Assembly: GCA_041666185.1 (NCBI GenBank)
Contig: JBAYHL010000001.1
Coordinates: 69,073 to 133,072, forward strand
Direction of reading: 5' to 3'
Origin: Patescibacteria group bacterium
GTDB lineage: Bacteria > Patescibacteriota > UBA1384 > UBA12157 > JAENIV01
DNA: 64,000 nucleotides
Shown here: piece by piece, positions 1-64,000 of the stretch
How the letters are laid out: the number at the start of each line of letters is the position of its first letter
How positions within the stretch are numbered: position 1 is the stretch's first letter
Notes under the pieces: model-generated
Databases searched by the model: none
What the model was told of the DNA's origin: nothing
What the model saw: the letters and a program-made list of their open reading frames with translations, nothing else
Position numbers and translations under genes: made by a program

Positions 1-906
1 GACAGAACCATTTTTACCGTTTATCATATTTTAAACGACCAGAATGTTCGAAGGCAGGCTATAAGGAATCTGAAAAACGAAGATTTGATTAATTTTTGGA
101 AAAACGAATTCGGCAAAGCCGGCGACTACCAGCATGTCAAAATGATTGGCGGTATAACAGCCAAAGTCGGACGATTTCTTTTCTCCGCTACCGCCAGACG
201 GATATTGGAACAGCCTAAATCAACTATTAGTTTTGACGATATATTGGATAATCAGAAAATTATCATTTGCAATCTGGCGGAAGGCAAGCTCGGCGAAGAC
301 ACCTCTCAGTTATTGGGGGCAACGGTTCTTGCTAAAATCCAACAAGCTGCCGTAAGAAGAGCGAGAGTTGAAAGCGCCAGCCGGAAACCTTTTTACTTAT
401 TCGTTGATGAATTCCAAAACTTTGCCGACAAATCATTTACCAAGTTCTTATCCGGCGGACGAAAGTTCGGATTGAGAATTACCATCGCGGAGCAATCAAC
501 TGCTCAGCAAGATAATAGAAATATTACTAATGTCGTTTTGGCTAATACCGGAACAGTAATTTGCTTTAGAACCGCTAGCCCCGTAGATGAAGAATTGATG
601 CTCTCGCAATTTGCCCCGCAAGTAGTCCAAGGCGATATAGGCAACCTACCCCGCTACCGCTTCTATATGAAAATGGCGGCAGTCGAACCGCAGGAACCAA
701 TGTCCGGCGAAACGATACCGATCACAACGCCAAAGGATCCGGCAAAGGTGAAAAGATTAATTGAAGCGTCGAGAAAAAATTATGCCATCGAATACGTCAA
801 ACCGACGAAAAAAGAAATGCCGGCTGAACAACCAAAACCCTCGACTAAAGCTAGCCCTAAGAAAACGAGCGAATCCGCTCCCGCCGGCCTGAATTCTTAT
901 AAGTAA
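1..906 (+). CDS. Type IV secretion coupling protein (TraD/VirD4-like), C-terminal fragment; 5' end truncated by window edge
   Basis: The frame is open from nt 1 with no upstream stop, so the gene runs off the window. It carries a Walker-B-like YLFVDEFQNF stretch and a basic Lys/Pro-rich C-terminal tail typical of coupling-protein C-termini. The stop is at 904-906. Confidence 0.5.
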   Translation, partial: DRTIFTVYHILNDQNVRRQAIRNLKNEDLINFWKNEFGKAGDYQHVKMIGGITAKVGRFLFSATARRILEQPKSTISFDDILDNQKIIICNLAEGKLGEDTSQLLGATVLAKIQQAAVRRARVESASRKPFYLFVDEFQNFADKSFTKFLSGGRKFGLRITIAEQSTAQQDNRNITNVVLANTGTVICFRTASPVDEELMLSQFAPQVVQGDIGNLPRYRFYMKMAAVEPQEPMSGETIPITTPKDPAKVKRLIEASRKNYAIEYVKPTKKEMPAEQPKPSTKASPKKTSESAPAGLNSYK

Positions 907-936
907 ATTCTGTGTACACCTATGTACACAGAATTT
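905..936. promoter_or_regulatory. Perfect 14-bp inverted repeat (AAATTCTGTGTACA-CCTA-TGTACACAGAATTT) just after the coupling-protein stop; candidate oriT/operator or terminator stem
   Basis: Read directly. The left arm at 905-918 is the exact reverse complement of the right arm at 923-936, with a 4-nt loop. No U-tract follows. Confidence 0.5.
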
Positions 937-1019
937 GACCGAATTTAAGATTAAAAAGATAAAAAATCACTACCCATATATTTTATATATATACTACACG
1001 CACTAATTGCTTTAAACTT

Positions 1020-1808
1020 ATGAAAATATTATCACCACAATTGAATCTATCCAAACGACAAACCGACATTCTTATTCTTCTCTATCGCTTTCGCTTCCTA
1101 AATCGTCAACACATACAAAACTCACTCAACCACAAATACCGCAGCCGCATCTTATCCTGGCTTAACGAACTAACTAACCAAAACTACGTCAAACAATACT
1201 ACGACAAAACAATCGCATCGTCTCCGTCTGTCTATTCGCTTGATTCAAAGGGGAGAAAATATTTAAAGAATTTAAAGGAGGGAAATATTAAGCAGGTGCT
1301 ATTAGATCGGGTATGGCGCGAGGCAAAATACTCTTCAAAGTTCAGAGAACATTGTTTATCTTTAGCAGATATTTATATTTCCTTGCTTGGCATAACAGAT
1401 AAAAACAAATCCACCCTTCATTTTTATACCAAGACAGATTTGCATGGAACGGAACATTTCATTGCTCCGGCTCCTGACGCTCATTTCGCTATTGAGGAAG
1501 TGAATGGACAAGTCGTCCGTTACTTTCTGGATATCTTAGACGATATTCCGCCAGCAGCTCATCGCAGGCGGGTAGCGCAGTATTTTAAGTATTTTGCCTC
1601 CGGCGAATGGCAGGACAACACAGACAAGCCGTTTCCTGAAATTATTCTTATCTGCCCAAACACAAGGACAAAAGGTCATTTATTCTATTACATCCGTAAG
1701 AAACTCTCGGGAGAGCCTGATATTTGTTTTTATCTCACAGCCAAAGAACTCGTCGACAGGAAGGGTTTGAATGGAGAAACATTGCAGAAGGTTGCTGAGG
1801 AAGCGTAA
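1020..1808 (+). CDS. Replication-relaxation family protein (plasmid/ICE-associated)
   Basis: The N-terminal pattern SKRQTDILILLYRFRFLNRQHIQ matches the Replic_Relax family N-terminus. It lies next to the coupling-protein gene. Confidence 0.55.
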   Translation: MKILSPQLNLSKRQTDILILLYRFRFLNRQHIQNSLNHKYRSRILSWLNELTNQNYVKQYYDKTIASSPSVYSLDSKGRKYLKNLKEGNIKQVLLDRVWREAKYSSKFREHCLSLADIYISLLGITDKNKSTLHFYTKTDLHGTEHFIAPAPDAHFAIEEVNGQVVRYFLDILDDIPPAAHRRRVAQYFKYFASGEWQDNTDKPFPEIILICPNTRTKGHLFYYIRKKLSGEPDICFYLTAKELVDRKGLNGETLQKVAEEA

Positions 1809-1810
1809 TA

Positions 1811-2188
1811 TTATTTTTTTCTGGTGAGACTCTCAACGAGCATTAGGGGAATTGGAGTTAAAAAGAATACAACAAGCCCTTCTAAATATTCTTTATCAAC
1901 TATTATTAGTTCATACATAACTGGCAAAATAAATATCAAATATCCAAAGAAAGTTTTTTTGTAAATTACAAAGAAATGTTTTTTAAATAAGGAGTAGAAG
2001 GATAACGATAATAAAGCCAAAGAAAATAATACATATATAGAATAATAAATATCTCTTGAATACAAATCGCTTGGTTTCATTCCGTATGTAAATTCAATTG
2101 AAATGAGTACTAATGCAACAAGAAGATGAAGTGCGATCAAACACAAATATAGAGACCAAATTATTTTATCTTTAAGACTGAATTTCAT
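1811..2188 (-). CDS. Small integral membrane protein (hypothetical)
   Basis: 125-aa ORF with three or four hydrophobic helices. It is AT-rich. Confidence 0.3.
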   Translation of the reverse strand: MKFSLKDKIIWSLYLCLIALHLLVALVLISIEFTYGMKPSDLYSRDIYYSIYVLFSLALLSLSFYSLFKKHFFVIYKKTFFGYLIFILPVMYELIIVDKEYLEGLVVFFLTPIPLMLVESLTRKK

Positions 2189-2252
2189 GAGGTAATTATA
2201 TCACAATCCACAAAAAAGGCCTGAGAATCTCATGGACTCCCAGGCCTAATTC

Positions 2253-2582
2253 TCAATACTCATCCGCTAGCATCACCGTCATTATTCTTCTGCAACTTCC
2301 AGTTAGCGGATCTTCCCAAGCTTGCAATTCCTGATCGTAGTAGTCGATCTTCCAGAATACCTTGTCGCCGTGCCAATCAAGCCTGCCAAAGTCGTGCTCG
2401 CCCCAAGGATCATTGTTTTCATTGAAAACGTTGAACTCTTTGATTGCTTGAAGCAAACCGGGCAAGTCCTTAACACTCTGAACCCCGCATGTTAGAGTAA
2501 CTCCAAACCCGCTTCTTCTAAATTGATCGTTTAAGATAGCAACCTGCGAACGAGTATCTTCCATTTGTCTAGTAACCATACA
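2253..2582 (-). CDS. Hypothetical protein, conserved-looking (NDPWGEHDFG...DWHGDKVFWKIDYYD), in higher-GC cassette
   Basis: The start is set at the ATG preceded by GGAAGAGGAGG-ttgt (MVTRQMED...). The N-terminal extension in the ORF track lacks an RBS. GC is about 48%, versus about 33% in the flanks. Confidence 0.45.
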   Translation of the reverse strand, partial: CMVTRQMEDTRSQVAILNDQFRRSGFGVTLTCGVQSVKDLPGLLQAIKEFNVFNENNDPWGEHDFGRLDWHGDKVFWKIDYYDQELQAWEDPLTGSCRRIMTVMLADEY

Positions 2583-2718
2583 ACCTCCTCTTCCAATTAA
2601 ATTAAGGACGAGCAGGTCGACCTTCCCGCCCATCTGTAAAGAGGCAAAGAACAAATAGGCTGGCTGGGTCAAGGTGGAGCACCCAACGAGATGAACGACC
2701 TTGAGGCAGACAGTCTAT

Positions 2719-2752
2719 TTGTTCTACAAGATGGGAAGACTGGGCGGGAGGG
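2719..2752 (+). repeat. 33-bp direct repeat copy 1 (TTGTTCTACAAGATGGGAAGACTGGGCGGGAGG)
   Basis: It matches 4945-4977 with one mismatch (C/T). It is also part of an imperfect inverted repeat with 2628-2650. Confidence 0.6.
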
Positions 2753-2825
2753 AAGAAGTTTAGTATTGTTAAATGGTTCAATTTGTAATATAAAAAACTC
2801 AGGAACACAAAGGGGGTATAACAAG

Positions 2826-3209
2826 ATGGCAGAACAAGTTTGTTCTGATAAGTGCACATCAAAGGATAAAGTTCTGGAAATCGTAAGGCAGACAGTCAGC
2901 AAAGGCATTGGGCTAGTTAGGCTCCAGCTTTTAACCCTAGAGGTTTACGAGTTTACCATCGAGGAGGAGAGTAAAGACAAAGAGAATAGAAAGGGTGAAG
3001 CCGGCTACAATATCTTTCTGACTCTTGCCGAAAAAATAATTGATCGGGGCGGTTTTCATTCACCTCGAAGCGTCCAAGTTGTTTACGAATTGGTCATTTT
3101 CGTAAAACATGGTGATATCGAAGATAGCAAGGAACAACTCAAGAGTAGTTTGATCGCACAGCGGGAAATAGCCAAGTCGGATGCGATTACTTGGGGAGGG
3201 AGAGCCTAG
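2826..3209 (+). CDS. Hypothetical protein (128 aa) in higher-GC cassette
   Basis: The ATG at 2826 is preceded by AAAGGGGGTATAACAAG. The ORF-track start at 2691 would read through the direct repeat and has no RBS. Confidence 0.45.
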   Translation: MAEQVCSDKCTSKDKVLEIVRQTVSKGIGLVRLQLLTLEVYEFTIEEESKDKENRKGEAGYNIFLTLAEKIIDRGGFHSPRSVQVVYELVIFVKHGDIEDSKEQLKSSLIAQREIAKSDAITWGGRA

Positions 3210-3254
3210 AGCCTTTCCCTAAACTCATATTCAGATAAAAGGAGGCAGAATCAA

Positions 3255-3989
3255 TTGAAAAAAAGAGTTGCGGTAGTTACAGGGGCAGGACAAGGCATCG
3301 GAAAAGCGATTGCTTTTGCTCTTGCCAAGGAAGAAGGCATGATTGTCGTAGTCGTTGATTATAACGAGACGATTGCAAAAGAGGCTGCTCTGGAAATACG
3401 AGCATCTGGAGGCAACGCTACTGATCTGCGATGTGATGTCGGCAACCCTATCGAGGTGAGCTCTATTGCAGATATATGGCAGAACCAAGGGATTGATATT
3501 CTGGTTAACTGTGCCGGCATTACAAGAGACAAGCTGTCTGTGCGAATGACAGATAGCGAGTGGAGTGATGTCATTAGAACCAACCTCGATGGTACCTTCT
3601 ACTGTTCCAGGACGGTTGCCAATGTGATGCTTAAGTCCCGGAGGGGCGGGTGCATTGTAAATATTGCCAGTGTGATGGGTATCACGGGTAATGTAGGCCA
3701 GGCGAACTATGCCTCATCCAAAGGCGGAGTGATCGCTTTGACCAAGACAATGGCAAAGGAATATGCCTCACGTAATATTCGAGTCAATGCAGTTGCACCT
3801 GGCTTCATCGCAACAGCGATGACTGAGTCCTTGCCTGAGGTAAAGAGGATTGAAATCGAGAAGGCAATTCCAATGGGCCGGCACGGTAAACCGGAAGAAG
3901 TAGCTGAGGTGGTCAAGTTCCTCTGCTCCGATGCAGCCAGTTACATAACCGGCGAAGTAATCAAGATTGATGGCGGCCTGGCAATCTAG
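3255..3989 (+). CDS. fabG: Short-chain dehydrogenase/reductase, 3-oxoacyl-ACP reductase (FabG)-like
   Basis: It has the TGAGQGIGKA Rossmann motif, NCAG, and an S...YASSK catalytic triad context. It uses a TTG start after an AAAGGAGG RBS, and a rho-independent terminator follows. Confidence 0.85.
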   Translation: MKKRVAVVTGAGQGIGKAIAFALAKEEGMIVVVVDYNETIAKEAALEIRASGGNATDLRCDVGNPIEVSSIADIWQNQGIDILVNCAGITRDKLSVRMTDSEWSDVIRTNLDGTFYCSRTVANVMLKSRRGGCIVNIASVMGITGNVGQANYASSKGGVIALTKTMAKEYASRNIRVNAVAPGFIATAMTESLPEVKRIEIEKAIPMGRHGKPEEVAEVVKFLCSDAASYITGEVIKIDGGLAI

Positions 3990-4016
3990 CAGGCGCGATA
4001 ATAACAAAATCATCTT

Positions 4017-4052
4017 CCCCGCAGGCGCTATTGCTTGCGGGGCTATTTTTTG
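4017..4052 (+). terminator. Rho-independent terminator after fabG-like gene
   Basis: The stem CCCCGCAGGCGC...GCTTGCGGGG is followed by CTATTTTTTGTG. Confidence 0.6.
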
Positions 4053-4181
4053 TGTTCCCACACATTATATTCAATGGGATGACTGGCAGGGGAAGATTTA
4101 AAAACTCGTGGTTAATGCATGTTGACTAATTCAGTGCCTCTGTTAAAATAGCACTGGACAAAAAAAGGGGGTGAATGACTA

Positions 4182-4868
4182 ATGTCCAATATTTCCTATC
4201 ATGTGGGCCACATGGCAAGAAGTGTTCGATTGATGTTTGGCTGCAATCCTGTATTGCCGGAAGGTATGGAGATAGAAACAGGCAGTTTTCCTGAGCCTGC
4301 TGTCTACTTAGATCCATCGGGAGATGGCAGTTGTGTGCCAGGCATGAAGATTAAACTGAAGTGGTCAATCTCTCTGGGAGAATCTACCCAGGTGGATCTT
4401 CTTGACCTGAAAGATGAATGGCTAGTCGTACCGGTTGATAGCGTCAAGCTAACTGGTCACTGTGGTTTCACTGTAAAATCAAATGATCTGCCTAGAGGGG
4501 AAACAAGAAAGCTAACGGAAAAGAGGGGCTGGACGAATCGTGCAGATATCTTCCTGAGCGCTATCAGGGTTCTTTCTGAGCACCATACAGCGGTTCCCGG
4601 AGACAGAACGCCGATCACGGAAGATTCTGATCTGGGGAATGACCTCGGGATGGATCAAATTGACTTTATGGCCATAGTCGTTGAACTAGAAGATGTCTTC
4701 GAGATTGAAATTCCCGATGATGCTTTCCCTGTATCACAGGCAGAAGAACTTGTGAAGCTTGAGGAACGTGATGACGGATCGACAAAGCTCGTCGGTCCTG
4801 ATCTGATGGGTCCTGGATTAACAGTCGGACTGATTGTCGATTATATAGAACGGAAGTTGTTCTTGTAA
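4182..4868 (+). CDS. Two-domain protein with a C-terminal acyl-carrier-protein-like domain in which the conserved Ser is replaced by Gln (DLGMDQIDF...)
   Basis: The C-terminal sequence DLGMDQIDFMAIVVELEDVFEIEIPDD aligns to the ACP consensus [27 protein letters not shown], with Gln at the Ser position. An AAGGGGGTGA RBS is present. A terminator lies at 4906-4938. Confidence 0.55.
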   Translation: MSNISYHVGHMARSVRLMFGCNPVLPEGMEIETGSFPEPAVYLDPSGDGSCVPGMKIKLKWSISLGESTQVDLLDLKDEWLVVPVDSVKLTGHCGFTVKSNDLPRGETRKLTEKRGWTNRADIFLSAIRVLSEHHTAVPGDRTPITEDSDLGNDLGMDQIDFMAIVVELEDVFEIEIPDDAFPVSQAEELVKLEERDDGSTKLVGPDLMGPGLTVGLIVDYIERKLFL

Positions 4869-4905
4869 TCGCCGCACACCATCGTTGCAGTTTCCTATAT
4901 TCTCG

Positions 4906-4938
4906 GCCCGTGGGCATTCGCTCGCGGGTTTTCTTTTT
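4906..4938 (+). terminator. Rho-independent terminator (G-U-containing stem plus U-tract)
   Basis: The stem GCCCGTGGGCATTCGCTCGCGGGT is followed by TTTCTTTTTG. Confidence 0.5.
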
Positions 4939-4944
4939 GCAATT

Positions 4945-4977
4945 TTGTTCTATAAGATGGGAAGACTGGGCGGGAGG
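4945..4977 (+). repeat. 33-bp direct repeat copy 2 (TTGTTCTATAAGATGGGAAGACTGGGCGGGAGG)
   Basis: It matches 2719-2752 at 32 of 33 positions. Confidence 0.6.
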
Positions 4978-5041
4978 ACATCACTTGAAAGAACCAAACT
5001 GCCGATTGTTTTTATTGCTAAACTTTTGTATCCTATAAGTA

Positions 5042-7216
5042 ATGAATGAATTCGGGCAATCAATTTTTATCGAGCCAAAGCCACAAGATAGCATGGGATC
5101 TGCAGAAAGCTATCAAGCTTTGGATGCGGAAAATGGCCAGGAGGGAGAACGAGCTTTCACCGCAGAGGAATTAAGAGAAATTGATTCTAAGAGAAAAATT
5201 TTAACTTCACTGGCATATTTTATTGGTAAAGATTTCCAAATGCCGGTGGAACTTAATAAGCCAGGAGGTGGATGGCACTGGGACTTTAAGGAAAATGTTG
5301 TCAGAGTTGATCCAAAAGATCTATTAGATAAGCCTATGGATTATCTCCGTTTTGTTATTTCTCACGAAGGCGGTCATCGCAGAATTTCTCGTACAGAATT
5401 CATACCTTTAGAGACATGGCGACAGCCTGGATTTTCTTTTATGATGAATGCAATCGAGGATCCAAGAGACAATAATTTTGTAGCAGAAAATTACCCCAAA
5501 TTTAGAGAGCAAATGAATTTGGCTTATGAAATGGATCTAGATTGGGAAAATAAGTCGAAAGAAAAAGCCGAGTCTAAACTTGGCTACCAGCCAAGATTTA
5601 TGCAAGCCGGGTTTGAATATATTAAACAATGGTTTCACGAACAAAAAGGCACTGAGGCAGTAATTGATGAATCCTTACCAGATGAAGTTAAAGATGTCGT
5701 CGCTAAAACTTTAGAATCGGCTCGTGCTTCATGGTGGACATATCCGTCTCGTCAGGAAGCCGATGAAGATGAAGAACTTATAAAAAGATATGCAGAATCT
5801 TCCTACAAAATTAGCTTAGAAAATATATGGCCGGAATTCCAAAAATTAATTGAAAAAGACATTGAAGACCAAAAAACTCAGGAATTATTAGATGACATGC
5901 AAAAAGAAAAAGGTGAGGATGGAAGTACTGATTTGCCACAAGAATTGAAAGAACAACTTTCTCCCGAAGAACAACAAGAGCTAAAGGATGCAATAGATAA
6001 GGCAATTGAAGAAACAAAGCAACAAGGAAAGGGAGAAGCCCAAGAGGGAAAACCAAGTGAAGGAGAAGGAGAACCAGGAGAAGAGCCGAGCCAAGGAGGT
6101 AAACCAATCGATCTAGGCTCTTTGTCTCCCGAACTAAAACAAAAAATAAAAGATTTTATTGACTCTCTTCCCAAAGACAAGAAACAGGAATTAAAAGAAA
6201 GAGCTCAAAAATCTATAGCTGAATTCGAAAAAGACCTCGATAAAGAAATCGAAGGAAAAATGTCAGATAACCCCGACAATAGAGAAGAAGGGAAAACAGC
6301 AAAAGCAGAGCCGTCCAAGCCTACGGAGCAGCCACAAGAACCAGAAACTCCAACACAAACGACTTCTCCAGAATTGGAAAAATATCGTGAGATGATTGCC
6401 GAGACTCTTAAAAAAGATGAGAATACTTACGAGGAAAATAGACGAGAGGTACTGTCTATTATCGATAGTCTTGAAAGCGATCTCCGAGAAATATTTGTCA
6501 CTCGACGTATGCATGCTTGGAAGGGCGGATATAAATCTGGAAAACGGATCGATATTAAAAGGAGAATTCAAGAAAAAGCCAAAGAGGTTTCAGCGATGGA
6601 AAGCCGAGCTTGGGAAAAGCGCGAGATGCCAAGCGAAAAGGATTATGCTATTAGTCTCTTGATTGATTTGTCGGGTTCGATGCGTGGAGAAAAGATAAAA
6701 GAGACTTTTAAAGCCACGATTGTTCTTGCAGAAGTCTTAAATAGGCTTTCAATTCAAACGGAAATCTTAGGATTTAATGACCGAGTTTATGAGTACCAAA
6801 AATTTGGAGAGAATATTTCTCGAGAAATTAGAGAGAATATGGGAGGAATGCTCCAGGAGGTTTATGATACTAGCGGTACCGGGAAAGCTCAGTGGAATGA
6901 TGACGGTTGGGCTCTAACACAAGCTTCAGAAAGATTGGCTAAACAAAAAGCTGTTGAGAAGTTCTTGATCGTTATGTCGGATGGAGCACCGGAAGAATCA
7001 TCTATGCATCCTCGATCTGAATACGATTTAAGCAAAGTGACAGAGAAGGTATTGAAAGAAACAGACCAAAAACTTATAGGTTTAGGAATTGGTTATGGTA
7101 CAAAGCATGTTGAACATTATTATCCGAACAGTTTGGCTGATGTTAGCTTAGAAGAAATGGCTGGTAAACTGGCCGATCTGATCCGTGAGGCTATTGCTAA
7201 CTACGATAAATTCTAA
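5042..7216 (+). CDS. vWA-domain protein with N-terminal HExxH metallopeptidase-like domain and a central acidic/Lys-rich low-complexity linker; MoxR-associated
   Basis: An HEGGH (HExxH) motif sits near residue 110. A MIDAS motif DLSGSM and a downstream SDG motif lie in the C-terminal vWA fold. A long E/K/Q-rich linker separates them. A MoxR ATPase gene is two genes downstream. Confidence 0.7.
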   Translation: MNEFGQSIFIEPKPQDSMGSAESYQALDAENGQEGERAFTAEELREIDSKRKILTSLAYFIGKDFQMPVELNKPGGGWHWDFKENVVRVDPKDLLDKPMDYLRFVISHEGGHRRISRTEFIPLETWRQPGFSFMMNAIEDPRDNNFVAENYPKFREQMNLAYEMDLDWENKSKEKAESKLGYQPRFMQAGFEYIKQWFHEQKGTEAVIDESLPDEVKDVVAKTLESARASWWTYPSRQEADEDEELIKRYAESSYKISLENIWPEFQKLIEKDIEDQKTQELLDDMQKEKGEDGSTDLPQELKEQLSPEEQQELKDAIDKAIEETKQQGKGEAQEGKPSEGEGEPGEEPSQGGKPIDLGSLSPELKQKIKDFIDSLPKDKKQELKERAQKSIAEFEKDLDKEIEGKMSDNPDNREEGKTAKAEPSKPTEQPQEPETPTQTTSPELEKYREMIAETLKKDENTYEENRREVLSIIDSLESDLREIFVTRRMHAWKGGYKSGKRIDIKRRIQEKAKEVSAMESRAWEKREMPSEKDYAISLLIDLSGSMRGEKIKETFKATIVLAEVLNRLSIQTEILGFNDRVYEYQKFGENISREIRENMGGMLQEVYDTSGTGKAQWNDDGWALTQASERLAKQKAVEKFLIVMSDGAPEESSMHPRSEYDLSKVTEKVLKETDQKLIGLGIGYGTKHVEHYYPNSLADVSLEEMAGKLADLIREAIANYDKF

Positions 7217-7230
7217 TACAATTTAAACAT

Positions 7231-7641
7231 ATGGAAAGCAAAAAATTTCATCAATTTATCAAAGATTCTCAAGGCCAAAAGGAGCTTTCTTTAGCGTTGG
7301 CAAAATCAGACGAAGAGTTTATTAAGTTTCATGCTTTTCTAACAGAAGGTGGATATATCGGATCGGATGATATTTACACTGTCTTATCGCACCTTGAAAG
7401 ACATAAAAAAGTCTATTTAGTTATCAATAATACAAGCGCAAAGGTCCTTTACGATTTTGCCACGCAATACCCCACCGGACAAGTAAATCTTTTAAATCCC
7501 AAAACCATGGAAAACAAAAGTTTCACTCCTGACTATAAAAATCATTCGCTAATTTTACTTACAACATCAGAATACTTAAAACACATTGTCAAGCATGATT
7601 TAGATTTTATAAATATAGTTGGAATGGTATATAAAAGTTAA
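7231..7641 (+). CDS. Hypothetical protein (136 aa) between vWA and MoxR genes
   Basis: ORF on the same strand with tight spacing, consistent with operon membership. Confidence 0.45.
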   Translation: MESKKFHQFIKDSQGQKELSLALAKSDEEFIKFHAFLTEGGYIGSDDIYTVLSHLERHKKVYLVINNTSAKVLYDFATQYPTGQVNLLNPKTMENKSFTPDYKNHSLILLTTSEYLKHIVKHDLDFINIVGMVYKS

Positions 7642-7650
7642 AGGTAATTT

Positions 7651-9783
7651 ATGCCTAATTCACCAGAATTTAGTTTTGCCAATATAGCTGAAGGAGGATC
7701 GGGAGGAAAAGAGCCGGTTCAACTCCAAGAAGACCCAAAAACAGAGCTGCCCAAAGCTCCGATTTTGGAAGACGAAGATTCTATATCGTATCTTGGAGTT
7801 AAGCTAGAGAAATCCCATGTCTCCAGTGCTTTCGTGCCGGAAAGAGAAAAATACACCGACTATATCAATGATAAATTTTCACTTGAATTGCAACAAAAAA
7901 TTGCGGTCTCGATGCTTCAGGGTGATCCGATACTTATTGAGGGCGGAACAAGTATTGGAAAAACTACCACTGTTAGAAAGATGTGCGCCGAGTTGGGATA
8001 TGAAGTGCATTACGCAAACCTAAACGGCGCGACTGATGTTGAAGATTTGATGGGCAGATATATCCCCAATCCTCACAAGACCAATCCCGAGGATCCTGAA
8101 TATGTTTTTGCTGACGGCAAGGTTACTTCGGGGCTTCGCAAAGAAGAAGGGAAAAAGAAAATCATCATTTTAGATGAGTTCAATGCTTCAGCTCCAAATA
8201 TCTTGATTCGTCTTCATGAAGTAATAGATGCACTAGAGCGGGGCGGCGAAGTTGTTTTATCCGAGGATGCTTCAGAAGTTGTGCATGTTAGTCATGAAGA
8301 TACAAAGATAATTGCTCTTACAAATCCTCCAGGAAAGGGTTATTTTGGCAGAGAACCTCTTGATCCTGCGCAGTTACGAAGATGGGTTTACCAAAAGGAA
8401 GTTACTGAACTACCGGATAGCACATTTGCTTTTTCAACAGAGGCTTTGTTTGGCATTGGCAGTAGAACTGAAGAAATTCCTGATAGTCTTTATTTAGATT
8501 CACCCGATCAAGCTATTTCACGCGAACAACTAGCAGAAATCTCTGGAATGAAAGAGATACTAGACAAGTATCAGGAATTTCACAAAGCAGCAAAGGAACT
8601 CATTAAACAGAGAATGGTTGCTGCAGACCAGCCCCAGCCGTTTACTTTTGACGACAGAATGGAACCACACAGAATTAGTCGGTTTGTTGCACGTTTTTAT
8701 AATGGCGATATCAACGAAACTTTTCAAAGAGGCCTACGATATTATTATGTTAATAAGCTAGAAAATTCAGAGGACAGACAAAAACTTGAGGAATTGATTA
8801 GTCATGTCTCGTGTACCCCTGCCGTAGACTCTAGAAGACGGGCTATCGGCGAACCTGAAACAAAGACTCCGGAAAGCGCACTAAAAACAAGAGCTGAAAA
8901 AGAGATCGAAGATATAATGTCCAGTTCTGAAATACCAGATTCAGTTAAGGCGGCACTTGCCGGAAAAGAGACGCCACTATCCAGCGAGATATTAGAACAA
9001 ATGAAGGAAGCTAAAGAGATTTTTGGGAATGATTTTCTTGGTCCAGAGGAAGTCAAAGCCGCTTTCTTGGATCAAGTGGAGATCTCTGAAGTTCCATCGA
9101 TTCCATTCTCGAAAGAAGAGCTTGAAAAAGCTCGCGAGCTGGAGCAAATGCTTATCTTACGAGTTGATAAAGCCAAGGATGGTTCAGACCTCACTATGGA
9201 AAAAATTCATGGCCTTCTTAATGGCAAAATCAAAGATGAGGCAAAAGTTTTATACAGCGTCGATTGGTATAAAGATGAAGAATTCTATAAAAAAGATAAG
9301 CCGGAAGTTACTTGGGCGCTTGTCTCCAAAGAAGCTGTGCCGGATTCCTCTGATAAAAATTATCTTGAACAAACTGAAACATTAGCCAACTATTTAAGAA
9401 ACGAAGTGTTTAAAACATTGATAATGCCAGCCAAATACGGTGAAGCCCTCAGGGAATTCGAAAAGGAAAAAGCTTCAATTGCCAGGATTGTTGAAAGCGA
9501 CAAAGAATCAGAATGGAAAGAGGCAGCTCGCAAGCTTGAGGCATTGAAGCTTAATCAACTTACTCGGCAATCCCCAACCGAAGCGCTATATGATTTAATA
9601 GTTCGCTATCAGCAGACAGGCGAGAGATTGATGGAAAATATGTATACTTGGACTAAGCGCCGTGATTCCGGTGGCGGCCTGGTCTGTGTTGGCCGCTTCG
9701 AGTCCGTTGGTGTCCGCGTCGGCGGGGGCAGGCCTGGCGATTGGAGTGGCATTCTTGGCGTTTCTTTCTCCCGCAGTCTATGA
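7651..9783 (+). CDS. MoxR/AAA_5-type AAA+ ATPase fused to a C-terminal DGR variable C-type-lectin/FGE-like domain (DGR target 1)
   Basis: It has Walker A GGTSIGKT, Walker B IIILDEFNASAP and a MoxR-like sensor region. The last about 40 codons form VR1 and differ from the template repeat at adenines. Confidence 0.75.
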   Translation: MPNSPEFSFANIAEGGSGGKEPVQLQEDPKTELPKAPILEDEDSISYLGVKLEKSHVSSAFVPEREKYTDYINDKFSLELQQKIAVSMLQGDPILIEGGTSIGKTTTVRKMCAELGYEVHYANLNGATDVEDLMGRYIPNPHKTNPEDPEYVFADGKVTSGLRKEEGKKKIIILDEFNASAPNILIRLHEVIDALERGGEVVLSEDASEVVHVSHEDTKIIALTNPPGKGYFGREPLDPAQLRRWVYQKEVTELPDSTFAFSTEALFGIGSRTEEIPDSLYLDSPDQAISREQLAEISGMKEILDKYQEFHKAAKELIKQRMVAADQPQPFTFDDRMEPHRISRFVARFYNGDINETFQRGLRYYYVNKLENSEDRQKLEELISHVSCTPAVDSRRRAIGEPETKTPESALKTRAEKEIEDIMSSSEIPDSVKAALAGKETPLSSEILEQMKEAKEIFGNDFLGPEEVKAAFLDQVEISEVPSIPFSKEELEKARELEQMLILRVDKAKDGSDLTMEKIHGLLNGKIKDEAKVLYSVDWYKDEEFYKKDKPEVTWALVSKEAVPDSSDKNYLEQTETLANYLRNEVFKTLIMPAKYGEALREFEKEKASIARIVESDKESEWKEAARKLEALKLNQLTRQSPTEALYDLIVRYQQTGERLMENMYTWTKRRDSGGGLVCVGRFESVGVRVGGGRPGDWSGILGVSFSRSL
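9655..9780 (+). repeat. DGR variable repeat VR1
   Basis: About 125 nt align to the template repeat (11428-11552). Roughly 22 substitutions all fall at template adenines, plus a single non-A difference. The 3' end CTTGGCGTTTCTTTCTCCCGCAGTC is IMH-like. Confidence 0.8.
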
Positions 9784-9811
9784 GCCTTTGAACTTTGGTA
9801 TTTGAGACTTT

Positions 9812-9834
9812 GATTCCGCCGAAGGCGGTCGACA
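9812..9834 (+). other. GC hairpin (CCGCCGAAGGCGG) downstream of VR1, typical DGR target-site hairpin / terminator
   Basis: The same hairpin recurs after VR2. Confidence 0.6.
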
Positions 9835-9866
9835 TAAAAAATTTTATACAATTAAAGGCAAAAAAT

Positions 9867-10856
9867 ATGAGTGAATTTGGTCCATCACCACAATCAGAAG
9901 AAGAAAAAGAAGAACAAGGTGTTTCTCTAGCAAAGGAAATAGCTGATCTTAGAAGTGGTGCCCAAACAGATGAAGATTATGAAAATATTTTGCGTAAAAC
10001 CAAAGTGCTAAAAGAACTGTTTGGGATTTCTTCATGGGATACTGCTTCAGATGAAACTAAATTATCAGGCGAAATAGCTGAACAAATTGAAAGAGCTAAA
10101 GAAATATTAGGAAGTGATGTTTTTGGGCCAGATGCAGTAAAAGAAGCCTTTGGCACTGCAATTGAATTAGGCAGTATTCCCTCGATTCCATTTTCAGTAA
10201 ATGAACTTGAAAGAGCAAAAGAACTCGGCCAGATGCTCATTTTGAGAGCCGGCAAATTGTCTGATGGAAGCAAACTAAATATGAAAAAGATCGGTGAAAT
10301 TTTGGGTGGTAAAGTTAAAGATGAGGGTAAGGTTTTTTATAATCCCGATTGGTACAAAGATGAAAAATTTTTTACAGACGATGCTGTTGAAACCGGTTGG
10401 GCATTGGTCTCTAAAGGGTTAGTATCTGATTCTGTCAATAAAAACTATTTTGAACAAACCGGACTCTTAATCGATCAACTTAATCAGTCTTTTAATGGTG
10501 CTGAAAACTTACCAGAAGAGTATGTTGAGGCAGTGAAAGAATATGCTTTTGCTATGGACGAGATCGCGGAATTAATTGATACTGATTGGCAAAAAGCGGC
10601 TGAGAAATTAGAAGGCCTGGAGATTAATCAATTATTACGTCAATCTCCATCCGAAGCGCTATATGACTTAATTCTCTATTTTCAAAACACAGGGAAAAGA
10701 TTGCTTGGCGATAAATATACTTGGACTAAGCGCCGTAATTCCGATGGCCGCCTGGTCTATGTTGGCTACTTCGAGTCCGCTGGTGTCAGCGTCGGCAGGT
10801 ACAGGCCTGGCTATTCGCGTGGCGATCTTGGCGTTTCTTTCTCCCGCAGTCGTTGA
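9867..10856 (+). CDS. DGR target protein 2, C-type-lectin/FGE-like variable protein (paralog of the C-terminal half of the MoxR fusion)
   Basis: It is about 55% identical at the protein level to residues 430-710 of the upstream gene. The C-terminus is VR2. The alternative start at 9795 lies inside the VR1 hairpin, so I rejected it. Confidence 0.7.
   Translation: MSEFGPSPQSEEEKEEQGVSLAKEIADLRSGAQTDEDYENILRKTKVLKELFGISSWDTASDETKLSGEIAEQIERAKEILGSDVFGPDAVKEAFGTAIELGSIPSIPFSVNELERAKELGQMLILRAGKLSDGSKLNMKKIGEILGGKVKDEGKVFYNPDWYKDEKFFTDDAVETGWALVSKGLVSDSVNKNYFEQTGLLIDQLNQSFNGAENLPEEYVEAVKEYAFAMDEIAELIDTDWQKAAEKLEGLEINQLLRQSPSEALYDLILYFQNTGKRLLGDKYTWTKRRNSDGRLVYVGYFESAGVSVGRYRPGYSRGDLGVSFSRSR
10728..10851 (+). 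repeat. DGR variable repeat VR2
   Basis: It aligns to the template repeat and every internal difference falls at a template adenine (about 16 sites). Confidence 0.8.
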
Positions 10857-10888
10857 GTCTTTGAGCCTTGAACTCTGAAACTTTGATT

Positions 10889-10916
10889 CCGCCGAAGGCG
10901 GTCGGTATTTTTTTGT
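10889..10916 (+). terminator. GC hairpin CCGCCGAAGGCGG plus T-tract downstream of VR2
   Basis: Hairpin followed by TATTTTTTTG. Confidence 0.6.
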
Positions 10917-11050
10917 GCTCTTGGATTGCTAAAACTCGGTTGCTATGTTACTATTGATTTCGGGCTTATGAAGTTAAGTTCAAGGATTTAACTCGCCTAT
11001 TAATAGACTGCTTACACTTTTCTGGCCCCTTATTTGTTATTTTCTAAACT

Positions 11051-11335
11051 ATGTATTATGTTTATGTTTTAAAAAGCCAGAAAGACAAGCGCCTTCACAT
11101 CGGTTACACAAATGACTTACGCCGTTGTATGGAAGCGCATCGTGATGGCAAAATTGCTGCTACAAAAGATAGAATGCCGCTTGAGCTAGTTTATTACGAA
11201 GCGTACAAGTCGGTCACTGACGCGAGAAAAAGAGAGAAGGATTTGAAATTATTCGGCAGTTCTTATTCTCGTCTCAAAAGAAAAATTAATAATAGCATCA
11301 AAGACAAGATTAAAACTAGTGAAGATACTAAATAA
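11051..11335 (+). CDS. GIY-YIG nuclease-domain small protein
   Basis: YVYVLKS...GYTNDLRRCMEAHR matches the GIY-YIG signature. Confidence 0.65.
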   Translation: MYYVYVLKSQKDKRLHIGYTNDLRRCMEAHRDGKIAATKDRMPLELVYYEAYKSVTDARKREKDLKLFGSSYSRLKRKINNSIKDKIKTSEDTK

Positions 11336-11427
11336 GGGGCACATACTTATACAAGCGATTGTCTTTCGCCGGTGATTTGGTTTTAGAGCGAATTACAAAG
11401 CTAGTGCATTGATGGAAAAGTGTAAAG

Positions 11428-11552
11428 AAACGCCGTAATTCCGATGGCAACCTGGTCTATGTTGGCAACTTCAAGTCCGATGGTGTCAACGTCAACAGGA
11501 ACAGGCCTGACAATTCGAATGACAATCTTGGCGTTTCTTTCTCCCGAAGTCT
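11428..11552 (+). repeat. DGR template repeat (TR)
   Basis: It is rich in AAC/AAT codons at positions that vary in VR1 and VR2. It is non-coding as placed and carries a 3' IMH-like segment. Confidence 0.8.
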
Positions 11553-11912
11553 AAAAACAAAAAGGGCTGTCTTGCTAAGAGGACGACCCTTTTTGCTCTA
11601 TATGTTCTAATTTTTTGTAGTTTTTATCCAGCCACCAAGCATTTTACCGATCTCAATTAAAGGCTCGGAAAGTCGTAAAAATTTTTTGTTATCAATTGCC
11701 TTGATATCAAGCAATGCCTTAATTAAAGTTTGCAATATTTTAAGTTTTGTATCGACGGATTGTAAAACGGCGAGACGATTTTGCCCGTATTTTGCGTTTG
11801 CTTCATACAGCATTTCTAAAATATTTAAAGCTGTATTTTCGCATTTGGCCCCAATTGTATACCTATCCTTCTTAGGAATAGTCTCAATAGTGCTGTATAA
11901 ACACAAGTAAAA

Positions 11913-12599
<687 letters not shown>

Positions 12600-12612
12600 T
12601 TTAACAAGTCAG

Positions 12613-13053
12613 TTGTTCTCAAATATATATCTCAATCCGCTCGATCAGTTTATTAAAAGAGACCTTAAAGAAAAATATTACATTCGCTATGCTGATGATT
12701 TTGTGATTTTGAGTTGTGATCGGGATCATTTAGAGAATCTTATCCCAATATTAAGGTCATTTCTTACTGATGATCTTAAGCTAGAATTGCACCCAGATAA
12801 GATTATCTTGCAAAAATGGAGCCAAGGAATCGACTTTCTAGGATATGTAATTTTTCCATACCATACTGTGCTACGAACAAAAACGAAACAAAGAATGATG
12901 AGAAAAATAAGGAATAATTGCTATCTTTTGAAAGAAGGCCGTATGTCTAGAGAGGCTTTTAATCAAGCTCTGCAATCATATATAGGAATTTTGAAACATT
13001 GCCGCTCTCACGTGTTACGCGATAAGATTGAAACCATCGTTAAAGAAGTCTGA
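12613..13053 (+). CDS. DGR reverse transcriptase, C-terminal part (PLGNLTSQ DGR signature, YADD catalytic motif, thumb); frame +1 relative to N-terminal part
   Basis: The frame is open from 12565 (AFGRGTPLGNLTSQLFSNIYL...) and includes YADDF. Confidence 0.7.
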   Translation: MFSNIYLNPLDQFIKRDLKEKYYIRYADDFVILSCDRDHLENLIPILRSFLTDDLKLELHPDKIILQKWSQGIDFLGYVIFPYHTVLRTKTKQRMMRKIRNNCYLLKEGRMSREAFNQALQSYIGILKHCRSHVLRDKIETIVKEV

Positions 13054-13108
13054 GTACATGATTTAATATTATCGGTCTCTTATAGTAATAAATGTTTAGT
13101 GAAGTTGG

Positions 13109-13429
13109 TTAATTTTCCCCAAAAATCAATTTCATGCATTTGTCATGTTCTTCCTCATAAGTTTTTTCATCAAGAAAATCATTGTCTCTTAAATACGTCA
13201 GAGCGTTTGGAAATATTGCTTGTAATCCTTTGCGGGTGTCTGCTTTTGGATATTTTCTGATTAAAACTTCTATGCGTTCAGATAAATTCTTCTCGCGCGA
13301 TAACGGCGATCGCTCAAAAAATAATTGTTCAAATAAAAAAGATTCGGGAAATTTTTTACTATTCGCTCCGAGTATTTTTTCTTTCCATTGATTCAATTGT
13401 TGTTGGTCTAATTGTGGTATTTCTTTCAT
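13109..13429 (-). CDS. Hypothetical protein (106 aa)
   Basis: ORF only. Confidence 0.35.
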   Translation of the reverse strand: MKEIPQLDQQQLNQWKEKILGANSKKFPESFLFEQLFFERSPLSREKNLSERIEVLIRKYPKADTRKGLQAIFPNALTYLRDNDFLDEKTYEEEHDKCMKLIFGEN

Positions 13430-13587
13430 AGTTTCTTTTCATTTATAGTCCAATTAATTAAATCGGGCAATACAAAAATTTTTGCAAACTGTTTGTTCTT
13501 TGAATCAAAATCACCCCTCTTTCTTATTTTAATACGGAAAGTATAATTACCAATAGACCAAGTGATTAATGTTATTGCTGTTTATTA

Positions 13588-14733
13588 TTGTTGAATAAAT
13601 TCTACAATAATGTTAAAAAATTAACAAAGGATATAATGCGGAAAGATTCTGTTAATAACCTGAAAAATAAAAGAGAGCATATAAGCAAACGACTCCGTTT
13701 TAAAATTTTTGAACGAGATCAATTTAAGTGTGTTTATTGTGGTAGTGGCATCGAAATGGGTTTAACTCTTCACATTGACCATATAATTCCTGTTTCTAAA
13801 GGCGGAACTAATGAGGAAGCCAATTTAGTCACAGCCTGCGACCAATGTAATCTTGGTAAAGGAGCAAAAATAATTGGAGCGGATAAAATTCCTAACATTA
13901 AAGAAGTAAATGAAGCGCTAACAAAAGAAATTAAACTGAATACAGAGCGAAGGGAACAACTTAAACAATATTATCATTATAAAGAAAAACTCCAGAATAT
14001 AAAGAATCCAGAACAAGATGCGTTCAATGATATTTTAAAGAGAAGGCTTGGCTACTCCTTAACTTCTGTCGAGTTTAAACAATTTAAAAGGCTGCATGAT
14101 AAATGTGGCTTGGATCTTGTCATTGAAGGAATTGGAATTGTTGCCGAGAAAGACAGAGACTGGGCATCTTCCGAGCAGAAGCACAGATACCTCTGTGGAG
14201 TTTTATATAATTTATTTCGCGAGAAAACTGATCCGCTCTACAATCCTGAAAGAGAGGTTAAATATTATTATCTTAATCACAAAAATAACAGCGGCAGCGT
14301 ATATTATGTGGATTGGAAAATTAAGCCATATATCCAGAAACTAGAGCTTCCTAAGATAAAAGAGTTAATAGACGACACATTTTCAGAAGGGAGAGATGGC
14401 TATTTTAGGTACTTTATTGAACAGTGTAAGGATGCTCTCTTGTTAATTGAAGAAGAGAAGAAAGCTAAGGAATTTTATCTAACTCATCCAAATAAAATCC
14501 AGGATGATATTTATAACAGTGATAAAATTAGGTATTTTATTGAGATTTTAGGATTAGATCGTGTGTTGGAATTAATGGGACAGGCCCTAAAGGATTATGA
14601 AACCCCGGAAGTCAGAAATCATATTCAAGTCAACCATGATGGCAAGCCCTTTAATTACTTAATGGAAACGTGCGAGATATTTGAATGGGATGAGATAGAA
14701 AAGAAAAATGGCAGAGTCGGAATCCCATTCTAA
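13588..14733 (+). CDS. HNH endonuclease-domain protein with large C-terminal extension
   Basis: CVYCG...HIDHIIPVSKGG...ACDQCN matches the HNH motif. Confidence 0.6.
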   Translation: MLNKFYNNVKKLTKDIMRKDSVNNLKNKREHISKRLRFKIFERDQFKCVYCGSGIEMGLTLHIDHIIPVSKGGTNEEANLVTACDQCNLGKGAKIIGADKIPNIKEVNEALTKEIKLNTERREQLKQYYHYKEKLQNIKNPEQDAFNDILKRRLGYSLTSVEFKQFKRLHDKCGLDLVIEGIGIVAEKDRDWASSEQKHRYLCGVLYNLFREKTDPLYNPEREVKYYYLNHKNNSGSVYYVDWKIKPYIQKLELPKIKELIDDTFSEGRDGYFRYFIEQCKDALLLIEEEKKAKEFYLTHPNKIQDDIYNSDKIRYFIEILGLDRVLELMGQALKDYETPEVRNHIQVNHDGKPFNYLMETCEIFEWDEIEKKNGRVGIPF

Positions 14734-15461
14734 ATAAATTGCTTTATTATATTCATTATTATTCTAATGCCCTTCAACCCTAATATCATAATCCTGAAGT
14801 TTAAAATAAACCACCATCCTAGCACAGGCAAAACAAAACCAGTGAAAAATGCCCGTACTTTCAGCTTACTGCATTGCTTAGAGTTGACAACAAGGCTTCG
14901 ATGCATTCGCTCGTATTTGTCTTTATAACCTTCAGCGAGCTTTTTGTTTGCGCCAAGGTAAGCCATTACTTCCTTAGCTGCTTTCTCGTCGAAAGTCCTT
15001 CTCATCATTTCCCGACTGTTTCTCTGCGAAAGGATATTTAAGCTCCCTTCCCAAAGTATTTTTCGATCAATGATCGCCACCTTTTCATGAATCGACCCTT
15101 GGAGATAGAAAATGCAGGCTCCCATCTCCTCATAATCTTTTAAAGCGCATTGGATTTCTGCTCTCATAAAATACTCGTGCTCTTCGATCGGTCTGGTGAA
15201 TATAAAGACTGCGATATTTCTTCGTCTAAGCTTATTGAGCGTATCGCTGAAAAAATCTGAACGAAATTTTGAGATGAAAGGGCTGTAAATAATGAGTTCT
15301 TTTTCGGCATTCAGCATATCTTTGATGAATGATCGGTAAAATGTCTTTTCATTATATAAAGAGATGGCGGTTTTTGATTTTTCTTTTCCTCTTTGCTGTT
15401 CGGCCTGGATCATAGCGTCTCTATGCTTTAAGTAATCTTTGAACGATGGGTTTTTGTACAT
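14730..15461 (-). CDS. Phospholipase D-like (HxK(x)4D) nuclease-family protein with C-terminal hydrophobic segment
   Basis: HEKVAIID matches HxKxxxxD. Confidence 0.55.
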   Translation of the reverse strand: MYKNPSFKDYLKHRDAMIQAEQQRGKEKSKTAISLYNEKTFYRSFIKDMLNAEKELIIYSPFISKFRSDFFSDTLNKLRRRNIAVFIFTRPIEEHEYFMRAEIQCALKDYEEMGACIFYLQGSIHEKVAIIDRKILWEGSLNILSQRNSREMMRRTFDEKAAKEVMAYLGANKKLAEGYKDKYERMHRSLVVNSKQCSKLKVRAFFTGFVLPVLGWWFILNFRIMILGLKGIRIIMNIIKQFI

Positions 15462-15510
15462 ATTCCTCCTTACATTGTGGTTATTTTATTGTTTGTGTTA
15501 TACTCGGTTT

Positions 15511-15711
15511 ATGAATGAACAAGAAACAAAAGACATATTTATCAATCCATTTTATGCAATTAATATCTCGCCATCCCTTTTGACAGAGCATGAACCGATG
15601 GTTTCTAAAGAAAAGTGGGTCAAAGTGAACGCTAAATTGATTGATGAACTTGGTAAAGAAGAATGGCTTAAGCAGTTGCTTTCAGTTTTAGAATCCGGAT
15701 CTGTTAAATAG
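15511..15711 (+). CDS. Small hypothetical protein
   Basis: ORF only. Confidence 0.25.
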   Translation: MNEQETKDIFINPFYAINISPSLLTEHEPMVSKEKWVKVNAKLIDELGKEEWLKQLLSVLESGSVK

Positions 15712-15795
15712 CTTCGTTGTACTGGTATTTTGTCGCAATGAGATTGATTTTAATTGTATTAAAGGGTTTTATTAACCGAGAATAGGAGAAGTGTA

Positions 15796-16113
15796 ATGAA
15801 ATACATTTTAGTCACTACGACACTTGGCTTCAAAGGAGACGCTGACATGTTAGCGCAAACCGTTATGGAAAAGAAATTGGGTACTTGTTGTCAAATCGAC
15901 AAGGTTGAAAGTTCTTATCTATCGAAAGGAAAAATCGAGAACAAAGGGGCTGGTGAAGTTAGGATGAGCATCATAACAAAAGCAAATCTGTACAAAGAGT
16001 TGGAAACTCTTATTATAAATGACAATGTGAACGAAATTCCAGAAATAATAGCCGTGCCAATTATTGATGGCTCTACTCAATATCTAAATTGTATAGAAAG
16101 CGAACTTAAATAG
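15796..16113 (+). CDS. cutA: CutA1 divalent-cation tolerance family protein
   Basis: Length and the EIPEIIAVPI-like C-terminal motif fit the family. An AGGAG RBS is present. Confidence 0.6.
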   Translation: MKYILVTTTLGFKGDADMLAQTVMEKKLGTCCQIDKVESSYLSKGKIENKGAGEVRMSIITKANLYKELETLIINDNVNEIPEIIAVPIIDGSTQYLNCIESELK

Positions 16114-16233
16114 TATCATTCGGCATAAAGTTATTTACCACTAGATCAAGTTTCAGTTCTATAATCCGGCTCTGAAAAACAACTTCTCTCTTAAATACTG
16201 GTATTTTGACTTAAAATCTGTTATATTTTTGTC

Positions 16234-16449
16234 ATGAATCATGATGCTGATAAAATTCTTAAGGATTTAGGTGAAAACCTGAGGACACAGAGGGAAAAGT
16301 CTCACTTAACTCAGTCTGAAGTTGCAACTAGAGCGGGCATAGATGTAAATTACTATGCTCGGATTGAACGAGGGTTGGGAAACCCCTCTTATGTTAAATT
16401 GCACAGTATCATGAAAGCCCTGAAGATGGCGTCGCTAAAAGTACAGTAG
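16234..16449 (+). CDS. XRE-family helix-turn-helix transcriptional regulator
   Basis: LTQSEVATRAGIDVNYYARIERG forms an HTH. Confidence 0.6.
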   Translation: MNHDADKILKDLGENLRTQREKSHLTQSEVATRAGIDVNYYARIERGLGNPSYVKLHSIMKALKMASLKVQ

Positions 16450-16566
16450 TTATTCTACTGTTTGATATACTTTCATAATCTGGTCAACCCAGCTTAAAAG
16501 GTGTTCAAAATAACTTGCATCAGGGCGACCAAATATAATCATTAAAATATAGTAAGAGGAGGAAAG

Positions 16567-16821
16567 ATGAAAAAAGAGTTTAGTGCTCAAGAAGCCAAAG
16601 AAATTGGCGGACAATTAGGAATTGATTGGAGCAAATTTAACATCGAACAATTTAGAATGGGTCTCGATGTTGAATTAGAACATGGCTTAGTCGATCCTCA
16701 CACTAATGTTACTAACGACGACCCAATAATGACTGGCAAGATTGCTCTCGCCCATTTAAATGAGTTTGCTGATTATTATACCAGACTTAGCAAAATGGAA
16801 AAAGAAGCCGAAGCAAAATAG
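16567..16821 (+). CDS. Conserved hypothetical small protein (ELEHG motif)
   Basis: Strong RBS AAGAGGAGG. Confidence 0.45.
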   Translation: MKKEFSAQEAKEIGGQLGIDWSKFNIEQFRMGLDVELEHGLVDPHTNVTNDDPIMTGKIALAHLNEFADYYTRLSKMEKEAEAK

Positions 16822-16827
16822 CTCGAA

Positions 16828-18375
16828 TTACTTCGCAAATTCAATTGCCCTAGTCTCACGGATAACATTGACTTTAATTGTTCCAGGATATTGAAGATCT
16901 TCTTCAATTTTTTTAGCAATATCTTTAGAAAGTTTAATCGCTGTTAAATCATCGATCTCTTCTGGCTTAACAATAATTCTTACTTCTCTACCAGCTTGAA
17001 TCGCGTAAGATTTTTCCACACCAGAAAATGAATTGGCAATATTTTCTAATTCAGTTAGACGTTTAACATAGCTCTCTAATGTTTCTCTTCTAGCGCCAGG
17101 CCTTGAAGATGAGATTGCATCAGCGGCTTTAACGATAATTGCCTCAACACTCTTTGGTTCAATATCATCATGATGAGAAGCAATTGCGTCGCAAATACCT
17201 TCAGAAATACCATATTTTTTACAAATATCAACACTAATGTGATGATGCGCACCAGGAACTTCATGGTCAACCGCTTTACCAATGTCATGCAAAAGCGAAG
17301 CTTTTTTAGCTAAATTAACATCAGCTCCTAATTCCGAAGCCAGCATGCTCGCGATAAAGGCTGATTCAATTGAATGTTGTAAAACATTTTGACCATACGA
17401 TGTTCGAAATTTCAATCGGCCCAAAATTTTTAATAAGTCTGGATGAAGACCAGCAACACCAACTTCGTACGCCGCCTGTTCTCCAGCTTCTTTTATTTCC
17501 TGACCAATTTCTTCTTTAGCTTTTTTAACCACTTCTTCGATTCTTGTAGGATGAATGCGACCATCGGCAATTAATTTCTCTAAAGCCACTTTGGCAACAT
17601 GACGACGAATCGGATCAAAAGCAGAAATTACTACTGTATCAGGCGTATCATCAATAATTAAATCTGTACCAGTTTCCTTTTCAAAAATTTGAATATTACG
17701 GCCTTCACGACCAATAATTCTTCCCTTCATTTCATCAGATGGTAAGCTAACGGCCGTCGTAGTAGTTTCAACCGTGTGATCAGAAGACAACCTTTGAATC
17801 ACAGTTGAAAGTATTTCGCGAGCAGCTGCTTGAGCTTCTTCTCTCGCAATTTCTTTTTGTTCTTTAATTTTCCTAATTAAATCTTCTTTGTATTCTTTTT
17901 CAATCTGATCAAGAAGAATTTTTAAAGCATCGTCTTTACTAAGCTTGGTGATCTTTTCCAAAGCTTTTCGTTGGTGATCTTTAATCTCAGCAATTTCTTG
18001 TTTAATTTTTTCGATTTCTTTTTCCTTAGTAACAATGTTGTTTTTTTCTGTTTCTAGTGATTCTAATCGCTTATCAAACATTTCCTCGCGACGGCGAAGA
18101 TTTTTTTCTAGATCTTGTAAATCCCTACGAGCTCTTTCTTCTTCTTTTTTTGCTTCTTCCTTAATCTTTAAAGCTTCGTCTTTAGCCTTAAGTAGTAGTT
18201 CTTTTTGTTTTTGTTCCTGACTTTCGTATTTCTTTCGAGCAATAAAAATTCTTGCCGTATAACCAATCGCTCCCCCACCGACTACGGCAGCAGCCAAATA
18301 AATAATTAAATTGTACATTGTAATATTTCTCCATAAACTATTCTGCGACTTGTCGCAGAATATCTCTGCGAGCAA
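16828..18375 (-). CDS. rny: Ribonuclease Y
   Basis: It has an N-terminal TM helix, a coiled coil, a KH domain and an HD domain (HDIGK...). Confidence 0.9.
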
Positions 18376-18426
18376 GTTTGTATTAATATCTCCATTTGAT
18401 ATTTTAGCAAATTTTCTGCCTAAAAG

Positions 18427-19191
18427 TCAATTTTTAAAAACTAGCATTGTTTTTTGACCGTCTTCGATAGTTTCTGGATTACCTGTCCAATCATGAATAG
18501 CGTTATATAAAATTTTTTCATTATATCTATAATGATCACCGTTTCTTGTGCCAACATCTTGGACAATAATTGTATCGCTGTCATAACCAATAGCAACCAC
18601 CATGTGATAAACAGGACCAGGACTACGAAAGTTAGGATTACCTAAAAGCCTACCAGCAGTAGGAATAATTACTGGATAGCCATTAACAATTTCTTTTTTA
18701 ACATCTTCGATTGTAATGTCATTTTTAATTTCAAAGTTTTGGTCTCCATAAAAACTTTTCGCTAAACTACCGGTTTCTTTAACTGTTAAATCTTTATGGC
18801 TTCCCCAATTTTCTATTTCCCAATTAACCATTTTCTGAATTTGGTCCTCCATTTCTTGCACTGAGACATCTTTATTATTTAGGTAATAATGAGTTAAAAT
18901 TAAAGACGCCTCTTCGCAAGCTTCATCATGCAACTCATCCCAATTAGCATCAGGTGCTTGAGATTGAAAAGGAAAATTTTCAATTAAATAAGAATTGGGA
19001 GTCTGTGTTGACGTTGGTGTTGGTAAAGCACTTGAAGGAAGCGAAGCCGAAGGTGACGAACTTATTTTGACTGTCAGTGTTGAAGCAGGAGTCACATTAG
19101 AAAGATTTTTAGAATACTTAACATTTACAAAAGCACCAATTGCCAAAACTATTACGAACGAAAATAATAAATAGAAAAATCTTTTATTCAT
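18427..19191 (-). CDS. Secreted peptidase C39-like domain protein
   Basis: It has a signal anchor, a Ser/Thr/Pro linker and a C...H arrangement like the Peptidase_C39_2 family. Confidence 0.5.
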   Translation of the reverse strand: MNKRFFYLLFSFVIVLAIGAFVNVKYSKNLSNVTPASTLTVKISSSPSASLPSSALPTPTSTQTPNSYLIENFPFQSQAPDANWDELHDEACEEASLILTHYYLNNKDVSVQEMEDQIQKMVNWEIENWGSHKDLTVKETGSLAKSFYGDQNFEIKNDITIEDVKKEIVNGYPVIIPTAGRLLGNPNFRSPGPVYHMVVAIGYDSDTIIVQDVGTRNGDHYRYNEKILYNAIHDWTGNPETIEDGQKTMLVFKN

Positions 19192-19315
19192 AAGCGTATT
19201 TTACCAAGAAACTGAAATTTATGGAATAGCGATTGACAAACACGTAAAAAAAGGGTAAAATCTATAGGTTGTATTAAAAATTAAAAAACATAAAGAAAAA
19301 GATAAACAAAAGAAA

Positions 19316-21124
19316 ATGGAAATTAGAAACATTGCCATTATCGCTCACGTTGATCATGGCAAGACCACCTTAGTTGATGGTCTTTTAAAACAATCTAAAA
19401 CTTTTAGAGAAAACGAAGCGGAAATGTCGCAAGATTTGATAATGGACTCAAATGCTCAAGAACGCGAACGGGGCATTACTATTTTGGCGAAAAACACGGC
19501 CATTAATTACAAGGATGTCAAAATAAACATTATCGATACCCCAGGCCACGCTGATTTTGGCGGTGAAGTGGAAAGAACTTTGAATATGGCTGACGGCGCC
19601 CTTCTTTTGATTGATGCTCAAGAAGGACCAATGCCGCAAACAAAATTTGTTTTGAAAAAAGCTTTGGAAATTGGTCTAAAACCAATTGTAGTCATTAATA
19701 AAATTGACAAAAAAGATGCTCACATTCAAGATACTATTAATAAGACTTGTGATTTATTTTTAGATTTGGCTACCGAAGATTTCCATCTAGATTTCCCCAT
19801 TTATTTTTGTATTAGCCGCGAAGGCAAAGCTTGGTCAGAAATGCCTAATGATACCTCAAAACCAGCCGATTTAACCCCAATTTTTGAGGCGATTTTAAAA
19901 TATGTTCCCGCTCCTCAAGTCGAAGAAAACAAACCATTTCAAATGCAAATCAGCACTTTAGATTGGGATAGTTTCAAAGGAAAATATATTATTGGCCGCA
20001 TTAAAAGAGGCACGGCTAAAGTAGGTTTAAATATTGCGATTTTAAACGAAGACGGAATTAAAGAAACCGGCCGAATTGAAAATATTTACACTAATCAAGG
20101 ACTTAAAAAAATTGAAATCGTGCAAGCTCAAGCCGGCGACATTGTTTCCCTTACCGGTTTTAGTAAAGCCGGTATTGGCGATACTGCTAGCGATATTCAA
20201 AGTCCTGAAGCACTCCCATCTATGGCTATTGAAGAGCCAACTTTAAAAATTGCAGTGTCTGCCAATACTTCACCTTTCGCCGGCAAAGAAGGCAAATTTG
20301 TTACTAGCCGACAAATTTTAGAAAGAATCAAAAAAGAACTCCAAACAAATGTTTCTCTTAGACTTGAAGAAAGAGATAGCGAATTTATTTTATCTGGTCG
20401 TGGCGAACTTCATCTTTCTGTTTTTGTTGAAACTTTAAGACGAGAAGATTACGAACTACAAGTTAGCAAACCCCAAGTTATTACCAAAGTTATTGATGGT
20501 GTCCTTTCGGAACCAATTGAAGAATTAACTGTTGATGTCGATGAAGATAAAGTTGGCGCCGTTAACTCGGAGGTTGGCCGCCGCAAAGGAATTTTAATCC
20601 ATCAAGAAGAAAATAATGACAAAACTGCCAGACTGGTTTTTGAAATCAGTACCCGCGGACTTTTGGGACTGCGAAACCAACTTTTGACCTTAACTAAAGG
20701 AACTGCTGTTATGAACTCTATTTTCTTACGCTTCGAACCAATCGGCACCCCAATTCCTAAATTGCGAAATGGAGTCTTGATTGCTTCAGAAACCGGTAAG
20801 GCCTTAACATATGGTTTAGATATTGCTCAAGGTCGCGGCATCACTTTTATTCATCCTCAAACCGAGGTTTATAAAGGCATGATTATTGGCTTAAATCAGC
20901 GCAATGAAGATATCGAAATTAATGTAACTAAAGAAAAAAAACAAACCAATGTGCGCGCGTCTAACTCTGACTTTTCCACCATTTTAACTCCTCCGACTAT
21001 TTTTAGTTTGGAACAATGTTTAGACTTTTTAGAAGACGATGAGCTTTTAGAACTCACACCAAAAAATTTACGACTTCGAAAAAAGATTTTAGACCCAAAC
21101 TTGCGCGCAAGAACAAAAAAGTAA
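19316..21124 (+). CDS. typA: Translational GTPase TypA/BipA
   Basis: [17 protein letters not shown] and NKID motifs are present and the length is about 600 aa. Confidence 0.92.
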
Positions 21125-21137
21125 TACAATTAAAAAT

Positions 21138-21734
21138 ATGCAAAAGACTTTTGTTTTATTAATCCTAATATTAGTTTTTATTGTTTTTAGCGGATACATG
21201 TATAAAAGTAGCTCCCCAAAAGATTCGGGAGTTGATAATCAAAAAAAGGAGATTAAATCCATGGGCAATCTAAAATTTCCTGGTATTTTACCAGACGAAA
21301 AAATTAAAAATAAAAAAGCTGTTCTAAAAACAGATCAAGGTACAGTCGAAATAATTCTTTTTGCCGATAAGGCACCAAAAACAGTCAGCAATTTTATTTA
21401 TTTAAGCGAAAATAAATTCTATGACGGTTTAACTTTTCATCGAGTAGTACCCGGCTTTGTCGCTCAAGGCGGCGATCCTACTGGTACTGGTAGCGGCGGA
21501 CCAGGTTATCAATTTGAAGATGAAGAAGTTAAAGATAATTACAAAACCGGTACAGTCGCTATGGCTAACTCCGGTTCTGACACTAATGGTTCTCAATTTT
21601 TCATTTGCCTCGAAGATCAACCAGACTTACCAAAACTTTACAATCTCTTTGGCCAAGTAACCACCGACATGGACATTGTCAAAAAGATTCAAATTGGCAC
21701 CAAAATCGAATCAATTACAATCGAAAATCAATAA
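21138..21734 (+). CDS. ppiB: Peptidyl-prolyl cis-trans isomerase, cyclophilin type, with N-terminal signal anchor
   Basis: FHRVVPGFVAQGGDPTGTGSGG and MANSG...GSQFFI match the cyclophilin fold. Confidence 0.85.
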   Translation: MQKTFVLLILILVFIVFSGYMYKSSSPKDSGVDNQKKEIKSMGNLKFPGILPDEKIKNKKAVLKTDQGTVEIILFADKAPKTVSNFIYLSENKFYDGLTFHRVVPGFVAQGGDPTGTGSGGPGYQFEDEEVKDNYKTGTVAMANSGSDTNGSQFFICLEDQPDLPKLYNLFGQVTTDMDIVKKIQIGTKIESITIENQ

Positions 21735-21742
21735 TTATTATA

Positions 21743-23454
21743 TTAGAACTCTTTTATAGATTCGTTACCAGCTGGATCGGTGGCAACGATTTTTATTTGT
21801 GTTACACCAGCCGGAATCGAAACAGAATGTTGGCTTAAATAATTTTTTTTCATTACACCAAAAGATACTAAAAGACTCTCACTGCAAACACTTCCACCAA
21901 CATACTCAACACAACCATAGGTTACTTCCGGTGAACCACTTTCAGAGGTAAAATTATCCCAACTAATATTAATTTGACTACCACTTAAAATTTGTTTTGC
22001 ATTGGTAATTTTTGGTTTTTCTGTATCTTCAGCTGTTTGCCTCGGAACAATATATAGCGGATCACCGATTATTACCCATCGCCATTTTAATCGCGAAGTT
22101 GCCATATAAACACTTTCGGCTAAATTGAAATGGCCATTTAAAAAATAGTCATAAAGAGCTGTCGGTTGAGGTATTAAATTAGCAAACGGTTCAGCAACAA
22201 CCCCCCAAGTAGCGGTTACGTCGGCAGCTAAATTATTTGGCACTACTAAAGCGTCGTTTGTGTCACGAATAGTTCTAACAGCTGTTCCTGACCGAAAATT
22301 CATTGGTACAGCTCCAGGCGGCCAAGGACCCCAAACATTTTTATAATAATTTCCTTCTGGCCAACCACCAGAATAAACATGCCACAAAGGATTATTACCC
22401 CCAGTAACGTTAGAATCGCGAATACATTCATAACCAGCAGTTTCGATTGGTCCACAAAGTGTGTTTGCGGCATCATTTAAATATGCTTGACCAGCCATAT
22501 AACCTTTACCAATATTTGGTCCCATATACCTACCAGCATAAATTGCCTTATCCACTAAACCTTTGGCAATTTTCTCCGAAGGACCATCTAAACGCATTAC
22601 CAAATAAGTGCCATGACTCGAATCAAAATGTTCACCGGCTTTATGAGTGCCATTCGTGTAAGTGTTATAAAAAGTCTTATTATATGGATTTAATACCCCA
22701 GAATACCAAAGAGACTGCTTGTCATACATATCAGAAAGATAGCTATCAACACTAAAGGTTGAACCGTAAGTGTCTTTGTGAGCCGTATCAGTTACTTTAT
22801 ATGGTACACCATAAGTCGTTACGATATATAAAACTACATTTTTTAGCCCTCGTTCGTCCAAAAAACTTTTAATAGGATCGCGAATTTGGGTTACATAATC
22901 ATCATACGAAATAGTTTCACCTGTCGTTGTCCTAATATGAATAATTTGACCAGAACTAATACCCCGTCTTTTTTGATAATAAGTCCCCACCTCTTGAGAG
23001 ATAGAGCTATTATCATTAACAACAATTGCTAAATTACCACCCGATGAAGTTAAAATAAAAATTTCACCATCTTCTAATGTTGATTTTAAAATAAAATAAC
23101 TACCATCGCTTTGATAGCGATAATAATTATTTCCTGCAGGGTCAACCGGAGCTGATCCTTGCAAACCATATTGTGTCAAATCTTGATAAAAACAAGAAGT
23201 GTCATTAACATTCTCAACTTTCTTGTCACGATTGCTACAATTACTATCACTGCTACTTTCAGGGTATTTATTCTGATTAATAAAATACGCCTCCAAAACA
23301 TGCGAAAGCTGATTAAGCTCTGTTTTTCTTCTAACATCTCTAGCTTTGCCTTTTGCACTTTGTACAGAGACCAATATAATACCAGCTAATATGCCAATAA
23401 TAGCAATCACAACCAGTAATTCAATAAGAGTAAAAGAAGACCTTTTTCTCAGTT
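21743..23454 (-). CDS. Large type IV pilin/pseudopilin-like protein (N-terminal FTLIELLVVIAIIGILA prepilin helix)
   Basis: The prepilin-type N-terminus has Phe at +1 and Glu at +5. The start codon is uncertain: the ORF track gives 23410 (GTG), but the leader requires a start near 23452-23454 (CTG), about 1 nt after an AGGAGGG RBS. Confidence 0.5.
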
Positions 23455-23503
23455 TCCCTCCTGATTGGTTTAAATTAATTCGACATATTTATCATATCTT
23501 AAA

Positions 23504-25240
23504 TTACCAGCCACCACCACCGCCTCCACCACCGCCTCCGCCGGAAAAACCACCGCCACCAGAACCAGAACTCGATGGTGAGGAAGCAAGTGTTGAAGCC
23601 ATTGAAGATGATAAGCTATTTATATTAGAGCTAAAAGTGTCAGCATTAAAAGATGTCATTGCTACACCCGTGTACCAATAAGGATGATAATTGTTAAAGT
23701 AATCTTTACCATAAATCAATTTCATTTTTTCTGCCCAAAGTTTAGTAATTCCAAAAACAATTGCATAAGGTAAAAACCTTTCGAAAATATTTTCTTTTTC
23801 GTTAAATTGCTGACGATATTTTTCAGCTGTTTCCATATAAAGTTTAAACCCTTTAATTTGTCGCAAAAGTTCGGCACTTTCTTTTGTGCGCTGACGAAGT
23901 AAAAAAGCAAAAATGAAAATAATTATTGCTGACAAAAAGAAACTTAGAAATAATTGCCAAGCAAGAACAGCTAAAGAAAAAGATAAACCAAAAAATCCAC
24001 TTGCAAGAATAATAAAACCAAATAAAAACCATTTATTTCGTCGCTGAACAAGCTTTTTTTCTGCCAGCGGATCAACAACCGCTTTTGAAATGGCTGGAAT
24101 ATCTTGATAAAACTTATTTTTTAAATCGGACATTAAAATTTCGCTTTTTCCACCAAATAACTTATCCAACAAAACTGTTTCTGAAACCGAAATTTTAGCA
24201 GTTACACTACTTAGTTTTATTAATTTATAGTCAGCCGAACCAAAAACTCCTTTTTTTTCAATTTCTTCAATTTTAATTATTTTATTAACGGCTAAATTAA
24301 CAATTGCCGCTGAAATAAACTGGGGCTTAATTGCGCCATCAGTCAAAACCGCTCCTAACTCCATTGGTGATAATTTTGAAGGTATGTCAAACTCAGGAAC
24401 AATTGTTGGATTAATTTTTGGATCACGACCGTATTTTTTCCAAAGCAAAATACAAATTATAAAAACTATTATTGGTAATAAAAAGGCAAAATAATAGCCG
24501 TATTGCTCTAAAAAGCCTGGCACATAAGGTGTAAAGACACCTTTCACAGATGTAACTGAAACTGTTATTCCTTGGCCGGGTTTTAAAATCTCTGTCGAAA
24601 TAAATTCTAAGGTGTTTTTATCTACCCAATTGTAATTTGCCAATGTTCTATCCTTCGAACCAAAATTACCAGCGTAATAAGAAACTTGACTCGAATCTTT
24701 ATTGACACCATCAGGGAATTTTATTTGAGCCGAAAATTTATCAATATCAAGTTGCCAAAAATTACCATTTAAATTCCAATAGAATTCATCAAAATTTGAA
24801 TTATTAAAACGAATCACATTTTGAACTTTGTATTTTATTTTATAATAATTAATACCTTTAACTGTTTTATTAGGATCACCAATTTTCCAAGTAATTGTAT
24901 GATCTGAATAGCTTTTAATAGTTTCGTATTTCAAAGGTACATTGTTAAAATCAGTAATACTTACAAGTTCAACAGGAGTTTTAATTACTTCGCTACCAGA
25001 AGACTTAGTCTGAGTCGGTAAAATTCTAAAAATCCCATGCTTACCAGACAAGTTACCGCAGTCAGCTGTAATTTTTTCTGTAATCAAAACTGAGGAATCT
25101 TTATTCACAACAATTTCTGACTGAAAATCTTTAATATACCAGTCTGTAATTGTTGACGTTTCGCGAGCAAAAACAGATGGCACAGCCGCAAAAGTTAAAA
25201 CTATTAAAAATAAAACGGCTCTAAAAAAATATTTAATCAC
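23504..25240 (-). CDS. DUF2207-family membrane protein with C-terminal poly-Gly tail
   Basis: It has a signal peptide, a large ectodomain, four TM helices and a GGGGFSGGGGGGGGGGGW tail. Confidence 0.55.
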   Translation of the reverse strand: MIKYFFRAVLFLIVLTFAAVPSVFARETSTITDWYIKDFQSEIVVNKDSSVLITEKITADCGNLSGKHGIFRILPTQTKSSGSEVIKTPVELVSITDFNNVPLKYETIKSYSDHTITWKIGDPNKTVKGINYYKIKYKVQNVIRFNNSNFDEFYWNLNGNFWQLDIDKFSAQIKFPDGVNKDSSQVSYYAGNFGSKDRTLANYNWVDKNTLEFISTEILKPGQGITVSVTSVKGVFTPYVPGFLEQYGYYFAFLLPIIVFIICILLWKKYGRDPKINPTIVPEFDIPSKLSPMELGAVLTDGAIKPQFISAAIVNLAVNKIIKIEEIEKKGVFGSADYKLIKLSSVTAKISVSETVLLDKLFGGKSEILMSDLKNKFYQDIPAISKAVVDPLAEKKLVQRRNKWFLFGFIILASGFFGLSFSLAVLAWQLFLSFFLSAIIIFIFAFLLRQRTKESAELLRQIKGFKLYMETAEKYRQQFNEKENIFERFLPYAIVFGITKLWAEKMKLIYGKDYFNNYHPYWYTGVAMTSFNADTFSSNINSLSSSMASTLASSPSSSGSGGGGFSGGGGGGGGGGGW

Positions 25241-25348
25241 ATAATCCCCTTTCTCTACATTAATAGTAGCAAACTTTATAATTCAGAACAATTTAAAAAA
25301 TCCCCGGGAAAAATCTCGGGGAATAGTTTCGATTTGGGTTACAACAAC

Positions 25349-25951
25349 TTAACGTCTTTTTAGAACAAACCCAAGTCCAGCAATGCCAGCTATCAAGGAA
25401 AGAAGACTGGCCGGTTCGGGCACGCAAGGACATACACCAGGAATACAGCTGGTTCGCAAATCCATGATTTCAATATGACCACCACCTGAAAGAAGTGTTG
25501 AAAAGTCAAACGCTTCACCTTCGGGTTGCGGACAAATGTAGCCTCTGAAACCATAGTGCCAATCCTGACCACACGTCTCCCATGAAACATTGCAAAAACC
25601 ATCGATAGTCCCACCCGGAACTGTACCATAGGCTTCAGCAATTTCTACCCAATCGGTAGTAGGAATCATTGTCGCATCAGGGTCAAACGTTCCACCAGAT
25701 ATCCACAATTCGATGCTAAAGACCTTGTACCAATCTGGCCCCATATAGCCATTTAGCAACGAAAGGGTGCTGGTGTTTGGATTCCATGAATATGGCCACG
25801 TAAGCGGGGCAACACTCATAGAACCTCCCGGCTCTCCACAGAGCTGGATAATATACTCATCCAAGGGCTGAAAAGTGAAAGCCCCTTGGGAGCTGCCGCA
25901 AATAGCAAGCAGCAAGAGGATCGAGAGAAACAGAGTCATCCACGCACGCAT
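25349..25951 (-). CDS. Secreted protein with C-terminal PEP-CTERM-like sorting signal (VPEPASLLSLIAGIAGLGFVLKRR); higher GC than flanks
   Basis: It has a signal peptide and a PEP motif followed by a TM segment and a basic tail. The RBS is GGAGGAAAAACAAATG. GC is about 47%. Confidence 0.5.
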   Translation of the reverse strand: MRAWMTLFLSILLLLAICGSSQGAFTFQPLDEYIIQLCGEPGGSMSVAPLTWPYSWNPNTSTLSLLNGYMGPDWYKVFSIELWISGGTFDPDATMIPTTDWVEIAEAYGTVPGGTIDGFCNVSWETCGQDWHYGFRGYICPQPEGEAFDFSTLLSGGGHIEIMDLRTSCIPGVCPCVPEPASLLSLIAGIAGLGFVLKRR

Positions 25952-26121
25952 TTGTTTTTCCTCCAGAATTCAACGTTAACAAGGCAGAGAAGCGACTATA
26001 TAACACGCTTCGGCGCGATTGTTATGTATTTGCCTACGGCGGGGATGCTTAAGGAATTAAAGTACACAACAAACTGAAATCGGTTACATTATATACCCAA
26101 CATAGTTAAGAGTCAAGGTAT

Positions 26122-26541
26122 TTACACCTTTTTATTTTGATTTATAAAATCTTCGTATGCTTTTCTATCACCATACTCTAAAAAATCTTTATGGTGTTCG
26201 GGCTCAATAAAATTATCGCCTGCTTTATGCTTAATTCCACACCAATATTTTTCAGTATCACCAGCAATTTTTACTGAATAAGCAGCAACACCATTAGCGT
26301 AACCACAATACGTACACCATAATTTATCCCAAAAATTTAAATACGAAAGTTTCTGACGATCAATTCTTATATAATTACTCCATTTATTTATTGAAATACC
26401 ATAAAGAGGAAAAGCGATTCGATGATATATTTCCATAGTAATATCCAAAAAAATTATTGGAATTGCCATACCTAAAATAAACGGACAAGATAGTAAATAC
26501 CTTAACTTCCTATAAGGAATTTTGGCTATTTTATTTTTCAT
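26122..26541 (-). CDS. Hypothetical membrane protein
   Basis: ORF with an N-terminal TM segment. Confidence 0.35.
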   Translation of the reverse strand: MKNKIAKIPYRKLRYLLSCPFILGMAIPIIFLDITMEIYHRIAFPLYGISINKWSNYIRIDRQKLSYLNFWDKLWCTYCGYANGVAAYSVKIAGDTEKYWCGIKHKAGDNFIEPEHHKDFLEYGDRKAYEDFINQNKKV

Positions 26542-26699
26542 ATCAATAATTTATCTTATCTAATTTTAATAATCAACCCATTTTTGTTATTTCAAAATAA
26601 ACTAGCAACTTGCTGTTGTTAGTTTTCTGATATATAATCCTTTTATATTCCTTGACTGCACCTAGATAACTAAATAAACATGGGGAGGTAAAGATAAAC

Positions 26700-27536
26700 A
26701 TGGTTGATGAGAATACCGAACTGGCTGAGAAATACTATCAAACCAGACTTAAAAAATATCGTGACGAATTAATTTTATCTAATTTAGATTTGGTACGATC
26801 AATTGCTTATCGCTTCAAAGGATCTGACGAACCTTTGGAAGACCTTGTACAAGAAGGGATTATTGGTTTAGCTAAGGCTATTGACAGATTTAATCCGACA
26901 AATGGCGCAAAATTTAATACTTACGCAACTCATTATATAATCGGCGGGATAAAACATTACCTGCGCGATAAAGTCAAGATAATCAGGATTCCAGCCTGGC
27001 TTCAAGAAAAGCAAGCAAAAATTGCCAAGAATAAGGAAAACATACAATCACAGTTGCTTGATCGAGAAGTCACTACTGAAGACGTTATTAAAGCTTACCC
27101 GGACGAAGAAGATGCAATTTACCAAGCCGAACAAGTCTATCGCAATATTTGTCACCCTTGTTCCCTAAACGAGTTAATGGAAGATAATGGTAAAAGCAAA
27201 ATAGAATTCGAAGAACTAATAAGCATGGTGGCACTTGACATAGACACGATAGGAGAAAATGATTTGGTTTGTGAAATCATCGCCGAGCTGAAACCAATTT
27301 ATCAAACAATCATAAACCTTCTTGCTCAAGATTGTAAAAAAACTGAAATAGCTAAATATTTACATGTTTCAGACAATTATATTCACCATATCCTTCAACA
27401 ACTCACTAAATCAGCTATTCGAAAAGCTTTAGAAAAAATCATTGCCGTTCAAGCTGTTCGCGCCAAGAAAGGATTACCTCCGAGTGAATTCGACAGCATT
27501 TTTCGACTTGAACTACTGGAACTCCTTAAAACATAA
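26700..27536 (+). CDS. RNA polymerase sigma-70 family sigma factor (group 3-like)
   Basis: Region 2 (DLVQEGIIGLAKAIDRF) and a C-terminal region 4 HTH are present. The RBS is GGGGAGG. Confidence 0.75.
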   Translation: MVDENTELAEKYYQTRLKKYRDELILSNLDLVRSIAYRFKGSDEPLEDLVQEGIIGLAKAIDRFNPTNGAKFNTYATHYIIGGIKHYLRDKVKIIRIPAWLQEKQAKIAKNKENIQSQLLDREVTTEDVIKAYPDEEDAIYQAEQVYRNICHPCSLNELMEDNGKSKIEFEELISMVALDIDTIGENDLVCEIIAELKPIYQTIINLLAQDCKKTEIAKYLHVSDNYIHHILQQLTKSAIRKALEKIIAVQAVRAKKGLPPSEFDSIFRLELLELLKT

Positions 27537-27560
27537 CCAAATCATATACACATCTTAATA

Positions 27561-27589
27561 ACCGCTTTAATGCTAGAGCGGTTTTTTTA
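27561..27589 (+). terminator. Rho-independent terminator after sigma factor gene
   Basis: ACCGCTTTAATGCTAGAGCGGT followed by TTTTTTT. Confidence 0.6.
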
Positions 27590-27632
27590 ATTAATTATTT
27601 TTTGATATAATTACCTTGAGAGGGATAATATC

Positions 27633-29174
27633 GTGAGTAGCATATTAACACGTTTTGTTTATGGTGCAATAATTCTAGTAGTTATAATAGGATCAATTTT
27701 TTATTTTTTAAATCGTAAAAAAATTACTTCTCAAGCCGACCAAACTCTTTCCAAAACTTACGCTACTTTAACTGATGAGGAAAAAAATAGTCTTTTATCA
27801 GCCAGTGCCGATGTAACTAAGCTTAAGGACAAACTTTCGGCTTTAGAAATTACCATTAGTAAATCGGCTCAAACCACAACTCCAGCTGGGCAAACAACAA
27901 CTATTTTACAACCAGTAGCTAATGCTTTAGAAGGTTTAGGAGCACTAAATATTAGTAATGACTCTATTTCACTCGCCCTTTCAGACGGTAGCTTAGCTCA
28001 AAGTGATTCAGGCTTATCGGTTTCTGGAAGCTATGATGATAATTTTTTAAGAGTCGATACAAATTTTGATGGTGATGTAAGTGGAACCTACGACACATTG
28101 GTAATTTCTGAAAGTTACGATGATAGTTTTTTGAAAATCGGCACCAGTTTTGATGGTGATGTGGAAGGAAATTACAACACTTTAGAAATTGTTGACGGAT
28201 CAATCATTAACGCGGACATTAGTAACACGGCAGCAATTTCTTGGACTAAAATTAGCAAAACCGGTGCTCTTTTAACCGATTTTGGTGGTGATCATGGCGA
28301 TTTAGCAGGTTTAGGTAACGATGATCACGTAATTTATGCTCTACTTGCCGGAAGGGCTGGCGGGCAAACCTTAAATGGTGGTACAGCCGCAAATGATGAC
28401 TTAACCTTTGACTCGACAACAAATGGAACTAAGGGATACATACTTATAAACCCAACTGGTGGTAATGTGGGGATTGGTACTGATACACCCACTGGGACAC
28501 TTCATATTAAAGCTGATTCAGATGATCAACAATTAATTATCCAATTAGATGCAGCTCAAACGGTTAACAGCTTTGAAATTTATAAATCTGATGGTACAAC
28601 TAGATTAGTATCTTTTGAAGATGATGGCACATTAGTTTTTGAAAATGATGCGGTAGTTTATGATGATTTACAACAACCAGGCCTTTTAGTCAGAACAAAT
28701 GCTTCGGCTCCGGATTTAGTCACATTTGGACCAGTGGTTACTAATCTTATCATTTATGGTTTTGATGGAACTGCTACCCTTGAACAAGTTTATTTTAATG
28801 TTCAACTTCCTCATTCCTACAAACTCGGAACGGATCTTTACCCACATATTCACTGGTCACCAACCGATACTTCAGCCGGAAATGTTGTTTGGAAGCTAGA
28901 ATATAGCTGGGCGGATGTAAACGGTACTTTTGCAGCGCCAACAACAATAGCGACAACTCCCCAAGCTACTGGCGGAACCGCTTGGGCACATAATGTAGTA
29001 TCGTTTCCAACAATTAGTGGCACTGGAGTTGATATTTCAAGAATTTTAGTTTGTCGTCTGTATCGCGATCCGGCTGATGCTGGCGACACTTACACTCATG
29101 ACGCTGCTCTTTTAAATTTTGATTTCCATTTTGAAAAAGATACTTTAGGTTCTAGAGAACTATGGATAAAATAA
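27633..29174 (+). CDS. Membrane-anchored repeat protein (tail-fibre-like beta-rich protein, hypothetical)
   Basis: It has an N-terminal TM helix and tandem copies of SYDDxFLxxxTxFDGDVxGxYxTLxI. Confidence 0.45.
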   Translation: MSSILTRFVYGAIILVVIIGSIFYFLNRKKITSQADQTLSKTYATLTDEEKNSLLSASADVTKLKDKLSALEITISKSAQTTTPAGQTTTILQPVANALEGLGALNISNDSISLALSDGSLAQSDSGLSVSGSYDDNFLRVDTNFDGDVSGTYDTLVISESYDDSFLKIGTSFDGDVEGNYNTLEIVDGSIINADISNTAAISWTKISKTGALLTDFGGDHGDLAGLGNDDHVIYALLAGRAGGQTLNGGTAANDDLTFDSTTNGTKGYILINPTGGNVGIGTDTPTGTLHIKADSDDQQLIIQLDAAQTVNSFEIYKSDGTTRLVSFEDDGTLVFENDAVVYDDLQQPGLLVRTNASAPDLVTFGPVVTNLIIYGFDGTATLEQVYFNVQLPHSYKLGTDLYPHIHWSPTDTSAGNVVWKLEYSWADVNGTFAAPTTIATTPQATGGTAWAHNVVSFPTISGTGVDISRILVCRLYRDPADAGDTYTHDAALLNFDFHFEKDTLGSRELWIK

Positions 29175-29197
29175 ATTACCCCAAAGGAGTTATCATA

Positions 29198-29584
29198 ATG
29201 AAAAGACGATGGTTTAAATTAATTTTTATCAGTTTAATCACACTACTTTTTGTCGGTGGCATAACTGGATCAATTTATTATTATATTCAGTACAAAAACG
29301 TCAAAAATGAACAAGTCAATAAAGAAAAAGAAATTAAAAAATTAGTTACTCAAGTTGGAAAATTAATCTTACTACCTCAAGATGAATCACCGACAGTTGC
29401 TACAGTCATTGATAAAGACAAATTAAAAAACGAGGCATTTTTTCAAAAATCAGAAAACCAAGATAAAGTTTTGATTTATACAAAATGGCAAAAAGCGATA
29501 CTTTATAGACCGTCAATTAATTTAATTATTAATGTTGCCCCAATTAATAGTATTGAAACCGATGAAGGTACAAAAGAGGAATAG
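29198..29584 (+). CDS. Hypothetical single-pass membrane protein
   Basis: RBS AAAGGAG. Confidence 0.35.
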   Translation: MKRRWFKLIFISLITLLFVGGITGSIYYYIQYKNVKNEQVNKEKEIKKLVTQVGKLILLPQDESPTVATVIDKDKLKNEAFFQKSENQDKVLIYTKWQKAILYRPSINLIINVAPINSIETDEGTKEE

Positions 29585-29915
29585 TTTATTAGGCTAAGGA
29601 GGAAGGCATCCCCCTCTAATTTTAGAACGTAAATACTTTAAAAGGTCTCGATGAAATGAATAAAAAAATAACACCACTTGTCCGCGCTGCGCTAAAGCTT
29701 ACGGCAAGAACTACGTAGTAATATTCGCAAAAGTAGATTAATTATTTACAGTATTGACTTATTGGCCTAAATTTGATAAGATATCCAGGTAAGATAAATT
29801 GTTCTATGGATTTCCAAATAATTAATTTTTATTTTGATGTTCTGTACAGCAATACATCCGTTAAAATAAACTTAATTATTTTGTGTTTTTTTTAAAAACA
29901 CAAAGGAAAGACAAC

Positions 29916-31109
29916 ATGTACAACAAAACTCGAAATTTCCGCGGTGGAACAACTTTTCGACCTTCTCAAAATTATGGTCGTCGAAGAAATTTTTCAGGAA
30001 ACCAATCTACGGAAAAAATTGATATCTCAAGATTTATTAAGAAAGCAACTGAAAACAATGGCACAGAAAAAGAAGTAATAAAAAATTCTTTTGCTGATTT
30101 TAAATTTGTTCCAGAAATAGAGAAAAACTTAAAAGTAAAAAGCTATACTATTCCAACTCCTGTTCAAGACCAAACAATCGGACATATTTTAGAAGGTCGC
30201 GATATTATTGGACTCGCCAGCACCGGCACGGGTAAAACCGGGGCGTTTTTACTACCAATGATTAATAAGACTTTTAAAGATAGAAGCCAAAAAGTTTTAA
30301 TTATTGCCCCTACTCGTGAGTTAGCTTTTCAAATTGCTAATGAATTTCATTCATTTTCTTTCGAAATGAAGATTTTTTCCGCTCTTTGCGTTGGTGGAAT
30401 GCCAATATATAAACAAATTGCTAATTTGAAACGCCAACCACAATTTGTTATTGGCACACCTGGAAGACTAAAAGATCTACACAAACGTAATTTAATTAAT
30501 TATAGTCAATTTCAAAATATTATCCTTGACGAAGTTGATAGAATGCTTGATATGGGTTTTGTTAATGAAATCCGTGAGATTTTAGAACAATTTCCAAAAG
30601 TTAGACAATCATTATTTTTTTCGGCAACAATGCCACCAAAAATTCGAACTCTAACCGAAGAATTTTTACAAAACCCGATAACAGTATCTCTTAACATTGG
30701 CCAAACGGCCTGTAATGTTGATCAGGATATTGTCAGAGCGAGTGAAAGCGAAAAATTCGACAAGCTTCGAGAGATTTTATCTCAAAGTAACTTTGAAAAA
30801 GTTTTGATTTTCAGTGAAACCAAAAGAGGCGTTGAAAAGTTAACAACAAATTTAATAAGTAAGGGTTTTAAAGCTGAGTCTATCCATGGTGATAAACGCC
30901 AAGGACAAAGACAACGAGCACTAAATCAATTTAAAAACAATGAAGTCACTATTTTAGTCGCAACTGATGTCGCCGCTCGTGGTCTTGATATCAAAGATAT
31001 CTCTCATGTAATCAATTACACCATTCCTCAGACATACAATGATTACATTCATCGAATTGGTCGAACTGGCCGAGCAAACAGCAAAGGTGCTGCACTAACT
31101 TTTGTTTAA
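29916..31109 (+). CDS. DEAD-box ATP-dependent RNA helicase
   Basis: Q-motif, GTGKT, DEVD, SAT and HRIGRTGR motifs are all present. Confidence 0.9.
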   Translation: MYNKTRNFRGGTTFRPSQNYGRRRNFSGNQSTEKIDISRFIKKATENNGTEKEVIKNSFADFKFVPEIEKNLKVKSYTIPTPVQDQTIGHILEGRDIIGLASTGTGKTGAFLLPMINKTFKDRSQKVLIIAPTRELAFQIANEFHSFSFEMKIFSALCVGGMPIYKQIANLKRQPQFVIGTPGRLKDLHKRNLINYSQFQNIILDEVDRMLDMGFVNEIREILEQFPKVRQSLFFSATMPPKIRTLTEEFLQNPITVSLNIGQTACNVDQDIVRASESEKFDKLREILSQSNFEKVLIFSETKRGVEKLTTNLISKGFKAESIHGDKRQGQRQRALNQFKNNEVTILVATDVAARGLDIKDISHVINYTIPQTYNDYIHRIGRTGRANSKGAALTFV

Positions 31110-31252
31110 TTACAACTTAATATTGTCACTAATATAGAAAAACAGGCCTAAAATATTATTTTTTCAATATCCCAAGTCTGTTTTTTTATAATATTTATAA
31201 ATATAGTATAATCATATTGCTTAAATCTAGAACTAGAAATAGGAGAGCAGAA

Positions 31253-31627
31253 ATGGAAAAAGTTTTAGGTAAGAAGGTTGAAGAGCTGAAAAAAACTATT
31301 AACGATTCTCCTGATAACTTCAGTTTGTATAAAAAAGCATTAATTTGCTTAATTGATAATTCGGACAAATTAAGTAAAAATGTCTGCATTTTCACCAATG
31401 ATAGTGAAGTAATCAGAAAGTTCGTAGCTGCACATTCAGGAATGTATGTATCACAGCATAATCCAAATGGCCTTGAAGCATATTTGCGATCGGAAAATCT
31501 TACTGGCAGATTTGAATGTGAAATGGCTTTTGGTGGTCGCGAAGGTCGTCTCTATTGGAGTGTAAGCGGTAAACCGTTATCATGCCCTTACAAATTTGTC
31601 TCTTTTGCAGGCAACGACAACAAATAA
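31253..31627 (+). CDS. Hypothetical protein (124 aa)
   Basis: RBS AGGAGAG. A terminator follows. Confidence 0.45.
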   Translation: MEKVLGKKVEELKKTINDSPDNFSLYKKALICLIDNSDKLSKNVCIFTNDSEVIRKFVAAHSGMYVSQHNPNGLEAYLRSENLTGRFECEMAFGGREGRLYWSVSGKPLSCPYKFVSFAGNDNK

Positions 31628-31651
31628 AATCTATCTCGAACTTACTAAAAA

Positions 31652-31680
31652 CCCTCCGAGAAATCGGAGGATTTTGATTT
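31652..31680. terminator. Hairpin CCTCCGAGAAATCGGAGG plus U-tract; possibly bidirectional
   Basis: Read directly. Confidence 0.5.
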
Positions 31681-31696
31681 CCCGGCACCAACAGAA

Positions 31697-31966
31697 TTAA
31701 TACTTTTTTGTAAAACTTTTTCCATCCGGCGTTTTGCATTGTTCGGGATAGGTTTCTATTACTGGATACAATTTGGCACACTCTTCAAAATTTGTTACCG
31801 GCGCCGAGCCGGAAGGATTACCATGTTTTACCCAATTACCATTTTCATCTTTAATCCAAGTATCTTCACTACCACGTAAACAAATCAGAAGTGCGAAAAA
31901 CACAATAAAAAATACGATGCCAATAATTATTTTTTTGGATTTTTTAGATTTAATTCCTTCTTCCAC
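31697..31966 (-). CDS. Small secreted/membrane-anchored hypothetical protein
   Basis: ORF with a signal anchor. Confidence 0.35.
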   Translation of the reverse strand: MEEGIKSKKSKKIIIGIVFFIVFFALLICLRGSEDTWIKDENGNWVKHGNPSGSAPVTNFEECAKLYPVIETYPEQCKTPDGKSFTKKY

Positions 31967-31967
31967 T

Positions 31968-32477
31968 CTATACCTTTTTTATGCGATATCTAATGACCGT
32001 CTTTTGGTTTTTTGCATCTGGTGATGTAAGGTACTCTTCTTCGTGATCACCAGCAATTTTATAACCTTGTTCTTTAATAAAATCGTGAAGTTTTTTTATT
32101 GTTGGTTCTTCTTCAGAGTATGGCCCTAAATGTAAAATCTCAGCATATTCACCACCTTGCCAAACAACAATTTTGACTGGAATTTTTGGATCTTTTTGAA
32201 TTATATCCTTTTCAGTTACATAGTTCGGCACCACTACACCCCAAATACCAGTCCATTTATCTTTTGGTTTTAAGTGAGCATCTGGCCAAAGAGCAGATAA
32301 TTTCCCAAGTTCCATTTTTATTCCCTTTGGTTTATAAACTTTCATTTTGGCATAGTAAGCCGCGCCATATAAAGCTTTCATAAAAGGTTCTGTTACTTTA
32401 TTTGGATCACCAATCGAGGTAACCGTGAGCACTTTTCGATCATTTAATTTTGTTATTTCCGGTATAAACGCTTTCAT
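31968..32477 (-). CDS. GyrI-like small-molecule-binding domain protein
   Basis: Fold-typical length (169 aa) and sequence pattern. Confidence 0.5.
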   Translation of the reverse strand: MKAFIPEITKLNDRKVLTVTSIGDPNKVTEPFMKALYGAAYYAKMKVYKPKGIKMELGKLSALWPDAHLKPKDKWTGIWGVVVPNYVTEKDIIQKDPKIPVKIVVWQGGEYAEILHLGPYSEEEPTIKKLHDFIKEQGYKIAGDHEEEYLTSPDAKNQKTVIRYRIKKV

Positions 32478-32809
32478 AACATTCTCCTTATGATAAATGC
32501 TTTTAAATTTAATTGATATAATTTTTCTTTAATAGTCCCATCTAAGTAGTTAAATTGGTCTTAAAAAATCAAGTGGGAGATCGCATATCTTGTCCACGGA
32601 CAAGATAGATATAGATCCTATGCCCCGGAGGCCATCCTCAAAGGGTCCCTTAGTAAAAAATGTTAGCCCAATTTAAAAACTCGATGAGACTACTTTTATT
32701 ATAACAAAATTATTGGCTTTCTAAAGTAAGAAAAATTAATTAAGTTAACAAAAAAAATACCAGAGAGTATTGATTTTAAGGCCAGAATAGCTTACGATGT
32801 TTCTATAAA

Positions 32810-33349
32810 ATGATCAGACTAACATCTGGTCTTTTTTTGAACACTATAATTTTTACAGTTAAGAAAGGGGTGAGAACAATAGGACGAACAGCTGTGTTAA
32901 TCAAACCTGCAGGAATGGACGCGGAGGGTCGTTTAGAAGAGATCAACGGGATGATAATGCGAACATGTCGGAGAAATCACCTTAGAATCGTTTGGGTGGC
33001 CGACGTCACGCTTACTCATGAAGATGCTCTCGAATTCTACGGCGTACATGAAGGAAAATGGTTCCAATTGCCAATGTCAGAACAAATCGAAGGACATTGT
33101 CTTCGCGCCTTCGAGATAGAGGGTAAATTCGCGCCAAGAATTATGCGGCGGCTAATTGGCCCAACTAATCCGGTTGTGGCAGCAATAAAGGCGCCGGGTA
33201 CCATTCGCGGTCAGTTCGCCGAAGGTGATATGGTTGCGTTTGCCAAGCAAAAGAAAGTAGTGGATAACTGTATCCACGGCTCAAAAAACAGCCAAGAGGC
33301 AATTCGTGAAATCGAAATCCTTAAGCGATCACGGATTCGACCACAGTAA
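32810..33349 (+). CDS. ndk: Nucleoside diphosphate kinase (start codon uncertain; possible N-terminal extension)
   Basis: GRTAVLIKPAG, GPTNP and NxIHGS motifs are present. GC is higher than the flanks. A terminator follows. Confidence 0.75.
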   Translation: MIRLTSGLFLNTIIFTVKKGVRTIGRTAVLIKPAGMDAEGRLEEINGMIMRTCRRNHLRIVWVADVTLTHEDALEFYGVHEGKWFQLPMSEQIEGHCLRAFEIEGKFAPRIMRRLIGPTNPVVAAIKAPGTIRGQFAEGDMVAFAKQKKVVDNCIHGSKNSQEAIREIEILKRSRIRPQ

Positions 33350-33371
33350 AACTACACACAAGTAACCATTG

Positions 33372-33407
33372 GTTCGTAGACATCTCTAGTCTACGAACTT
33401 TTTTTTA
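33372..33407 (+). terminator. Rho-independent terminator after ndk
   Basis: GTTCGTAGACATCTCTAGTCTACGAAC followed by TTTTTTTT. Confidence 0.65.
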
Positions 33408-33530
33408 ATTAAGACGAATAGCTTTTTTTGGCAGTCAATCGTGGACAATACCATTGGCTACAAACTAAGTCGAATAGTTCAGACTATTATAATTAATTAT
33501 GGAGAAAAAATTTATATTCCAAATTTAATT

Positions 33531-34499
33531 TCACCCCAAAATTAAATTAAATAAATAACCTGTAAATATAATTCCAAGTCCCACAATAACCGCAAAGATT
33601 AAAACTAGCTTTGGCTTCATCACTTTTTTAAGAATTAAAAATTCAGGTAACGACAAACCAGTGATAGCCATCATAAAGGCAAGTGCTGTGCCTACTGCTA
33701 CACCTTTTTCTGTAAGTGCACTAATAAGAGGAATAACGCCAGCTGCATTAGAATATAGTGGAATACCGATAAGCGTAGCCAAAGGAACTGCATACCACTT
33801 ATCACTTCCTGCATAACGAGCCAAAAAGTCAGTTGGAACATAACCGTGAATGAACGCTCCGATAGCAATACCAACTAAGATATATGGATATACTTTCTTT
33901 ATAATGTCTAAAGTGTAAAATTTAGCATATTTGGCACGTTCTCTAAGAGTTTTCTCTTGTTCATTGAGTTTCGTGCTGATTTTATGCTCATAGACAAATT
34001 TTTCAACCAAACTTTCCACTTTGAGTTTGCCAATAATTAAGCCTGAGATAATAGCGATTAAAAGACCACTTGCGATATAAATTAGGGCAATTTTTAAGCC
34101 AAACATACCAGCGAGCAAGACCAATGCGACTTCATTTATCATCGGTGAAGCAATGAGAAAAGAAAAAGTTATTCCAAGTGGAATGCCAGCTTCAACAAAA
34201 CCCAAAAACAACGGAATGGCACTGCAAGTGCAAAACGGAGTTACTATTCCTAACAAAGATGCTAAAATATTTCCAGTAAATTGATGCTTACGAGATAAAA
34301 TACTTCTTATTCTTTCAGGTGATAAATAAGTTCTGATAAAGCTAACGATAAAAATAATAACAACTAATAAAATTAAAATTTTGATTGTGTCAAAAATAAA
34401 GAAATTTATCGCTTCAGCAAGTAAAGTGCTGTGTCCAATTTTTAAAACATTAAAAGTAAGCCAGTCAGCAAATAATTTTACAGGATAAAAAATATCCAT
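33531..34499 (-). CDS. COG0701-type permease, ArsP-like (TPFCTCS motif)
   Basis: Polytopic membrane protein. The TPFCTCS motif resembles the TPFCSCS motif of organoarsenical permeases. Confidence 0.6.
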   Translation of the reverse strand: MDIFYPVKLFADWLTFNVLKIGHSTLLAEAINFFIFDTIKILILLVVIIFIVSFIRTYLSPERIRSILSRKHQFTGNILASLLGIVTPFCTCSAIPLFLGFVEAGIPLGITFSFLIASPMINEVALVLLAGMFGLKIALIYIASGLLIAIISGLIIGKLKVESLVEKFVYEHKISTKLNEQEKTLRERAKYAKFYTLDIIKKVYPYILVGIAIGAFIHGYVPTDFLARYAGSDKWYAVPLATLIGIPLYSNAAGVIPLISALTEKGVAVGTALAFMMAITGLSLPEFLILKKVMKPKLVLIFAVIVGLGIIFTGYLFNLILG

Positions 34500-34748
34500 C
34501 TAACTCTCCTTTATACTGCTTTTTATCACTTTTTTAATTTCTTCCAGTTTTGGAATAGAACCTACAATCACTGGCTTTTCATTAATTGCCAAAACGGGCA
34601 TTCTCATCCATCCAGTTTCGATAATTTTTTGGATATCAACAATATATTCAACTTCGGAATCGATTTTGAGGTCTTTTGCAGCCTGTTTTGTCAACTCATA
34701 AAGAGTTTTACACGAACAACATCCTGAACCAAATACCTGAATCTTCAT
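34500..34748 (-). CDS. Thioredoxin-fold small redox protein (GSGCCSC)
   Basis: 82-aa protein with a CxxC context. Confidence 0.55.
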   Translation of the reverse strand: MKIQVFGSGCCSCKTLYELTKQAAKDLKIDSEVEYIVDIQKIIETGWMRMPVLAINEKPVIVGSIPKLEEIKKVIKSSIKES

Positions 34749-35017
34749 TTTACTCCTCCTGTTATTTTTATGAGTTTGTTAAGTTGTGAATCCATTAGTT
34801 TTTTATTAAGTTTATAAAATATTTTTTGACCATCTCGACGGTCAAATAACACTTTGTTATCTTTAAGAACTTTAAGATGGTGAGATATTAAATTTTGAGG
34901 CAAATCAAATTCCTTTTGGATTTCACAAACACATCTTTCACCATTTTTAAGAAAGACTATAATTCTAAACCTGTTATCGTCTGCAATCGCTTTTAAAAAC
35001 TCTAAGCTATTATTCAT
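34745..35017 (-). CDS. arsR: ArsR/SmtB-family metalloregulator
   Basis: HTH with a CVCE metal-binding site. Confidence 0.7.
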   Translation of the reverse strand: MNNSLEFLKAIADDNRFRIIVFLKNGERCVCEIQKEFDLPQNLISHHLKVLKDNKVLFDRRDGQKIFYKLNKKLMDSQLNKLIKITGGVK

Positions 35018-35191
35018 AATATCAATTTATATTGATATATCTATCTTATTGAGAAACTAATATTTTGTCAAATAAAAATAGGTTACACCCCAACAGGATT
35101 AAAACATATATTTTCTTTGAAAATTCCGCGAAAGGTGTAACTTCCCTATTTTCTTCTGTAATAATATTTTCTAAATTTTACTAACAAGTTT

Positions 35192-35240
35192 GGCAGCGCC
35201 GACGGGAGTTATGAACAGCTCGGAAACCCACGGTTTTCCA
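35192..35240 (+). repeat. 49-bp direct repeat copy 1 (tRNA-Glu 3'-end-like: reverse complement ends ...CCCGTCGGCGCTGCCA)
   Basis: It is identical to 35720-35768 except for one mismatch. It shares 14 nt with the tRNA-Glu acceptor end. Confidence 0.55.
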
Positions 35241-35345
35241 ACCCCTCTTGAGTTTGAATTTCATATCGTCACCAATAACGTCACGTCATTATTGACTTTT
35301 AAAGAGAAGGGTGTTACAAATAGTTTATCAAAAGGGGGAATAAAG

Positions 35346-35651
35346 ATGTCAGAAAAAAGTATCCGAGATATTACTGAAGAATGGCTTGCTACCCAACCCC
35401 GCAGAGACGAGATTGATTTGAAGGGATACCTCGTACTAGTGTTTGGGATTAAAGATGACGATGGGAAAGAAATTAGCTGTGACACAGCAATCGATATAAT
35501 AACTAATGACTCCGAGCTGCGTCAATCTGCAATATCAAGCTTTAGACAGTATCTACTGAAAGCCGGAGTAGTGACATCCCAGGAATATCCTTTTGGAAAA
35601 GGGCAGGATAGCTATCCTTTGTATACCAACACAAATAACTTAAGAGTCTAG
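35346..35651 (+). CDS. Hypothetical protein (101 aa) inside 49-bp-repeat-bounded segment
   Basis: RBS AAAGGGGGAATAAAG. The ORF-track N-terminus reads through the repeat and I rejected it. Confidence 0.35.
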   Translation: MSEKSIRDITEEWLATQPRRDEIDLKGYLVLVFGIKDDDGKEISCDTAIDIITNDSELRQSAISSFRQYLLKAGVVTSQEYPFGKGQDSYPLYTNTNNLRV

Positions 35652-35664
35652 ACTTATGTCCAAC

Positions 35665-35719
35665 AGCCCGCTGCTCGCGGGCTTTTTTTAATACAAAAAA
35701 AACAGGATTTCAACCTGTT
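35665..35719. terminator. Convergent terminator pair (AGCCCGCTGCTCGCGGGCT-T7 on +; AACAGGTTGAAATCCTGTT-T8 on -)
   Basis: Read directly. Confidence 0.55.
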
Positions 35720-35768
35720 ATTTTTGCTGGCAGCGCCGACGGGAGTTACGAACAGCTCGGAAACCCAC
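35720..35768 (+). repeat. 49-bp direct repeat copy 2
   Basis: See copy 1. Confidence 0.55.
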
Positions 35769-35906
35769 GGTTTTCCGACGTCCGAGAAGTATCTCGGACT
35801 GCCTTCCTCTACGGGAAACCTCTGGTTTCCCGACCCCTTCCTGGTTCGAATCCCAACTATTAGAACTGAAAAAGAGAGGCAATCATAAATGATTATCTCT
35901 CTTTTT

Positions 35907-35980
35907 CAGCGCCGACGGGATTCGAACCCGTGATCTTCTGCATGAAAAGCAGATATCCTAGGCCTCTAGACGACGGCGCC
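35907..35980 (-). tRNA. tRNA-Glu (anticodon TTC)
   Basis: Cloverleaf read by hand. The acceptor is GGCGCCG/CGGCGCT, the D-arm GTCTAGAGGCCTAGGAT, the anticodon loop TTTTCAT and the T-arm GGGTTCGAATCCC. CCA is not encoded. Confidence 0.8.
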
Positions 35981-36039
35981 ACAAACACACCGATAAATGT
36001 ACTAATAGCACCAGCTAAAAACAAAATTTCGATGGCGCT

Positions 36040-36079
36040 CTCGGCCGCGGAAATTTCTGACGAAATTATAGGCCTCTAG
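36040..36079 (+). repeat. Dispersed palindromic repeat element copy A (TCGGCCGCGGAAATTTCTGACGAAATTATAGGCCTC)
   Basis: It shares CGGCCGCGGAAATTTCTGAC plus (G)AATTATA with 43750-43792 and, as a reverse-complement tandem, with 40658-40729. Confidence 0.6.
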
Positions 36080-36120
36080 CCCGCTAACCGCGGGTCCACG
36101 TCTAGTGGAACGACGGCGCC
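36071..36120 (-). pseudogene. tRNA-Glu 5'-fragment with a 30-nt insertion in the D-arm (pseudo-tRNA)
   Basis: The reverse complement GGCGCCGTCGT[TCCACTAGACGTGGACCCGCGGTTAGCGGG]CTAGAGGCC matches tRNA-Glu positions 1-11 and the D-loop. There is no anticodon or T-arm. Confidence 0.5.
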
Positions 36121-36221
36121 ACAAAAATATCATATCATAAAAATACACTCTTGTCCAGAATGAATAACATGGCAACAAAAATGTTATAATGTTTATGTAT
36201 ATAAAAATATAAAGGAGGAAA

Positions 36222-36902
36222 ATGAAAAAATTTATTTGGACTATTGGCCTTTTGTTAATTTTATTGCCAATCACAAGCTTTGCTGCCAACCAAGACACAG
36301 GACAAAACAATGGACAAACTAGCCAACCATCATCTAGCCCCTCATCAACTCAAAATCAAAACACAACTCAAACCAATAACCCCGAAACTGGCGTGATGAC
36401 ACAAGAACAAACAAATACCCAACTCCAAAGTGAACTGCAAGAAAGTATGCCAAGTTATAGCCCTAAGGGCCAATTTAGCCAAGAACGAATGAGCCAAATC
36501 TCTCTAACGTTAGAAAGTATGGTCATGCTTTCTAACCGATTAGAAAATTCAAATATAAAAGAACAAATTAACTCAATCGCCCACAACCAAGCAAATTCAG
36601 AAGACATGGTCAACCAATCATTAGATAAAGCAGAATCCAGAAGTAAAGTTGCTAAATTCTTTGTTGGACCAAATTACAAAGAATTAAAAAATGTAAAACA
36701 AGAGATAGAACAAAATCGTTTAAGAATCGAAGAACTTAATCGTATTATGTCACAAATAACCAATCAAACAGATAAAACCGAGCTACAAAATCAAATTCAA
36801 ATACTTGAAATACAAAATACCAGTCTAGAGGAAGAATTAGATATTGATATTCAAGGCTTTTCTCTATTTGGATGGCTTTCGAAATCAATAAATAAATATT
36901 AA
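36222..36902 (+). CDS. Secreted Q/N/S/T-rich coiled-coil protein (hypothetical)
   Basis: Signal peptide followed by low-complexity polar repeats. Confidence 0.45.
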   Translation: MKKFIWTIGLLLILLPITSFAANQDTGQNNGQTSQPSSSPSSTQNQNTTQTNNPETGVMTQEQTNTQLQSELQESMPSYSPKGQFSQERMSQISLTLESMVMLSNRLENSNIKEQINSIAHNQANSEDMVNQSLDKAESRSKVAKFFVGPNYKELKNVKQEIEQNRLRIEELNRIMSQITNQTDKTELQNQIQILEIQNTSLEEELDIDIQGFSLFGWLSKSINKY

Positions 36903-36959
36903 ACCGCTAATTAATTTGCATCAAAGTTTCATCCAATATTAATCTGTTATAATAAATTT

Positions 36960-37607
36960 ATGATAGCTCTTTTAGCTAAAATTTTACCTTTGCAATTAGC
37001 AGCAACTTTAAGTCCGGGCATTTTTGCCTTAACAATTATTTTATTTACTAAAAAAAATCATGCCATTGGTCGCGTCCTAGCGCTCTTACTGGGCTCTATT
37101 TTTGTAGCCATCTTTTTAGGTTTTTTAGGCTTAAAAACAGGTCAAAGCATTACTGCTTTTAGCACTCACGGTAAAATATCTGTTATCATTGATTTTGCTT
37201 TAGCAATTTTATTTCTCTATTTTGGTATTAAAGGACTAGTAAAACCAGATCGAGAAAAAAAAGAATCTCTCGGAGAAAATCCTGCTAGACAGCTTGGTAA
37301 ATGGTTTATTGTCGGTTTAATTATAAGTATTACTAATTTTGACGCTGTTTTACTAAATTTTGCTGCCGCTAAAGAAATTGGCGCATCAGGAATTATTTTA
37401 TTCGATAAAATTATTTTACTTTTTGTTGGTATCTTATTTTTTGTTTTACCCATTTTAATACCACTTTTTTTCTACCTAATCTTACCGTCACTCGCCCAAA
37501 AGGTTTTAACACCAATTAATAAATTTTTAGTAAAATTTGGTCGCCTACTGGTTTCAATAATCTTTATTATATTTGCTATTTACTTAATCTACAAAGGATT
37601 AAAATAA
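36960..37607 (+). CDS. Integral membrane protein (6 TM, hypothetical)
   Basis: Hydrophobicity pattern. Confidence 0.45.
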   Translation: MIALLAKILPLQLAATLSPGIFALTIILFTKKNHAIGRVLALLLGSIFVAIFLGFLGLKTGQSITAFSTHGKISVIIDFALAILFLYFGIKGLVKPDREKKESLGENPARQLGKWFIVGLIISITNFDAVLLNFAAAKEIGASGIILFDKIILLFVGILFFVLPILIPLFFYLILPSLAQKVLTPINKFLVKFGRLLVSIIFIIFAIYLIYKGLK

Positions 37608-37635
37608 TAGAATAACCTTAGCAAGGAGAAAATAA

Positions 37636-38409
37636 ATGGAAGAAAAAACAACTGATAAAACTCCCGAAAAACCCAAAAAATCTAAATGGTTACTTTGGAC
37701 TTGTGGATCTTGCGGTTGCCTGGTAATTATCATTATGGTCGCTTTATTTTCCCTTAGATCATTTACCGGTTTTAATATAGGAAAATTTTTTGATAACAGT
37801 CAAAACAATGGTTCTAATTTAGATGAAGAAGACAAAGAGATGACCAAATCGGAACTTATTGATTATTTCGTAGGAGAAACCACTGTTTATCCAGGTTTTG
37901 ATAAATCAATAAAAGTAATGAAATGGGAGAAACCTGTTGTAACTATTTCAGTCGCTGACACACCGCCAGAAGGAGGTATTAAAGCTATTGACGATTTTAT
38001 AAATAAATTTAATAACAATAGCACAAAAACAAAGCTACAACGCATCGAAAGTGACGGAGATATTAAAATTTATTTTCAAGTTTCAACTGATGGTGCCGCT
38101 GGTCGTTCTGGACCAAGTTCGGGGGCAGATTATATTATTGACCATGCAAATATTAAGCTTTCGGAAGAAGCAGCCATGTTCGATCAATCTTTAAGTTCAG
38201 TTCTGTCACATGAAATATTTCACGCACTTGGTTTCACTGGTCACTATCAAGGTAGTGCTTGCCGATTAATGTCACCAACAGTATGTGGTTCTCGTTTAAC
38301 GATTAATGAAGAAAGATTAATCCAAATGCTTTATAGTACCGATATGCCAGACGGTATTAACGAATCCGAGATTAGATCTTTTTTACAAAACTGGAGTCCA
38401 AATAATTAA
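37636..38409 (+). CDS. Membrane-anchored metzincin-like zinc metalloprotease (HEIFHALGFTGH)
   Basis: HExxHxxGxxH motif and an N-terminal TM helix. Confidence 0.6.
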   Translation: MEEKTTDKTPEKPKKSKWLLWTCGSCGCLVIIIMVALFSLRSFTGFNIGKFFDNSQNNGSNLDEEDKEMTKSELIDYFVGETTVYPGFDKSIKVMKWEKPVVTISVADTPPEGGIKAIDDFINKFNNNSTKTKLQRIESDGDIKIYFQVSTDGAAGRSGPSSGADYIIDHANIKLSEEAAMFDQSLSSVLSHEIFHALGFTGHYQGSACRLMSPTVCGSRLTINEERLIQMLYSTDMPDGINESEIRSFLQNWSPNN

Positions 38410-38463
38410 AAACTATATATTCTCTTTTCGTTAACACCTTAATATGGTATAATTTAAAACGAA

Positions 38464-39183
38464 ATGATATTTCTAATTATTTTAGCAACAATTTTTAGCA
38501 CTTTTTTGGGAGGCTTATTTGCTATTCGTTTTCGCGATAAGCTTCATCTAATTTTAGGATTCAGTGCTGGCGCAGTTATTGGTGTCGCCCTTTTTGATTT
38601 ATTGCCAGAATCAATGGAAATGGCGACACAGGCCTATGATGCTAAATTAGTTACTTTATTTATTGCAATTGGATTCGTCGCTTATATGATTTTTGATCGA
38701 TTTTTGTCACTTCATTGTCATGGCGAAAATGAATGCGGGAATCCGAATCACCGCGGAAAACTTGGTGCGGCCACTTTATCGATTCATAGTTTACTTGATG
38801 GATTAGGAATCGGTTTGGCTTTTAAAGTTTCACCGGCTGTTGGCTGGGTTGTTGCCGCCGCTGTTTTGACACACGATTTTTCTGATGGCATTAATACTGT
38901 TAATATGATTTTAAAAAACCATGGCGGGCATCGCCAAGCATTAAAATGGTTAATAACGGATGCTTTAGCTCCTGCCGCAGGTATCGCTCTAACACTTTTT
39001 TTTACCGTTTCCGAACCAGTTTTAGGTCTTATCTTGGCAGTATTTACCGGTCTATTTCTTTACCTTAGTGCCAGTGATTTAATTCCCGAAAGCCACCATC
39101 ATCACCCAACTGCTTGGACTACGCTTATGACTATTTTGGGAATCACGGTTCTTTATTTAGTAATTAATTTTGCTGGACTATAA
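38464..39183 (+). CDS. zupT: ZIP-family zinc transporter (ZupT-like)
   Basis: HSLLDGLGIGLAF and HDFSDG motifs. A TGgTATAAT extended -10 lies 11 nt upstream of the ATG, suggesting a leaderless transcript. Confidence 0.75.
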   Translation: MIFLIILATIFSTFLGGLFAIRFRDKLHLILGFSAGAVIGVALFDLLPESMEMATQAYDAKLVTLFIAIGFVAYMIFDRFLSLHCHGENECGNPNHRGKLGAATLSIHSLLDGLGIGLAFKVSPAVGWVVAAAVLTHDFSDGINTVNMILKNHGGHRQALKWLITDALAPAAGIALTLFFTVSEPVLGLILAVFTGLFLYLSASDLIPESHHHHPTAWTTLMTILGITVLYLVINFAGL

Positions 39184-39190
39184 TTAAAAA

Positions 39191-39931
39191 TTACGGCCAA
39201 ACAGCACGAACACCAGTAATGTCACCCAAACCAAGGGTGTCTTTTTTTAATTCACTTCTACTTGCGTAGCCATACATTGTTAAGTCCTTAGAACCAGAAT
39301 CGTACAAATCTCCCAAACCCATCCAATGTCCAAATTCATGAGTGGCAATATCTCTCAAATCAAAAGCACCTTTCTTACCATTACAATCATTTTGTCCATT
39401 GTAACCAGTATAAGCCCACGAGTAACGACGATTAAAAATCGTATCAGCATCTTTTAGTCGACCGTGACCGTCTGTCCAAATATAGGTAACTGCAACATAA
39501 GATGCTGGCAAATTGCGCCAAAAAATTGCGTTTTGACCATCGTCAGCAGGATTTGCAACAGAAGTCTCGCCTGCATTGTGAAAAAGAATTCCACCACCAG
39601 CACCTTGAAGATTAGAAAATGATAAATCGATAGAAGCTTCTGCCATTTGGCGAGAAACACCTACCGGCAAAGTATTAAAATTTACTCTGTAATCCGTAAT
39701 GCCGCTTTGTAATTTCCAACCACCCCAACCAAAATGATTAACTTGATCATTAGTTGTGCGAGTACAAACTTTGGGAATTGAATTATATTGAATAAGTACA
39801 TGCGGCGTTCCAATTTCTTTCATGGTCTCTTTTTCAATTTCAACGCTAGAAGCACCTGTTTTAATCGGAAAAACAATTACAGTTACAATTAACAAAATCA
39901 GTCCTAACCCCCAAAAAATACTTTTTTTCAA
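39191..39931 (-). CDS. Secreted zinc metalloprotease, snapalysin-like (HEFGHWMGLGD)
   Basis: Signal peptide and an HExxHxxGxxD motif. Confidence 0.55.
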   Translation of the reverse strand: MKKSIFWGLGLILLIVTVIVFPIKTGASSVEIEKETMKEIGTPHVLIQYNSIPKVCTRTTNDQVNHFGWGGWKLQSGITDYRVNFNTLPVGVSRQMAEASIDLSFSNLQGAGGGILFHNAGETSVANPADDGQNAIFWRNLPASYVAVTYIWTDGHGRLKDADTIFNRRYSWAYTGYNGQNDCNGKKGAFDLRDIATHEFGHWMGLGDLYDSGSKDLTMYGYASRSELKKDTLGLGDITGVRAVWP

Positions 39932-40011
39932 AAACCCTCCTTAAATAAATCTCTTTTGTATAAGCATAGCTAATTTAAAAGAAAGTTTCAATTTCATTTT
40001 CCTCCAATCTA

Positions 40012-40641
40012 TTACGGATAAATGTCTCCCCTAAATAAATATTTGCCATTAAAAATCATTGGCAGAGGTGTTTTGTCATCGGGATTTGGACCAGGTCGAT
40101 ATGCCATCAAGTGCAAATGCGGGAAATCGGAAGCACCGCTATTGCCAATCAAGCCAATCTGCTGATCAACAGTGACAATATCACCCACTTTCACCAAAAT
40201 TGAATCTTTTTTGAAGTGAACTAGCATCACATTAAATTGACCACAATCAATGAGGATGCGGTTTGCTTCAATTTCATTGCCTCTTGTGCCAATTGGCATG
40301 TCGGGGAAACCATCGATAACTTTTTCAACATTACCATTACAAGGACTATAAACTGGCGTGCCAAAAGTTGGGTTAGATTCCAACCCGGATTGGCGAAATT
40401 TAAAGAAATCACTCAGTTTTACCTGTTTGGCAATATCAAGAGCATATTTTTCAGGCGGCTGAGTGTGAGTACTCCCATTTGGCCCGGATTGAATTGCTTG
40501 AAACGAGCCATCTTTCAAAGGAAATTCCAAACTCACAGCACCATCTGGTACTTTCATTGATTTACGCTTTTCAATCTTGAAAACATAATAAGCACCGCAG
40601 ATAACTGCCAATACCAAAACAATAAAAAGTACTTTTTTCAT
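40012..40641 (-). CDS. M23 family peptidase (LytM-like)
   Basis: Signal anchor with HxxxD and HLH-like motifs (FPHLHLM). Confidence 0.7.
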   Translation of the reverse strand: MKKVLFIVLVLAVICGAYYVFKIEKRKSMKVPDGAVSLEFPLKDGSFQAIQSGPNGSTHTQPPEKYALDIAKQVKLSDFFKFRQSGLESNPTFGTPVYSPCNGNVEKVIDGFPDMPIGTRGNEIEANRILIDCGQFNVMLVHFKKDSILVKVGDIVTVDQQIGLIGNSGASDFPHLHLMAYRPGPNPDDKTPLPMIFNGKYLFRGDIYP

Positions 40642-40657
40642 ATTTTCCTTTCAAGGA

Positions 40658-40729
40658 AAATTCCGCGACAAGCAATCTTGTCTATAATTTCGTCAGAAAT
40701 TTCCGCGACAAGCAATCTTGTCTATAATT
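40658..40729 (+). promoter_or_regulatory. Tandem 32-bp direct repeats, each with the palindrome GACAAGCAATCTTGTC and a TATAAT box, joined by the palindrome AATTTCGTCAGAAATT; candidate tandem promoter/operator
   Basis: Copy 1 is at 40658-40689 and copy 2 at 40697-40729. The reverse complement contains CGCGGAAATTTCTGACGAAATTATA, which belongs to the dispersed repeat family. Confidence 0.55.
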
Positions 40730-40825
40730 ATATTTTAACACAAAAAAGGTTATACTATAAACGAGTTAATCTTATTGTTAGCATGGATGTAGAATAAAAT
40801 GATAGTAATAATAAAGGAGGATTTT

Positions 40826-41065
40826 ATGACAAAGTGGACCTTTGTTTCCAAATTAAGGTTAATTGTTGCGGGGATAATCTCGGTTCTTTTAGTATTTTAC
40901 GCTTTTAATTTTGTGCCGCGAAATATTAACACTATCGCAAACAGAACTTTGGGAATAAAAATTTTTGATTATATATTAAATTTTGTTATTTTCTTCGTGG
41001 TTATCTATCTTGTTTCCTGTTTGCTTACCTATATTTACCAAAAACTGTTCACGCACTCAAAATAA
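40826..41065 (+). CDS. Small membrane protein (hypothetical)
   Basis: RBS AAAGGAGG. Confidence 0.35.
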   Translation: MTKWTFVSKLRLIVAGIISVLLVFYAFNFVPRNINTIANRTLGIKIFDYILNFVIFFVVIYLVSCLLTYIYQKLFTHSK

Positions 41066-41245
41066 TCAAGACTTAGACCTCTTAGGGGACGGTTCTCTTT
41101 TTAAGGTAAAATTTCGCTTTTTCGCTAATCACCCCCACACTCATGGGGTGTTGATTTTTGATCTAAAATCTGCTAACTTAATGAGGATTAGCACGACTCT
41201 TTGTTTTTTCTTAACATAAAAAAAGAGGTGTTGTTCTTGAAAATC

Positions 41246-41683
41246 ATGACACTTACAAAAAACGATCGCGACAAGATCGTTGAAGAAGCTTACAAGTTTT
41301 TGAATACACCTTATTGTCTTTGTGGTGATGGTAAAAATACTTTTAATTGCAGTCAATTCATAGTTTCCGTCATTAAGAATGCATTAAATGTAGATTTACC
41401 AGCAAAAGTTGATTGGCTCTATCTTGTTTCATCAATTGTAAAACCTGAAAATCTCCAAGCAGGAGATTTGGTTTTCTTTTGCCGTCAACCAAGACCTACG
41501 GGGAGAATCGCCACCCATGTTGCAATATTTGTTGGTGACAAAAAAATTATCCATGCCCGTCAACGAGCAGGCAAAGTGGTAATAGAAGCAATAGAAGATT
41601 TTTCAGAAACGCTCATCACGTCTAAAGATCCCAATGAGTTGCATCAATGGTTGGAAGAAATTATATCTCTAACAAGGTCATGA
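41246..41683 (+). CDS. NlpC/P60 (C40) family peptidase
   Basis: A Cys...His...His arrangement (FNCSQF, HVAIFVG, IIHA). Confidence 0.65.
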   Translation: MTLTKNDRDKIVEEAYKFLNTPYCLCGDGKNTFNCSQFIVSVIKNALNVDLPAKVDWLYLVSSIVKPENLQAGDLVFFCRQPRPTGRIATHVAIFVGDKKIIHARQRAGKVVIEAIEDFSETLITSKDPNELHQWLEEIISLTRS

Positions 41684-41840
41684 AAAATTCATGACCTTTT
41701 ATTTAAAATAAATTTTTAATAATTATAAAAAAACCAGACAAACTGGTGCATTTTCATTAACTTTCAAAAAGAGGGCCTGGCGGGTCACTATTTTAAAAAT
41801 GTTAAGAGATGATCAATACTGGAAGGTGCTAAAGCCAAAG

Positions 41841-42449
41841 CTAGATTCTATTCAAGTTTTTGGAAAATAAGATCTTCCTGCAAGTACAGTAATTTCCAAG
41901 ATGACAAAGAGCAAGTGTTGAAGCGGTAAAATTGATAGGCGTATTTATGTCATCTAATTTGCCAAAACCAATCGTTATATGAGGATTAAAATTATTAAAA
42001 CTCGACTTTTTAGCATAATTTTTAATCCAGCAAAGGGTAATTTCTTCGACGGCTGGTGGAGAAAAAACTGTATTTATTGAAATATCGTATAATAGAAATG
42101 GTTTTAACTTTGTCATAACTATTTCGTGCAGTGATTGTAGTTCTGGCGCTTTCTTTATTATAAATTCTGAAACGATTTCTTTAGACGGAATTGTGTTGTC
42201 GTGATAAGTATCAGCTATTAGTTCAAATGTATGAAATTTAGAAGCAATGTCTTGTAGCGTTTTCGTAACTTTTTGTAAATCACTTTCTTTAATTCCTCCC
42301 ATTGCTAAAGAAATGTGTGGCAAGCAGTTTTCTTTATTTAATATAATTTTGCCACTAAATTTCTTAAATTGTCGCCTACTTATTCCAACAGCTTGATTGG
42401 TCATAGAATTATCTGGAAGCAACACAACGTCAATTGCAATTTTTGACAT
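41841..42449 (-). CDS. 2H phosphoesterase / RNA 2',3'-cyclic phosphodiesterase (LigT-like)
   Basis: Two HxS/TxS-type motifs (PHISLA, PHITIG). Confidence 0.65.
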   Translation of the reverse strand: MSKIAIDVVLLPDNSMTNQAVGISRRQFKKFSGKIILNKENCLPHISLAMGGIKESDLQKVTKTLQDIASKFHTFELIADTYHDNTIPSKEIVSEFIIKKAPELQSLHEIVMTKLKPFLLYDISINTVFSPPAVEEITLCWIKNYAKKSSFNNFNPHITIGFGKLDDINTPINFTASTLALCHLGNYCTCRKILFSKNLNRI

Positions 42450-42571
42450 ATGGTTTCTGTTTCTAAAATTATTTTTTCTTGAGTTATAACTATTTAGCTA
42501 TACTAAAAAATCGCCGGAAAAGCGATATTTTTAATTATGTAATTATATAAATTTACACTTTAGGATATTAA

Positions 42572-42643
42572 AGGGCCTGGTGAGGATCGAACTCACGACA
42601 AATTGCTTAAGAGGCAATCGCTCTACCACTGAGCTACAGGCCC
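42572..42643 (-). tRNA. tRNA-Lys (anticodon CTT)
   Basis: Cloverleaf read by hand. The anticodon loop is CTCTTAA and the T-arm GTGAGTTCGATCCTCAC. Confidence 0.8.
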
Positions 42644-42719
42644 TGGCGCCCCTGGAGGGAATCGAACCCCCAACCTTGACGTTAGAACCGTCCTGCTCTG
42701 TCCGTTGAGCTACAGGGGC
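42644..42719 (-). tRNA. tRNA-Arg (anticodon TCT), CCA encoded
   Basis: The acceptor is GCCCCTG/CAGGGGC, the anticodon loop GTTCTAA and the T-arm GGGGGTTCGATTCCCTC. It abuts tRNA-Lys with no spacer. Confidence 0.75.
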
Positions 42720-42870
42720 CAAAACTAGTTTGATTATAAGCGAAGCTTGTAAGCTAGACTTAATAATCTAATTATAACAGATTTAAAAGCATTTTTAAAG
42801 AGTTTGTATTCATCTTTTCTGGTCTATGTTACGATAAATATATGGCTGCTAGAAAAATTATTTTATAAAT

Positions 42871-43674
42871 TTAAGTTGTAATATCTCGTCTGGTAAAAAT
42901 AACGAGTCCTAAAATAAAAAATACTATCGATACACCCAAAAAAACCACATAAGACCAGTGGTCTATTTGGTTATGAATTAAAGCCTTACCAGGATTAAAA
43001 TAATAGAAAAACGAAACATATTTCAAATCTGCCAAACTCTCTTTAATTACTGACAAAATATTTAAAACATACATTAAAACCAAAAGTCCGCCAGTTATAA
43101 AGAAAACTTTACCTTTATCCGAAAAAATTGCCGACATTACAAAGGCAACACTAAAAACACTTAGGCCAAACATAAAACCTAAAAGAGCAATTGTCGCAAA
43201 ATTATTTGCCTTAAAAGTAATATTATAAGCATCAGCGAGCGGAATAGCTGAAAAAATAGTGAAAACCACAAAAACTGCTAGCATTGCTAGCCCTGCCAGA
43301 TACCTACCAATGAATAATTTTGCTCTAGAAATAGGTTGTGAAAGTAAAATTTCAATTGTTCCAGTCTCAATTTCATTGGCAATACTTCCCCCGGCAAAAC
43401 TAACTAACATAAAAATAAGCATTATCGGCCACATGAGAGAGAATTGTTCAGTTGACAAATATCCTTCCAGGGTTGTAAAAGATTTAATTTCAAAATTAAA
43501 AGCCTTTAAAAATGATTCTGGATAATTCTTGATTAATTGTTCTAAACTAGCTGATTGATCTTTAAAAGACGGGAATAAAGCAATATACATCCAAAGTAAA
43601 GCAATGCCTGAAATAATATAAATAAGCGTGACGACTCTTCTGTCTCTAATTGTTCGCCAAAAAATTGTCCACAT
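42871..43674 (-). CDS. ABC-2 type transporter permease
   Basis: Six TM helices, translationally coupled to the ATPase gene. Confidence 0.65.
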   Translation of the reverse strand: MWTIFWRTIRDRRVVTLIYIISGIALLWMYIALFPSFKDQSASLEQLIKNYPESFLKAFNFEIKSFTTLEGYLSTEQFSLMWPIMLIFMLVSFAGGSIANEIETGTIEILLSQPISRAKLFIGRYLAGLAMLAVFVVFTIFSAIPLADAYNITFKANNFATIALLGFMFGLSVFSVAFVMSAIFSDKGKVFFITGGLLVLMYVLNILSVIKESLADLKYVSFFYYFNPGKALIHNQIDHWSYVVFLGVSIVFFILGLVIFTRRDITT

Positions 43675-43676
43675 TT

Positions 43677-44657
43677 TTACTCCAATTTTGGTACCGCTAA
43701 CAGGTCTTCATCGTTACTTTTTTCTAAACTAGTGGAAACATTGATTCCAGAATGATTATAGGCCTCCGGCCGCGGAAATTTCTGACCGGAATTATAAAAC
43801 TCTAAGAAAATTTCTTCCAAACTAGCGTGAGAAATCTCCAATTCTTTAATATTATAATTGGCCAATTTTCTAACCAAAGGGTTAATATCACCCTTAACTC
43901 CTAGTTCCAAGCCATTTGGCAACTCTTTTTGAATTTGCACGCCATCAAAAACAAAATCTTGTCGCACAAGCGGGCTATTGAAATAAACTCTTACCGTGTG
44001 CATTCTTTTGTCTTTTAGTTCTTGAATGCTCTCAATCGTTAATAATTTGCCATCTTTAATAATACCTACTCGATCACAAAGACGATCAACTTCAGCCATG
44101 TTATGAGAAGACATAAAAACAGTTGTACCTTTTTTCTGAGACTCTTCTAAAATTTCATAAATTTTATTTTGCAAAAGTGGGTCTAAACCAACTGTTGGTT
44201 CATCCATAATAATTAGCTCCGGTTCAAACATTAAAGATAAAATGAGACCTAATTTTTGTTTATTACCAGAAGAAAGAGATTTAAACTTGATCTTCGGATT
44301 TAAATTTAAATCAGCAACAAGCTTTTGGGCAATAGATTTTTTTCCTCTAAGACCTTCTAAGAAATTAATATGTTCTTCACCAGTCCAACCACCATAAAGC
44401 CTAACATCTCCAGAAAGATAGCCAAGTTTTTCTTTAATCCCAATTTGGCCATTGTTCGCATTTAATCCGAGTAATTTAACACTGCCTACAGTCGGGCGTA
44501 AAAAATCCATTAGACAACGAATTGTTGTGGTTTTTCCGGCCCCATTTGGACCTAAAAATCCAAAAATCTCACCTTTTTCGACCGAAAAAGAAATATCGTC
44601 AACTGCCCGAACTTTGTTAAAATATTTTTTTAAATTTTGTACTTCAATTACATTCAT
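43677..44657 (-). CDS. ABC transporter ATP-binding protein (C-terminal tail overlaps a dispersed repeat element)
   Basis: GPNGAGKTT, LSSGNKQK and IIMDEPT motifs. The start is set at MNVIEVQN, because the longer ORF-track start overlaps the upstream gene. The last about 40 codons run through the repeat at 43750-43792. Confidence 0.8.
   Translation of the reverse strand: MNVIEVQNLKKYFNKVRAVDDISFSVEKGEIFGFLGPNGAGKTTTIRCLMDFLRPTVGSVKLLGLNANNGQIGIKEKLGYLSGDVRLYGGWTGEEHINFLEGLRGKKSIAQKLVADLNLNPKIKFKSLSSGNKQKLGLILSLMFEPELIIMDEPTVGLDPLLQNKIYEILEESQKKGTTVFMSSHNMAEVDRLCDRVGIIKDGKLLTIESIQELKDKRMHTVRVYFNSPLVRQDFVFDGVQIQKELPNGLELGVKGDINPLVRKLANYNIKELEISHASLEEIFLEFYNSGQKFPRPEAYNHSGINVSTSLEKSNDEDLLAVPKLE
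43750..43792 (+). repeat. Dispersed palindromic repeat element copy B (ATTATAGGCCTCCGGCCGCGGAAATTTCTGACCGGAATTATA)
   Basis: Compare with 36040-36079. Confidence 0.6.
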
Positions 44658-44659
44658 TG

Positions 44660-47110
44660 TTAAATCTTTTTCCTCTCGATGTATTTTACCATCTCGATCC
44701 AAGCTGTGGCAATAATTGCTACGGAAAATACCGCTAACCAATGACCAAATTTTAACGGTACAGTTTCAAGTAAACGATTAAAAAATGGTACATAAATAGC
44801 AATCGCAATCAGCAAAAACCCATAGATTACACCAAAAATTAAATAAATATTATCAAAAAGATCACGTAAAGCAAAGATTGATCTTTTTAAATTTTTAAAC
44901 GAAAAAATGTAGACAAGACTAACTGAACCAACTGTGGCGAAAGCAATTGTTCTAGCTAATTCAAGATTATTAGTTTGTTTTTCAAAATACCAAAAAAGTC
45001 CAAGAGCCAATATGCCAATAACAAAACTCACTGAAAAAATTAAAACTTTCATTGAAGGACTCAAAATGCTTTCTTTTTGGATTTCTTGTGGTGTTCTTTC
45101 CATAATACCTTCTTCTTTTGGTTCAAAACCTAGCAAGATGTCTGGTGGACCATCACAAATTAAGTGAACCCATAAAATTTGAACAATTAATAAAGGTGTT
45201 TGAAAACCCAGAATCATTGCCCCAAAAATTAAAACTATTTCCGCAAAAGAATTCGATAAAACATAACCCACGACTTTTTTAATGTTTGATAAAATTAACC
45301 TACCTTCTTCGCAAGCAGCAATGATCGTTTTAAAATTACTGTCTAAAAGAATTAAGTCACTAGCTTCTTTGGAAACATCTGTCGCATTATTAACCGTTAC
45401 GCCAATATTAGCTTTTTTCAAAGCAGGCGCGTCGTTAACACCGTCACCAGTCATGGCTACTATCTCGCCTTTTTCCTGTAAAACTTGAACAATTTTTAAT
45501 TTTTGATGTGGCAAAACTCGACTGAATAAAACTATTTTGTCGATTCGATTTTTCAATTCCTCATCAGACATTTTTTCCAAATCATCACCTTCTAAAATAT
45601 TTTCGTCACTCAAATTAAAGCCTAATGCCGTTGCCACCTTTTCGGCAGTTTTTCGATAATCACCAGTAATAATTTTAATCTTTATACCTGCTTTTTGTGC
45701 ATAAGCAATTGCTTCTTTTGCCTCAGGCCTAACAGGATCCTGAATACCAACCAATCCCAACCAAATAAAATTCTTTTTATCAAAACCATCTTCTTCCTTA
45801 TAAGCCAACCCTAAGATTCTCAAGCCCTCACTCGCCCATAGGTCAATTTTTTTCATAATCTTTTCTTGATCTTTGTTATTAAGATTACAAAAAGAAATAA
45901 TTTTTTCCGGTGCGCCCATGAGATGAGAGATTTTCTTTCCATCGACATAATTAACACTCATTGAATATTTTTTTTCACTATCAAATGGCTCTTCGTCAAT
46001 TTTTTCATATTTATCATATATTTCTTGTGGATTAAATTTATTTGCTTGCTTTACATAATCCCAAAGGGCAATTTCTAAATTTGTTTTTTGTTCATTATCA
46101 AGAGTCATTACCAACAAGCTTTTGTCCAAATCAGAACTATCAAGTTTGACCACTTTCATATTGCCTTCTGTTAAAGTGCCTGTTTTATCGGTACAAATAA
46201 CCGAAGTAGAACCTAAAGTTTCAATTGATAAAAGTTTTCTAACCAATCCGTTTCTTTTTAAAATTTTTCTCATCCCTAAAGCTAGGATTACTGTTAAAGC
46301 AATTGGTAAAGCCTCAGGCATTGCCGCAATCGATAAAATAATAGCGACTTTCAAAGTTTCCCAAATATTATTACCATAAAAAACACCAACCAAAAAAATA
46401 AGAAGACAAACAATCAAAATTATCGCTGCTAAACCATTAATAAAAGAACCGAGTCTTTTTTGTAGAGGTGTTTCAGTTTCTTCAATATCCCCAAGACTTT
46501 GGCCAATTTTACCCATTTCAGTCAATTTACCAATTTTTTCAATCTTCATTATCCCCTTGCCTGAAACAATCGTTGTCCCCATAAATAAATTTGGACTACC
46601 AATTTCAAATTTCGGTATTGCTTCTTCTTCACCGGTTATAATTGATTCATTAACTAAAATTTTATTGCCATCGACTAGAGCACCATCTGCCGGTACTCGA
46701 TCACCGGCATTTAAAATAACGTAATCGCCAGGTACTAATTCCTGAGCATCGACTGTATATCTTTTACCATCGCGAACCACTAAAGCTTCTGGTTTGAGTA
46801 TTTTTTGCAATGCCTGCAAAGTTCTATGAGCACTGTATTCCTGATAAAATCCCATTAAAACATTTACTATCAAAACTGACAGCGCTAAACCACCATCAAT
46901 TTTTTCACCTAATAAAAATGACGCTAAAGCAACCAATAGTAAAATATAAATCATTGGTGATTTAAGCTGAGCCCAAAGTATTGTAGCCCAAGAAATTTCT
47001 TTTTTAGCCGAAAGAATATTTTTGCCAAATTGACGATGTAAATTCAAAACTTCTTCCGAAGAAAGACCATTAATTTTCTTCATTGCAATTACCTCCTTTT
47101 TTTGATTCAA
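44660..47110 (-). CDS. Cation-transporting P-type ATPase (P2-type, Ca2+/Mg2+-like)
   Basis: DKTGTLT, TGDGVNDAPAL, PEAL and TGE motifs with 10 TM helices. Confidence 0.9.
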   Translation of the reverse strand: MNQKKEVIAMKKINGLSSEEVLNLHRQFGKNILSAKKEISWATILWAQLKSPMIYILLLVALASFLLGEKIDGGLALSVLIVNVLMGFYQEYSAHRTLQALQKILKPEALVVRDGKRYTVDAQELVPGDYVILNAGDRVPADGALVDGNKILVNESIITGEEEAIPKFEIGSPNLFMGTTIVSGKGIMKIEKIGKLTEMGKIGQSLGDIEETETPLQKRLGSFINGLAAIILIVCLLIFLVGVFYGNNIWETLKVAIILSIAAMPEALPIALTVILALGMRKILKRNGLVRKLLSIETLGSTSVICTDKTGTLTEGNMKVVKLDSSDLDKSLLVMTLDNEQKTNLEIALWDYVKQANKFNPQEIYDKYEKIDEEPFDSEKKYSMSVNYVDGKKISHLMGAPEKIISFCNLNNKDQEKIMKKIDLWASEGLRILGLAYKEEDGFDKKNFIWLGLVGIQDPVRPEAKEAIAYAQKAGIKIKIITGDYRKTAEKVATALGFNLSDENILEGDDLEKMSDEELKNRIDKIVLFSRVLPHQKLKIVQVLQEKGEIVAMTGDGVNDAPALKKANIGVTVNNATDVSKEASDLILLDSNFKTIIAACEEGRLILSNIKKVVGYVLSNSFAEIVLIFGAMILGFQTPLLIVQILWVHLICDGPPDILLGFEPKEEGIMERTPQEIQKESILSPSMKVLIFSVSFVIGILALGLFWYFEKQTNNLELARTIAFATVGSVSLVYIFSFKNLKRSIFALRDLFDNIYLIFGVIYGFLLIAIAIYVPFFNRLLETVPLKFGHWLAVFSVAIIATAWIEMVKYIERKKI

Positions 47111-47168
47111 ACGAATTAGAACAATTACTATTATATAACAATCTTACTAAATTGAGGCTATTAGTTTT

Positions 47169-47414
47169 TTATTTTCGTCTTTTTTTAAAAGTCTCTATCC
47201 ACATCAAAATAAGACCGCGATATTTTTTAGGCAAATATCGTAAAAATAATTGATCAACAAGACCAAGACCACCTAGAAGGAATATTCCCCAAAAGAAAAA
47301 AGGCCAACCAGGCAAAACTGGCAAAACTATACCTAGTACACCAATTGATATTAAAAAAACAGCAAAAATACGCTGCCAAAAATGAAATTTTTTAAGTTTT
47401 AATTTGTCTAACAC
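47169..47414 (-). CDS. Small membrane protein (hypothetical)
   Basis: ORF with two TM helices. Confidence 0.35.
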   Translation of the reverse strand: MLDKLKLKKFHFWQRIFAVFLISIGVLGIVLPVLPGWPFFFWGIFLLGGLGLVDQLFLRYLPKKYRGLILMWIETFKKRRK

Positions 47415-47473
47415 GATTTTTATTAATAAATCTAATTAGGAGTGGTCGACACGAATCGAACGTGTCTATTTCC

Positions 47474-47548
47474 TGTAACCACATGGGGCGACCAAGCGGA
47501 GTCGAACCGCTGACAGCAGGACCACAACCTGCAGTTTTGCCGCTAAAC
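47474..47548 (-). tRNA. tRNA-His (anticodon GTG) with encoded G-1 and CCA
   Basis: G-1 pairs with C73. The anticodon loop is TTGTGGT and the T-arm GCGGTTCGACTCCGC. Confidence 0.75.
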
Positions 47549-47609
47549 TATGGCCGCCATATTCTTTCGTTGTTTTAATTTTACCAAAATTGTCGCTTCT
47601 TCTCAAGAC

Positions 47610-48635
47610 CTATAACTTATTTCCTTGATTAAACAAATAATTCTCAGTTTCCAAAACAACTTTTACCATAACTTTAATTGCCTCGACCGGATAATCACCA
47701 ACAGCCGTTTCGTTAGAAAGCATAACAGCATCAGTCCCATCATAAACAGCATTGGCAATATCGGAAATTTCTGCACGAGTTGGAAAAGGCACTTTAGTCA
47801 TTGTTGAAAGCATATGGGTTGCTGTTACGACCGGTTTTTCGGCATAATTACATCTTTTAATAATCTGTTTTTGCAAAACCGGTAATTTTTCAATTGGCAA
47901 CTCTACCCCTAAATCACCACGAGCGACCATAATTCCATCAGAAGCTTGAATAATTGCGTTTATATTTTCAATTGCGTGAGCACGTTCAATTTTACACATT
48001 ACTTTCGCTTTTGATTTGCCAATAATCTGTTTTAATTCCTTAACGTCATCTTCCGTTTGAACAAAAGAAATCGCAATCCAATCAGGAGTTTGTGTCAAAA
48101 TAAATTCTAGATCTTTTCTATCCTTGTCGGTCAAAGAATTAGTTGTGGTTTTAGTTAAAGGCAAATTAACACCCTTTTTTGGATAAATATCGCCACCACA
48201 TAAAACTTTGCAGTGAATTTTGTGATTAACAACTTTTGTTACTGAAAGCTCAATCGAGCCATCATCAATAAGGATAATATCCCCTACGTTTACATCGGAA
48301 TGCACATAAGGATCCATAATTACTAACTCATTTGGTTCAATATCCTGACAAGCAGAGCTTGTTAAAATTACTTTTTGACCATCTTTAACTTTTCTTGGAG
48401 GATTAGCAAAATCGGCAATTCTAATTTTTGGACCTTGTAGGTCACAAAGAATTTGAACTTTTTTCTTAAGTTTTTTAGCCCATTTGCGAATTAACTTAAT
48501 TCTTTTTCCATGATTTTCATGGCTATCATGAGAAAAATTAAGTCGTGCGACATCCATACCATTTAAAATTAATTCACGAATTTTTTCTTCACTTTCGGTT
48601 TTTGGTCCAATTGTACAAATAATTTTTGTTCTCAA
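47610..48635 (-). CDS. pyk: Pyruvate kinase (short form lacking C-terminal regulatory domain)
   Basis: Motifs KIICTIGP, MVARGDLG and FDGTDAVMLS. Confidence 0.85.
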   Translation of the reverse strand: MRTKIICTIGPKTESEEKIRELILNGMDVARLNFSHDSHENHGKRIKLIRKWAKKLKKKVQILCDLQGPKIRIADFANPPRKVKDGQKVILTSSACQDIEPNELVIMDPYVHSDVNVGDIILIDDGSIELSVTKVVNHKIHCKVLCGGDIYPKKGVNLPLTKTTTNSLTDKDRKDLEFILTQTPDWIAISFVQTEDDVKELKQIIGKSKAKVMCKIERAHAIENINAIIQASDGIMVARGDLGVELPIEKLPVLQKQIIKRCNYAEKPVVTATHMLSTMTKVPFPTRAEISDIANAVYDGTDAVMLSNETAVGDYPVEAIKVMVKVVLETENYLFNQGNKL

Positions 48636-48697
48636 TGTTGCCTTTCTTAAAACAATTAAAAAATCAGCTTTTTGCTGAAATCATCAACTTAATATTT

Positions 48698-48773
48698 TGG
48701 TGCGCCCGGAGGGATTCGAACCCCCGACCTCTTCGTCCGAAGCGAAGCGCTCTAATCCACTGAGCTACGGGCG
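48698..48773 (-). tRNA. tRNA-Arg (anticodon TCG), CCA encoded
   Basis: The acceptor is GCGCCCG/CGGGCGC and the anticodon stem-loop CTTCG-CTTCGGA-CGAAG. Confidence 0.7.
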
Positions 48774-48831
48774 CGAACATAACAAGCGACCGTAACTTTA
48801 GAAAACAAAGACCTACGGACGTATTATTATG

Positions 48832-48902
48832 GAGCGGGTAAGGGGAATCGGACCCCTGTATCAAGTTTGGAAAACTCGCGCACTACCATTGTGCTATACC
48901 CG
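48832..48902 (-). tRNA. tRNA-Gly (anticodon TCC)
   Basis: The acceptor is GCGGGTA/TACCCGC and the anticodon loop TTTCCAA. Confidence 0.75.
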
Positions 48903-48911
48903 CAAAATGAT

Positions 48912-49292
48912 TTAAAAATTAACTTTTTTATCTTGAATTAATTGCTTAAGTTTTTTCTTAGAACATTTTTGGCATCTATATTCGGGTGTTTTATCATCAG
49001 TCCGATTATATCCTCCTGGGCCAACTACCAACCTTCTTACTAAATCCGTCTTTCCGCAATCGTAACATTTACCTTTTTTTAATATTTCCCAACTTTCAAC
49101 TGTTTTTGATTTGAAAATAAATCGATCAACCCAAAAAAATATACATCCACCAATTAAATTTGCTACCATTGCAGCAATCCAGTCTTCTTTTGTCCCCCAT
49201 ATTGTTGGGGAATGCTTGAAAAATGCCACAACAGGAGCGAGTATAATAGTTGACAGCTGCCAACGAAAAAGATAAAGAATAAATTTTATCAT
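48912..49292 (-). CDS. GtrA-like small membrane protein with C-terminal Cys4 zinc ribbon
   Basis: N-terminal TM helices followed by CYDCG...CQKCS. Confidence 0.4.
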
Positions 49293-49308
49293 AATGCTCT
49301 GTTTTAAT

Positions 49309-49385
<77 letters not shown>

Positions 49386-49521
49386 ATATTTAAATGTCCC
49401 TACCAATATTATACATTATACTAGAACTTAGGTCATCGGTCAACCTGAAAAAAATAAACTAAAACTTTAGCAACCTGTTGAAAAGAATGATACAATATAT
49501 GTATATGTTAACGGAGGGAAC

Positions 49522-52500
49522 TTGAGAATTCCAAAAAGAAAACAACTTCAAACTGTTATTATTTTGTTTTTTGCCCTTATCACTACCGGATTAATTTTTT
49601 TCGGATTTTTTAAATTTGTCTACAAAGCCGAAGAATTAAATAATGGTGAAGCTTATATTACTAATTTAACTAATAATGGAGATAATGTTGCTTACCAAGG
49701 CTCGACTAAAGAAAATCCACAAATTCCTAAATATAATAAATTTGAACTTACTTTTGATATTAATTGGTACCACAATAGGGATTTTACCAACCCTCAAGCT
49801 AAATACGATCCAATTATTGAAGGAACGGCTAACCCTTATTGGCCATACGACCAAACTCCCGCCGCTAATACAGTTAGCCATCCTAACGCCGTACCAGATG
49901 GCATCGGCGTTTCAGTAGATGGTTTATTTTTACCTTCCAGCCAAACAGATTGGAGTAAAGCAACTGTTCAACCAGGATTTTATTACCAAGATTTTGAAAA
50001 ACAAGATTATTTAAAAGATAAAAACCAGGACTGGATTTACCCAAAAGGAAGTCCAGTTTGGAAAATAAGATATTCACCAAAAGATCTAGGTCAATACCAA
50101 TACAAAATCCGAGTTACTGACAAAACTGGTCAAATTCACTACACACCTCAAGCAAACACTTTAACAGCCATAGACTCATCCAACCCTGGTTTTGTTCAAG
50201 TATCAAAAACTGATTCTAGATATTTCGAAACTAGTAATGGCCAAAATCTAAACTTAATTGGTATATCCGATCCTGGTATCAATTCAACTTACGATATTGA
50301 AAAAAATCTTGCTCAAATTAATGAGATGGGGATAAATCTAATTCGACCTTGGTGGCAAGGATCTAGTTTTCGTCCAATTCTTTTTGGTATTAGCGGTCAA
50401 GGCGGAGTTCCGGACTGGGGTTTCACTTTAAATGCTAATCAAATAGGTTCAGGTAATAATCAGACTATGCCTGGGGAAATCTTTTCTTACAAAATGACAA
50501 AAAGTTATCCAAGTGCTCGAACAGGTGTCCCTATTAAAACTAACACCAACTATAGATTATCAGCCTGGGTAAAAACAACTGGTGTTACCGGAACCGGCAC
50601 TTATGGTGCTTCATTATACCCATATCCACCAAAAACTGGCGGCAGTCAACCTGTTTACAGATCAGAATATGTAACAGGTGACACAGATTGGAAACAGTTA
50701 GTCGTTGATTTCACATCAGACGCAACATCTAAAAACATCGATATTAACCTCAACTTAGCCAATATAGTTACTGGGGAAGCGTATTTTACAAAATTATCTT
50801 TAAAAGAAAATTTAGGTAATGATAAATTTGGCGGAGAAATAATAAACCGACCAAATATAAATGTCCAAAATTACATATCTTTGCAACACGCTTGGTATGC
50901 AGATTATTTAGTAGAAGAAGCCGCAAAAAATAACATTTACATGAAAGTAGTGGCTGAAGAAAAACAAGATATGGTTTTTTCTCGCATCGGTGCCGACGGA
51001 ACCGCTGCGTCACCTAGCGACGACAATGTTTACGCTTCATCAACAAGTGCCAACAGAGTTTACCAAACATACTATTGGCGATATTTAACAGCCAGGTATT
51101 CATATTCAACCACTATTCATTCTTGGGAACTTTTCAACGAAGGTAATCCTTATAGTGGAGGCCACCGTGACGACACACTTGCTCTAGGTTCTTATATAAG
51201 CCAATATGACCCAAACAAACACTTAACATCAACTTCTAACTGGCATTCGTATCCTATTTCTCTTTGGGACAAGATCGAAACAAGCTATGGCGATCTTCAT
51301 CGCTATATAGGTTCGGGTGCTTATAGTGATCGATATATACTTTGGCCTGGTTGGGATGGTGCGTGGTACGATCCACCAAAAATTAGTGCTCTAAAAGAAA
51401 ATTATTCATTTGACGAAACAATAGCTCATTCTGGCCATAATTCGTTAAAAATTACTATTCCACCAGCAACTAAAGATGGTAGTGTTAAAGATTCTGGTTT
51501 ATTTGTCCAAATTGGTGTTAAACCTAAACATCAATATGAAATTAGTTGGTGGACTAAAGCCGAAAACATTAAACAAGCTGGTGGAGTCTGTGAACCAACA
51601 TCTCCTTTTGTCAGCGTTTATTACAGTGGTGAACAAACAATGTGGGACGGTTGGCCAAGCTGGAATGTTACTGGAGGAAACCCGTGTGGCAAATGGAAAA
51701 TTCCCGATGGTACTTACGATTGGCAAAAAATTACCACTCAACAATTTACCATTCCCGAAACTGGACGTGACACTAAATTACCTCCTCGTTACCTTGGTAT
51801 TTCTTTTAATTATTATACAAAAACTAGTGTACCAGAAGGAATTGCTTGGTTTGACGATCTTCAAGTTAAAGATATAACCACAGGTGAAGTATATAATTAT
51901 AACGGTGGATTTGAAAATATAACTCACGAAGAAGATGACGTTGTTGCTGCCCATCAATCATATTCACAAATTATTAAAAGTTTTGATATGGGTAAGCCTT
52001 CAATTAGAGGTGAGGTTGGCTTTCAAAATCCAAGACCAGAACTATCTAATCCATACAAAGGCTATACTAGCGGACAAGTTTTTGATCGTCTAAGGGTCGA
52101 TGACACCCAAGGCGTTTGGTGGCGTAAGTGGACATGGGCTAATTTAGACTCTGGCGGTTTGACAGAAATTTTATGGGATTCCATGAGTTTATTAATGAAT
52201 AGGAATTATAAATTCGCTAAAGCTTACCAAAATTTCATGTCTGATATTAGTCTCTCGAATGGAAAGTACAAGGACTTAAACGCCTCAACCTCTGATTCCA
52301 AATTAAGAGTTTTAGGTCAAAAAGAATTAGCTGATGGCATAATTGACAAAGCTCACCTTTGGATAGACAACGCTCCGTATACTTGGAAAAATGTTGTCGA
52401 CGCATCAGCTGGTAGTAGCCAGCTTGCTTCACCAATTTCTGGCAATATCACTATTTCTGACGCACAACCATCTAAAACTTATCTTCTTCAGTGGTGGAGC

Positions 52501-53136
52501 ACTTCAACAATCGATAATCCTTCAACTTCCGATATTAACGAACAAATTGTCATTGATAACACTTACCCAACATTAATAAATAGTGACGAACAAGGAAAAC
52601 TTACAATCCCTATTAATAATTTGCAATCAGATATTGCTTTAAAAATTACTATCGAAAAAACTAAAACGATCCCGCCAGAACCCAGCCCCACACCTACCTC
52701 CACCCCTGTAGATAAAACCACTAGTACACCCACACCGACTACTTCCTTGCAAGAAGTAACTCCTACACCAACCTCAATAACGCCAACACCTTCATCTACT
52801 GAAGAAAATAATACAAACATTGATAACAATATTCCAAGCACTGAGGCTCCGTCTCAAATAACTGAAAATGGTCAGCCAACACCAATTAGCGACACTACCA
52901 ATAACAATATCCCTGAACCCGATTCTTCCACTAAAATATTTTCTAGCCCTAGCAGTCAGCCATTACCACAAGAAAGTAGCGTAAGCAAAACAGAAAGTCC
53001 TAAACCCACCCTTATTCAAGGAGTTTCATCTCGACTAAAATGGCTTATTGCCATTATCAGTTCCATTATTATTGGTAGCTTTTGGGCAACCATCTTTATT
53101 TTAGAAAAAAAGAGATCTAAAAAAACACAAGACTAA
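49522..53136 (+). CDS. Large cell-surface glycoside hydrolase (GH5-like catalytic core, WELFNEGNP) with carbohydrate-binding-like modules, Thr/Pro-rich stalk and C-terminal TM anchor
   Basis: N-terminal TM helix, an NEG(P) acid/base motif, a T/P-rich linker at 52680-52850 and a C-terminal hydrophobic helix plus KKRSKK. Confidence 0.65.
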   Translation: MRIPKRKQLQTVIILFFALITTGLIFFGFFKFVYKAEELNNGEAYITNLTNNGDNVAYQGSTKENPQIPKYNKFELTFDINWYHNRDFTNPQAKYDPIIEGTANPYWPYDQTPAANTVSHPNAVPDGIGVSVDGLFLPSSQTDWSKATVQPGFYYQDFEKQDYLKDKNQDWIYPKGSPVWKIRYSPKDLGQYQYKIRVTDKTGQIHYTPQANTLTAIDSSNPGFVQVSKTDSRYFETSNGQNLNLIGISDPGINSTYDIEKNLAQINEMGINLIRPWWQGSSFRPILFGISGQGGVPDWGFTLNANQIGSGNNQTMPGEIFSYKMTKSYPSARTGVPIKTNTNYRLSAWVKTTGVTGTGTYGASLYPYPPKTGGSQPVYRSEYVTGDTDWKQLVVDFTSDATSKNIDINLNLANIVTGEAYFTKLSLKENLGNDKFGGEIINRPNINVQNYISLQHAWYADYLVEEAAKNNIYMKVVAEEKQDMVFSRIGADGTAASPSDDNVYASSTSANRVYQTYYWRYLTARYSYSTTIHSWELFNEGNPYSGGHRDDTLALGSYISQYDPNKHLTSTSNWHSYPISLWDKIETSYGDLHRYIGSGAYSDRYILWPGWDGAWYDPPKISALKENYSFDETIAHSGHNSLKITIPPATKDGSVKDSGLFVQIGVKPKHQYEISWWTKAENIKQAGGVCEPTSPFVSVYYSGEQTMWDGWPSWNVTGGNPCGKWKIPDGTYDWQKITTQQFTIPETGRDTKLPPRYLGISFNYYTKTSVPEGIAWFDDLQVKDITTGEVYNYNGGFENITHEEDDVVAAHQSYSQIIKSFDMGKPSIRGEVGFQNPRPELSNPYKGYTSGQVFDRLRVDDTQGVWWRKWTWANLDSGGLTEILWDSMSLLMNRNYKFAKAYQNFMSDISLSNGKYKDLNASTSDSKLRVLGQKELADGIIDKAHLWIDNAPYTWKNVVDASAGSSQLASPISGNITISDAQPSKTYLLQWWSTSTIDNPSTSDINEQIVIDNTYPTLINSDEQGKLTIPINNLQSDIALKITIEKTKTIPPEPSPTPTSTPVDKTTSTPTPTTSLQEVTPTPTSITPTPSSTEENNTNIDNNIPSTEAPSQITENGQPTPISDTTNNNIPEPDSSTKIFSSPSSQPLPQESSVSKTESPKPTLIQGVSSRLKWLIAIISSIIIGSFWATIFILEKKRSKKTQD

Positions 53137-53140
53137 AAAG

Positions 53141-54832
53141 TTAATTGAGCTCAAATATAAATAACCCCGGCGTAATTTGTTCAAATGGATATTTTTTAAG
53201 CCACGAGTAAGAACCGGACTCAAAATAGGTTGCTGAAATAACTACTGGGCCTTTAATATTTTTATTTTCCGAATATAGAGGTTCGAAATTAATTCCATAA
53301 TGCTCTAAAGCCTTATCACCATCCCAAGGATAAACCAAATAAACTTTTTCTATTTTGTTATCGCCAAGATATTTCTTTAATCGATAAATATCTTGACCCC
53401 AGTCTAAATTAGAGTCAGTTAAAATCTTGTAACCATTTTTTTGTCCACCGGCAAATTCATTAAAATAAGCTAAATAATTTGGAAAGCTTATCAAAGCTGA
53501 AATAAAATACCAAGCAATAAGACACAGAAAAACAATTGAAAAAACTTTTGTTTTGATATTTACTTTCTTTAATTTCGAAATATCAAATAAGTTGATTGAC
53601 TTAGAAATGAAAACGAACAGAAATGGAAAAATTGGCAAAATATGACGAATACCCAAATCAGCCTTAGAAAACATTGCAAAAACAAGGAACATAATTGGCG
53701 GTAAAATTAGTAAAACTTCGTCAAATAACTCTTTGGCCCGAATTTTTTTCCAAAATATAATTGTAAATATTAGAAAGAAAAATATTGGAATCGGTGTTTT
53801 GTAAAAGATCGTTACCGGGAAATAATACCACCATCCATTATTAGATAACTGGCCAAAAAGATAAGAACTATGACCCACGGCCGCATGACGAAAAACTAAA
53901 TATATACCTTTATAAAATTCAGCTGGAAAAAATAAAACTCTAGCTTTATCCAAAAAATCAGTTAAAGAAGATGTTAATTGAAAGTTCCCCCAAAAATATT
54001 CGCCAATAAAACCTGGCGGAACTAAAGTTGGTGTTTTAATTGAAAAACCATAGCTTGCCCAAATTACAACAAAAGATATTAACAATGCCCCCATAAAACC
54101 AATGAAATATTTTAATAAAAATTTACTTTTTTGTTTTTCGAAAATTAAAGCTCTAATTAAAAATAATAAAAACAATATTGGCAAAACAATCAATCCGGTA
54201 AATTTTGAAGACAATATTAATCCCAAAGAAAGACCACTAAAAAATAAATTTAAAAAGTTTGGTTTTTTTAAGAAATTTCCCCAAAGATAAACTGTTAAAA
54301 ACATAAAAAATGTCAAACCCAAATCAGTATTAATTAAACGGCCGTGCGCTAAGATATTTGGAAAAAATAAAATAAGAAAAGCAGCAAAAATACCTGACTT
54401 CATTCCATATAATTTCTTTGCCCACAAAAAACCTGCAAAGCCTAAAAGAAGAGTCAGCATCACAAAAGGTAGTCTTCCCCAAAATAAAAGTTTTGTTGGA
54501 TCGTTACCTAAAGAATAAAAGAAGTTTTCACTTAAAACTCTGGCTTCATACCATGAATCATAGTAAAAATTTCCTGCCTCATTCCATAAGCTACCTAAAG
54601 GAATCTCCAAGTTCTTGAAAGCTAATAACGGTAAGGCAGATATTTCTTTGAGTAGTGGCGGGTGCTCTGTATCAAGTCGAAAATCCCCTTTCGTCAAATA
54701 AGTGTAGCCAGCAAACAAATGAATGGCTTCGTCAGTTGTTTGAGAGTCCTTAAAACAAGAAAAAATCATTAATAAAAAAGCAATTGTGAAAATAGCTACA
54801 AGAACAATTTTTTGCCAAAAATTTCTTTTCAT
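53141..54832 (-). CDS. GT-C fold glycosyltransferase (PMT_2/ArnT-like, dolichyl- or undecaprenyl-phosphate-sugar dependent)
   Basis: TDEAIH...EHPPL motifs in the first loops, with about 12 TM helices. Confidence 0.65.
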   Translation of the reverse strand: MKRNFWQKIVLVAIFTIAFLLMIFSCFKDSQTTDEAIHLFAGYTYLTKGDFRLDTEHPPLLKEISALPLLAFKNLEIPLGSLWNEAGNFYYDSWYEARVLSENFFYSLGNDPTKLLFWGRLPFVMLTLLLGFAGFLWAKKLYGMKSGIFAAFLILFFPNILAHGRLINTDLGLTFFMFLTVYLWGNFLKKPNFLNLFFSGLSLGLILSSKFTGLIVLPILFLLFLIRALIFEKQKSKFLLKYFIGFMGALLISFVVIWASYGFSIKTPTLVPPGFIGEYFWGNFQLTSSLTDFLDKARVLFFPAEFYKGIYLVFRHAAVGHSSYLFGQLSNNGWWYYFPVTIFYKTPIPIFFFLIFTIIFWKKIRAKELFDEVLLILPPIMFLVFAMFSKADLGIRHILPIFPFLFVFISKSINLFDISKLKKVNIKTKVFSIVFLCLIAWYFISALISFPNYLAYFNEFAGGQKNGYKILTDSNLDWGQDIYRLKKYLGDNKIEKVYLVYPWDGDKALEHYGINFEPLYSENKNIKGPVVISATYFESGSYSWLKKYPFEQITPGLFIFELN

Positions 54833-54844
54833 TTTTATTTTGAT

Positions 54845-56344
54845 TTAATGAGTTGAAACAGCTTTTTTTTCTGTTACATAAAAAGTCATATATTTACCAA
54901 ACATAAAACGCGTCTGAGCATCGATTGCCGGAAAAGAACTAAATAACATTGCTGTAAAAGGAATCAGAACCCATTGATAAATCATGCTTAAAAAATGATG
55001 GCGACGATAGCCACGAGGCATTGGTGGCAAAAGAAGGATTGAAATTGTCATTGATGTTAGAAGACCTATCCATGTTAACCCCAATAAGACTCTAATAACC
55101 GTTGGTAAATTTTGAGCCAAAACCGTGTCTTGGAAACCAGGACCAAAAAGAAGAGGTAACCAAGCAATCACAGCGATATAAATTGAAGAAGTTGCTAGAG
55201 AATAATTAGCTTCAAACATTCGATAAATTTTTATTAACCTATCGTTTAAAGGGATATTTTTGGCTTTAATTGATTTCTCTACTACGTAAGGAAAATGTTC
55301 AACTCCATAATACCAACGTTTCTTTTGTAGATATTGATTTTTAAAAGTCTGCCAAAAACCGTCCGCCAAAACAGCATCCATATAAACCGGTACAAAAATT
55401 GGTACAACTTCATGATCACCATCAAACTTAAAATAAGCTCGCCAAAATTGACGAGAATCTTCATTAACAACTGTTGTGTCCCAAAAATCAATTTCCACCA
55501 AAGTCTTTAAACTCATAGAATGGGTTGAGAAATTGATTAGCCGCCAAGGTCGCGTTGCTTCAATTAGTTGCCAAAAAGAATTACCAAAAGCAATGATTCT
55601 GGAAAAGCCTGGCGCTTGCCAAATATTATTCGAATAAAGCGGTATTGGTTGAAAGCTGCGATGTTCCCTATTTGGGTTTGTGGCATATTGGTAAGTAAGA
55701 CAAGGAAAATATTTTTTGTGAAGTCTTGAGTCAGCATCACAAGTCGTGACCAAAACGTCTTCAAGAGGTATATTTTTACTTTCAACAAACTTTTGTAAAG
55801 ATTTAGCCGCCCATTTAACGTTGGCACCTTTTGCCTTAACTTCACCGGGAATATCAGGATGAATAGTTACTAAAAACTTAAAAAATTTAGATCCGAATTT
55901 TTCTTTTAAAATCTGGGCGTTTTTTTCAGCTCTTTCTAAATCGCGTTTTTCGGTCGCCAAAACAACAATAATTCTTTCTCTTGGATAATCAGAATCTAAA
56001 ATTGACTCAAAAGAAGGAATTAAAATATCAACGTCTTCTTTATAAGTAGCAAAAATGACCGCCTGATATATTTTTTTGTAATCCAAATTAATATTATCTT
56101 TTGGAATATTTTTGCATCGCTCCCACCAATCAACTCTTAATGCTTTTTTTAGACCACGATAACCAGAAACAAGATGATAACCCATTAAAATTGACTTATA
56201 CAACCAATATAAATCAAAGGTTAAAACAAAAGTTGCTACTGCGGCTGGCCAAAAAAACGAGAAGAAAATTGGCAAAATAAGTGAAGCCCAAGTGACTGCA
56301 CCAGGAAGAATTTCTAAAAATCTAGTAAGTTTTGTTCTTTTCAT
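54845..56344 (-). CDS. Processive family-2 glycosyltransferase (cellulose/chitin-synthase-like, DxD, QxxRW)
   Basis: TCDADS and QKKRW motifs. TM helices flank the catalytic domain. Confidence 0.7.
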   Translation of the reverse strand: MKRTKLTRFLEILPGAVTWASLILPIFFSFFWPAAVATFVLTFDLYWLYKSILMGYHLVSGYRGLKKALRVDWWERCKNIPKDNINLDYKKIYQAVIFATYKEDVDILIPSFESILDSDYPRERIIVVLATEKRDLERAEKNAQILKEKFGSKFFKFLVTIHPDIPGEVKAKGANVKWAAKSLQKFVESKNIPLEDVLVTTCDADSRLHKKYFPCLTYQYATNPNREHRSFQPIPLYSNNIWQAPGFSRIIAFGNSFWQLIEATRPWRLINFSTHSMSLKTLVEIDFWDTTVVNEDSRQFWRAYFKFDGDHEVVPIFVPVYMDAVLADGFWQTFKNQYLQKKRWYYGVEHFPYVVEKSIKAKNIPLNDRLIKIYRMFEANYSLATSSIYIAVIAWLPLLFGPGFQDTVLAQNLPTVIRVLLGLTWIGLLTSMTISILLLPPMPRGYRRHHFLSMIYQWVLIPFTAMLFSSFPAIDAQTRFMFGKYMTFYVTEKKAVSTH

Positions 56345-56386
56345 TTCGTCGCTAACGCTCCTTAATGTAAACTTTTTAGTTTAAAT

Positions 56387-56704
56387 TTAAAAAACTACCG
56401 TCAAATATCGAATTAATATTAACATTAAAACTTGGGTAAAAAATCCAACAGAAATTAAGAAATAACTTGCCATTTTCTCCCTTTCCCACAGGAAATTACC
56501 CAAAATAAGATTTAAGAAGATTAAACCAGAAGAAAAAATAAAAGGAAGAGGATTTTGTTTAATCTTAACTTCGAAAATATACCATAAAATGGCATTCAAA
56601 ATCAAGGATATTGAGACAATTATAATAACTGGCAATGTTTTCCAAAAAGAATTGAAAACAAAATCTTTTAAAATATTTAATAGAATTGATAATATTTTTT
56701 TCAT
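56387..56704 (-). CDS. Small polytopic membrane protein (GtrA-like, hypothetical)
   Basis: 105-aa ORF with three or four TM helices. Confidence 0.35.
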   Translation of the reverse strand: MKKILSILLNILKDFVFNSFWKTLPVIIIVSISLILNAILWYIFEVKIKQNPLPFIFSSGLIFLNLILGNFLWEREKMASYFLISVGFFTQVLMLILIRYLTVVF

Positions 56705-56717
56705 ATTTATTTTTTGT

Positions 56718-56792
56718 TGGAGCCGGAGGCGGGATTCGAACCCGCGACTTGCTATTTACGAAACAGCTACTCTACCCCTGAGTTACTCCGGC
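56718..56792 (-). tRNA. tRNA-Thr (anticodon CGT), CCA encoded
   Basis: The acceptor is GCCGGAG/CTCCGGC and the anticodon loop TTCGTAA. Confidence 0.75.
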
Positions 56793-56805
56793 AAAAATAC
56801 AGATA

Positions 56806-56876
56806 AGCGGGTAACGGGAATCGGACCCGTATATCATCCTTGGGAAGGATGCATTTTGCCACTAAACTATACCCGC
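56806..56876 (-). tRNA. tRNA-Gly (anticodon CCC)
   Basis: The acceptor is GCGGGTA/TACCCGC and the anticodon loop TTCCCAA. Confidence 0.75.
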
Positions 56877-56958
56877 ATCAGCCTTAATTTTAACAAATTA
56901 CCCCTTAAAATGAAATAGGAGTTTGTGAAAAAATTATTTAATTTTGAGAACGAATTTT

Positions 56959-58635
56959 CTAGGTCTTCTTGCGAGTATATTTTAGAATGAAAAGTATTAA
57001 AATTATAATTCCACCAAATAAAATACCATAAGCCACCCACAAATTTAACATTTTTGTTTCTAAATTTACATCCGAATCACCTTTGACATCAAAAGGCTGT
57101 GTTCGACTACTTAAATATCCGGGAGATTGATAAGTTAAACGATATTTTCCTTCTGGAAGTTGTAAATTATAGGAACCATCAATTATTGGTGCTTCACTCT
57201 GCTTATACCAAGCCGAACCATCATTTTTATAGGCAATCACATTACCATTTAATAAAGATTTTGATCCACCATCAACACTGCCTAAAACTTGAGGTTTTGT
57301 TTCGTTCACTTGAAAATCACTAGTATCAATATTTACACCAGCAACTTCTTTTGGTGTGAATTCGCTTTTAGGCTGATCTGCTTCGGCTAAATAGTAATTA
57401 TCCAATTGACAGAAAATTGGTCTTGAGCCAAAACTTAAAGTTGTGTCACCATTATTCCAAGCCATAATTACTGATCCTGAAACATCGTGACCATCTAAAT
57501 CATAACAACGCATTCCTGAAGCATTAACGTGAAAACCAGTAATTTGATTACCATTTGGGTTCCAGGCTGCCGCTACTCCGCCACCAGCATCGTTAAAAAT
57601 ATAAAACTTAGATTCATTATCTAAATCAAACCATTGAGAAATTCTTTTTGTCCCTAAAAATTCAATTGTTTTCTTATAGTAGTTATAAGCTGGTTTAGCG
57701 GCAAAGTTATTACGCATTAAACCATAACTGTTACCCGATTCGTCACGAAGATTATAAGGCATAATTTTGCCAACTTCATTAATAGTTCTTGCCAAAATCA
57801 CTGCCCTAGAAATTACTTGCCCTTGAGCTTCTTCACCAACCTTACCTGATTCCCAACCAAATTCCGTTAACCAAATTTCTTTACCCCCACCACGAGGAAT
57901 CATAATATTATAAACAAGTTTCGAAAGTTCATCACGCAATTTATTATTTGGATCTGATTCCGGACCAACTCCAGGATAATAATGAACAGAAATCGCATCT
58001 AAATGCTCCCAACCGCCATCATTTAAATAACGGGAAATATAATCACCATCAATATAGGTTGTGCCCCCACTGCCAACACGAGCACTGGGATCAATCGATT
58101 TTATTGTATCGTAAGCCGCTACCAAAACTTCTCGATATTCTTCTGGATTAGGGCTAGGTTTCCACATTGCGTTAGGTTCATTCCAAATTTCCCAATCTTT
58201 AACGTAGCCGCCATAACGCCTGACGAGTACAGCAATATAAGCTTTCCAGTCATTAATATTTGGTTTGTAAAACTGAGCATCTGTTCCAGCTGCTGGATTA
58301 GACGAACCCCATAACGAAGAATAAGCAATCATCCCTAGGACTTTAACATTGTTTCGCCTGTAGGTTGCCACCGCTTGGTCAGCATTCGCTAAATCATAAC
58401 GACCACGACGAGGATTAAGAGTTTGCCAATTAAATTCCTCTCTCGCCCACTCCGCTCCCATAGCTTTAACTTTTTGAGAAGCTAAGTTACGTTGAGCCGG
58501 CATTACTCGGATAATAAATAAGGTATTACTACCATAATACCCATACGCTGTTGAAAAAATTAATAAATTCGAAAGAAGAAAAAAGACTAGTAAGAGTTCA
58601 ATAAGAATATTTTTAGTTTTTTTACGCATTTCCAC
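56959..58635 (-). CDS. Membrane-anchored clan GH-A glycoside hydrolase (WEIWNEPN acid/base, IWLTEFGW nucleophile)
   Basis: NEP and TE(F)G motifs with N-terminal and C-terminal hydrophobic segments. Confidence 0.65.
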   Translation of the reverse strand: MEMRKKTKNILIELLLVFFLLSNLLIFSTAYGYYGSNTLFIIRVMPAQRNLASQKVKAMGAEWAREEFNWQTLNPRRGRYDLANADQAVATYRRNNVKVLGMIAYSSLWGSSNPAAGTDAQFYKPNINDWKAYIAVLVRRYGGYVKDWEIWNEPNAMWKPSPNPEEYREVLVAAYDTIKSIDPSARVGSGGTTYIDGDYISRYLNDGGWEHLDAISVHYYPGVGPESDPNNKLRDELSKLVYNIMIPRGGGKEIWLTEFGWESGKVGEEAQGQVISRAVILARTINEVGKIMPYNLRDESGNSYGLMRNNFAAKPAYNYYKKTIEFLGTKRISQWFDLDNESKFYIFNDAGGGVAAAWNPNGNQITGFHVNASGMRCYDLDGHDVSGSVIMAWNNGDTTLSFGSRPIFCQLDNYYLAEADQPKSEFTPKEVAGVNIDTSDFQVNETKPQVLGSVDGGSKSLLNGNVIAYKNDGSAWYKQSEAPIIDGSYNLQLPEGKYRLTYQSPGYLSSRTQPFDVKGDSDVNLETKMLNLWVAYGILFGGIIILILFILKYTRKKT

Positions 58636-58729
58636 CTCCTTGTATTCTGTTTACAGCATAAAACATAATTAGAACTTTTACAACCTGTTGAAATCAAGCC
58701 CAAATATTGATATAATAACTTAAGCATTA

Positions 58730-58806
58730 GGGCCCGTAGCGTAGCGGTTTAACGCGCCTCCCTGTCACGGAGGAGATCGCCGGTTCGAATCCGGTCGGGC
58801 CCGCCA
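58730..58806 (+). tRNA. tRNA-Asp (anticodon GTC), CCA encoded
   Basis: The acceptor is GGGCCCG/CGGGCCC, the anticodon loop CTGTCAC and the T-arm GCCGGTTCGAATCCGGT. Confidence 0.85.
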
Positions 58807-60399
58807 TTCCAAACGAAGAAGCCGTAAAGCTTCTTTTTTGGTATCATTTAAACCAGTTGTTACCCCTGCTAACACTGGTTCCAACCTTTTATATTTGGCT
58901 TCTACCGCTGGATAACGATTAATGATGGGAATCAGCCATTCATTAGGTTTAATATCCAATAATCCGTCTTTTAGCACAAAGTTCCAACCTAAAGCTGAGA
59001 AGATCTCTTTCTTTTGCTGAATATCCCCTATTTCAAAGGCTTTCAAGGCATATGTTACAAAATCAAAGAATCTCTCCCCTAACTCCATCCATTTCTCTGC
59101 TCTGTGGTCAGTATCCTTAAGTTCTTCCTGTAATTTAGCTTTTTTTGCTATCAATTCCTGTTTATTTTGAATATATTCGTCGTCATCTATTAATGATCGC
59201 AATTTCATTTTAAGTAGGTTATCGAGTTCAGTCTGAGTATTATTGATAGCTTTTTGTTGTGATTGATAGATCTTATTTCGATCACCAATTTCTTGATTGC
59301 TCCGACGATTCACAACCGATAGTGCCCAATCTCGAAAAACTGGCATTATTTTTATCCTACTAATCTCTCTTTCAATTTGTGTTTCGAGATTATCCTTGGT
59401 TATATACCCTTGCGAACACCATTTTTTCTTATGAGTGCAATGATAATAAGTAAAACTCTTCAATCGATTAGTACTTTTTATAAGTTTTGTTTTCATCTCG
59501 GCAGTGATTAGACAACCACACTCACCGCAACGGATCTGACCAGTAAAAGGAAAATAGTGCGTTTTGGGTCTTGGTTTGCCTTTTCTACCAAGTAATATTT
59601 GCACTTGATCAAATTCATCAAGAGTTACCATCGCTTCATGCTTCCCGGGATATTCTACCCCTTTATGTAAGATTACGCCTGAATAAAAGGGGTTGGTAAA
59701 CATTGCATAGATTGAACTCCGTGCCAAAGGACCACCGCCCCTTTTTCGCCTTTTTAAAGTAGTAAAACCCCACTGGTTGTTAGCTATATCAAGAATTATT
59801 GGTGGGGTGTAGTTGCCTGTCAGCATTAAATCCCACATTTTTCTAACTAAATCAAATCTTTTCGGATCTTTTATGATTGTATGTTCTGCAGTTTCAATAT
59901 TTACAAAATTTAAATAACCATTGGGTGCTTCTGAAGGCAACCAACCCATACTTAGCTTCTTCTCTAGTCCTCTTTTAACATCAGTTCCGAGTTTAGCTGA
60001 ATAATATTGGCCTTGCGAGAGTACCATTTGCAACATCAAAATACCAGACGCATCATTAATAAAACTATATGAACCGAATTTTAGATCTTTTATAACGCCA
60101 GTTCTTAAGGCATAAGTAATATTGGCAGCGTCTATCTCGTTTCTTGAAAGCCTATCGGGATGCCAAGAGATTATTCCATGAGCTTCGCCTTTTTCGATTC
60201 TTTCCATCATTTTTTGAAATAAAGGCCGATTATATGGCTTGAAAGCACTATGACTTTCTTCGAAATAGTCAACTATCGTCAACTCACCAAAGTATTCTTT
60301 GATTTTATCTTTTTGAGCGGGGATAGAAAGGGCTTGTCGCTCTTCACCTTCGCTGGATTTTCTCAAATAAGCAAAATATTTAATCTTTTCCATATTCAT
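58765..60399 (-). CDS. Large serine recombinase (resolvase catalytic domain, recombinase domain and zinc ribbon); 3' end overlaps the tRNA-Asp 3' half
   Basis: YLRKSSEGE...SIPAQ catalytic-Ser context and a CGECGC zinc ribbon. The last about 14 codons translate the tRNA complement. Confidence 0.8.
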   Translation of the reverse strand: MNMEKIKYFAYLRKSSEGEERQALSIPAQKDKIKEYFGELTIVDYFEESHSAFKPYNRPLFQKMMERIEKGEAHGIISWHPDRLSRNEIDAANITYALRTGVIKDLKFGSYSFINDASGILMLQMVLSQGQYYSAKLGTDVKRGLEKKLSMGWLPSEAPNGYLNFVNIETAEHTIIKDPKRFDLVRKMWDLMLTGNYTPPIILDIANNQWGFTTLKRRKRGGGPLARSSIYAMFTNPFYSGVILHKGVEYPGKHEAMVTLDEFDQVQILLGRKGKPRPKTHYFPFTGQIRCGECGCLITAEMKTKLIKSTNRLKSFTYYHCTHKKKWCSQGYITKDNLETQIEREISRIKIMPVFRDWALSVVNRRSNQEIGDRNKIYQSQQKAINNTQTELDNLLKMKLRSLIDDDEYIQNKQELIAKKAKLQEELKDTDHRAEKWMELGERFFDFVTYALKAFEIGDIQQKKEIFSALGWNFVLKDGLLDIKPNEWLIPIINRYPAVEAKYKRLEPVLAGVTTGLNDTKKEALRLLRLEWRARPDSNRRSPP

Positions 60400-60441
60400 A
60401 CCTCCTTCGGAGGGTATATTACACCTGTTACATCTTAAATA

Positions 60442-60633
60442 TCAAGGTTTCAATTCTTTTCGCCTCTTTTGAACCGTTTTATATTCTTCAATAGTCATGG
60501 GCTTATAAATAATTTCAAACAAACGAACCAGTTTCGTACCCCGTTCTCTTGCATCTTCTTGGCTAATTTCTTTACCAAACTGTTGCCGATAAATCGCCTG
60601 AAATTGTGTTATTTCGTCGTCTGTTAAAAACAT
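60442..60633 (-). CDS. Small hypothetical protein (63 aa)
   Basis: ORF only. Confidence 0.35.
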   Translation of the reverse strand: MFLTDDEITQFQAIYRQQFGKEISQEDARERGTKLVRLFEIIYKPMTIEEYKTVQKRRKELKP

Positions 60634-60638
60634 TGTCG

Positions 60639-60950
60639 TTAATACCCATTAATTTTTGATAACTTATCTTTTGTGTTTTCTGTTTTTCCATAGCCTCGAC
60701 TTTTACCAAATGTTTTAAGATAATAAATTATTGATCTCGCGTCTCCAGCTTTGATAGCATTGATTAAATAGTATTCTGCTATATCCAAAGTAGTTTCACG
60801 CACCTCTACCAGTAAATCTTCCAAATGATATCTTTTTATAGCCCGATAGACGCTTTTCCTCGAAACACCCAGTCCGTTAGCAACATGAGTAATCAAACCT
60901 AATTTGTTTTTTATTGCTATTTCTAGCAGTTCTTTCTTAATTCTTCCCAT
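60639..60950 (-). CDS. Helix-turn-helix DNA-binding protein
   Basis: HVANGLGVSRKSVYRAIKR forms an HTH. Confidence 0.5.
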   Translation of the reverse strand: MGRIKKELLEIAIKNKLGLITHVANGLGVSRKSVYRAIKRYHLEDLLVEVRETTLDIAEYYLINAIKAGDARSIIYYLKTFGKSRGYGKTENTKDKLSKINGY

Positions 60951-61216
60951 TTCATACCTTCAAATTGCGTGACCTTTGTGGACTTTACACCTTATCGCTT
61001 ATTAATAATTTGAATATTTTTACCTACATTCCTTGCCATTTTCCCGTTATCGCCCACCATTTGTGCTACATTTTGATCAATTTTTATATCATTTTGTTAA
61101 CATTCCGGCTTTATGAAGACACCGTAGATAGCTATATATAAATAACTTGTTAGAAGATAACTAGATTAGCTACTAACTAACTTAGCTATTAGATAGATTA
61201 GATAATAGCTATATAG

Positions 61217-61525
61217 CTATGGCTTTATATCATCTAAATTAATATCTTCATCCTCTATGGAGTTTTTCCTTTTTTCATATTCCTCAAGAGTCAGTCTAGC
61301 AAGTTTATCTTCTAAAACTGAATCTAATATTTTTATTGGTGCAACCCATGCTTGACCACACTTGAATTTAGGCACTTGCACCCAAAGACCACCATTTTTG
61401 CTAATTGAAACTCGCCCCCATTTCAATTCAGCTTTTTCAAAAATCCAAACAACCCTTGCTAAAGTGTTCCCCTTATTAACTAAATCGATTTCAATCGAGG
61501 TTAATTCACCCAAATTCAGTTCCAT
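61217..61525 (-). CDS. Hypothetical protein (102 aa)
   Basis: ORF only. Confidence 0.35.
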   Translation of the reverse strand: MELNLGELTSIEIDLVNKGNTLARVVWIFEKAELKWGRVSISKNGGLWVQVPKFKCGQAWVAPIKILDSVLEDKLARLTLEEYEKRKNSIEDEDINLDDIKP

Positions 61526-61538
61526 CTACATCTCCATT

Positions 61539-61769
61539 CTATTTTTCGCTAAATATCCTATCTTTTAAGTCTTGAACTTTGTTAACATAGGATTTCACTT
61601 TTGTTATCGCTTGATTCTGCCAATAAGCGTTTGTGAGTTCGTTGAGATCCTTAGTTTCTTTAAAAACGAACCAAAATTTATGCCCATCGTTGTCCATTCG
61701 AATTAAGTTTTGGTTTTCGTTTAGAAGAAATGCACACAGGTAGAGATCCTTTAGTTTGATTTCGTTCAT
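61539..61769 (-). CDS. Hypothetical protein (76 aa)
   Basis: ORF only. Confidence 0.35.
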   Translation of the reverse strand: MNEIKLKDLYLCAFLLNENQNLIRMDNDGHKFWFVFKETKDLNELTNAYWQNQAITKVKSYVNKVQDLKDRIFSEK

Positions 61770-61815
61770 TTTTGATCCTTTCTACATATCATCTTTGATA
61801 TAATAATTTTTAGGT

Positions 61816-62064
61816 TTAATACTTTTTAGGTTCAACATCATCGGTAGAAAATACAGAAGCCCTAAATCTTTGAGGAATCGGCTTGCCAAAGAAAACCGAC
61901 TTTGGACGAATCTCATAAAAAGGGCATTTGGGCATTTGACAATCCCAACCTCCGCCATGACGATTTTGACCTTCGCAATCAAAACATTTGAACTCAATTC
62001 GTTCATGAAAATCATTAATTTTTGATTGCAATTCTTTTATTTTTTTGCTTTGAAGTTTGCTCAT
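61816..62064 (-). CDS. Small Cys-rich zinc-ribbon protein
   Basis: CFDCEG...CQMPKCP. Confidence 0.4.
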   Translation of the reverse strand: MSKLQSKKIKELQSKINDFHERIEFKCFDCEGQNRHGGGWDCQMPKCPFYEIRPKSVFFGKPIPQRFRASVFSTDDVEPKKY

Positions 62065-62178
62065 ATGATTTCAGTAGGGATATACGACGAATTCTTGTCA
62101 AGACCCTGCGACATAAAAAAGAGACCTGTAAATTTACAAATCTCTTTTCTAATTTATTTTTTCGTCGTATTTTTCTTG

Positions 62179-62874
62179 TTAAGGCATTTTTAGCATAAAC
62201 TCATAGCCTTTGCTCGAACGATCAAAATTAGACAACTCAATATAACCATCCCAATCTTTCGGGACTATTTTTTTCCAATTACCTTTAGTATCATCAATCC
62301 ATTTTACATAAACTGTTTTCTCGAACAACTTGAATATCATTTTCACAACATCCTCTCGTGTAAAACTCGCTTTGAGCCATTTACCTTCTCTAACACCCTC
62401 TCGTTTTAATAACGCGACGATAGCTCTCATAAAATGATAGCAATCTGTCCCTCTTGTATTGGATGGCGAGAAATTTATTGCCTTTGGATCACCACCTGGC
62501 ACTTTTAATTTAAATGTTAAATCATCAAACCAAAAATCTCTTTCATCTTCAGGATTACAATCTTTCCTTTTAGTAATTAATTTGTAATAGTTTTCAAAAG
62601 CCGATTCGTCAATTATCTCAACTGTAGCATTAGCAAAGTTGTTAGAATTAGGAAGTCTTTTTATAAAACCTTTTTCGCATAAATAGTTAATAATTTCCAG
62701 TGTGTCGCCTACTCCGCATATGTCATCTACGGAAAATGGTACAAATGATAAAGTTCGACTACCATCCAAAGTAATTTCACTTTTTATCTTTCGTATGATG
62801 TTAATTACTGCATTTGTTTTATATTCTCTGTTCGCCAAAAAAGGATCATCCATATCAATCTCCATCTCTGCCAA
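62179..62874 (-). CDS. Hypothetical protein (231 aa)
   Basis: ORF only. Confidence 0.4.
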   Translation of the reverse strand: MAEMEIDMDDPFLANREYKTNAVINIIRKIKSEITLDGSRTLSFVPFSVDDICGVGDTLEIINYLCEKGFIKRLPNSNNFANATVEIIDESAFENYYKLITKRKDCNPEDERDFWFDDLTFKLKVPGGDPKAINFSPSNTRGTDCYHFMRAIVALLKREGVREGKWLKASFTREDVVKMIFKLFEKTVYVKWIDDTKGNWKKIVPKDWDGYIELSNFDRSSKGYEFMLKMP

Positions 62875-62949
62875 TCATAACACGAAAAACTTGAAATTTT
62901 ACTCTGGGTGGCATAGAATTAAACTATAAATTAGAATTAGCACATTATT

Positions 62950-63095
62950 AAACCGCCTAAACCCGTAAGGGCATGGCAACCAAAAATCCTACAGTGATAT
63001 AAACGGTCTTTCGACCGCACTTATTCACTGTAGGTTCATACCCGAAAGGGTGTGGGACAGTTCCGAAAGGAATTGTCGTGGTTCGAAAGACCATT
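62950..63095 (+). ncRNA. Candidate structured cis-regulatory RNA (multiple GNRA-capped hairpins, alternative terminator/antiterminator pairing, U-tract)
   Basis: Hairpins: CCCGTAAGGG; the pair CCTACAGTGA...TCACTGTAGG enclosing GGTCTTTCGACC; ACCCGAAAGGGT; TTCCGAAAGGAA; TGGTTCGAAAGACCA followed by TTTTTG. The segment at 62996-63007 can alternatively pair with 63071-63083. Confidence 0.4.
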
Positions 63096-63113
63096 TTTGT
63101 ATTTAAAAAAAGG

Positions 63114-63248
63114 GAAATAATCATGAGTGAAAATAAAGATTCAAATAAAGTCTATGGTGATGATTCAAATTGGTGGTGCAGTTGTATCATAGGAGTTGTT
63201 GGAATAATTATAAGCCTATATATTTTGCGTTGGATAGTACATTTTTTA
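63114..63248 (+). CDS. 44-aa hydrophobic peptide (MSENKDSNKVYGDDSNWWCSCIIGVVGIIISLYILRWIVHFLIY), possible small membrane toxin/holin-like peptide
   Basis: RBS AAAGGGAAATAATC-ATG with a single TM helix. It lies immediately downstream of the structured RNA and terminator. Confidence 0.35.
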
Positions 63249-63267
63249 ATTTATTGAGAAGTGGATC

Positions 63268-63915
63268 ATGCTTAAAAAAATATCTATTTCCTTATTAACC
63301 ATCGTTATCTTATTAACAACTGGATTTTTTATTTATCGCCATTTTGATAATAAAAAGGTTGAGGGCATTCAAGATGCGAACTCAAAAATTATCGGAATCC
63401 CAATAGAATCAAAAAATAAACCCAGCCCTCTCAAGAGTTCGAGCCAAAGCCCTAATCAAAACAATTTAGTTTCTGAAAATAAAAATCAAAATAATACCTC
63501 AAATTCCACACCGTCCTCTACTGCATCAGAGACTAATGATTCTGACAATGATTTTACAGTTCCAAACTACCCAATACCGAGTTATAGCGATGACTATACA
63601 AATTCTTTAATTAATCGAGCCCAAGAAGAAGCTCAAAAATCACATGAGTCCCTACAAAAAGCCGAAGATTGCTTTGCTTTTCAAGCGCAAAAAGATGCCG
63701 AATTTCTTCCACTTAAGCAAGCCATTAGTGAACTTTGGAACCAATACTACAATGCAGACAAGATTGTTGCTGAAAGAACACGAGGCACGGATGTTAATGA
63801 GTCGCAAAGACTTCGATTAGTTGAAGCAGAAAAACAAAAAATAAAAGCCGACATAGATCAATTCCAAGCTGAATATAACAGACTATATTCAAATTACGGA
63901 GAATGCAATTATTAA
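63268..63915 (+). CDS. Secreted/anchored hypothetical protein with Asn/Ser-rich linker and coiled-coil C-terminus
   Basis: Signal anchor followed by low-complexity sequence. Confidence 0.45.
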   Translation: MLKKISISLLTIVILLTTGFFIYRHFDNKKVEGIQDANSKIIGIPIESKNKPSPLKSSSQSPNQNNLVSENKNQNNTSNSTPSSTASETNDSDNDFTVPNYPIPSYSDDYTNSLINRAQEEAQKSHESLQKAEDCFAFQAQKDAEFLPLKQAISELWNQYYNADKIVAERTRGTDVNESQRLRLVEAEKQKIKADIDQFQAEYNRLYSNYGECNY

Positions 63916-64000
63916 TTCTTAATTGAAAAAGGAAATGGCAAATAAAAATAAAGATTTCAAATGTCTTTGTGAAAATCCAGATTGTGCTAAATGCCTTTCT

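Follow-up and report, generated by a model that had tools for sequence, protein, structure and literature searches.

Why does a perfect hairpin stand between a coupling-protein gene and a relaxase gene at the left edge of a stretch of Patescibacteria (CPR) DNA? The window, by which I mean the whole 64-kb stretch that was analysed, opens within the 3' part of a coupling protein (T4CP) gene (1..906, + strand; frame 1 is open from the window edge to a TAA stop at 904-906). This is followed by the inverted repeat IR1 (905..936, no strand assigned) and by a gene for a 262-aa Replic_Relax protein (1020..1808, + strand). I would put at about 60% the probability that the left edge cuts the Dtr module of an integrated conjugative element (ICE), whose relaxase binds a conserved block headed by IR1 and nicks in or next to IR1.

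A probable integrated element with transfer genes

The sequence-only reading placed the start of the window inside a TraD/VirD4-like coupling protein. A near-identical contig (L001, with 100% identity to window 1-9663) supplies the missing upstream DNA and bears this out: the full-length gene, at 7293-9887 on L001, encodes an 864-aa VirD4/TrwB-type T4CP, of which window 1-906 codes for residues 564-864, the C-terminal 301. The fragment matches Pfam TraG-D_C (E 5e-5, 23.6 bits against a cut-off of 22 bits) and, weakly, NCBIfam SXT_TraD. The complete protein matches DUF87/HerA (E 2e-7), TrwB_AAD_bind (1e-5) and TraG-D_C (2.5e-4), has TrwB as its best PDB sequence match (E 2e-5), and carries Walker A (GQTGSGKST) and Walker B (LFVDEF) motifs, the latter lying with the TraG-D_C region inside the window part. 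A domain search of the 864-aa protein gave no match to FtsK_SpoIIIE. Since all of these profile scores are modest, the T4CP is, as far as its domains indicate, a divergent member of the VirD4/TrwB-type coupling proteins.

Immediately upstream of the T4CP/relaxase pair, and divergently transcribed, L001 carries a monoderm-type T4SS operon. The genes upstream code for a TrbC/VirB2 pilin, VirB6-like, PrgI/VirB3 and TraC-like proteins, a VirB4 ATPase and an M23 cell-wall hydrolase, and the contig also codes for a large serine recombinase with Resolvase, Recombinase and Zn_ribbon_recom domains. The VirD4/TrwB-type T4CP is therefore flanked by the T4SS genes (VirB2, VirB6, VirB3, VirB4 and the M23 hydrolase) that a conjugative origin of the left end led one to look for, and is not an FtsK/SpoIIIE-like gene in a neighbourhood devoid of transfer genes. 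At the other end, window 16-64 kb holds ordinary chromosomal genes (RNase Y, TypA/BipA, 10 tRNAs and similar), and the G+C content, 0.38-0.48 between the recombinase and roughly 11.5 kb of the window, drops to 0.31-0.37 beyond, which places a compositional break near 11.5 kb. The sequence-only reading had tentatively extended the element over much of 1-16 kb, with the DGR; the break comes before the end of that stretch.

Because chromosomal genes lie to the right of the element, the left edge of the window is, by gene content, most probably inside a conjugative element integrated in a Patescibacteria (CPR) chromosome and not in a plasmid. The left end had been proposed to belong to a plasmid or an ICE; the T4SS genes, the recombinase and the chromosomal right flank favour the second of these over a plasmid. 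With its full adjoining T4SS gene set, the element looks self-transmissible. The best match in a search for recombinase homologues was at 90%. Downstream, the closest relative (L003) has no chromosomal anchor in common with the window, and a look-up with TypA returned only the same population's contig; neither comparison revealed an empty integration site.

A MOBC-type relaxase

The gene that follows the coupling protein was expected to be of the Replic_Relax family, and its product matches PF13814 (Replic_Relax) with E 5e-12 and 46.7 bits (cut-off 25.3) over profile positions 2-185 of 191. PF13814 has been equated with the MOBC relaxase family (PMC5357655), and the 262-aa protein is by this profile a MOBC-family relaxase with predicted nicking activity. 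Prototypes of this family are MobC of CloDF13 and TraX of pAD1. Its N-terminus is a winged helix (residues ~12-83, a MarR/PadR-type wHTH) and its C-terminus a PD-(D/E)XK restriction-endonuclease-like domain (residues ~105-250). The conserved residues are D153, D/E171, R184 and Y188, with D153 kept in 103, D/E171 in 105 and Y188 in 103 of 106 homologues, and the family as a whole comprises 1,694 50%-identity clusters at E <= 1e-3.

The TraX protein of the pAD1-type plasmids of Enterococcus faecalis likewise joins a wHTH to a REase fold (PMC12857230), and its tyrosine Y181 is essential (PMC6736028). D153, D/E171 and Y188 of the window relaxase parallel, at similar spacing, D152, E170 and Y181 of the TraX homologue of pTEF1, in a region where the local alignment is unreliable. 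However, the window family lacks the last acidic residue of the TraX DEE motif (E172 in the pTEF1 homologue) at the equivalent position: two positions after residue 171 there is a hydrophobic residue (F/L), and the closest candidates, positions 174 and 175, are acidic in no more than ~77% of the homologues. Overall similarity is marginal (E 1.2e-3 and probability 20% by hhalign of the relaxase family against the pTEF1 TraX homologue), and a tblastn search of 72,556 plasmids with the relaxase returned nothing at E <= 1. The pTEF1 homologue itself scores 28.5 bits against PF13814, below the window relaxase.

The name of the family, which stems from plasmid replication and relaxation functions (PMC3424549), raises the question of whether the protein is instead mainly a replication initiator, with the hairpin and the AT-rich block serving as the rolling-circle double-strand origin of the excised element or of a plasmid form. 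A hairpin with an AT-rich region behind it does resemble an origin, and some ICE relaxases also drive rolling-circle replication (review PMC5714925). However, among 80 related Patescibacteria loci a T4CP gene lies directly upstream of the relaxase gene in 72 (with a gap of 91-190 nt in 63), and a serine recombinase is often linked as well, which is the pattern expected for transfer and not for replication. Furthermore, the window is chromosomal and there is no iteron array in the 113-nt spacer. I consider a role mainly in replication improbable.

A hairpin that travels with the relaxase gene

IR1 (AAATTCTGTGTACA-CCTA-TGTACACAGAATTT) consists of two 14-nt arms, 905-918 and 923-936, which are 100% complementary and enclose a 4-nt loop. 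Nowhere else in the 64 kb does a perfect inverted repeat of at least 14 nt enclose a loop of 3-10 nt; the chance expectation has a mean of 0.01 per window, and 2 of 200 first-order Markov simulations contain one. As single-stranded DNA it folds with -13.5 kcal/mol (z = -10). Only 4 of the 14 bp are G-C pairs, and the tail that follows, GACCGAATTT, contains no T-tract. The perfect 14-bp repeat without a U-tract that had been described from the letters alone is thus confirmed.

Across relatives only the inner 7-8 bp of the stem are kept, and the outer 6 bp are specific to the window element. This family-conserved core (911-918/923-930; TGTGTACA/TGTACACA) reads GTGTNA/TNACAC and covaries over 31 loci. 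Its positions are 87-100% paired, with a covariation score of 0.476 versus 0.19 for shuffles, none of 500 of which reach it, and 0.09-0.17 for slid controls. In the 80 related loci IR1 stands at the head of a conserved non-coding block of ~90 nt. Downstream of IR1 this block occupies 937..1019 (+ strand) in the window, as judged from an alignment of the family and from column conservation over 64 sequences, and it includes three sub-blocks: 943-955 (TTTAAGATTAAAA, family consensus TTTnAGGCTAAA, A953 97% conserved), 962-975 (AAAAATCACTACCC, consensus AAAAATTnCTACC) and 977-991 (TATATTTTATATATA, T986 and A991 invariant and A989 97% conserved). A profile of the block matches window 905-991 with nhmmer (E 6.7e-11), and across the 80 loci it matches each locus once, every time immediately 5' of the relaxase gene. 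An Rfam search gave no match above gathering thresholds, and a consensus scan found no promoter hexamers in 937-1019, the segment in which the relaxase promoter and the remainder of the oriT presumably lie.

Could the hairpin simply belong to the T4CP gene, as an intrinsic terminator or a 3' mRNA-stabilising stem-loop? IR1 begins at the second base of the T4CP stop codon, RNA folding of the region gives a z-score of -4.6, and a T-tract follows the stem in a minority of relatives (among them L032, L074 and L080). However, no such tract follows it here, a terminator scan did not call IR1, most relatives have an A-rich tail, and GTGT/ACAC is kept across proteins that are only 35-60% identical, which is not terminator-like. 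Synteny by itself already largely refutes this role, because the block stays at the relaxase gene where there is no T4CP at all (L004, L013, L023, L029, L047), where the upstream gene is divergent (L085) and where the T4CP is 0.9-2.4 kb away (L058, L059, L065, L069, L070, L076). I find a T4CP terminator or stabilising stem-loop scarcely credible.

In related elements IR1 invariably sits immediately upstream of the relaxase gene, and for this reason it is the best candidate for the recognition site of the relaxase, or oriT. That the hairpin would be oriT-type or an operator and not a terminator, as the sequence-only reading proposed, now gains comparative support from its covariation and from its travelling with the relaxase gene and not with the T4CP stop.

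Candidate oriT or operator

The best reading of IR1 is as a candidate relaxase recognition or nick region, that is, a binding or nicking site within oriT, possibly also an operator. In the mechanism that I propose, the serine recombinase would excise the element and the relaxase would bind the block, either at the palindromic IR1, as a wHTH dimer, or at the conserved sub-blocks further downstream. The PD-(D/E)XK domain would then nick one strand in or next to IR1, and the T4CP would dock the nucleoprotein complex onto the T4SS, through which the single strand would be exported. Since the block must also hold the relaxase promoter, binding of the relaxase there would probably autoregulate its own gene; for the same reason, conservation of the block is by itself no proof of an oriT. 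Some relatives have a recombinase, a T4CP and a relaxase and no more, others just a recombinase and a relaxase; in these the block would permit mobilisation by a helper T4SS.

The promoter leads to the alternative that IR1 is solely a transcriptional operator, at which a wHTH dimer of the relaxase autoregulates the promoter, and that the true oriT or nick site is elsewhere in the element. MarR/PadR-type wHTH domains such as the one at the N-terminus typically bind palindromes as dimers, many relatives (for example L081, L024 and L057) have full palindromes with no spacer, and a block that is always 5' of the relaxase gene would suit an operator too. Furthermore, a test for strand asymmetry in folding, based on G-U pairs that favour one strand, showed no more than slight asymmetry (37 versus 24 loci, p = 0.03), as expected for a double-stranded site, although a signal this weak does not tell single-stranded from double-stranded recognition. 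Against this, ~65 nt separate the centre of IR1 from the most conserved TATATA block downstream of it, a long distance for a steric repressor. No second conserved non-coding element was found within 10 kb on either side in the 80 loci, and characterised systems, including the pAD1-type plasmids, have their oriT at the corresponding position. I therefore rate an operator with the oriT elsewhere as unlikely, if still worth some weight. The operator and oriT roles of IR1 are mutually compatible.

The type of IR1 and the recognition helix of the relaxase visibly vary together across the family. This co-variation is inseparable from shared ancestry and for that reason is not counted as evidence.

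Comparison with known systems

The closest parallel in layout that I considered is that of pAD1 and pTEF1, in which oriT2 has been placed between the T4CP-like TraW and TraX (Francia et al., 2013, PMC3746933, as relayed in PMC12857230 and PMC6736028). In pTEF1, a pAD1-type plasmid typed as MOBC, the order is T4CP, 12-nt direct repeats with a ~140-bp inverted repeat, and the Replic_Relax gene. In both these plasmids and the window element a T4CP with DUF87, TrwB_AAD_bind and TraG-D_C signatures is followed by a non-coding region with an inverted repeat and then by a Replic_Relax protein of ~260 aa, in which an N-terminal winged helix precedes a restriction-endonuclease-like domain with conserved Asp, acidic and Tyr residues. 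However, the window spacer is 113 nt long with one 14-bp hairpin, whereas that of pTEF1 extends over ~700 nt and combines a ~140-bp compound inverted repeat with five or six direct repeats of 12 nt, and the pAD1 relaxase binds the direct repeats and nicks inside the much larger inverted repeat. In addition, pAD1 is a pheromone plasmid, whereas the window element is integrated, has a serine recombinase and resides in a Patescibacteria host.

A survey of CPR genomes has reported MPF_FATA-related T4SS genes; of 109 relaxases 58 were MOBC, more than in any other class, and 39 relaxase genes adjoined t4cp (Quinonero-Coronel et al., 2025, PMC12102498). The window locus is one of these MOBC/T4SS loci. 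Neither oriT nor recombinases come up in the survey (each term occurs 0 times), and the present analysis goes beyond it in tracing the module of relaxase, T4CP and serine recombinase, with its upstream block, through 80 genomes. Streptococcal integrative mobilizable elements (IMEs) also pair a recombinase with a Rel_PF13814/MobC relaxase (Coluzzi et al., 2017, PMC5357655), and many CPR relatives resemble them in having recombinase and relaxase, with or without T4CP, and no T4SS genes within 10 kb. The window element differs from these IMEs in its full adjoining T4SS set and its host phylum, and no close relationship between them can be detected by sequence.

What the locus may mean for Patescibacteria

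The locus is a well-supported annotation of a known module type, with no new mechanism. Its interest lies in the host. The CPR/Patescibacteria are a huge group, mostly uncultured and genetically intractable, and most of their T4SSs have been argued to be non-conjugative (Quinonero-Coronel et al., 2025, PMC12102498); the prevailing view of their abundant T4SS genes as mostly non-conjugative rests on an apparent rarity of relaxases. Here a complete conjugation kit of T4SS, T4CP, MOBC relaxase and serine recombinase is found at one locus together with a conserved oriT-like cis-element, and the pair of relaxase and cis-element recurs in many CPR genomes.

It is possible, though I would bet slightly against it, that the ~90-nt block works as the oriT throughout a very large MOBC family spread across the Patescibacteria, in which some elements, such as the present one, are self-transmissible and most are recombinase/T4CP/relaxase modules that hitch-hike on resident T4SSs. 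If so, such elements could, together with their oriT, be turned into tools for the genetics of a phylum that is almost intractable. Should it be validated, the ~130-bp region 890-1020 would give the phylum its first defined oriT and the poorly understood, restriction-enzyme-like MOBC relaxases a second, far more compact example. It would also help in understanding gene flow, that of DGR and defence cargo included, and in the construction of shuttle or mobilisable vectors.

Neighbouring genes and cargo

On the - strand beyond the relaxase gene lie two accessory genes, for a predicted 125-aa membrane protein (1811-2188) and a DUF3768 protein (2253-2672). To their right, the segment 2691..11500 (+ strand) is, from its G+C of 0.38-0.48 and its domains, probable cargo of the same island as the transfer genes. 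It codes for a 172-aa ORF of no known function, a FabG-like SDR, an ACP-like protein, a CobT-type VWA protein, an AAA_5 ATPase and a 353-aa ORF, the last two of which each have a hypervariable C-terminus. The DUF3768 gene adjoins the relaxase gene in 17 of the 80 related loci.

A conjugation locus within a probable integrated element

The window opens inside a reading frame (1-906, frame 1, 301 residues) that is open from the edge to a TAA stop at 904-906, carries a Walker B-like LFVDEF, and matches TraG-D_C in Pfam barely over the cut-off (E 5e-5) and SXT_TraD in NCBIfam weakly. The Replic_Relax ORF downstream has an exact protein match on an ENA contig, L001, whose positions 8982-18748 equal window 1-9767 except for 13 substitutions, all of which fall in a diversity-generating hot spot (9664-9752). 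Given this match, L001 can stand for the DNA that precedes the window. The full-length protein that it supplies has 864 aa, hydrophobic segments at its N-terminus, a Walker A GQTGSGKST, and matches to DUF87/HerA, TrwB_AAD_bind and TraG-D_C; the domain search returned no FtsK_SpoIIIE match, and the closest solved relative is TrwB of R388. This confirms the TraD/VirD4-like coupling protein (T4CP) proposed by the sequence-only reading. Divergent from its gene, L001 encodes a TrbC/VirB2 pilin, a 428-aa VirB6/TrbL-like membrane protein, PrgI (VirB3-like), a TraC-like protein, a 594-aa VirB4 ATPase and an M23 peptidoglycan hydrolase, the monoderm (MPF_FATA-like) set described for Patescibacteria (PMC12102498). 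Beyond these lie an 86-aa ORF and the gene of a large serine recombinase (domains Resolvase, Recombinase and Zn_ribbon_recom). The upstream context is thus one of T4SS genes and a recombinase, not that of an ordinary FtsK-like gene.

The 86-aa ORF (L001 1527-1787, upstream of the window) has no Pfam match and in related loci is always found with the large serine recombinase (50-64% identical), making it a candidate recombination directionality factor or excisionase.

Window 16-64 kb codes for RNase Y, TypA/BipA, a DEAD-box helicase, a P-type ATPase and 10 tRNAs, so the DNA is chromosomal. The G+C content runs at 0.37-0.48 between the recombinase and about window 11.5 kb and at 0.31-0.37 past that point, which, together with the recombinase, indicates an integrated element of at least about 20 kb; the interval from 11.5 to 16 kb holds a diversity-generating retroelement (DGR) reverse transcriptase, HNH and PLD. 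In the related locus L085, housekeeping genes begin within about 2 kb of the recombinase 3' end, an arrangement suggesting that the recombinase marks the element's left end. Of the two earlier proposals, a plasmid or an integrative conjugative element (ICE), the second is upheld by the chromosomal flank, T4SS genes and recombinase, and the first is not.

A divergent MOBC relaxase

The ORF at 1020-1808 (262 aa, ATG start) matches Replic_Relax, PF13814, over nearly the full profile (E 5e-12), as the sequence-only reading had it. PF13814 is the MOBC relaxase superfamily (PMC5357655); Steczkiewicz et al. placed it in the PD-(D/E)XK fold (PMC3424549). In TraX of pAD1, the prototype, a winged helix at the N-terminus precedes a restriction-endonuclease-like catalytic domain (PMC12857230, PMC6736028). 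AlphaFold models the 262-aa protein with confidence (pLDDT 91), and D153, D/E171, R184 and Y188 are nearly invariant among 106 homologues. Three of these (D153, D/E171, Y188) parallel D152, E170 and Y181 of the TraX homologue of pTEF1, a pAD1-type Enterococcus faecalis plasmid, whereas the third acidic residue of the TraX 'DEE' motif is without a clear counterpart. The enterococcal protein is only marginally similar in sequence (hhalign E 1.2e-3), and tblastn against plasmids gave zero matches. Profile and fold make the 262-aa protein a divergent MOBC member, to which no characterised enzyme is closely related. The family comprises 1,694 50%-identity clusters (E <= 1e-3), and its named homologues are all CPR (Berkelbacteria, Howlettbacteria, Levybacteria, Shapirobacteria, Woykebacteria, WWE3 and 'Saccharibacteria').

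A conserved block that tracks the relaxase gene

Between the two genes lies a perfect 14-nt inverted repeat, IR1 (arms 905-918/923-936, 4-nt loop), with an A+T-rich stem and a folding energy as DNA of -13.5 kcal/mol (z = -10). It is the only repeat of its kind in the 64-kb window, where 0.01 is expected by chance. No T-tract follows it and a terminator scan made no call there, so the hairpin without a U-tract is just as first described.

Comparison of 80 genomic loci coding for relaxase relatives shows that a T4CP gene lies immediately upstream in 72, with 91-190 nt from its stop to the relaxase start in 63, and that a serine recombinase precedes the T4CP in 43. Only 11 loci have a VirB4 gene no more than 10 kb away, among them 6 of the 31 that extend at least 9 kb on both sides. 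Although the proteins share 30-60% identity, the intergenic regions align well, in the order hairpin (905-936), TTTnAGGCTAAA (943-955), AAAAATTnCTACC (962-975) and a TATATA-centred block (977-991) in which T986 and A991 are invariant. The hairpin's six inner pairs are paired in 87-100% of 31 sequences, with compensatory changes (one pair is CG in 12, AU in 5, GC in 5 and UA in 3) and with most arms reading GTGTNA/TNACAC. Its covariation score is 0.476, against 0.19 for shuffled alignments (0 of 500 reach 0.476) and 0.09-0.17 for slid controls. The six outer pairs are unconserved: even in L003, the closest relative, three pairs are imperfect. What the family shares is thus a feature of 7-8 bp, of which the perfect 14-bp stem in the window is a locally extended version.

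An nhmmer profile of this block finds exactly one match per locus (905-991 in the window), always on the relaxase strand and directly 5' of the relaxase gene. The block stays there in loci without an upstream T4CP (L004, L013, L023, L029, L047), in L085, where the upstream gene is divergent, and where insertions put the T4CP stop 0.9-2.4 kb off (L058, L059, L065, L069, L070, L076). Since it tracks the relaxase gene whatever the T4CP arrangement, the block is a cis-site of that gene. A T4CP terminator, with the T-tract missing and tails mostly A-rich, is ruled out for practical purposes, and the sequence-only preference for an oriT-type or operator hairpin is supported.

Aside from this block, related loci (for example L032, at 9940-9960, L057, L062 and L041) show another covarying palindrome, of the type CCTTATATAAATATAAGG or CCTTTCTTAGAAAGG, about 20-40 nt upstream of the relaxase start. 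Its 3' arm overlaps the gene's Shine-Dalgarno-like GGAG, and it may serve translational or operator control. The window counterpart (977-1000) is degenerate, and an obvious Shine-Dalgarno sequence is also absent there.

A candidate origin of transfer

In pTEF1, typed MOBC, the same interval, flanked by a TraG-D_C-containing T4CP and a Replic_Relax gene, holds five or six 12-nt direct repeats and a compound inverted repeat of about 140 bp, the published layout of oriT2. The direct repeats of pAD1-type oriT2 are bound by TraX, whose nick falls within the inverted repeat (PMC12857230). By position and analogy, IR1 and its flanking blocks are the best oriT candidate: the relaxase would recognise IR1 and the block, nick the DNA and pass it to the T4CP and T4SS, a mechanism to which I give a probability of about 0.6. 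Many relatives have full palindromes, and folding is without strong strand bias, which fits recognition of duplex DNA by a dimer through either its winged helix or its restriction-enzyme-like domain. Since the relaxase promoter has to lie in the block as well, an autoregulatory operator role probably coexists with the putative oriT; that the block is an operator and nothing else seems unlikely. A replication origin is a weaker rival still, and an improbable one, because the relaxase gene is tightly linked to T4CP and recombinase genes.

A survey of Patescibacteria counted 58 MOBC among 109 relaxases, 39 of the 109 adjoining t4cp (PMC12102498), so the window's gene pair belongs to a known kind. 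That survey makes no mention of oriT or recombinases; it contains neither the conserved cis-block and covarying inverted repeat nor the recurrent architecture of recombinase (with its 86-aa partner), T4CP and relaxase, which in most cases has no T4SS genes close by. Such an architecture suggests that integrative mobilisable elements form a large population, with full ICEs, the window's element apparently among them, in the minority. Locus and cis-block are worth recording and testing, while the oriT reading stays an inference.

Cargo and diversity-generating retroelements

A DUF3768 gene (2253-2672, - strand) counts as a conserved accessory gene of the family, since it recurs shortly after the relaxase gene in 17 of 80 related loci. 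At 3255-4868, in the island's G+C peak (0.46-0.48), lie a FabG-like short-chain dehydrogenase and a 228-aa protein bearing a phosphopantetheine-attachment (ACP) motif, uncommon cargo for a conjugative element. A JGI contig of the same population (L002, 3300037810) aligns with window 965-4218 at 99.57%, with zero mismatches and one gap, and is 14 nt longer across that span.

Segments 9545-9831 and 10618-10904, paralogous C-terminal coding segments 81% identical, close an AAA_5 ORF (7651-9783) and an ORF at 9795-10856, respectively. Both carry clustered substitutions (9664-9752; 10788-10825) against otherwise identical contigs of another assembly, and they have the look of a pair of DGR variable regions; the first lies at the C-terminal end of an AAA_5/MoxR-like ATPase, itself paired with a CobT-type VWA protein. 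Compared with the near-identical contig L083, where the reverse transcriptase is an intact 374-aa gene, the window's copy has a 4-nt GAGA insertion (12521-12524) that shifts the frame to a TAA at 12597-12599, splits the gene (ORFs 11913-12599 and 12613-13053) and completes a perfect 12-nt inverted repeat (12500-12511/12513-12524). In L012, L020, L060 and L068, too, a DGR reverse transcriptase (36-55% identity to that of the window) is encoded no more than 10 kb from the relaxase, with Avd as well in L012 and L020; DGRs seem to be carried repeatedly by elements of this family.

Follow-up and report, generated by a model that had tools for sequence, protein, structure and literature searches.

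The gene examined here occupies positions 4182..4868 on the + strand of the window, by which we mean the whole 64,000-nucleotide stretch of DNA analysed. It encodes a protein of 228 aa (NCBI MFA6492601.1, annotated as "phosphopantetheine-binding protein"), referred to below as the fusion protein; the initial annotation had placed the reading frame at 4182-4868, and these are exactly its limits. Immediately upstream, in the same orientation, lies a gene for a FabG-type 3-oxoacyl-ACP reductase. The first ~11 kb of the window have a GC content of 0.39-0.44, compared with 0.33-0.37 for the rest, and encode a TraG/TraD-type coupling protein, a Replic_Relax protein, and a DUF3768 protein. In a second, independent assembly (ENA ERZ27249449, locus L006), which was located via a FabG look-up, T4SS genes are found just upstream (VirB4-like, TraC-like, PrgI, pilins, and TrbC). 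The fusion gene is part of a conjugative element within a Patescibacteria genome and stands close to a relaxase gene. The rest of the window is ordinary chromosome, with genes for RNase Y, TypA/BipA, a P-type ATPase, and ten tRNAs. The analysis covered 64 kb of the genome and a further 6.7 kb; genes for a PPTase, a ketosynthase, or an acyltransferase were not seen next to the fusion gene, and no second ACP is encoded in the 64-kb window. PADLOC returned no defence-system match for the fusion protein, FabG, or the neighbouring VWA protein, and a search of the fusion protein against PHROGs returned only "acyl carrier protein".

Inspection of the sequence revealed candidate expression signals on both sides of the fusion gene. 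A Shine-Dalgarno-like AGGGGGTGA (4166..4174, + strand) stands 7 nt 5' of the ATG, and a promoter-like TTGACT-16-TAAAAT with a TG extension (4122..4149, + strand), a consensus match alone, agrees at 10 of 12 positions. This site was the top match within the 5.1 kb scanned; across all promoter-like sites there was no enrichment, nine being found against 9.3 expected in shuffles. Terminator-like hairpins of 11 pairs, each followed by a T run, are located 3' of fabG (4017..4042, + strand) and 3' of the fusion gene (4905..4930, + strand). Since the gene has its own promoter-like site, a Shine-Dalgarno-like sequence, and 11-pair hairpins on both sides, it is predicted to be a transcription unit separate from fabG, and the strong terminator-like hairpin between the two genes means that co-expression is not implied. 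The fusion protein was 100% identical in ERZ27249449, where positions 1-9767 of the window are reproduced apart from 13 differing sites, all of them inside a hypervariable repeat distant from the fusion gene. An exact look-up of a 218-aa JGI version of the protein matched no contig.

The C-terminal domain of the fusion protein, residues 118-228 (4533..4865, + strand), has a pI of 4.06 and gave matches in Pfam, NCBIfam, the PDB, and fold comparison. The initial annotation had likened this part to an ACP and named PP-binding profiles and structure prediction as ways to check the likeness; both agreed with it. Residues 144-182 matched positions 17-54 of the Pfam PP-binding profile (PF00550) with 29.2 bits (E 1.1e-6), above its gathering cut-off of 20.8. 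In NCBIfam, 15 ACP models matched with E values down to 1.7e-9, all far under their own family cut-offs. The AcpP-type models scored 31-38 bits against cut-offs of 66-106, the best score being 37.8 bits against 66; TIGR00517 gave 30.8 against 70.45, so that the AcpP equivalog cut-offs were failed, as was that of TIGR04069 (ocin_ACP_rel, a peptide-maturation ACP-related model; 17.4 bits against 70). A phmmer search of the PDB retrieved 107 ACP sequences at E <= 1, with all 60 of those listed being ACPs. The closest sequence matches in NCBIfam and the PDB were fatty-acid-synthase-type and mitochondrial ACPs, not PKS/NRPS carriers, and tblastn aligned residues 113-222 with an entire acpP gene.

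Modelling with AlphaFold2 from an alignment recovered the four-helix ACP fold, with helix I at residues 120-134, helix II at 159-173, and helix IV at 215-227 (pLDDT ~80-93) and a short helix III; the alignment rows were ACPs, and the model therefore leans towards this fold. A single-sequence model of the fusion protein was uninformative (mean pLDDT 30). When the domain was compared with the PDB in Foldseek, all of the top 50 matches were ACPs, and the TM-score normalised to the T. maritima ACP (6lvu_A) was 0.82. Helix IV (TVGLIVDYIERKL) bears the AcpP signature "TVG..VDYI". On sequence and model together, residues 118-228 are a genuine fatty-acid-synthase-type ACP fold. A coincidental likeness, with the C-terminus belonging in fact to an unrelated helical family, is ruled out by the Pfam, PDB, Foldseek, and tblastn results; nothing was found in its favour, and we regard it as next to impossible.

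When the domain was aligned in MAFFT to E. coli AcpP and the ACPs of fab operons, helices II and III proved to have retained six of their eight acidic residues for partner recognition, namely the equivalents of D35, D38, E47, E48, D56, and E57. The E41 equivalent is Ala164, and the E60 equivalent is also lost. Between helix III and helix IV the domain carries an insertion of ~27-29 aa (residues 184-212; 4731..4817, + strand), which falls in a low-confidence part of the model, with ~185-210 poorly defined. This insertion is in part common to a standalone Ser-less ACP-like protein from the metagenomic matches (P0013), which has the same PDLxGxGL motif.

At the position of the phosphopantetheine-attachment Ser, the first residue of helix II, the fusion protein has Gln159 (codon CAA, 4656..4658, + strand). 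The substitution, which the initial annotation had noticed in the string "DQI", was confirmed in three ways: phmmer alignments with PDB ACPs set Gln159 of "LGMDQIDF" opposite the Ser of "LG.DSLD", the MAFFT alignment equated D35-S36-L37-D38 of AcpP with D158-Q159-I160-D161, and helix II of the model starts at this residue. CAA is at least two substitutions away from every Ser codon; this codon and the complete identity of the protein in two independent assemblies establish that Gln159 is not a sequencing or assembly error. No Ser or Thr occurs between residues 150 and 184 of the fusion protein. The nearby Ser149, within "DSDL" 10 residues before Gln159, aligns with the loop-I Ser27 of E. coli AcpP and not with the N-terminus of helix II, and a "DS.L" loop string is also present in normal ACPs that bear the true DSL. 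With the Ser absent, we infer that the ACP domain cannot receive 4'-phosphopantetheine at the canonical site and hence cannot carry acyl groups. Taken jointly, the presence of an ACP fold and the lack of a carrier function are in our judgement highly probable.

The domain resembles AcpP (PF00550, TIGR00517) in its four-helix fold, the "DLG.D.(L/I)D" string at the start of helix II, the acidic helices II and III, the "EIPD" turn, the "TVG..VDYI" of helix IV, and the position of its gene directly after fabG. It differs in having Gln for Ser, the insertion of ~27 aa before helix IV, and an N-terminal extension of 117 aa. Its gene, unlike acpP, is not surrounded by fabH, fabD, or fabF and carries its own promoter-like site and terminator-like hairpin. 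The absence of the defining Ser and the failure at every AcpP equivalog cut-off would place the domain outside the functional carrier family.

Loss of this Ser is not confined to the fusion protein. The initial annotation had called the residue universally conserved, a description that does not hold among the nearest matches: in the 37 nearest non-self proteins, 15 of the 63 ACP-like domains (about a quarter) lack it, having Glu in six cases, Thr in four, Asp in three, and Trp and Gln in one each, and 11 of the 63 remain when Thr is set aside. These domains include P0013, a standalone protein with Glu in place of Ser; the second domain of P0038, which has Gln and whose gene sits after that of an AMP-binding enzyme; and the last repeats of the lipoprotein-like tandem-ACP proteins P0004, P0006, and P0008. 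P0013 is 37% identical to the fusion protein over 106 residues (pairwise E 8e-14) and has in common with it the start of the domain ("MNRIDI" in one, "TNRADI" in the other), the loss of Ser, and "PDL.G.GL" in the extra segment. This likeness is a hint of an older Ser-less lineage that was maintained, as opposed to recent decay. The metagenomic domains in which D, E, Q, or W has taken the place of Ser are similar to the fusion protein with its Gln; however, none bears its N-terminal domain, their contexts are unlike, and all are uncharacterised. The surroundings of P0013 and P0038 disclosed no common theme, and P0013 lies beside unrelated genes that give no functional clue. A literature search for Ser-less bacterial ACPs gave nothing specific. 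Ser-less ACP folds are known in eukaryotic parasites, and common but unstudied in metagenomes, while the fusion architecture and the N-terminal domain are new. For the fusion protein and comparable Ser-less domains, the annotation "phosphopantetheine-binding protein" is misleading.

Upstream of the ACP fold, the initial annotation had described an N-terminal domain of 150 aa with no recognised family. The fusion to such a region stands, but its length does not: the region measures ~117 aa and consists of a 95-aa domain and a 22-aa linker. The N-terminal domain (residues 1-95; 4182..4466, + strand) is beta-rich according to a low-confidence model; in the alignment-based AlphaFold2 run its pLDDT was 29-47, and the N-terminal 112 residues were essentially unmodelled. 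It has no Pfam, PHROG, or PDB match, and profile searches of Pfam and the PDB gave nothing credible. A HMMER search of 1.84 billion representatives disclosed one relative, P0002, a complete standalone protein of 82 aa that is 60% identical to the fusion protein over residues 6-95. Over 80 aligned codons, 48 encode the same residue. With pN at 0.24 against a saturated pS of 0.93, the N-terminal domain is under purifying selection. The residues invariant between the two include C21, C51, H93, and C94, and metal binding by the domain is a guess that could be made from them. The P0002 gene has a GC content of 0.55-0.61 against a background of 0.32-0.39 and has a split 34-nt direct repeat on its flanks; because of this GC contrast and the flanking repeat, it looks like a foreign cassette. 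A lipoprotein signal at "MFGC" or "MFAC" was considered and rejected by inspection, there being no hydrophobic h-region.

The two domains are joined by a basic linker (residues 96-117; 4467..4532, + strand; pI 10.3). P0002 stops right after the homologous GHCG, ending in "...LTGHCGP" and a stop codon, and the fusion protein reads on at the same point. Near the other end of the linker, AAGAGGGG (4521..4528, + strand), an octamer unique on the + strand of the window, stands 4 nt 5' of codon 118 and is a possible relic ribosome-binding site. Codon 118 itself (ACG) aligns with Met1 of P0013 and of the fab-operon ACPs. The linker is probably a translated former intergenic spacer. In the proposed course of events, the upstream small gene would have lost its stop codon and the ACP gene its start codon, with ATG becoming the ACG of codon 118, after which the spacer would have been translated. 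From this arrangement we infer that the gene is a chimera of two formerly separate genes, with the linker region as the fusion scar. Translation of a separate ACP from an internal start was also considered and rejected: after codon 56, no in-frame ATG, GTG, or TTG precedes Met157, and codon 118 reads ACG.

No full-length relative beyond the identical copy was found in 5.8 billion clusters (word-indexed search) or in 1.84 billion representatives (HMMER), and a two-sequence profile run against the 5.8 billion clusters recovered only the identical copy and P0002. Scans of viral, genome, and metagenome contigs gave no relative of the whole protein or of the N-terminal domain; the sole genome-scan match (L005) was an ordinary DSL-bearing acpP, matched via "IVDYIERK". 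The fusion protein is thus a singleton among ~15 billion proteins, so that neither the fusion nor the Gln can be shown to be conserved.

The origin of the ACP part could be related to the neighbouring reductase. The FabG-like neighbour reported initially is indeed a FabG-type enzyme of 244 aa (3255..3989, + strand; NCBI name beta-ketoacyl-ACP reductase, Patescibacteria group bacterium), with an adh_short_C2 match at E 2.5e-60. Its TIGR01830 score of 294.1 bits lies slightly under the cut-off of 297.75, and it passes the subfamily cut-off of PRK12826.1-2 (241.1 against 222). The catalytic tetrad N110, S139, Y152, K156 is kept, as are R129 and R173, which we take to be the equivalents of the ACP-docking R129 and R172 of E. 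coli FabG. The nearest relatives of this FabG are only ~55% identical. At the loci of two of these relatives (L007 and L009), the genes form plsX-fabH-fabD-fabG-acpP-fabF clusters in which a PP-binding gene of 78-81 aa lies directly 3' of fabG. The fusion gene follows fabG in the same orientation, as acpP does at these two loci, but it encodes a 228-aa fusion and is a predicted transcription unit of its own, and no fabH, fabD, or fabF was found near it. The GC contents of fabG (0.49) and the fusion gene (0.47) are alike, compared with 0.39 for the neighbouring VWA gene and 0.43 for the AAA_5 gene; both also have strong Shine-Dalgarno sequences, and the VWA and AAA_5 genes have no obvious one. 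The operons of the relatives, together with the GC content and Shine-Dalgarno sequences common to fabG and the fusion gene, fit a captured fabG-acpP fragment: the two genes would have been taken up together from a different donor, and the ACP part would descend from that acpP. The two have diverged to different extents, the ACP part scoring 37.8 bits against cut-offs of at least 66 and FabG 294 against 298. Patescibacteria have been reported to have acquired acpP horizontally (PMC12455944).

Two known systems offer precedents for an ACP without its prosthetic group. To our knowledge, the mACP of malaria parasites is the sole well-studied natural ACP that has been reused purely for protein binding. 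In Plasmodium falciparum mACP (PF3D7_1208300) the attachment Ser is replaced by Phe, and by Cys or Gly in Toxoplasma; the Ser was lost after the loss of FASII, and the protein is an essential, Ppant-independent binding subunit of Isd11-Nfs1 (PMC8547962). The fusion protein resembles it in the kept ACP fold, the lost Ser, and a host or compartment without fatty acid synthesis, which has been reported to be lacking in Patescibacteria (PMC12455944). There is, in contrast, no specific sequence relationship, and the fusion protein is bacterial, borne on a mobile element, and fused, with a polar Gln where Plasmodium has a hydrophobic Phe; moreover, no LYR-type partner is known for it. The other precedent is the obligate apo-ACP of E. 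coli and Synechococcus. Unmodified or Ser-to-Ala ACP inhibits glycerol-3-phosphate acyltransferase and suppresses growth in E. coli (PMC4736557, citing Keating et al. 1995). The likeness lies in a folded ACP without prosthetic group, and apo-ACP still binds partner enzymes (PMC4736557), which makes it the mechanistic model for a decoy. These are, however, laboratory constructs or overexpression states, whereas the fusion protein is the product of a natural gene with extra domains.

The reading that we prefer is of a chimera whose Ser-less ACP part serves as a docking module independent of the prosthetic group. By docking, the ACP domain would recruit the N-terminal domain to an ACP-binding partner, for which FabG next door is the obvious candidate, or, equivalently, could occupy the ACP-binding site of such a partner. 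At most, the protein would act in the manner of an apo-ACP or of a binding module of the mACP type. This reading draws on the mostly kept acidic surface of helices II and III, the pI of 4.06, and the kept docking arginines of FabG, and also on the precedents of the Plasmodium mACP and the growth-inhibitory apo-ACP. As a complete statement it is tentative, with chances that we put a little short of even; our confidence that a docking function has been retained at all is far lower than that in the fold and in the lack of a carrier function. The same facts could also describe a decaying relic, in which the ACP part of the captured fabG-acpP fragment is now functionless and selection acts on the N-terminal domain or on nothing. 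In a host without fatty acid synthesis, as reported for Patescibacteria (PMC12455944), acpP would have lost its Ser, its start, and its compactness, and would have become a read-through reading frame with the upstream small gene. The singleton status of the protein and the low-confidence insertion between helices III and IV are in keeping with such a course, and the position of the ACP part far under every ACP family cut-off, with FabG near its own, fits relaxed constraint. Against decay, all 111 ACP codons are open, the hydrophobic core and most acidic surface residues are intact, and the pLDDT is ~90; furthermore, the common start, Ser loss, and PDLxGxGL of P0013 hint at the older, maintained Ser-less lineage described above. 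We consider a relic somewhat unlikely.

The initial annotation had suggested a decoy or regulatory partner for ACP-binding enzymes. In its strong form this would be an apo-ACP mimic, a weapon or takeover factor that blocks ACP-dependent enzymes, with the N-terminal domain providing targeting or an added activity; its targets may be a conjugation recipient or the bacterial host of an epibiotic Patescibacteria cell. The growth inhibition by unmodified or Ser-to-Ala ACP in E. coli (PMC4736557) speaks for this role, as do the gene's own strong promoter-like site, the T4SS-bearing mobile element, the nearby relaxase gene, and the six kept acidic recognition residues out of eight. The intact tetrad and both docking arginines of FabG are in line with it, and the standalone gene for the N-terminal domain itself looks like a foreign cassette. 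On the other hand, the fusion protein carries neither a signal peptide nor any recognised signal for secretion, nothing besides the ACP similarity came from PADLOC and PHROGs, and E41, a key partner-contact residue, is replaced by Ala. The protein is also alone among ~15 billion, its gene is predicted to be transcribed separately from fabG, the host group is reported to be without fatty acid synthesis (PMC12455944), so that a decoy would have no obvious ACP-dependent target, and a relic of a captured fabG-acpP fragment accounts for the same facts. The idea of a decoy is plausible as such, but this strong form seems distinctly unlikely. We give still less credence to the fuller proposal that a conjugative element of an epibiotic Patescibacteria cell encodes a natural obligate apo-ACP mimic with a mobile targeting or effector domain, which would rewire or block lipid metabolism by docking onto its own FabG or onto the ACP-dependent enzymes of a recipient or host bacterium. 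Finally, the protein could still be a carrier, modified at a non-canonical residue such as Ser149 and acting in a small pathway with the adjacent FabG; the NCBI name, the adjoining fabG, and the DSDL string 10 residues before Gln159 would favour this. Yet Ser149 corresponds to loop-I Ser27 of E. coli AcpP, in a string that normal DSL-bearing ACPs also have, residues 150-184 hold no Ser or Thr, and neither an adjoining PPTase, ketosynthase, or acyltransferase nor another ACP in the window was found, which makes such a carrier very improbable.

If the docking module has retained partner binding, it would be a bacterial mobile-element case of an ACP put to new use solely for protein binding, and would offer a handle on the roles of lipid-related genes in Patescibacteria, a group regarded as unable to make fatty acids. 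An apo-ACP mimic, if that reading is true, would be the bacterial counterpart of the apicomplexan Ppant-independent ACPs, employed as a tool of a mobile element. A relic would be a tidy case of two genes fused when one lost its stop codon and the other its start codon, and nothing more.

Just 3' of the locus lies a textbook, active-looking diversity-generating retroelement. Its template repeat is at 11428-11551, and its variable repeats are at the 3' end of the AAA_5 gene (9655-9778) and at the 3' end of the reading frame 9795..10856 (10728-10851). Differences at template adenines accounted for 23 of 24, 17 of 17, and 19 of 19 in the three sets compared, and a (GA)19.5 tract interrupts the reverse transcriptase gene. 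Over positions 1-9767 of the window, the two assemblies differ only within the first of these variable repeats.

The gene for the 228-aa fusion protein, in which an N-terminal domain precedes an ACP fold that lacks the attachment Ser, is located within a conjugative element. The element region considered here comprises window positions 1 to ~11500 together with positions 1 to 6746 of L006, a locus in a second, independent assembly (ENA ERZ27249449) that extends upstream of the window. Type IV secretion genes in the element encode VirB4-like and TraC-like proteins, PrgI, two pilin-like proteins, and an M23 peptidase. The element further encodes a coupling protein of 864 aa, along with Replic_Relax and DUF3768 proteins. 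The GC content of the element is 0.39–0.44, compared with 0.33–0.37 for the chromosome.

Inspection of the region downstream of the fusion gene revealed a diversity-generating retroelement (DGR) with one 124-nt template repeat (11428–11551) and two variable repeats (9655–9778 and 10728–10851), as well as a bAvd gene on the reverse strand (11607..11984). Template adenines account for 23 of 24, 17 of 17, and 19 of 19 differences among the DGR repeats. Comparison of the two assemblies over window positions 1–9767 disclosed 13 differing sites, all of which fall inside the first variable repeat. This confinement suggests that DGR diversification is ongoing.

The first variable repeat lies at the 3' end of the gene for an AAA_5 (CobS/MoxR-like) ATPase (7651..9783), which follows a gene for a 724-aa CobT-like VWA protein (5042..7216) and a small ORF (7231..7641). 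The next ORF (9795..10856) carries a duplicate of the C-terminal ~300 nt of the ATPase gene, at 76% identity, and the second variable repeat lies at its 3' end. Because both copies of the ATPase C-terminal part terminate in a variable repeat, the ATPase-VWA system appears to be the DGR target.

The DGR reverse transcriptase (11913..13053, forward strand) has a reading frame in two parts, 11913..12599 and 12613..13053, with the YADD motif in the second. The frame is broken by a perfect (GA)19.5 tract at 12521–12559, which is flanked by a small hairpin. Simple slippage of the repeat would not reunite the two frames, since a TAA is located 3' of the tract in the downstream frame. The tract may represent an insertion or an artefact, or the reverse transcriptase may be inactivated. 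Grouped around the DGR, at the GC transition, are genes for a GIY-YIG nuclease (11051..11335), a 381-aa HNH endonuclease (13588..14733), and a PLD-family protein (14730..15461).

Further along the window, at 58765..60399 on the reverse strand, lies a large serine recombinase gene with Resolvase and Zn_ribbon_recom domains; it overlaps the terminal part of a tRNA-Asp gene (58730–58806, forward strand). Positions 58730–60399 may mark a boundary of a further integrated element. The stretch from 35.9 to 58.8 kb holds ten tRNA genes.

Outside the fusion protein, its N-terminal domain is known only from P0002, a standalone 82-aa protein whose gene (390–638 of contig locus L001) looks like a small mobile cassette. 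The gene has a GC content of 0.55–0.61, compared with 0.32–0.39 for its AT-rich contig, and possesses its own promoter-like and Shine-Dalgarno sequences. A 34-nt direct repeat brackets it (237–270 and 724–779), the second copy being split by a GC-rich hairpin; a short ORF upstream runs to the contig edge.

The fusion protein (MFA6492601.1, 4182..4868) is publicly annotated as a 'phosphopantetheine-binding protein' from a Pfam match, a label that is misleading since the attachment Ser is absent. Three of its HMMER matches (P0004, P0006, and P0008; 300–424 aa) display an apparent lipoprotein-type N-terminus followed by three tandem ACP-like repeats, and in each protein at least one repeat has Asp, Glu, or Trp in place of this Ser. 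They may constitute a class of ACP-repeat proteins that is so far unstudied, and their export is possible.

Follow-up and report, generated by a model that had tools for sequence, protein, structure and literature searches.

According to Paul 2017, as cited by Doré et al. 2024 (PMC10907252), a fusion of an AAA ATPase to a variable region is the commonest DGR target in Patescibacteria (CPR), and 'UVR4/Midasin' targets and P-loop NTPase targets of category g1 were described in CPR DGRs by Wu et al. 2018 (PMC5758913). vWA-MoxR ternary conflict systems were linked to DGRs by Kaur et al. 2020 (PMC7159879), as was correctly stated in an earlier note made from the sequence of the present DNA. Hosts of these VMAP-type systems are multicellular cyanobacteria, actinobacteria and proteobacteria (PMC7159879), and DGR 4, 5 and 7 of Thiohalocapsa are examples (Doré et al. 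2024, PMC10907252). The multicellularity statistics of PMC7159879 leave CPR genomes out, and a text search of that paper returned no further mention of CPR.

A window of 64,000 nucleotides from a patescibacterial (CPR) small genome was analysed; all positions refer to this window. Three co-directional genes, coding for a vWA protein, a small protein and an ATPase-lectin fusion, lie upstream of a DGR that comprises two variable repeats (VR1 and VR2), a single template repeat (TR), an Avd gene and an RT. The locus is a good example of a kind already known, a DGR with an ATPase-lectin target in CPR, since AAA-lectin fusions have already been reported as the commonest CPR DGR target type. The features named in the earlier note were all found where it had placed them; of its interpretation, the ATPase group, the co-conservation of the vWA gene, the lectin fold and the literature background stood, whereas the ternary-system identity and a DUF2201_N assignment did not. 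Its estimate of novelty was too high, as midasin and P-loop matches in CPR targets had been noted before (Wu et al. 2018, PMC5758913). On balance we lean towards reading the locus as a CPR DGR with lectin-fold targets, in which a conserved vWA/small-protein/ATPase-lectin module acts as a tunable sensor-remodeller.

Template and variable repeats

VR1 (9655–9778, forward strand) encodes the C-terminal ~41 residues of the fusion, and VR2 (10728–10851, forward) is the variable repeat of the second target. The TR (11428–11551, forward) has 124 bases, of which 32 are A, and 30 of these 32 adenines fall on codon positions 1 or 2. TR and VR1 differ at 24 positions, 23 of them TR adenines, and all 17 mismatches between TR and VR2 are at TR adenines (40/41 for both repeats together); the single non-adenine change is C to G at nt 9743 in VR1. 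The 20-nt 3' anchor is present in exactly three exact copies in the window, compared with 0.01 expected. The DGR is thus real, far beyond chance.

In the nearest relative (L073), the TR is 100% identical across 123 nt, and the flanking DNA is about 90% identical. VR1 differs from its counterpart there at 22 positions, 21 of them TR-adenine sites, and VR2 at 16, all at such sites. Family-wide, hypervariability falls on the same scaffold positions: the entropy of adenine-templated VR codons was 2.81 bits versus 0.89 for other VR codons (p = 1.2e-7). RT, Avd and TR have rewritten about 19 codons at each lectin tip in an adenine-specific manner, and this rewriting is demonstrably recent, postdating the split from the 90%-identical relative.

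In the stretch that separates the TR from the end of avd, just 3' of the TR, is an inverted repeat with 14-nt arms (11558–11595), which may serve as a terminator or as an RNA element of the DGR. A gene for a GIY-YIG nuclease domain (11051–11335, forward; Pfam GIY-YIG 4.3e-11) is situated after the targets and ahead of the TR, and is kept at the same place in L073; GIY-YIG-like matches were also obtained in two further loci (L008 and L063).

Avd and the interrupted RT gene

The Avd accessory protein (11607–11984, reverse strand; Pfam bAvd 5.9e-18) is encoded on the strand opposite the RT, an orientation shared by most related loci; it is intact and 94% identical in L073. The RT gene (11913–13053) is split between two reading frames, a point absent from the earlier note. 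The N-terminal part (frame 0, 11913–12599, forward; Pfam RVT_1 4.5e-10, NCBIfam group II RT 2.5e-24) runs into a lineage-specific insertion of ~67 nt (12498–12564, forward) and ends at a stop codon at 12597–12599. The insertion consists of a hairpin with an 11-bp stem, a GA run of 38 nt ((GA)19, i.e. 19 units, 12521–12558) and then CCTAA; the result is a +1 frameshift, with a TAA in the sole productive frame. The C-terminal part (frame 1, 12565–13053, forward; Pfam RVT_1 5.5e-11) starts with GSAFGRGTPLGNLTSQ, a DGR-type motif, and its first start codon is TTG at 12613.

With the reading frame interrupted, the variable repertoire may be frozen at present, and that the DGR here is a decaying relic, with an RT pseudogene, frozen VRs and diversification at an end, is a real possibility, although not the one we favour; the ATPase module may even so still work, with fixed specificities. 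The 12 related RTs examined are all in frame and have no insertion, the frame cannot be made continuous by any number of GA units, since the productive frame meets the TAA after the repeat, and VR1 carries the one non-adenine change. Set against this, the RT gene of L073, about 10% diverged, has the same hairpin and GA run at the same site, together with an identical TR and adenine-diverged VRs, which indicates that the insertion is older than the diversification, barring two separate acquisitions of it or the action in trans of a second RT. The TR and Avd are both intact. Furthermore, the GA tract is hard to assemble and the L073 contig ends within it, so its exact sequence may be wrong, and a +1 shift at CTT-CGG-C (12573–12579), where CGG is the rarest Arg codon (2.1 per 1000), would restore the frame. 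The active diversification claimed earlier is accordingly upheld as recent diversification, by comparison with L073, while the RT open reading frame is broken in the assembly.

Proteins of the module

The fusion protein (710 aa; 7651–9783, forward) joins an AAA_5 ATPase (Pfam AAA_5 1.1e-12, residues 94–244) to a DGR-diversified C-type-lectin-fold domain. The ATPase has a Walker A motif GGTSIGKT (residues 98–105, nt 7942–7965), a Walker B motif IILDEFN (residues 172–178, nt 8164–8184), a sensor-1 region (nt 8314–8334) and the sequence DPAQLRRW (nt 8362–8385), all on the forward strand; the Walker A, Walker B, sensor-1 and RRW residues are invariant in the family. AAA_5 was matched by 26/26 family members and MoxR proper (AAA_3) by just four of the 26, weakly. 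Among PDB entries, midasin was matched best (about 9e-32 to 1e-29), followed by NorQ (2e-4) and CobS (0.014). Judged by these sequence matches, the ATPase is an AAA_5 protein, nearest to midasin, NorQ and CobS, and not MoxR proper. The AAA_5 group contains NorQ, CbbQ, CobS and midasin, relatives of MoxR that work with vWA partners. Of the 'MoxR/AAA_5-type' label given earlier, the AAA_5 part and the kinship to MoxR were therefore borne out, and the ATPase does not belong to an AAA+ clade unrelated to MoxR.

The C-terminal ~280 aa of the fusion had been described as lectin-like, and structure comparison of a modelled fragment (residues 431–710, nt 8941–9780, forward) confirmed a predicted CLec/FGE (C-type-lectin) fold. 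No FGE-sulfatase Pfam match was listed for the fusion, and the family was not among the 25 most-matched over 26 members. The stand-alone paralogue proposed as second target is present (329 aa; 9867–10856, forward), 54% identical to residues 431–710 of the fusion and with no Pfam match. Its mechanical ORF starts at TTG 9795; ATG 9867 is the more likely start, and in L073 the orthologue is annotated at 329 aa.

The vWA adaptor protein (724 aa; 5042–7216, forward; Pfam CobT_C 4.4e-18, VWA 4.7e-07) contains both motifs that had been attributed to it. HEGGH (residues 108–112, nt 5363–5377) lies in the N-terminal domain (about residues 40–290), which also has an invariant E139/D140 (nt 5450–5476); this is followed by an acidic helical linker (residues 271–480, 29% D/E) and a C-terminal CobT/NorD-type vWA domain (about residues 525–724) with the MIDAS motif DLSGSM (residues 542–547, nt 6665–6682). 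MIDAS and HEGGH residues are invariant across the family. The vWA clade matches are CobT, NorD and the midasin MIDAS (the last at 2.9e-05, and at 4.8e-08 with a profile), and the protein is CobT/NorD-like, with the layout N-terminal domain, acidic linker, C-terminal vWA. A zincin-like core in the HEGGH domain is weakly suggested; the 'DUF2201_N-like' metallopeptidase of the earlier note was not recovered, no peptidase Pfam family being among the 25 most-matched over 55 members of the vWA-protein family.

The small protein (136 aa; 7231–7641, forward), noted before as the product of a small unknown gene, is always encoded directly upstream of the ATPase gene and gave no match in Pfam, NCBIfam, PHROGs, PADLOC or PDB. 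It has homologues in 176 representative clusters at E<=0.001; among the 150 listed, lengths were 68–157 aa, mostly about 130–145 aa, with most of the query aligned. The gene is present in 58/62 loci, it overlaps the ATPase gene by 4–8 nt in L075 and on the P0051 contig, and in two loci (L023 and L062) both genes are duplicated as a pair. The small protein is probably translationally coupled to the ATPase. In a Kyte-Doolittle scan of the four proteins, the mean over a 19-residue window was never above 1.12.

Conservation and genomic context

The vWA gene accompanies the ATPase gene in 61 of the 62 loci with enough upstream sequence, so the co-conservation of the vWA/HExxH gene with the ATPase target holds. 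Of the 42 loci whose downstream sequence was long enough, 28 had a DGR RT nearby; in about a third of the loci with good coverage no RT lies within 10 kb, and this was counted, together with the interruption of the RT here, against the proposed mechanism.

Directly upstream of the module, the window has genes for a TraG-D_C coupling protein, Replic_Relax and DUF3768, L073 has a full T4SS gene set upstream, the P0003 copy adjoins Replic_Relax and a resolvase, the copies in L074 and L075 have serine recombinases on their flanks, and GC is 0.39–0.44 across 1–12 kb versus 0.33–0.37 in the rest of the window. All this would suit a module that a conjugative or integrative element carries for its own benefit (entry exclusion, anti-defence, addiction) and not for that of the cell, the variable lectin tracking variable proteins of host cells or competitor elements. 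We nevertheless consider this quite improbable: homologues of the T4SS or relaxase genes of the window were found within 10 kb in only 2/72 genome loci, which makes the conjugation link lineage-specific, and a set of 2.9 million viral contigs yielded only three relatives. Near other copies of the module there are serine recombinases, type I R-M, AbiE, Fic and ParB-methylase genes; the module lies in horizontally acquired islands rich in recombinase and defence genes.

The vWA and ATPase proteins are 55–75% identical across many CPR lineages, a level that frequent horizontal transfer would explain as well as a housekeeping role would. PADLOC, run on the four proteins, gave nothing meaningful; this and the level of identity, above that of typical immune genes, were counted against a conflict role. 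Both also speak for the ATPase-vWA pair being a non-conflict chaperone that matures or remodels a cellular complex, like CobS-CobT, NorQ-NorD and CbbQ-CbbO, with lectin variation adapting substrate choice to changing partners, e.g. proteins that the episymbiont takes up from its host. Each of the nearest relatives of solved structure is an assembly or activase chaperone, and host interaction has already been proposed for CPR DGRs (PMC10907252). Yet we hold such a chaperone to be unlikely, as a hypervariable cytoplasmic binding site is hard to square with a fixed cellular client, the islands carry recombinases, R-M, AbiE and Fic at raised GC, the CobT equivalog score of the vWA protein is 41 bits against a cutoff of 759 (NCBIfam), and no client gene (CobN, NorB or Rubisco) was co-conserved in the loci examined.

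Proposed mechanism

In the sensor-remodeller that we favour, both DGR targets would be soluble, cytoplasmic proteins of C-type-lectin/FGE-like fold. By analogy to the AAA-ring/MIDAS machines NorQ-NorD, CbbQ-CbbO, CobS-CobT and midasin, and to proposed vWA-MoxR and STAND DGR sensors, the ATPase ring would display several copies of the variable lectin domain, and the vWA protein would dock onto the ring via its MIDAS domain. The lectin tip would bind a ligand inside the cell, for which a protein of a phage or mobile element is the most plausible candidate; ATP hydrolysis would turn binding into remodelling, and remodelling would either deliver the ligand to the zincin-like domain or activate that domain. 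The stand-alone paralogue may provide a second specificity, a co-sensor or a decoy. The sensor-transducer idea has precedent in PMC10907252 and PMC7159879.

Comparison with known systems

CPR AAA-fusion targets come from the same phylum, have an N-terminal AAA ATPase and a C-terminal variable-repeat domain, and share with this locus an avd on the strand opposite the RT and, as in Wu et al., midasin as best match of the ATPase. There is no essential difference, and the locus belongs to that class. Wu et al. 2018 (PMC5758913) did not settle how the variable region folds; structure comparison assigns it here to the CLec/FGE fold. No description of the near-universal vWA/zincin-like and small-protein partners was found in the papers searched.

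In VMAP-type systems, too, one neighbourhood encodes an AAA+ ATPase of MoxR kind together with a vWA protein, a further protein and an FGE/CLec domain diversified by a DGR, and the products are predicted to be cytoplasmic. There, however, it is the vWA component that carries CLec, next to a free-standing ATPase, whereas here CLec is fused to the ATPase; their vWA domain is N-terminal and followed by effector domains, and here it is C-terminal after an acidic linker, in the layout of CobT, NorD and midasin; and in place of VMAP the third gene codes for 136 aa with no Pfam match. The locus, which had been called an explicit example of vWA-MoxR ternary systems linked to DGRs, is not a VMAP-type ternary system, in view of the absence of a VMAP protein, the position of the lectin, the layout of the vWA protein and the few, weak matches to MoxR proper.

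Among bacterial pairs in which both proteins have a solved structure, NorQ-NorD, CbbQ-CbbO and CobS-CobT are nearest in sequence; as here, their ATPase and vWA genes are adjacent and MIDAS is intact. Unlike NorQ, CbbQ and CobS, the ATPase here has a 280-residue variable lectin domain and a helical extension of ~200 residues; unlike NorD, CbbO and CobT, the vWA protein carries the HEGGH domain, and the module has no co-conserved client gene. Midasin (Rea1/Mdn1) is the best AAA sequence match, and its tail, an acidic linker and then a C-terminal MIDAS, has the layout of the vWA partner; but in midasin, a eukaryotic protein, six AAA modules share one giant polypeptide, whereas here a single, presumably oligomeric AAA module and a MIDAS on a separate protein are found.

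Of the structurally characterised DGR variable proteins, TvpA, Mtd and TaqVP share only 7–12% sequence identity with the lectin domain, and TvpA and Mtd are surface or virion proteins, while the fusion here is predicted to be cytoplasmic and is linked to an ATPase. In STAND NTPase-CLec targets (nSTAND1/NACHT-FGE; Doré et al. 2024, PMC10907252), the DGR-diversified CLec is likewise a C-terminal domain joined directly to an NTPase, an arrangement suggestive of sensor-plus-switch logic; unlike the STAND oligomerisation switch, the NTPase here is an AAA+ of H2-insert/AAA_5 type that would act as a ring with a vWA adaptor.

Organization of the locus and its retroelement

The plus strand carries, in this order, a vWA gene (724 aa, 5042–7216), a small gene (136 aa, 7231–7641), an ATPase-lectin fusion gene (710 aa, 7651–9783), a second target gene (329–353 aa; from 9795 or, more likely, from the ATG at 9867, to 10856), a GIY-YIG gene (11051–11335), a 124-nt template repeat (TR, 11428–11551) and a reverse transcriptase (RT) in two pieces (11913–12599 and 12613–13053); the Avd gene (11607–11984; Pfam bAvd, 5.9e-18) adjoins TR and RT on the minus strand. 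The fusion gene and the second target gene each carry a further copy of the 124-nt repeat at their 3' end, the variable repeats VR1 (9655–9778) and VR2 (10728–10851), respectively. TR and VR1 differed by 24 mismatches, 23 of them at TR adenines, and TR and VR2 by 17, all at TR adenines (17/17); adenines account for 32 of the 124 TR bases, and 30 of these 32 occupy codon position 1 or 2. An invariant 20-nt 3' anchor was present in exactly three copies in the 64-kb window (0.01 expected), and in both targets the VR encodes the C-terminal end of a domain with a predicted C-type-lectin fold and is followed by this IMH-like anchor. Since the mismatches lie almost exclusively at adenines and the anchor occurs three times, the locus is a diversity-generating retroelement (DGR) with one TR and two VRs. 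The earlier note had described the sequence correctly.

No cruciform of the kind known from the Bordetella phage was found downstream of the VRs. An inverted repeat with 14-nt arms (11558–11595) lies directly 3' of TR, before the 3' end of avd, and may act as a bidirectional terminator or belong to the DGR RNA. The lone non-adenine difference between TR and VR1 (C at 11516, G at 9743) is absent from VR1 of L073, the locus most closely related to the window, and probably arose as a simple point mutation that became fixed after the most recent homing.

Recent homing and the interrupted reverse transcriptase

L073 stems from an independent sample and shows about 90% nucleotide identity to the window overall, with a TR that is identical over 123 nt. 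VR1 of the two loci differed at 22 positions, 21 of them TR-adenine sites, and VR2 at 16 positions, 16/16 at TR-adenine sites. Mutagenic homing therefore operated after the window and L073 lineages split, and the DGR in the window was recently active. The proposed active diversification holds for this recent period; as a statement on ongoing activity it went too far, the RT frame being split.

In the RT, both RVT_1 halves and the motif PLGNLTSQ (DGR-type [I/L]GxxxSQ) are present, and the ORF is split by an insertion of about 67 nt, a frameshift and a stop. The insertion (12498–12564) falls between 'IIDSY' and 'SAFGRGTPLGNLTSQ' and consists of a hairpin with an 11-bp stem, a 38-nt GA run (19 units, 12521–12558) and CCTAA. 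Related RTs were in frame in 12 of 12 cases examined, and no GA run of seven or more units was detected in the 72 loci of the genome scan described below. Phase variation of the RT via GA copy number was rejected: whatever the number of units, all three frames hit a stop, and the productive frame stays closed by the TAA that comes after the tract. The same hairpin and GA tract are found in L073 (14850–14906), whose contig ends inside the tract; the insertion therefore appears older than the split between the two lineages, which is hard to reconcile with a dead RT. An assembly error in such a hard-to-assemble tract is possible, and the exact sequence of the insertion is uncertain, since the L073 contig stops there; as the only cause, an assembly artefact is weakened because an independent sample shares both elements. 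It is likewise possible that an RT acts in trans, or that the RT is recoded by a +1 slip at CTT-CGG-C (12573–12579), which would give '...LRL-GRGTPLGN...', CGG being the rarest arginine codon in the window (2.1 per 1000). That the DGR in the window is now frozen is a serious possibility, if not the one we favour, and is a question separate from the function of the module.

ATPase and variable domain

An AAA_5 module (Pfam, 1.1e-12) was identified at residues 94–244 of the fusion protein and was matched by 26/26 family members. Walker A, Walker B, the sensor-1 asparagine and the RRW arginine pair are intact, and K104/T105, D175/E176, N225 and R243/R244 are invariant in the family. The closest solved relatives in the PDB were the midasin AAA modules (9.4e-32), then CobS and NorQ (both about 0.01; NorQ 2e-4 with a profile), then CbbQ. 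AAA_3, the family of MoxR proper, was matched weakly by only 4/26 members (best E 0.0047), and PDB chain 2r44 (molecule name 'Uncharacterized protein'), which we take to be a MoxR-type ATPase, gave E 0.74. On these grounds the protein belongs to the AAA_5 branch of MoxR-like ATPases working with vWA partners, not to MoxR proper; of the former designation 'MoxR/AAA_5-type' the second half is retained. Both its domain and its vWA neighbour agree with the MoxR family of AAA+ proteins in the broad sense (the AAA_5 group with NorQ/CbbQ/GvpN, and the relatives CobS and midasin).

The variable domain (residues 431–710) was modelled with 113 homologues (pLDDT 94.9, pTM 0.92), and the VR forms the last four beta-strands of the model, at the C-terminal end of a C-type-lectin (CLec)/FGE fold. 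FGE-sulfatase (PF03781) gave no match to the fusion protein at E<=1 and was not among the 25 families most matched by 26 members. The modelled fold, taken together with the missing Pfam match, points to a sequence-divergent C-type-lectin/FGE-fold domain; the lectin-like assignment made previously is thus supported as to fold and not as to Pfam family. Searches of Pfam, NCBIfam, PHROGs and PADLOC with the second target returned nothing informative. Across the four proteins the maximum 19-residue Kyte-Doolittle mean was 1.12 and no stretch hydrophobic enough for a membrane span or a signal peptide was found in any of them, so that the variable domains are predicted to be cytoplasmic.

vWA protein

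The last ~200 residues of the vWA protein matched CobT_C (4.4e-18) and VWA (4.7e-07) in Pfam, and in the PDB CobT (9.6e-14), the MIDAS domain of midasin (2.9e-05) and, with the family profile, NorD (8e-04). Among 55 homologues the MIDAS residues D542, S544 and S546 were invariant, as were the HEGGH motif (H108, E109, G110, G111, H112) and E139 and D140. The spacer between the two domains is acidic (29% Asp/Glu in residues 271–480) and the vWA domain is C-terminal (residues ~525–724); the protein therefore has the layout of CobT, NorD and the midasin tail, that is, a domain, an acidic linker and a C-terminal MIDAS.

The N-terminal part combines HExxH (H108/E109/H112) with downstream acidic residues (E139/D140), as in zincin-like metallopeptidases, and we infer that the third zinc ligand is among the latter. 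The domain is likely, not proven, to be a zincin-like metallopeptidase core. Its provisional naming as a DUF2201_N metallopeptidase was dropped: PF13203 did not match the window protein at E<=10, and neither DUF2201_N nor any other peptidase family was among the 25 most-matched Pfam families of the 55 homologues (E<=10). Annotation of such proteins as 'CobT' could be read as aerobic cobaltochelatase; this was rejected on the score against the CobT equivalog TIGR01651 (41.3 bits, cutoff 759). The ATPase had no NCBIfam match, and no CobN gene was seen in the neighbourhoods examined.

Small protein

The small protein had no match in Pfam, NCBIfam, PHROGs or PADLOC and no accepted match in the PDB, where a profile hit to a designed Rossmann-like protein (E 0.067) was rejected; among 50 members of its family there was likewise no Pfam match. 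The family comprises 176 representative clusters at E<=0.001, and the 150 relatives listed are 68–157 aa long, most of them about 130–145 aa. Members of the family are 22–55% identical to the query, compared with 59–92% for the vWA protein, which marks it as a fast-evolving family. The small gene overlaps the start of the ATPase gene by 4–8 nt in two relatives (locus L075 and contig P0051), which suggests that its product is the cognate partner of the ATPase. In L023 (7051–12172) and L062 (6833–11997) one vWA gene is followed by two tandem copies of a unit made up of the small and ATPase-lectin genes, suggesting that each small protein is specific to its own ATPase copy.

Conservation across Patescibacteria

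At least 430 homologues of the fusion protein were found; the 120 listed span 92–100% of the query, and those with a named source are mostly Patescibacteria (CPR). A scan of one genome per species yielded 72 loci, including Saccharibacteria, Paceibacteria, Berkelbacteria, Doudnabacteria, Zambryskibacteria, Dojkabacteria, Peregrinibacteria and others. Gene content was scored by tblastn, with loci with at least 3 kb upstream (n=62) or at least 5 kb downstream (n=42) as denominators. A vWA gene with both its N- and C-terminal domains was present on the same strand in 61/62 loci, and the small gene directly upstream of the ATPase in 58/62; a DGR RT was present in 28/42 and Avd in 26/42. The vWA/HExxH gene is thus co-conserved with the ATPase-lectin target in relatives, in line with the original proposal of a joint module. 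Other loci, too, have stand-alone lectin paralogues, placed downstream of the fusion gene, as in the window, or between the vWA and small genes.

At other loci the conserved ATPase module of ~400 residues is joined to different C-terminal domains, with the endings '...VGFRVAVVLGT' (L034–L036, L039, L042, L044, L071), '...GCRLSRCF' (L037, L047, L053) and '...LGVVSVR' (L014, L019, L022–L026), with Avd and RT close by in several cases. As judged from their sequences, the alternative endings look like distinct variable-region classes, and the ATPase seems to serve as a common carrier on which variable domains can be exchanged. Where the TR codon contains adenine, the corresponding VR codons had a mean entropy of 2.81 bits, compared with 0.89 for the remaining VR codons (113 members, p = 1.2e-7); the same scaffold positions are therefore diversified family-wide.

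Some contigs with the triad of vWA, small and ATPase genes are labelled as Gammaproteobacteria, Pseudomonadales, Bdellovibrionales, Geobacteraceae, Anaerolineaceae or Micrarchaeota MAGs (L003, L021, L030, L039–L042, L051, L058–L060, L065, L071, L072). These labels on otherwise typical CPR triad contigs are probably binning or labelling errors and not true occurrences outside the CPR.

Genomic context

GC content is 39–44% over the first ~12 kb, which hold mobile-element genes, the triad and the targets, and 33–37% in the rest of the window, a step that fits an island gained by horizontal transfer. The genes upstream are a TraG-D_C coupling-protein fragment (85–906), Replic_Relax (1020–1808) and DUF3768 (2253–2672, minus strand); in L073 these are preceded by a full T4SS gene set (1–7153; TraG, TraC-like, PrgI, T4SS-pilin, TrbC). 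Other copies adjoin genes for serine recombinases, ParB-methyltransferase, type I R-M, trypsin, RelA/SpoT, Fic and AbiEi/AbiEii. Given the GC step and these mobile-element, recombinase and conflict-gene neighbours, the module behaves as cargo of variable islands that are exchanged horizontally and contain many conflict genes, and frequent transfer may explain its high sequence conservation across CPR classes. A phage origin was rejected, as only three relatives were found among 2.9 million viral contigs.

The segment at 1804–4943 measures ~3.1 kb in the window, and ~0.5 kb stands in its place in L073. It encodes an uncharacterised 172-aa ORF (2691–3209), an SDR/FabG-like reductase (3255–3989) and a 228-aa protein with a C-terminal acyl-carrier-protein domain (4182–4868), and seems to have been inserted between relaxase region and vWA gene. 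Downstream of the RT (13588–15461) lie a gene for a 381-aa HNH-endonuclease protein and, convergent to it, a PLD-family gene (PLDc_2); PADLOC similarity was weak in both cases, to PtuB for the former and to MkoC/DrmC for the latter. The two may be a separate defence gene pair, and a PLDc_2 gene also follows the DGR in contig P0003. Near the end of the window an Rfam LOOT RNA was matched on the plus strand (62954–63077; 60.6 bits, gathering score 46.4), unrelated to the DGR module.

Proposed mechanism

Computation shows adenine-specific rewriting of ~19 codons per target, together with the CLec fold, the conserved catalytic, MIDAS and HEGGH residues, near-universal gene linkage, predicted cytoplasmic location and island context. 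On the model of NorQ-NorD, CbbQ-CbbO, CobS-CobT and midasin, the ATPase would form a ring on which the vWA protein docks via its MIDAS domain or acidic linker. The ring would display several copies of the variable lectin tip, and ATP hydrolysis would couple ligand capture to the HEGGH domain, the ligand being delivered for cleavage or the protease being switched on; the stand-alone lectin paralogue would provide a second specificity. We lean slightly towards a role of the module as a conflict sensor. A remodelling chaperone outside conflict is unlikely, and a function serving the mobile element itself is less likely again. CPR have tiny genomes and few recognised defence systems; if the module is a conflict sensor, DGR-tuned intracellular immunity would extend from multicellular bacteria to obligate episymbionts.

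A further-reaching reading would make the triad a distinct CPR-wide system, a DGR-reprogrammed intracellular recognition machine and a fourth NTPase-vWA conflict architecture, in which the hypervariable antigen-binding domain would sit on the motor and the protease on the MIDAS adaptor; hypermutation in this lineage would be controlled at the RT by an insertion readable only through the +1 frameshift or repeat-dependent recoding. We consider it rather doubtful as a whole.

Comparison with known systems

In the vWA-MoxR ternary systems of Kaur et al. 2020 the vWA component is fused to a DGR-diversified FGE domain; in the VMAP-type systems the FGE/CLec or other effector sits C-terminal to the vWA domain, and the large VMAP protein has a peptidase, cyclase or EAD domain at its N-terminus and VMAP domains at its C-terminus (PMC7159879). 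The likeness to these surveyed systems suggested earlier was not upheld. In the window it is the ATPase and not the vWA protein that bears the CLec domain, and the third gene encodes 136 aa without a Pfam match (50 members) instead of a VMAP protein, no VMAP family match being found among the neighbouring gene products; with two defining features failing, the module is not a VMAP-type ternary system. Doré et al. 2024 extended the vWA-MoxR/DGR picture, and the logic proposed here is the sensor-transducer logic that they put forward for MoxR- and STAND-linked DGR targets (PMC10907252).

CPR are enriched in DGRs, whose targets mostly have no recognisable domains (PMC8144416). Among CPR targets, Wu et al. 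2018 noted Midasin and P-loop matches and left the fold of the variable region open (PMC5758913), a point answered by the predicted CLec/FGE fold. According to Paul et al. 2017, as cited in PMC10907252, the AAA-lectin fusion is the commonest CPR DGR target; going by that citation and by Wu et al., the fusion was therefore already known. The earlier note's interpretation was right in outline, inexact in its MoxR and ternary-system labels, and too strong on novelty and activity. Neither a CobT/NorD-like vWA partner with a HEGGH domain nor the small protein was found in the searchable literature, Paul et al. 2017 excepted. What is added here is that the ATPase is nearly always accompanied by a CobT/NorD-like MIDAS adaptor with its invariant HEGGH domain and by the small, putatively cognate protein, that the variable domain has the CLec/FGE fold in the model, and that all components are predicted to be cytoplasmic. 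An anonymous variable protein thereby becomes a machine with separable, testable parts: the lectin tip as sensor, the AAA ring as motor, the MIDAS protein as adaptor and the zincin-like domain as possible effector. The locus is one more example of a published architecture, and the conserved triad is a modest, testable extension of it.

Follow-up and report, generated by a model that had tools for sequence, protein, structure and literature searches.

Layout of the tRNA-Glu locus

At the centre of the locus lies an intact tRNA-Glu gene, flanked by copies of its own ends that abut unrelated sequence. The features are listed in Table 1, in coordinates of the window, i.e. the whole 64-kb stretch of DNA that was analysed. 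The host is a small-genome Patescibacteria bacterium with a genome GC of 35%.

Table 1. Features of the tRNA-Glu locus, from the promoter to the far 3′ flank (window coordinates).
Feature	Position	Strand	Remarks
Ancestral tRNA-Glu promoter	36129-36157	-	TGGACA-17-TATGAT with TG extension; region's best match, 10/12
Displaced ancestral 5′ end	36110-36125	-	leader TTTGT + tRNA nt 1-11; 16/16 identical to 35970-35985
30-nt insert in displaced fragment	36080-36109	-	between tRNA positions 11/12; two 5-bp hairpins; from sequence and fold
D-loop look-alike of displaced fragment	36062-36079	-	83% over 18 nt
5′ module	36034-36120	-	stem-closed three-hairpin structure; from folds
Insertion E5, 124 nt	35986-36109	-	16-nt direct repeat on its flanks
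Intact tRNA-Glu(UUC)	35907-35980	-	ARAGORN; Rfam tRNA 60.6 bits; CCA not encoded
Long imperfect palindrome	35843-35928	.	centre 35887/8; 21-nt arms, 90%
Insertion A, 162 nt	35745-35906	-	hairpin, inverted T-loop copy, three perfect hairpins
Perfect hairpins of insertion A	35813-35831, 35781-35798, 35759-35776
Repeat copy 2	35728-35779	-	35-nt insert arm + 14-nt core + CCA
Insertion B, 520 nt	35208-35727	-	terminator, opposite-strand orphan ORF, shortened and decayed copy of A's arm
Terminator directly after copy 2	35719-35701	-	left end of insertion B
ORF101, orphan protein, 101 aa	35346-35651	+	GGGGGA ribosome-binding site; own terminator 35665-35683
Repeat copy 1	35191-35242	-	B's insert arm joined to ancestral 3′ end; core 35194-35207, encoded CCA 35191-35193
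Ancestral 3′ flank of tRNA-Glu gene	35145-35187	-	same-offset alignment with L005 flank
Unit E5: 124 + 16 nt			5′ end of tRNA-Glu
Unit A: 162 + 14 nt			3′ end of tRNA-Glu
Unit B: 520 + 17 nt			3′ end of tRNA-Glu

The 74 nt of the intact gene match exactly those of the tRNA-Glu gene in another genome, L005, which encodes the CCA besides. Encoded CCA is also found in 7 of the 10 tRNA genes of the window; at the locus it is kept at the displaced ends and missing from the regenerated end, that of the intact gene. Among these 10 genes, self-copies lying off the gene were seen for tRNA-Glu only.

Two direct repeats, identical at 50 of their 52 positions, mark the 3′ side, and the 49-nt repeat pattern was matched twice in the window, with 0.00 matches expected. 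The reverse complement of the repeats ends in CCCGTCGGCGCTGCCA. The 14-nt core CAGCGCCGACGGGA occurs exactly three times in the window (35194, 35731 and 35907; 0.05 expected), the copy at 35907 being the 3′ end of the intact tRNA-Glu. The repeats are not tRNA halves; they are an insert arm joined to a crossover core, and only their last 17 nt are tRNA-derived. The arms of insertions A and B are 96% identical and their opposite ends differ, and a terminator or hairpin opens each of these 3′ inserts, right behind the regenerated tRNA end. The sequence behind copy 1 and the tRNA-Glu 3′ flank of L005 are colinear (nt 4–46 after the CCA; score 20 against a shuffle mean of 12.5, with 8 of 2000 shuffles as high), while the flanks of copy 2 and of the intact tRNA gave no alignment to that L005 flank.

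Behind the intact gene, a palindrome of 86 nt has as its first arm the tRNA from the T-loop to the 3′ end with 21 nt of trailer, and as its second arm an inverted copy of this. The arms match at 12/12, 13/13 and 6/8 positions, with the differences mainly in the acceptor part. Outside the tRNA, exact GGTTCGAATCCC is present in the 64-kb window at 35843–35854 alone. The core hairpin of the palindrome (35866–35909) is predicted to form a terminator-like stem behind the tRNA.

On the 5′ side, the clade-typical TATGAT promoter was found upstream of the 5′ fragment only and is absent upstream of the intact tRNA-Glu; a -10 of the TATGATATGAT type sits directly upstream of tRNA-Glu in L004, L053 and L005. 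Beyond the 30-nt insert, tRNA nt 12–22 match 36069–36079 at 11/11 positions and the next 7 nt at only 4/7. In the closing stem of the 5′ module GGCGCCGTCG pairs with CGAGAGCGCC, which matches the inverted tRNA 5′ end at 8/10 positions. The 16-nt repeat of E5 takes in 5 nt of the host leader.

The sole gene within the inserts, ORF101, matched itself alone among 5.8 billion proteins and gave low-complexity matches only in a 1.84-billion library, its weak matches being D/T-rich repeats of giant surface proteins. Neither Pfam nor PHROG contained a match, and the low-confidence AlphaFold2 model (pLDDT 62) had no fold match.

A preliminary description of this DNA, made from the letters alone, had already recognised the intact minus-strand tRNA-Glu(TTC), the repeats ending in the tRNA 3′ end plus CCA, the minus-strand terminator behind copy 2, the 101-aa ORF in the bracketed segment and the tRNA-Glu 5′ fragment split by a 30-nt hairpin insert, all of which are borne out here. 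The two 49-bp repeats that it gave are real, with copy 1 correctly placed; copy 2, put at 35720–35768, was 8 nt off. The inverted tRNA-end copies, the palindrome at 35887/8 and the nature of the repeats as insert arms had been missed.

An assembly artefact is ruled out, as an ENA assembly is 100% identical over the whole locus; a Logan contig spans 34001–36070 at 100% identity and a JGI contig from a 99.2% strain spans 35958–38297. Contigs end at 36070, 35958 and 35665, which may point to branches of the assembly graph at these places.

Relatives and similar modules elsewhere

Comparison with related genomes, as advised in the preliminary description, yielded an uninterrupted tRNA-Glu gene in L005, where the identical 74 nt are joined directly to the homologous promoter type and the colinear 3′ flank; L005 is a different genus-level genome with a different gene order, and not a close relative. 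The contexts of ORF226 orthologues (40–60% identity) provided no clean empty site, gene order being too poorly conserved, and in L128/L130 a DUF134 gene stands at the place of the window's tRNA locus. The position of the clade-typical promoter and the colinear L005 flank support the view that the displaced outermost ends are the genuine ancestral ends of one tRNA-Glu gene.

Another Patescibacteria lineage (L105, L139) likewise has small modules of similar build behind tRNA-Glu. In L105 and L139/L140 the small inserts close with a displaced 3′ end of tRNA-Glu followed by the terminator; they occur there independently, and the related L142/L143 are without them. The window and L105/L139 have in common the order tRNA, hairpin, inverted 3′-end copy, variable core, direct copy, terminator. 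Between L105 and L139 the inverted copy is conserved at 15/15 positions, the third codon positions of rplT being 69% identical, and the three substitutions in the L139 direct copy all lie in a bulge or change G-C to G-U. The structure predicted for the 428-nt transcript of the window has a z-score of −8.4 relative to shuffles, with −5.4 for L105 and −7.7 for L139.

These features have led us to consider that the modules may be functional structured RNAs co-transcribed with tRNA-Glu, each with several hairpins and closed by a helix of a tRNA end and its complement (minihelix-like), for which an origin by insertion would be secondary or irrelevant. Such RNAs might act as signals for processing or termination, as folding insulators that sequester the duplicated ends, or as decoys. 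GC-rich perfect hairpins within a 35%-GC genome, together with structure far beyond that of shuffles, are consistent with such a role, but strong z-scores are an automatic consequence of inverted repeats in the DNA, and by themselves module A and the 5′ module reach −1.6 and −1.75. The common order of elements likewise points to function, as do the inverted copy, kept despite the divergence of rplT, and the nature of the changes in L139; against this, conservation does not extend to the interior, where the window has 3 hairpins, L105 2 and L139 5–6, Rfam families are unmatched, and the module is missing in L142/L143, L053, L103 and L005. Similarly, in L105 no terminator separates the tRNA from the module, whereas in the window a U-run hairpin stands between the tRNA and module A, and copy 1 lies outside any shared transcript because two terminators and a convergent gene precede it. 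The displacement of the ancestral ends would also be left unexplained. We regard a co-transcribed role as structured RNA as rather unlikely.

Origin of the locus

Read from 36120 down to 35191, the locus resolves with no remainder into one tRNA-Glu gene (74 nt plus CCA) and three units, each an insert with a duplicated tRNA segment; the 930 nt are made up of 77 (tRNA + CCA) + (124 + 16) + (162 + 14) + (520 + 17). The junctions are sharp, with 14–17 nt at 100% identity abutting unrelated sequence, and GC reaches at most 0.56 in the inserts (insertion A) as against about 0.25–0.35 in the flanks. Judged on this breakdown and on the comparison with relatives, the stretch is evidently one ancestral tRNA-Glu gene that has been enlarged from inside. 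The sharp boundaries, at which identity falls from 100% to none, led us to reject a tandem duplication with later decay.

The explanation that we favour, with a probability of about one half, is that tandem site-specific insertions reconstituted their target, either as remnants or as integrase-less mini-elements. At least three small DNA segments would have entered the gene ends by site-specific recombination, each bringing a replacement for the tRNA segment that it displaced, so that a working gene would survive in the middle; with segments supplied at both ends, the intact gene would be a mosaic. Insertion B would have entered the 3′ end first, pushing off the native core, CCA and flank and supplying a core-CCA and terminator. 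Its relative A, with the same 35-nt arm, would next have entered the regenerated 3′ end and supplied a CCA-less core and a hairpin terminator. E5 would have entered behind nt 11, supplying the leader and nt 1–11 and leaving the native promoter 140 nt upstream, and the intact gene would be transcribed from this old promoter, through E5. The recombinase would be encoded outside the locus, and the inserts may be what deletion has left of larger integrative elements next to their att sites (CIME-like), or else intrinsically tiny elements mobilised in trans.

The abrupt switch from 14–17 nt at 100% identity to unrelated sequence is the expected trace of a site-specific crossover. Moreover, tandem repeats are expected from accretion at an att site, and the arm pattern of A and B is that of tandem accretion of related elements. 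Integrating elements typically supply a terminator behind the regenerated tRNA end. Classical integration at a tRNA att site replaces the 3′ end alone, and the displaced 5′ end therefore needs a separate, atypical event. Simple scars leave unexplained the inverted tRNA-end copies, the perfect hairpins and the strong predicted structure, as well as the shared layout in a distant lineage.

Successive integrations and excisions at a tRNA att site had been proposed in the preliminary description. Displaced ancestral ends, crossover-like junctions and accretion-like tandem repeats support the integrations; excisions are not required, however, the inserts measure only 124, 162 and 520 nt, and no integrase (64 kb) and, in the collections searched, no related element was found. 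Among the ORFs of at least 150 aa in the 64 kb there is no tyrosine integrase (Phage_integrase-type); a large serine recombinase, encoded at tRNA-Asp 23 kb from the locus, is the only recombinase.

Exact 18–23-nt arm patterns had 0 matches in IMG/VR and the metagenome scan, exact words being liable to miss diverged relatives, and in IMG/VR a gapped architecture pattern and two inverted-copy-end patterns gave chance or tRNA matches only. The single architecture match in IMG/VR, L138, was rejected as an actinobacterial prophage att region with a chance core match. With the core plus CCA as the pattern, most matches in the metagenome scan were chance ones (high-GC genomes), the others being L105 and a small number of ordinary tRNA-Glu genes. 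In phages and plasmids, BLAST matched the tRNA and nothing else.

More speculatively, the window and L105/L139 might represent a new Patescibacteria class of integrase-less palindromic modules of ~120–520 nt at tRNA-Glu ends, the window being a three-unit array and L105/L139 independent members; we consider this doubtful. In each module, pairing between a tRNA-end copy and the inverted form of that copy could close the structure. The members would be either mini-elements (with a trans recombinase and ORF101-like cargo), for which the tRNA gene could be a docking site, or domesticated RNA domains mimicking a tRNA end. If the class is real, the mini-elements would amount to a cassette-type route of gene acquisition where gene exchange is little known, and the RNA domains to a new kind of tRNA-linked structured RNA.

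An element carrying its own complete tRNA-Glu could instead have destroyed the host gene and then decayed save for the essential tRNA, the fragments being dead host halves. Such tRNA-dependent lysogeny is documented in mycobacteriophages (PMC10865867), where host tRNA fragments likewise flank inserted DNA with a complete tRNA of the same isotype. The nested order of host 5′ fragment, intact gene and host 3′ fragment, with the native promoter and native flank outermost, is consistent with such an event, which would account for a tRNA-sized remnant alone in a reduced genome. However, whereas the mycobacteriophage system (PMC10865867) has a single ~10-bp core, one split point and a whole phage, the fragments here are not adjacent (nt 1–22/29 and nt 59–76) and share no common core, and nt 30–58 would therefore need to have been deleted. 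In addition, the fragments are 100% identical over 16–17 nt and then unrelated, which is not even decay; the gene is regenerated at the junctions, its 74 nt being those of the native L005 gene; the presence of two 3′ copies in tandem, their arms 96% identical, is unexplained; and phage genes are absent. This course of events appears quite improbable.

Very improbable, too, is an origin from no mobile element at all, in which the tRNA ends would have been duplicated in direct and inverted orientation when replication slipped or switched template at two places, the quasi-palindromic T-arm and the acceptor end with its palindromic GGCGCC. The 86-nt palindrome and the inverted tRNA-end fragments in the window, L105 and L139 suggest such a process, but template switching copies existing sequence and cannot make 124–520 nt of unrelated GC-rich DNA, or an orphan gene that has a ribosome-binding site and a terminator of its own, nor does it predict that every insert should open with a terminator.

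That the pieces form one non-standard RNA gene (a split, permuted, intron-containing or nested tRNA, or a two-piece tmRNA) is largely refuted: a 7-bp acceptor stem with CCA is predicted between the 5′ fragment and copy 2 at its 3′ end, in the whole-transcript minimum-energy fold too, but such pairing is trivial for two tRNA ends, the outer ‘gene’ has neither an anticodon arm nor a T-arm, the latter being absent from the repeats as well, and its C3-G70 pair excludes the alanine identity, with a G3-U70 acceptor, that tmRNA needs. Covariance models, which might have called the repeats one functional RNA as the preliminary description envisaged, gave only plain tRNA; this held for Rfam and ARAGORN searches of the window, L105 and L139 (tmRNA, permuted tmRNA, group I intron, ribozymes, Y-RNA-like), the first three of these being taken down to E = 10 in the window.

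Relation to known systems

The locus is an unusual, miniature form of a familiar mark of mobile DNA, the scar at a tRNA gene. As in prophages, ICEs and islands integrated at tRNA genes (tyrosine-integrase attL/attR), there are repeats of the tRNA 3′ end (the 14–17-nt core three times, besides the 16-nt 5′ repeat twice, with the intact tRNA in between), a gene that element-borne sequence has restored, a native 3′ end that lies with its flank on the far side, foreign composition and cargo. It differs from them in having no integrase beside an att site (64 kb, ORFs of at least 150 aa), inserts of 124–520 nt rather than kilobases, one event at the 5′ end, and inverted tRNA-end copies inside the inserts. 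Even if the inserts are mere scars, the locus shows cleanly how, in a very reduced genome, recombination at a tRNA gene can drive a promoter and a gene end far apart while function is kept.

A review of CIMEs and of tandem accretion at att sites (ICESt1/ICESt3-type) is given in PMC5704250. Insertions A and B resemble these in being tandem related units bounded by core copies (three att copies at the tRNA 3′ end), with ORF101 but no genes for integration or transfer. CIMEs, though, are kilobase remnants with recognisable integrase-bearing relatives, whereas the units here are about the size of an attP region and no autonomous element of the same att specificity was found (IMG/VR, metagenome scan, phages, plasmids). 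In Caldiarchaeum (PMC3293823) an inserted segment also leaves a tRNA 5′ fragment upstream of an intact copy, but that insert is archaeal, 1.8 kb long, recombinase-encoding and present in six copies; the insert here is 124 nt, geneless and single-copy. Patescibacteria tRNA group I introns are inserted as a fold in the anticodon loop (PMC13011429); in the window, no Intron_gpI was detected at the gathering score or up to E = 10, and the inserts lie at nt 11/12 and the 3′ end. The dispersed copies of a MITE were not seen either, module sequences being confined to the tRNA-Glu locus within the 64 kb.

Integron cassettes offer another likeness, with tandem units of one or no ORF, an integrase that is not adjacent (as in CALINs), and units that each close in an imperfect palindromic site of 85–135 nt (attC), conserved at its ends and variable in its centre. 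Unlike in integrons, the module ends (GTTGGGA... and ...TCGTAAC / GTTACGA) do not carry the R″/R′ consensus (RYYYAAC/GTTRRRY), neither IntI nor attI was found, and it is a tRNA gene that forms the anchor. Plant mitochondrial t-elements and mascRNA are examples of tRNA-like processing elements. As in these, an acceptor/T-like helix beside a transcript might be recognised by RNase P or RNase Z; in contrast to them, the modules have no T-loop, and the mascRNA model matches the tRNA itself only.

An apparent gene of 146/153 aa across the repeat was rejected, as its ATG owes its existence to the one T/C position at which the copies differ. The GC-rich repeat reads open on both strands, and the two related hairpins fall in different frames because they are spaced 58 nt apart. 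A repeat is thereby turned by gene callers into a spurious 146-aa protein, which calls for caution.

Composition of the tRNA-Glu locus

The intact tRNA-Glu and the other elements recognised in the preliminary description were all recovered, including the minus-strand terminator following copy 2, the 101-aa ORF bracketed by the repeats (ORF101) and the recurrence of the tRNA 5′ end upstream of the gene. The two direct repeats are likewise real, copy 1 lying where it had been placed and copy 2 being 8 nt away from the position first assigned to it. In the minus-strand reading the repeats end in ...AACTCCCGTCGGCGCTGCCA, the tRNA 3′ end plus CCA as described, although the match to the tRNA covers its last 14 nt only (17 including CCA). 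Three occurrences of this 14-nt core were counted in the 64 kb, where 0.05 would be expected. In the 5′ fragment, TTTGT and nt 1-11 are followed by a 30-nt double hairpin and then by nt 12-22 (11/11 match). tRNA-Glu is the only one of the window's ten tRNA genes with off-gene self-copies.

Features of the tRNA-Glu locus and of its wider surroundings (window positions)
Feature	Position	Strand	Remarks
tRNA-Glu(UUC), intact	35907-35980	minus	ARAGORN and Rfam, 60.6 bits; sole call at the locus
Direct repeat, copy 1	35191-35242		52 nt, 50/52 identical to copy 2
Direct repeat, copy 2	35728-35779		52 nt
Terminator after copy 2	35719-35701	minus	
ORF101	35346-35651	plus	own ribosome-binding site and own terminator
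TTTGT + tRNA-Glu nt 1-11	36110-36125		exact repeat of 35970-35985
Insert B	35208-35727		begins with terminator right after core and CCA; ORF101 convergent; ends in 35-nt arm
Insert A	35745-35906		begins with 21-bp-arm hairpin right after core of live tRNA
Insert E5	35986-36109		between two copies of TTTGTGGCGCCGTCGT
Palindrome centre	35887/8		
TraG-D_C	85-906		mobile-element type
Replic_Relax relaxase	1020-1808		mobile-element type
Reverse transcriptase fragment	11913-12599		mobile-element type
HNH endonuclease	13588-14733		mobile-element type
tRNA-Asp	58730-58803	plus	
Large serine recombinase, 544 aa	58765-60399	minus	Resolvase, Recombinase and Zn_ribbon_recom
LOOT RNA	62954-63077		

The structure of the locus is consistent across three independent assemblies. 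Independent contigs stop inside it (Logan SRR6484324 at 36070; JGI 3300037810 at 35958 and 35665); because the usual k-mers exceed the repeats in length, these breaks may reflect strain variants in the region. A plus-strand frame is open from copy 1 on into ORF101 (35190-35651), and in public annotations it is called as a 146-aa protein from an ATG at 35211 that owes its existence solely to a T/C difference between the two repeats; the 101-aa start at 35346 is the one indicated by the ribosome-binding site at 35335-35340.

Displaced gene ends and the three inserts

The locus was compared with L005 (Patescibacteria H43-bin058), where a tRNA-Glu identical to that of the window over its 74 nt is uninterrupted, has its CCA encoded and is preceded by a -10 element, TGATATGCT. 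TATGAT lies at the same distance upstream of tRNA-Glu in two further relatives (L004 and L053). In the window the best promoter match, TGGACA-17-TATGAT, precedes the 5′ fragment (36120), and no comparable match was found upstream of the intact tRNA-Glu. The 43 nt that follow CCA in copy 1 can be aligned, with no shift in offset, to the 43 nt that follow it in L005 (score 20; shuffle mean 12.5, with 8 of 2000 shuffles attaining 20), and neither the sequence beyond copy 2 nor that beyond the intact tRNA showed any alignment with the L005 3′ flank. Moreover, CCA is encoded by both displaced copies, L005 and 7 of the 10 tRNA genes in the window, and not by the intact tRNA-Glu. Promoter position, flank alignment and CCA pattern together point to 36120 as the ancestral start of the gene and to 35191 as its end.

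These end points are 77 nt apart in L005 and 930 nt apart in the window, and 930 = 77 + (124+16) + (162+14) + (520+17) leaves no remainder, giving one gene and three units, each consisting of an insert and a duplicated tRNA segment. The terminal arm of B is joined to the ancestral core, CCA and flank, and the arm recurs, with 96% identity, at the end of A, where it is joined to the core, CCA and terminator of B. Judging from these junctions of A, B would have been inserted first and A later. At each insert boundary identity drops from 100% to none, an abrupt loss that favours crossover junctions over decayed duplications. GC content reaches 0.56 in A compared with 0.25-0.35 in the flanking sequence; the Patescibacteria MAG to which the window belongs has 35% GC.

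Inverted copies of the tRNA ends and a palindrome, which were absent from the preliminary description, are also present. One palindrome arm runs from the tRNA T-loop to the gene end plus 21 nt and the other is its inverted copy, reading GGTTCGAATCCC, AACTATTAGAA, CTGAAAAAGAGAG, GCAATCAT against GGTTCGAATCCC, GTCGGCG, CTGAAAAAGAGAG, ATAATCAT; the arms differ by replacement of the acceptor part only. Module A opens with an inverted T-loop copy that pairs with a degenerate T-loop-like GTTCGTAACTCCC just 5′ of the core, enclosing three perfect hairpins. Copy 1 corresponds to module A in shortened and decayed form, without two of these hairpins and with a degenerate inverted copy. The 5′ fragment is also closed by an inverted copy (8/10) of the tRNA 5′ end, CGAGAGCGCC.

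Fragments resembling a tRNA T-loop or T-arm were seen elsewhere. A T-loop-like GGTTCGAATCCC lies in direct orientation 3′ of the L005 tRNA-Glu (733-750). In another relative, L132 (3180-3200 and 2870-2900), an inverted T-loop-like GGATTCGAAC lies beyond the terminator 3′ of tRNA-Glu, and tRNA-Lys is followed by a partial copy of its T-arm region. A T-arm look-alike hairpin, CACGTTCGATTCGTG, 22 nt 3′ of the window's tRNA-His (47450-47464), is not a copy of the tRNA-His T-arm.

Origin of the locus

Site-specific insertion with reconstitution of the target is the origin we favour (probability about 0.5), given that the ancestral ends are displaced, the junctions are sharp, the gene is regenerated, the inserts begin with a terminator and the tandem arms are related. 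Repeats of att type at tRNA genes are a well-known phenomenon; what is unusual here is that the form is miniature, palindromic and without an integrase, that both ends of the gene are displaced and that a second lineage offers a parallel. The integration scars at an att site proposed earlier are retained as site-specific insertion (displaced ends, sharp junctions, tandem arms), but several points tell against a plain prophage scar. No relatives of the elements were found in any collection searched, and no tyrosine integrase was found among ORFs of at least 150 aa across the whole 64 kb. Further differences from such a scar are units about as small as an attP region, a 5′-end event whose repeat takes in host leader, the inverted copies of tRNA ends and the fact that a similar layout recurs in the second lineage. 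Tandem accretion and decay to att-flanked remnants lacking integration genes (CIME-type) are documented (PMC5704250), and the units could be either remnants of larger elements or natively tiny.

Structured RNA modules, functional and co-transcribed with tRNA-Glu, appear unlikely. The 428-nt minus-strand transcript has a predicted folding far stronger than shuffles (z = -8.4), with the 5′ fragment paired to the 3′ end of copy 2; however, both properties follow from the repeats and alone are no evidence of function. A single insertion that brought a tRNA of its own, the situation in tRNA-dependent lysogeny (PMC10865867), is improbable. Duplication by template switching is slightly less probable again. 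An RNA gene that is split, permuted or interrupted by an intron (compare PMC13011429), the reading by which the preliminary description might have failed, is very improbable and is rejected by the covariance models, since ARAGORN and Rfam call the intact tRNA-Glu only.

Similar layouts in another lineage and genomic surroundings

A metagenome scan with the core+CCA pattern identified L105, a Hainich groundwater locus whose nearest named rplT matches are Yanofskybacteria MAGs. Its tRNA-Glu is followed by a small hairpin, then by GCGTCGGGATTTGAA, GC-rich hairpins spanning ~90 nt, the direct copy CAAATCCCGTTGGCGCTA, a terminator and rplT in convergent orientation. TTCAAAT being non-palindromic, GCGTCGGGATTTGAA can be recognised without ambiguity as a copy of the tRNA 3′ end in inverted orientation. 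L139/L140 (rplT protein 89% identical) share this layout, with a ~270-nt interior and CAAATCCCGCCGGTGCTA as the direct copy, and L142/L143 (86%) are without the module; no integrase was seen near any of these loci. Between L105 and L139 the module ends align and the interior differs by large indels, the inverted copy being 15/15 identical compared with 69% identity at rplT third codon positions. The L139 direct copy has three changes that keep the RNA pairing (two in a bulge, one G-C to G-U), a weak indication (estimated p roughly 0.06). It is doubtful that mini-modules docked at tRNA-Glu form a real class to which the window locus would belong.

In the metagenome contigs L048 and L111, which do not differ from each other at this point, an ORF begins 2 nt after the tRNA-Glu CCA; its protein start, MNLRQDYQKALELRLEGKTYGEIRKLF, looks like a helix-turn-helix, and it is possibly the start of an inserted element. 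A reverse transcriptase gene (RVT_1) adjoins a bAvd gene near rplT in a Yanofskybacteria MAG (L145, 3479-4880), a pairing typical of diversity-generating retroelements.

The window locus is flanked by ordinary genes, an ArsR-thioredoxin-ArsP operon, NDK and a DEAD helicase on one side and a secreted 226-aa protein (ORF226), SfLAP and Zip on the other. In the relatives L128 (2376-4711) and L130 (2333-4702), ArsR and the ORF226 orthologue have between them an unrelated ORF of 153-157 aa as well as a DUF134 gene; the same interval in the window holds ORF101 and the tRNA-Glu locus. Elsewhere in the window, the large serine recombinase gene overlaps the 3′ half of tRNA-Asp by ~39 nt and could represent the integrase end of an inserted element at that gene.
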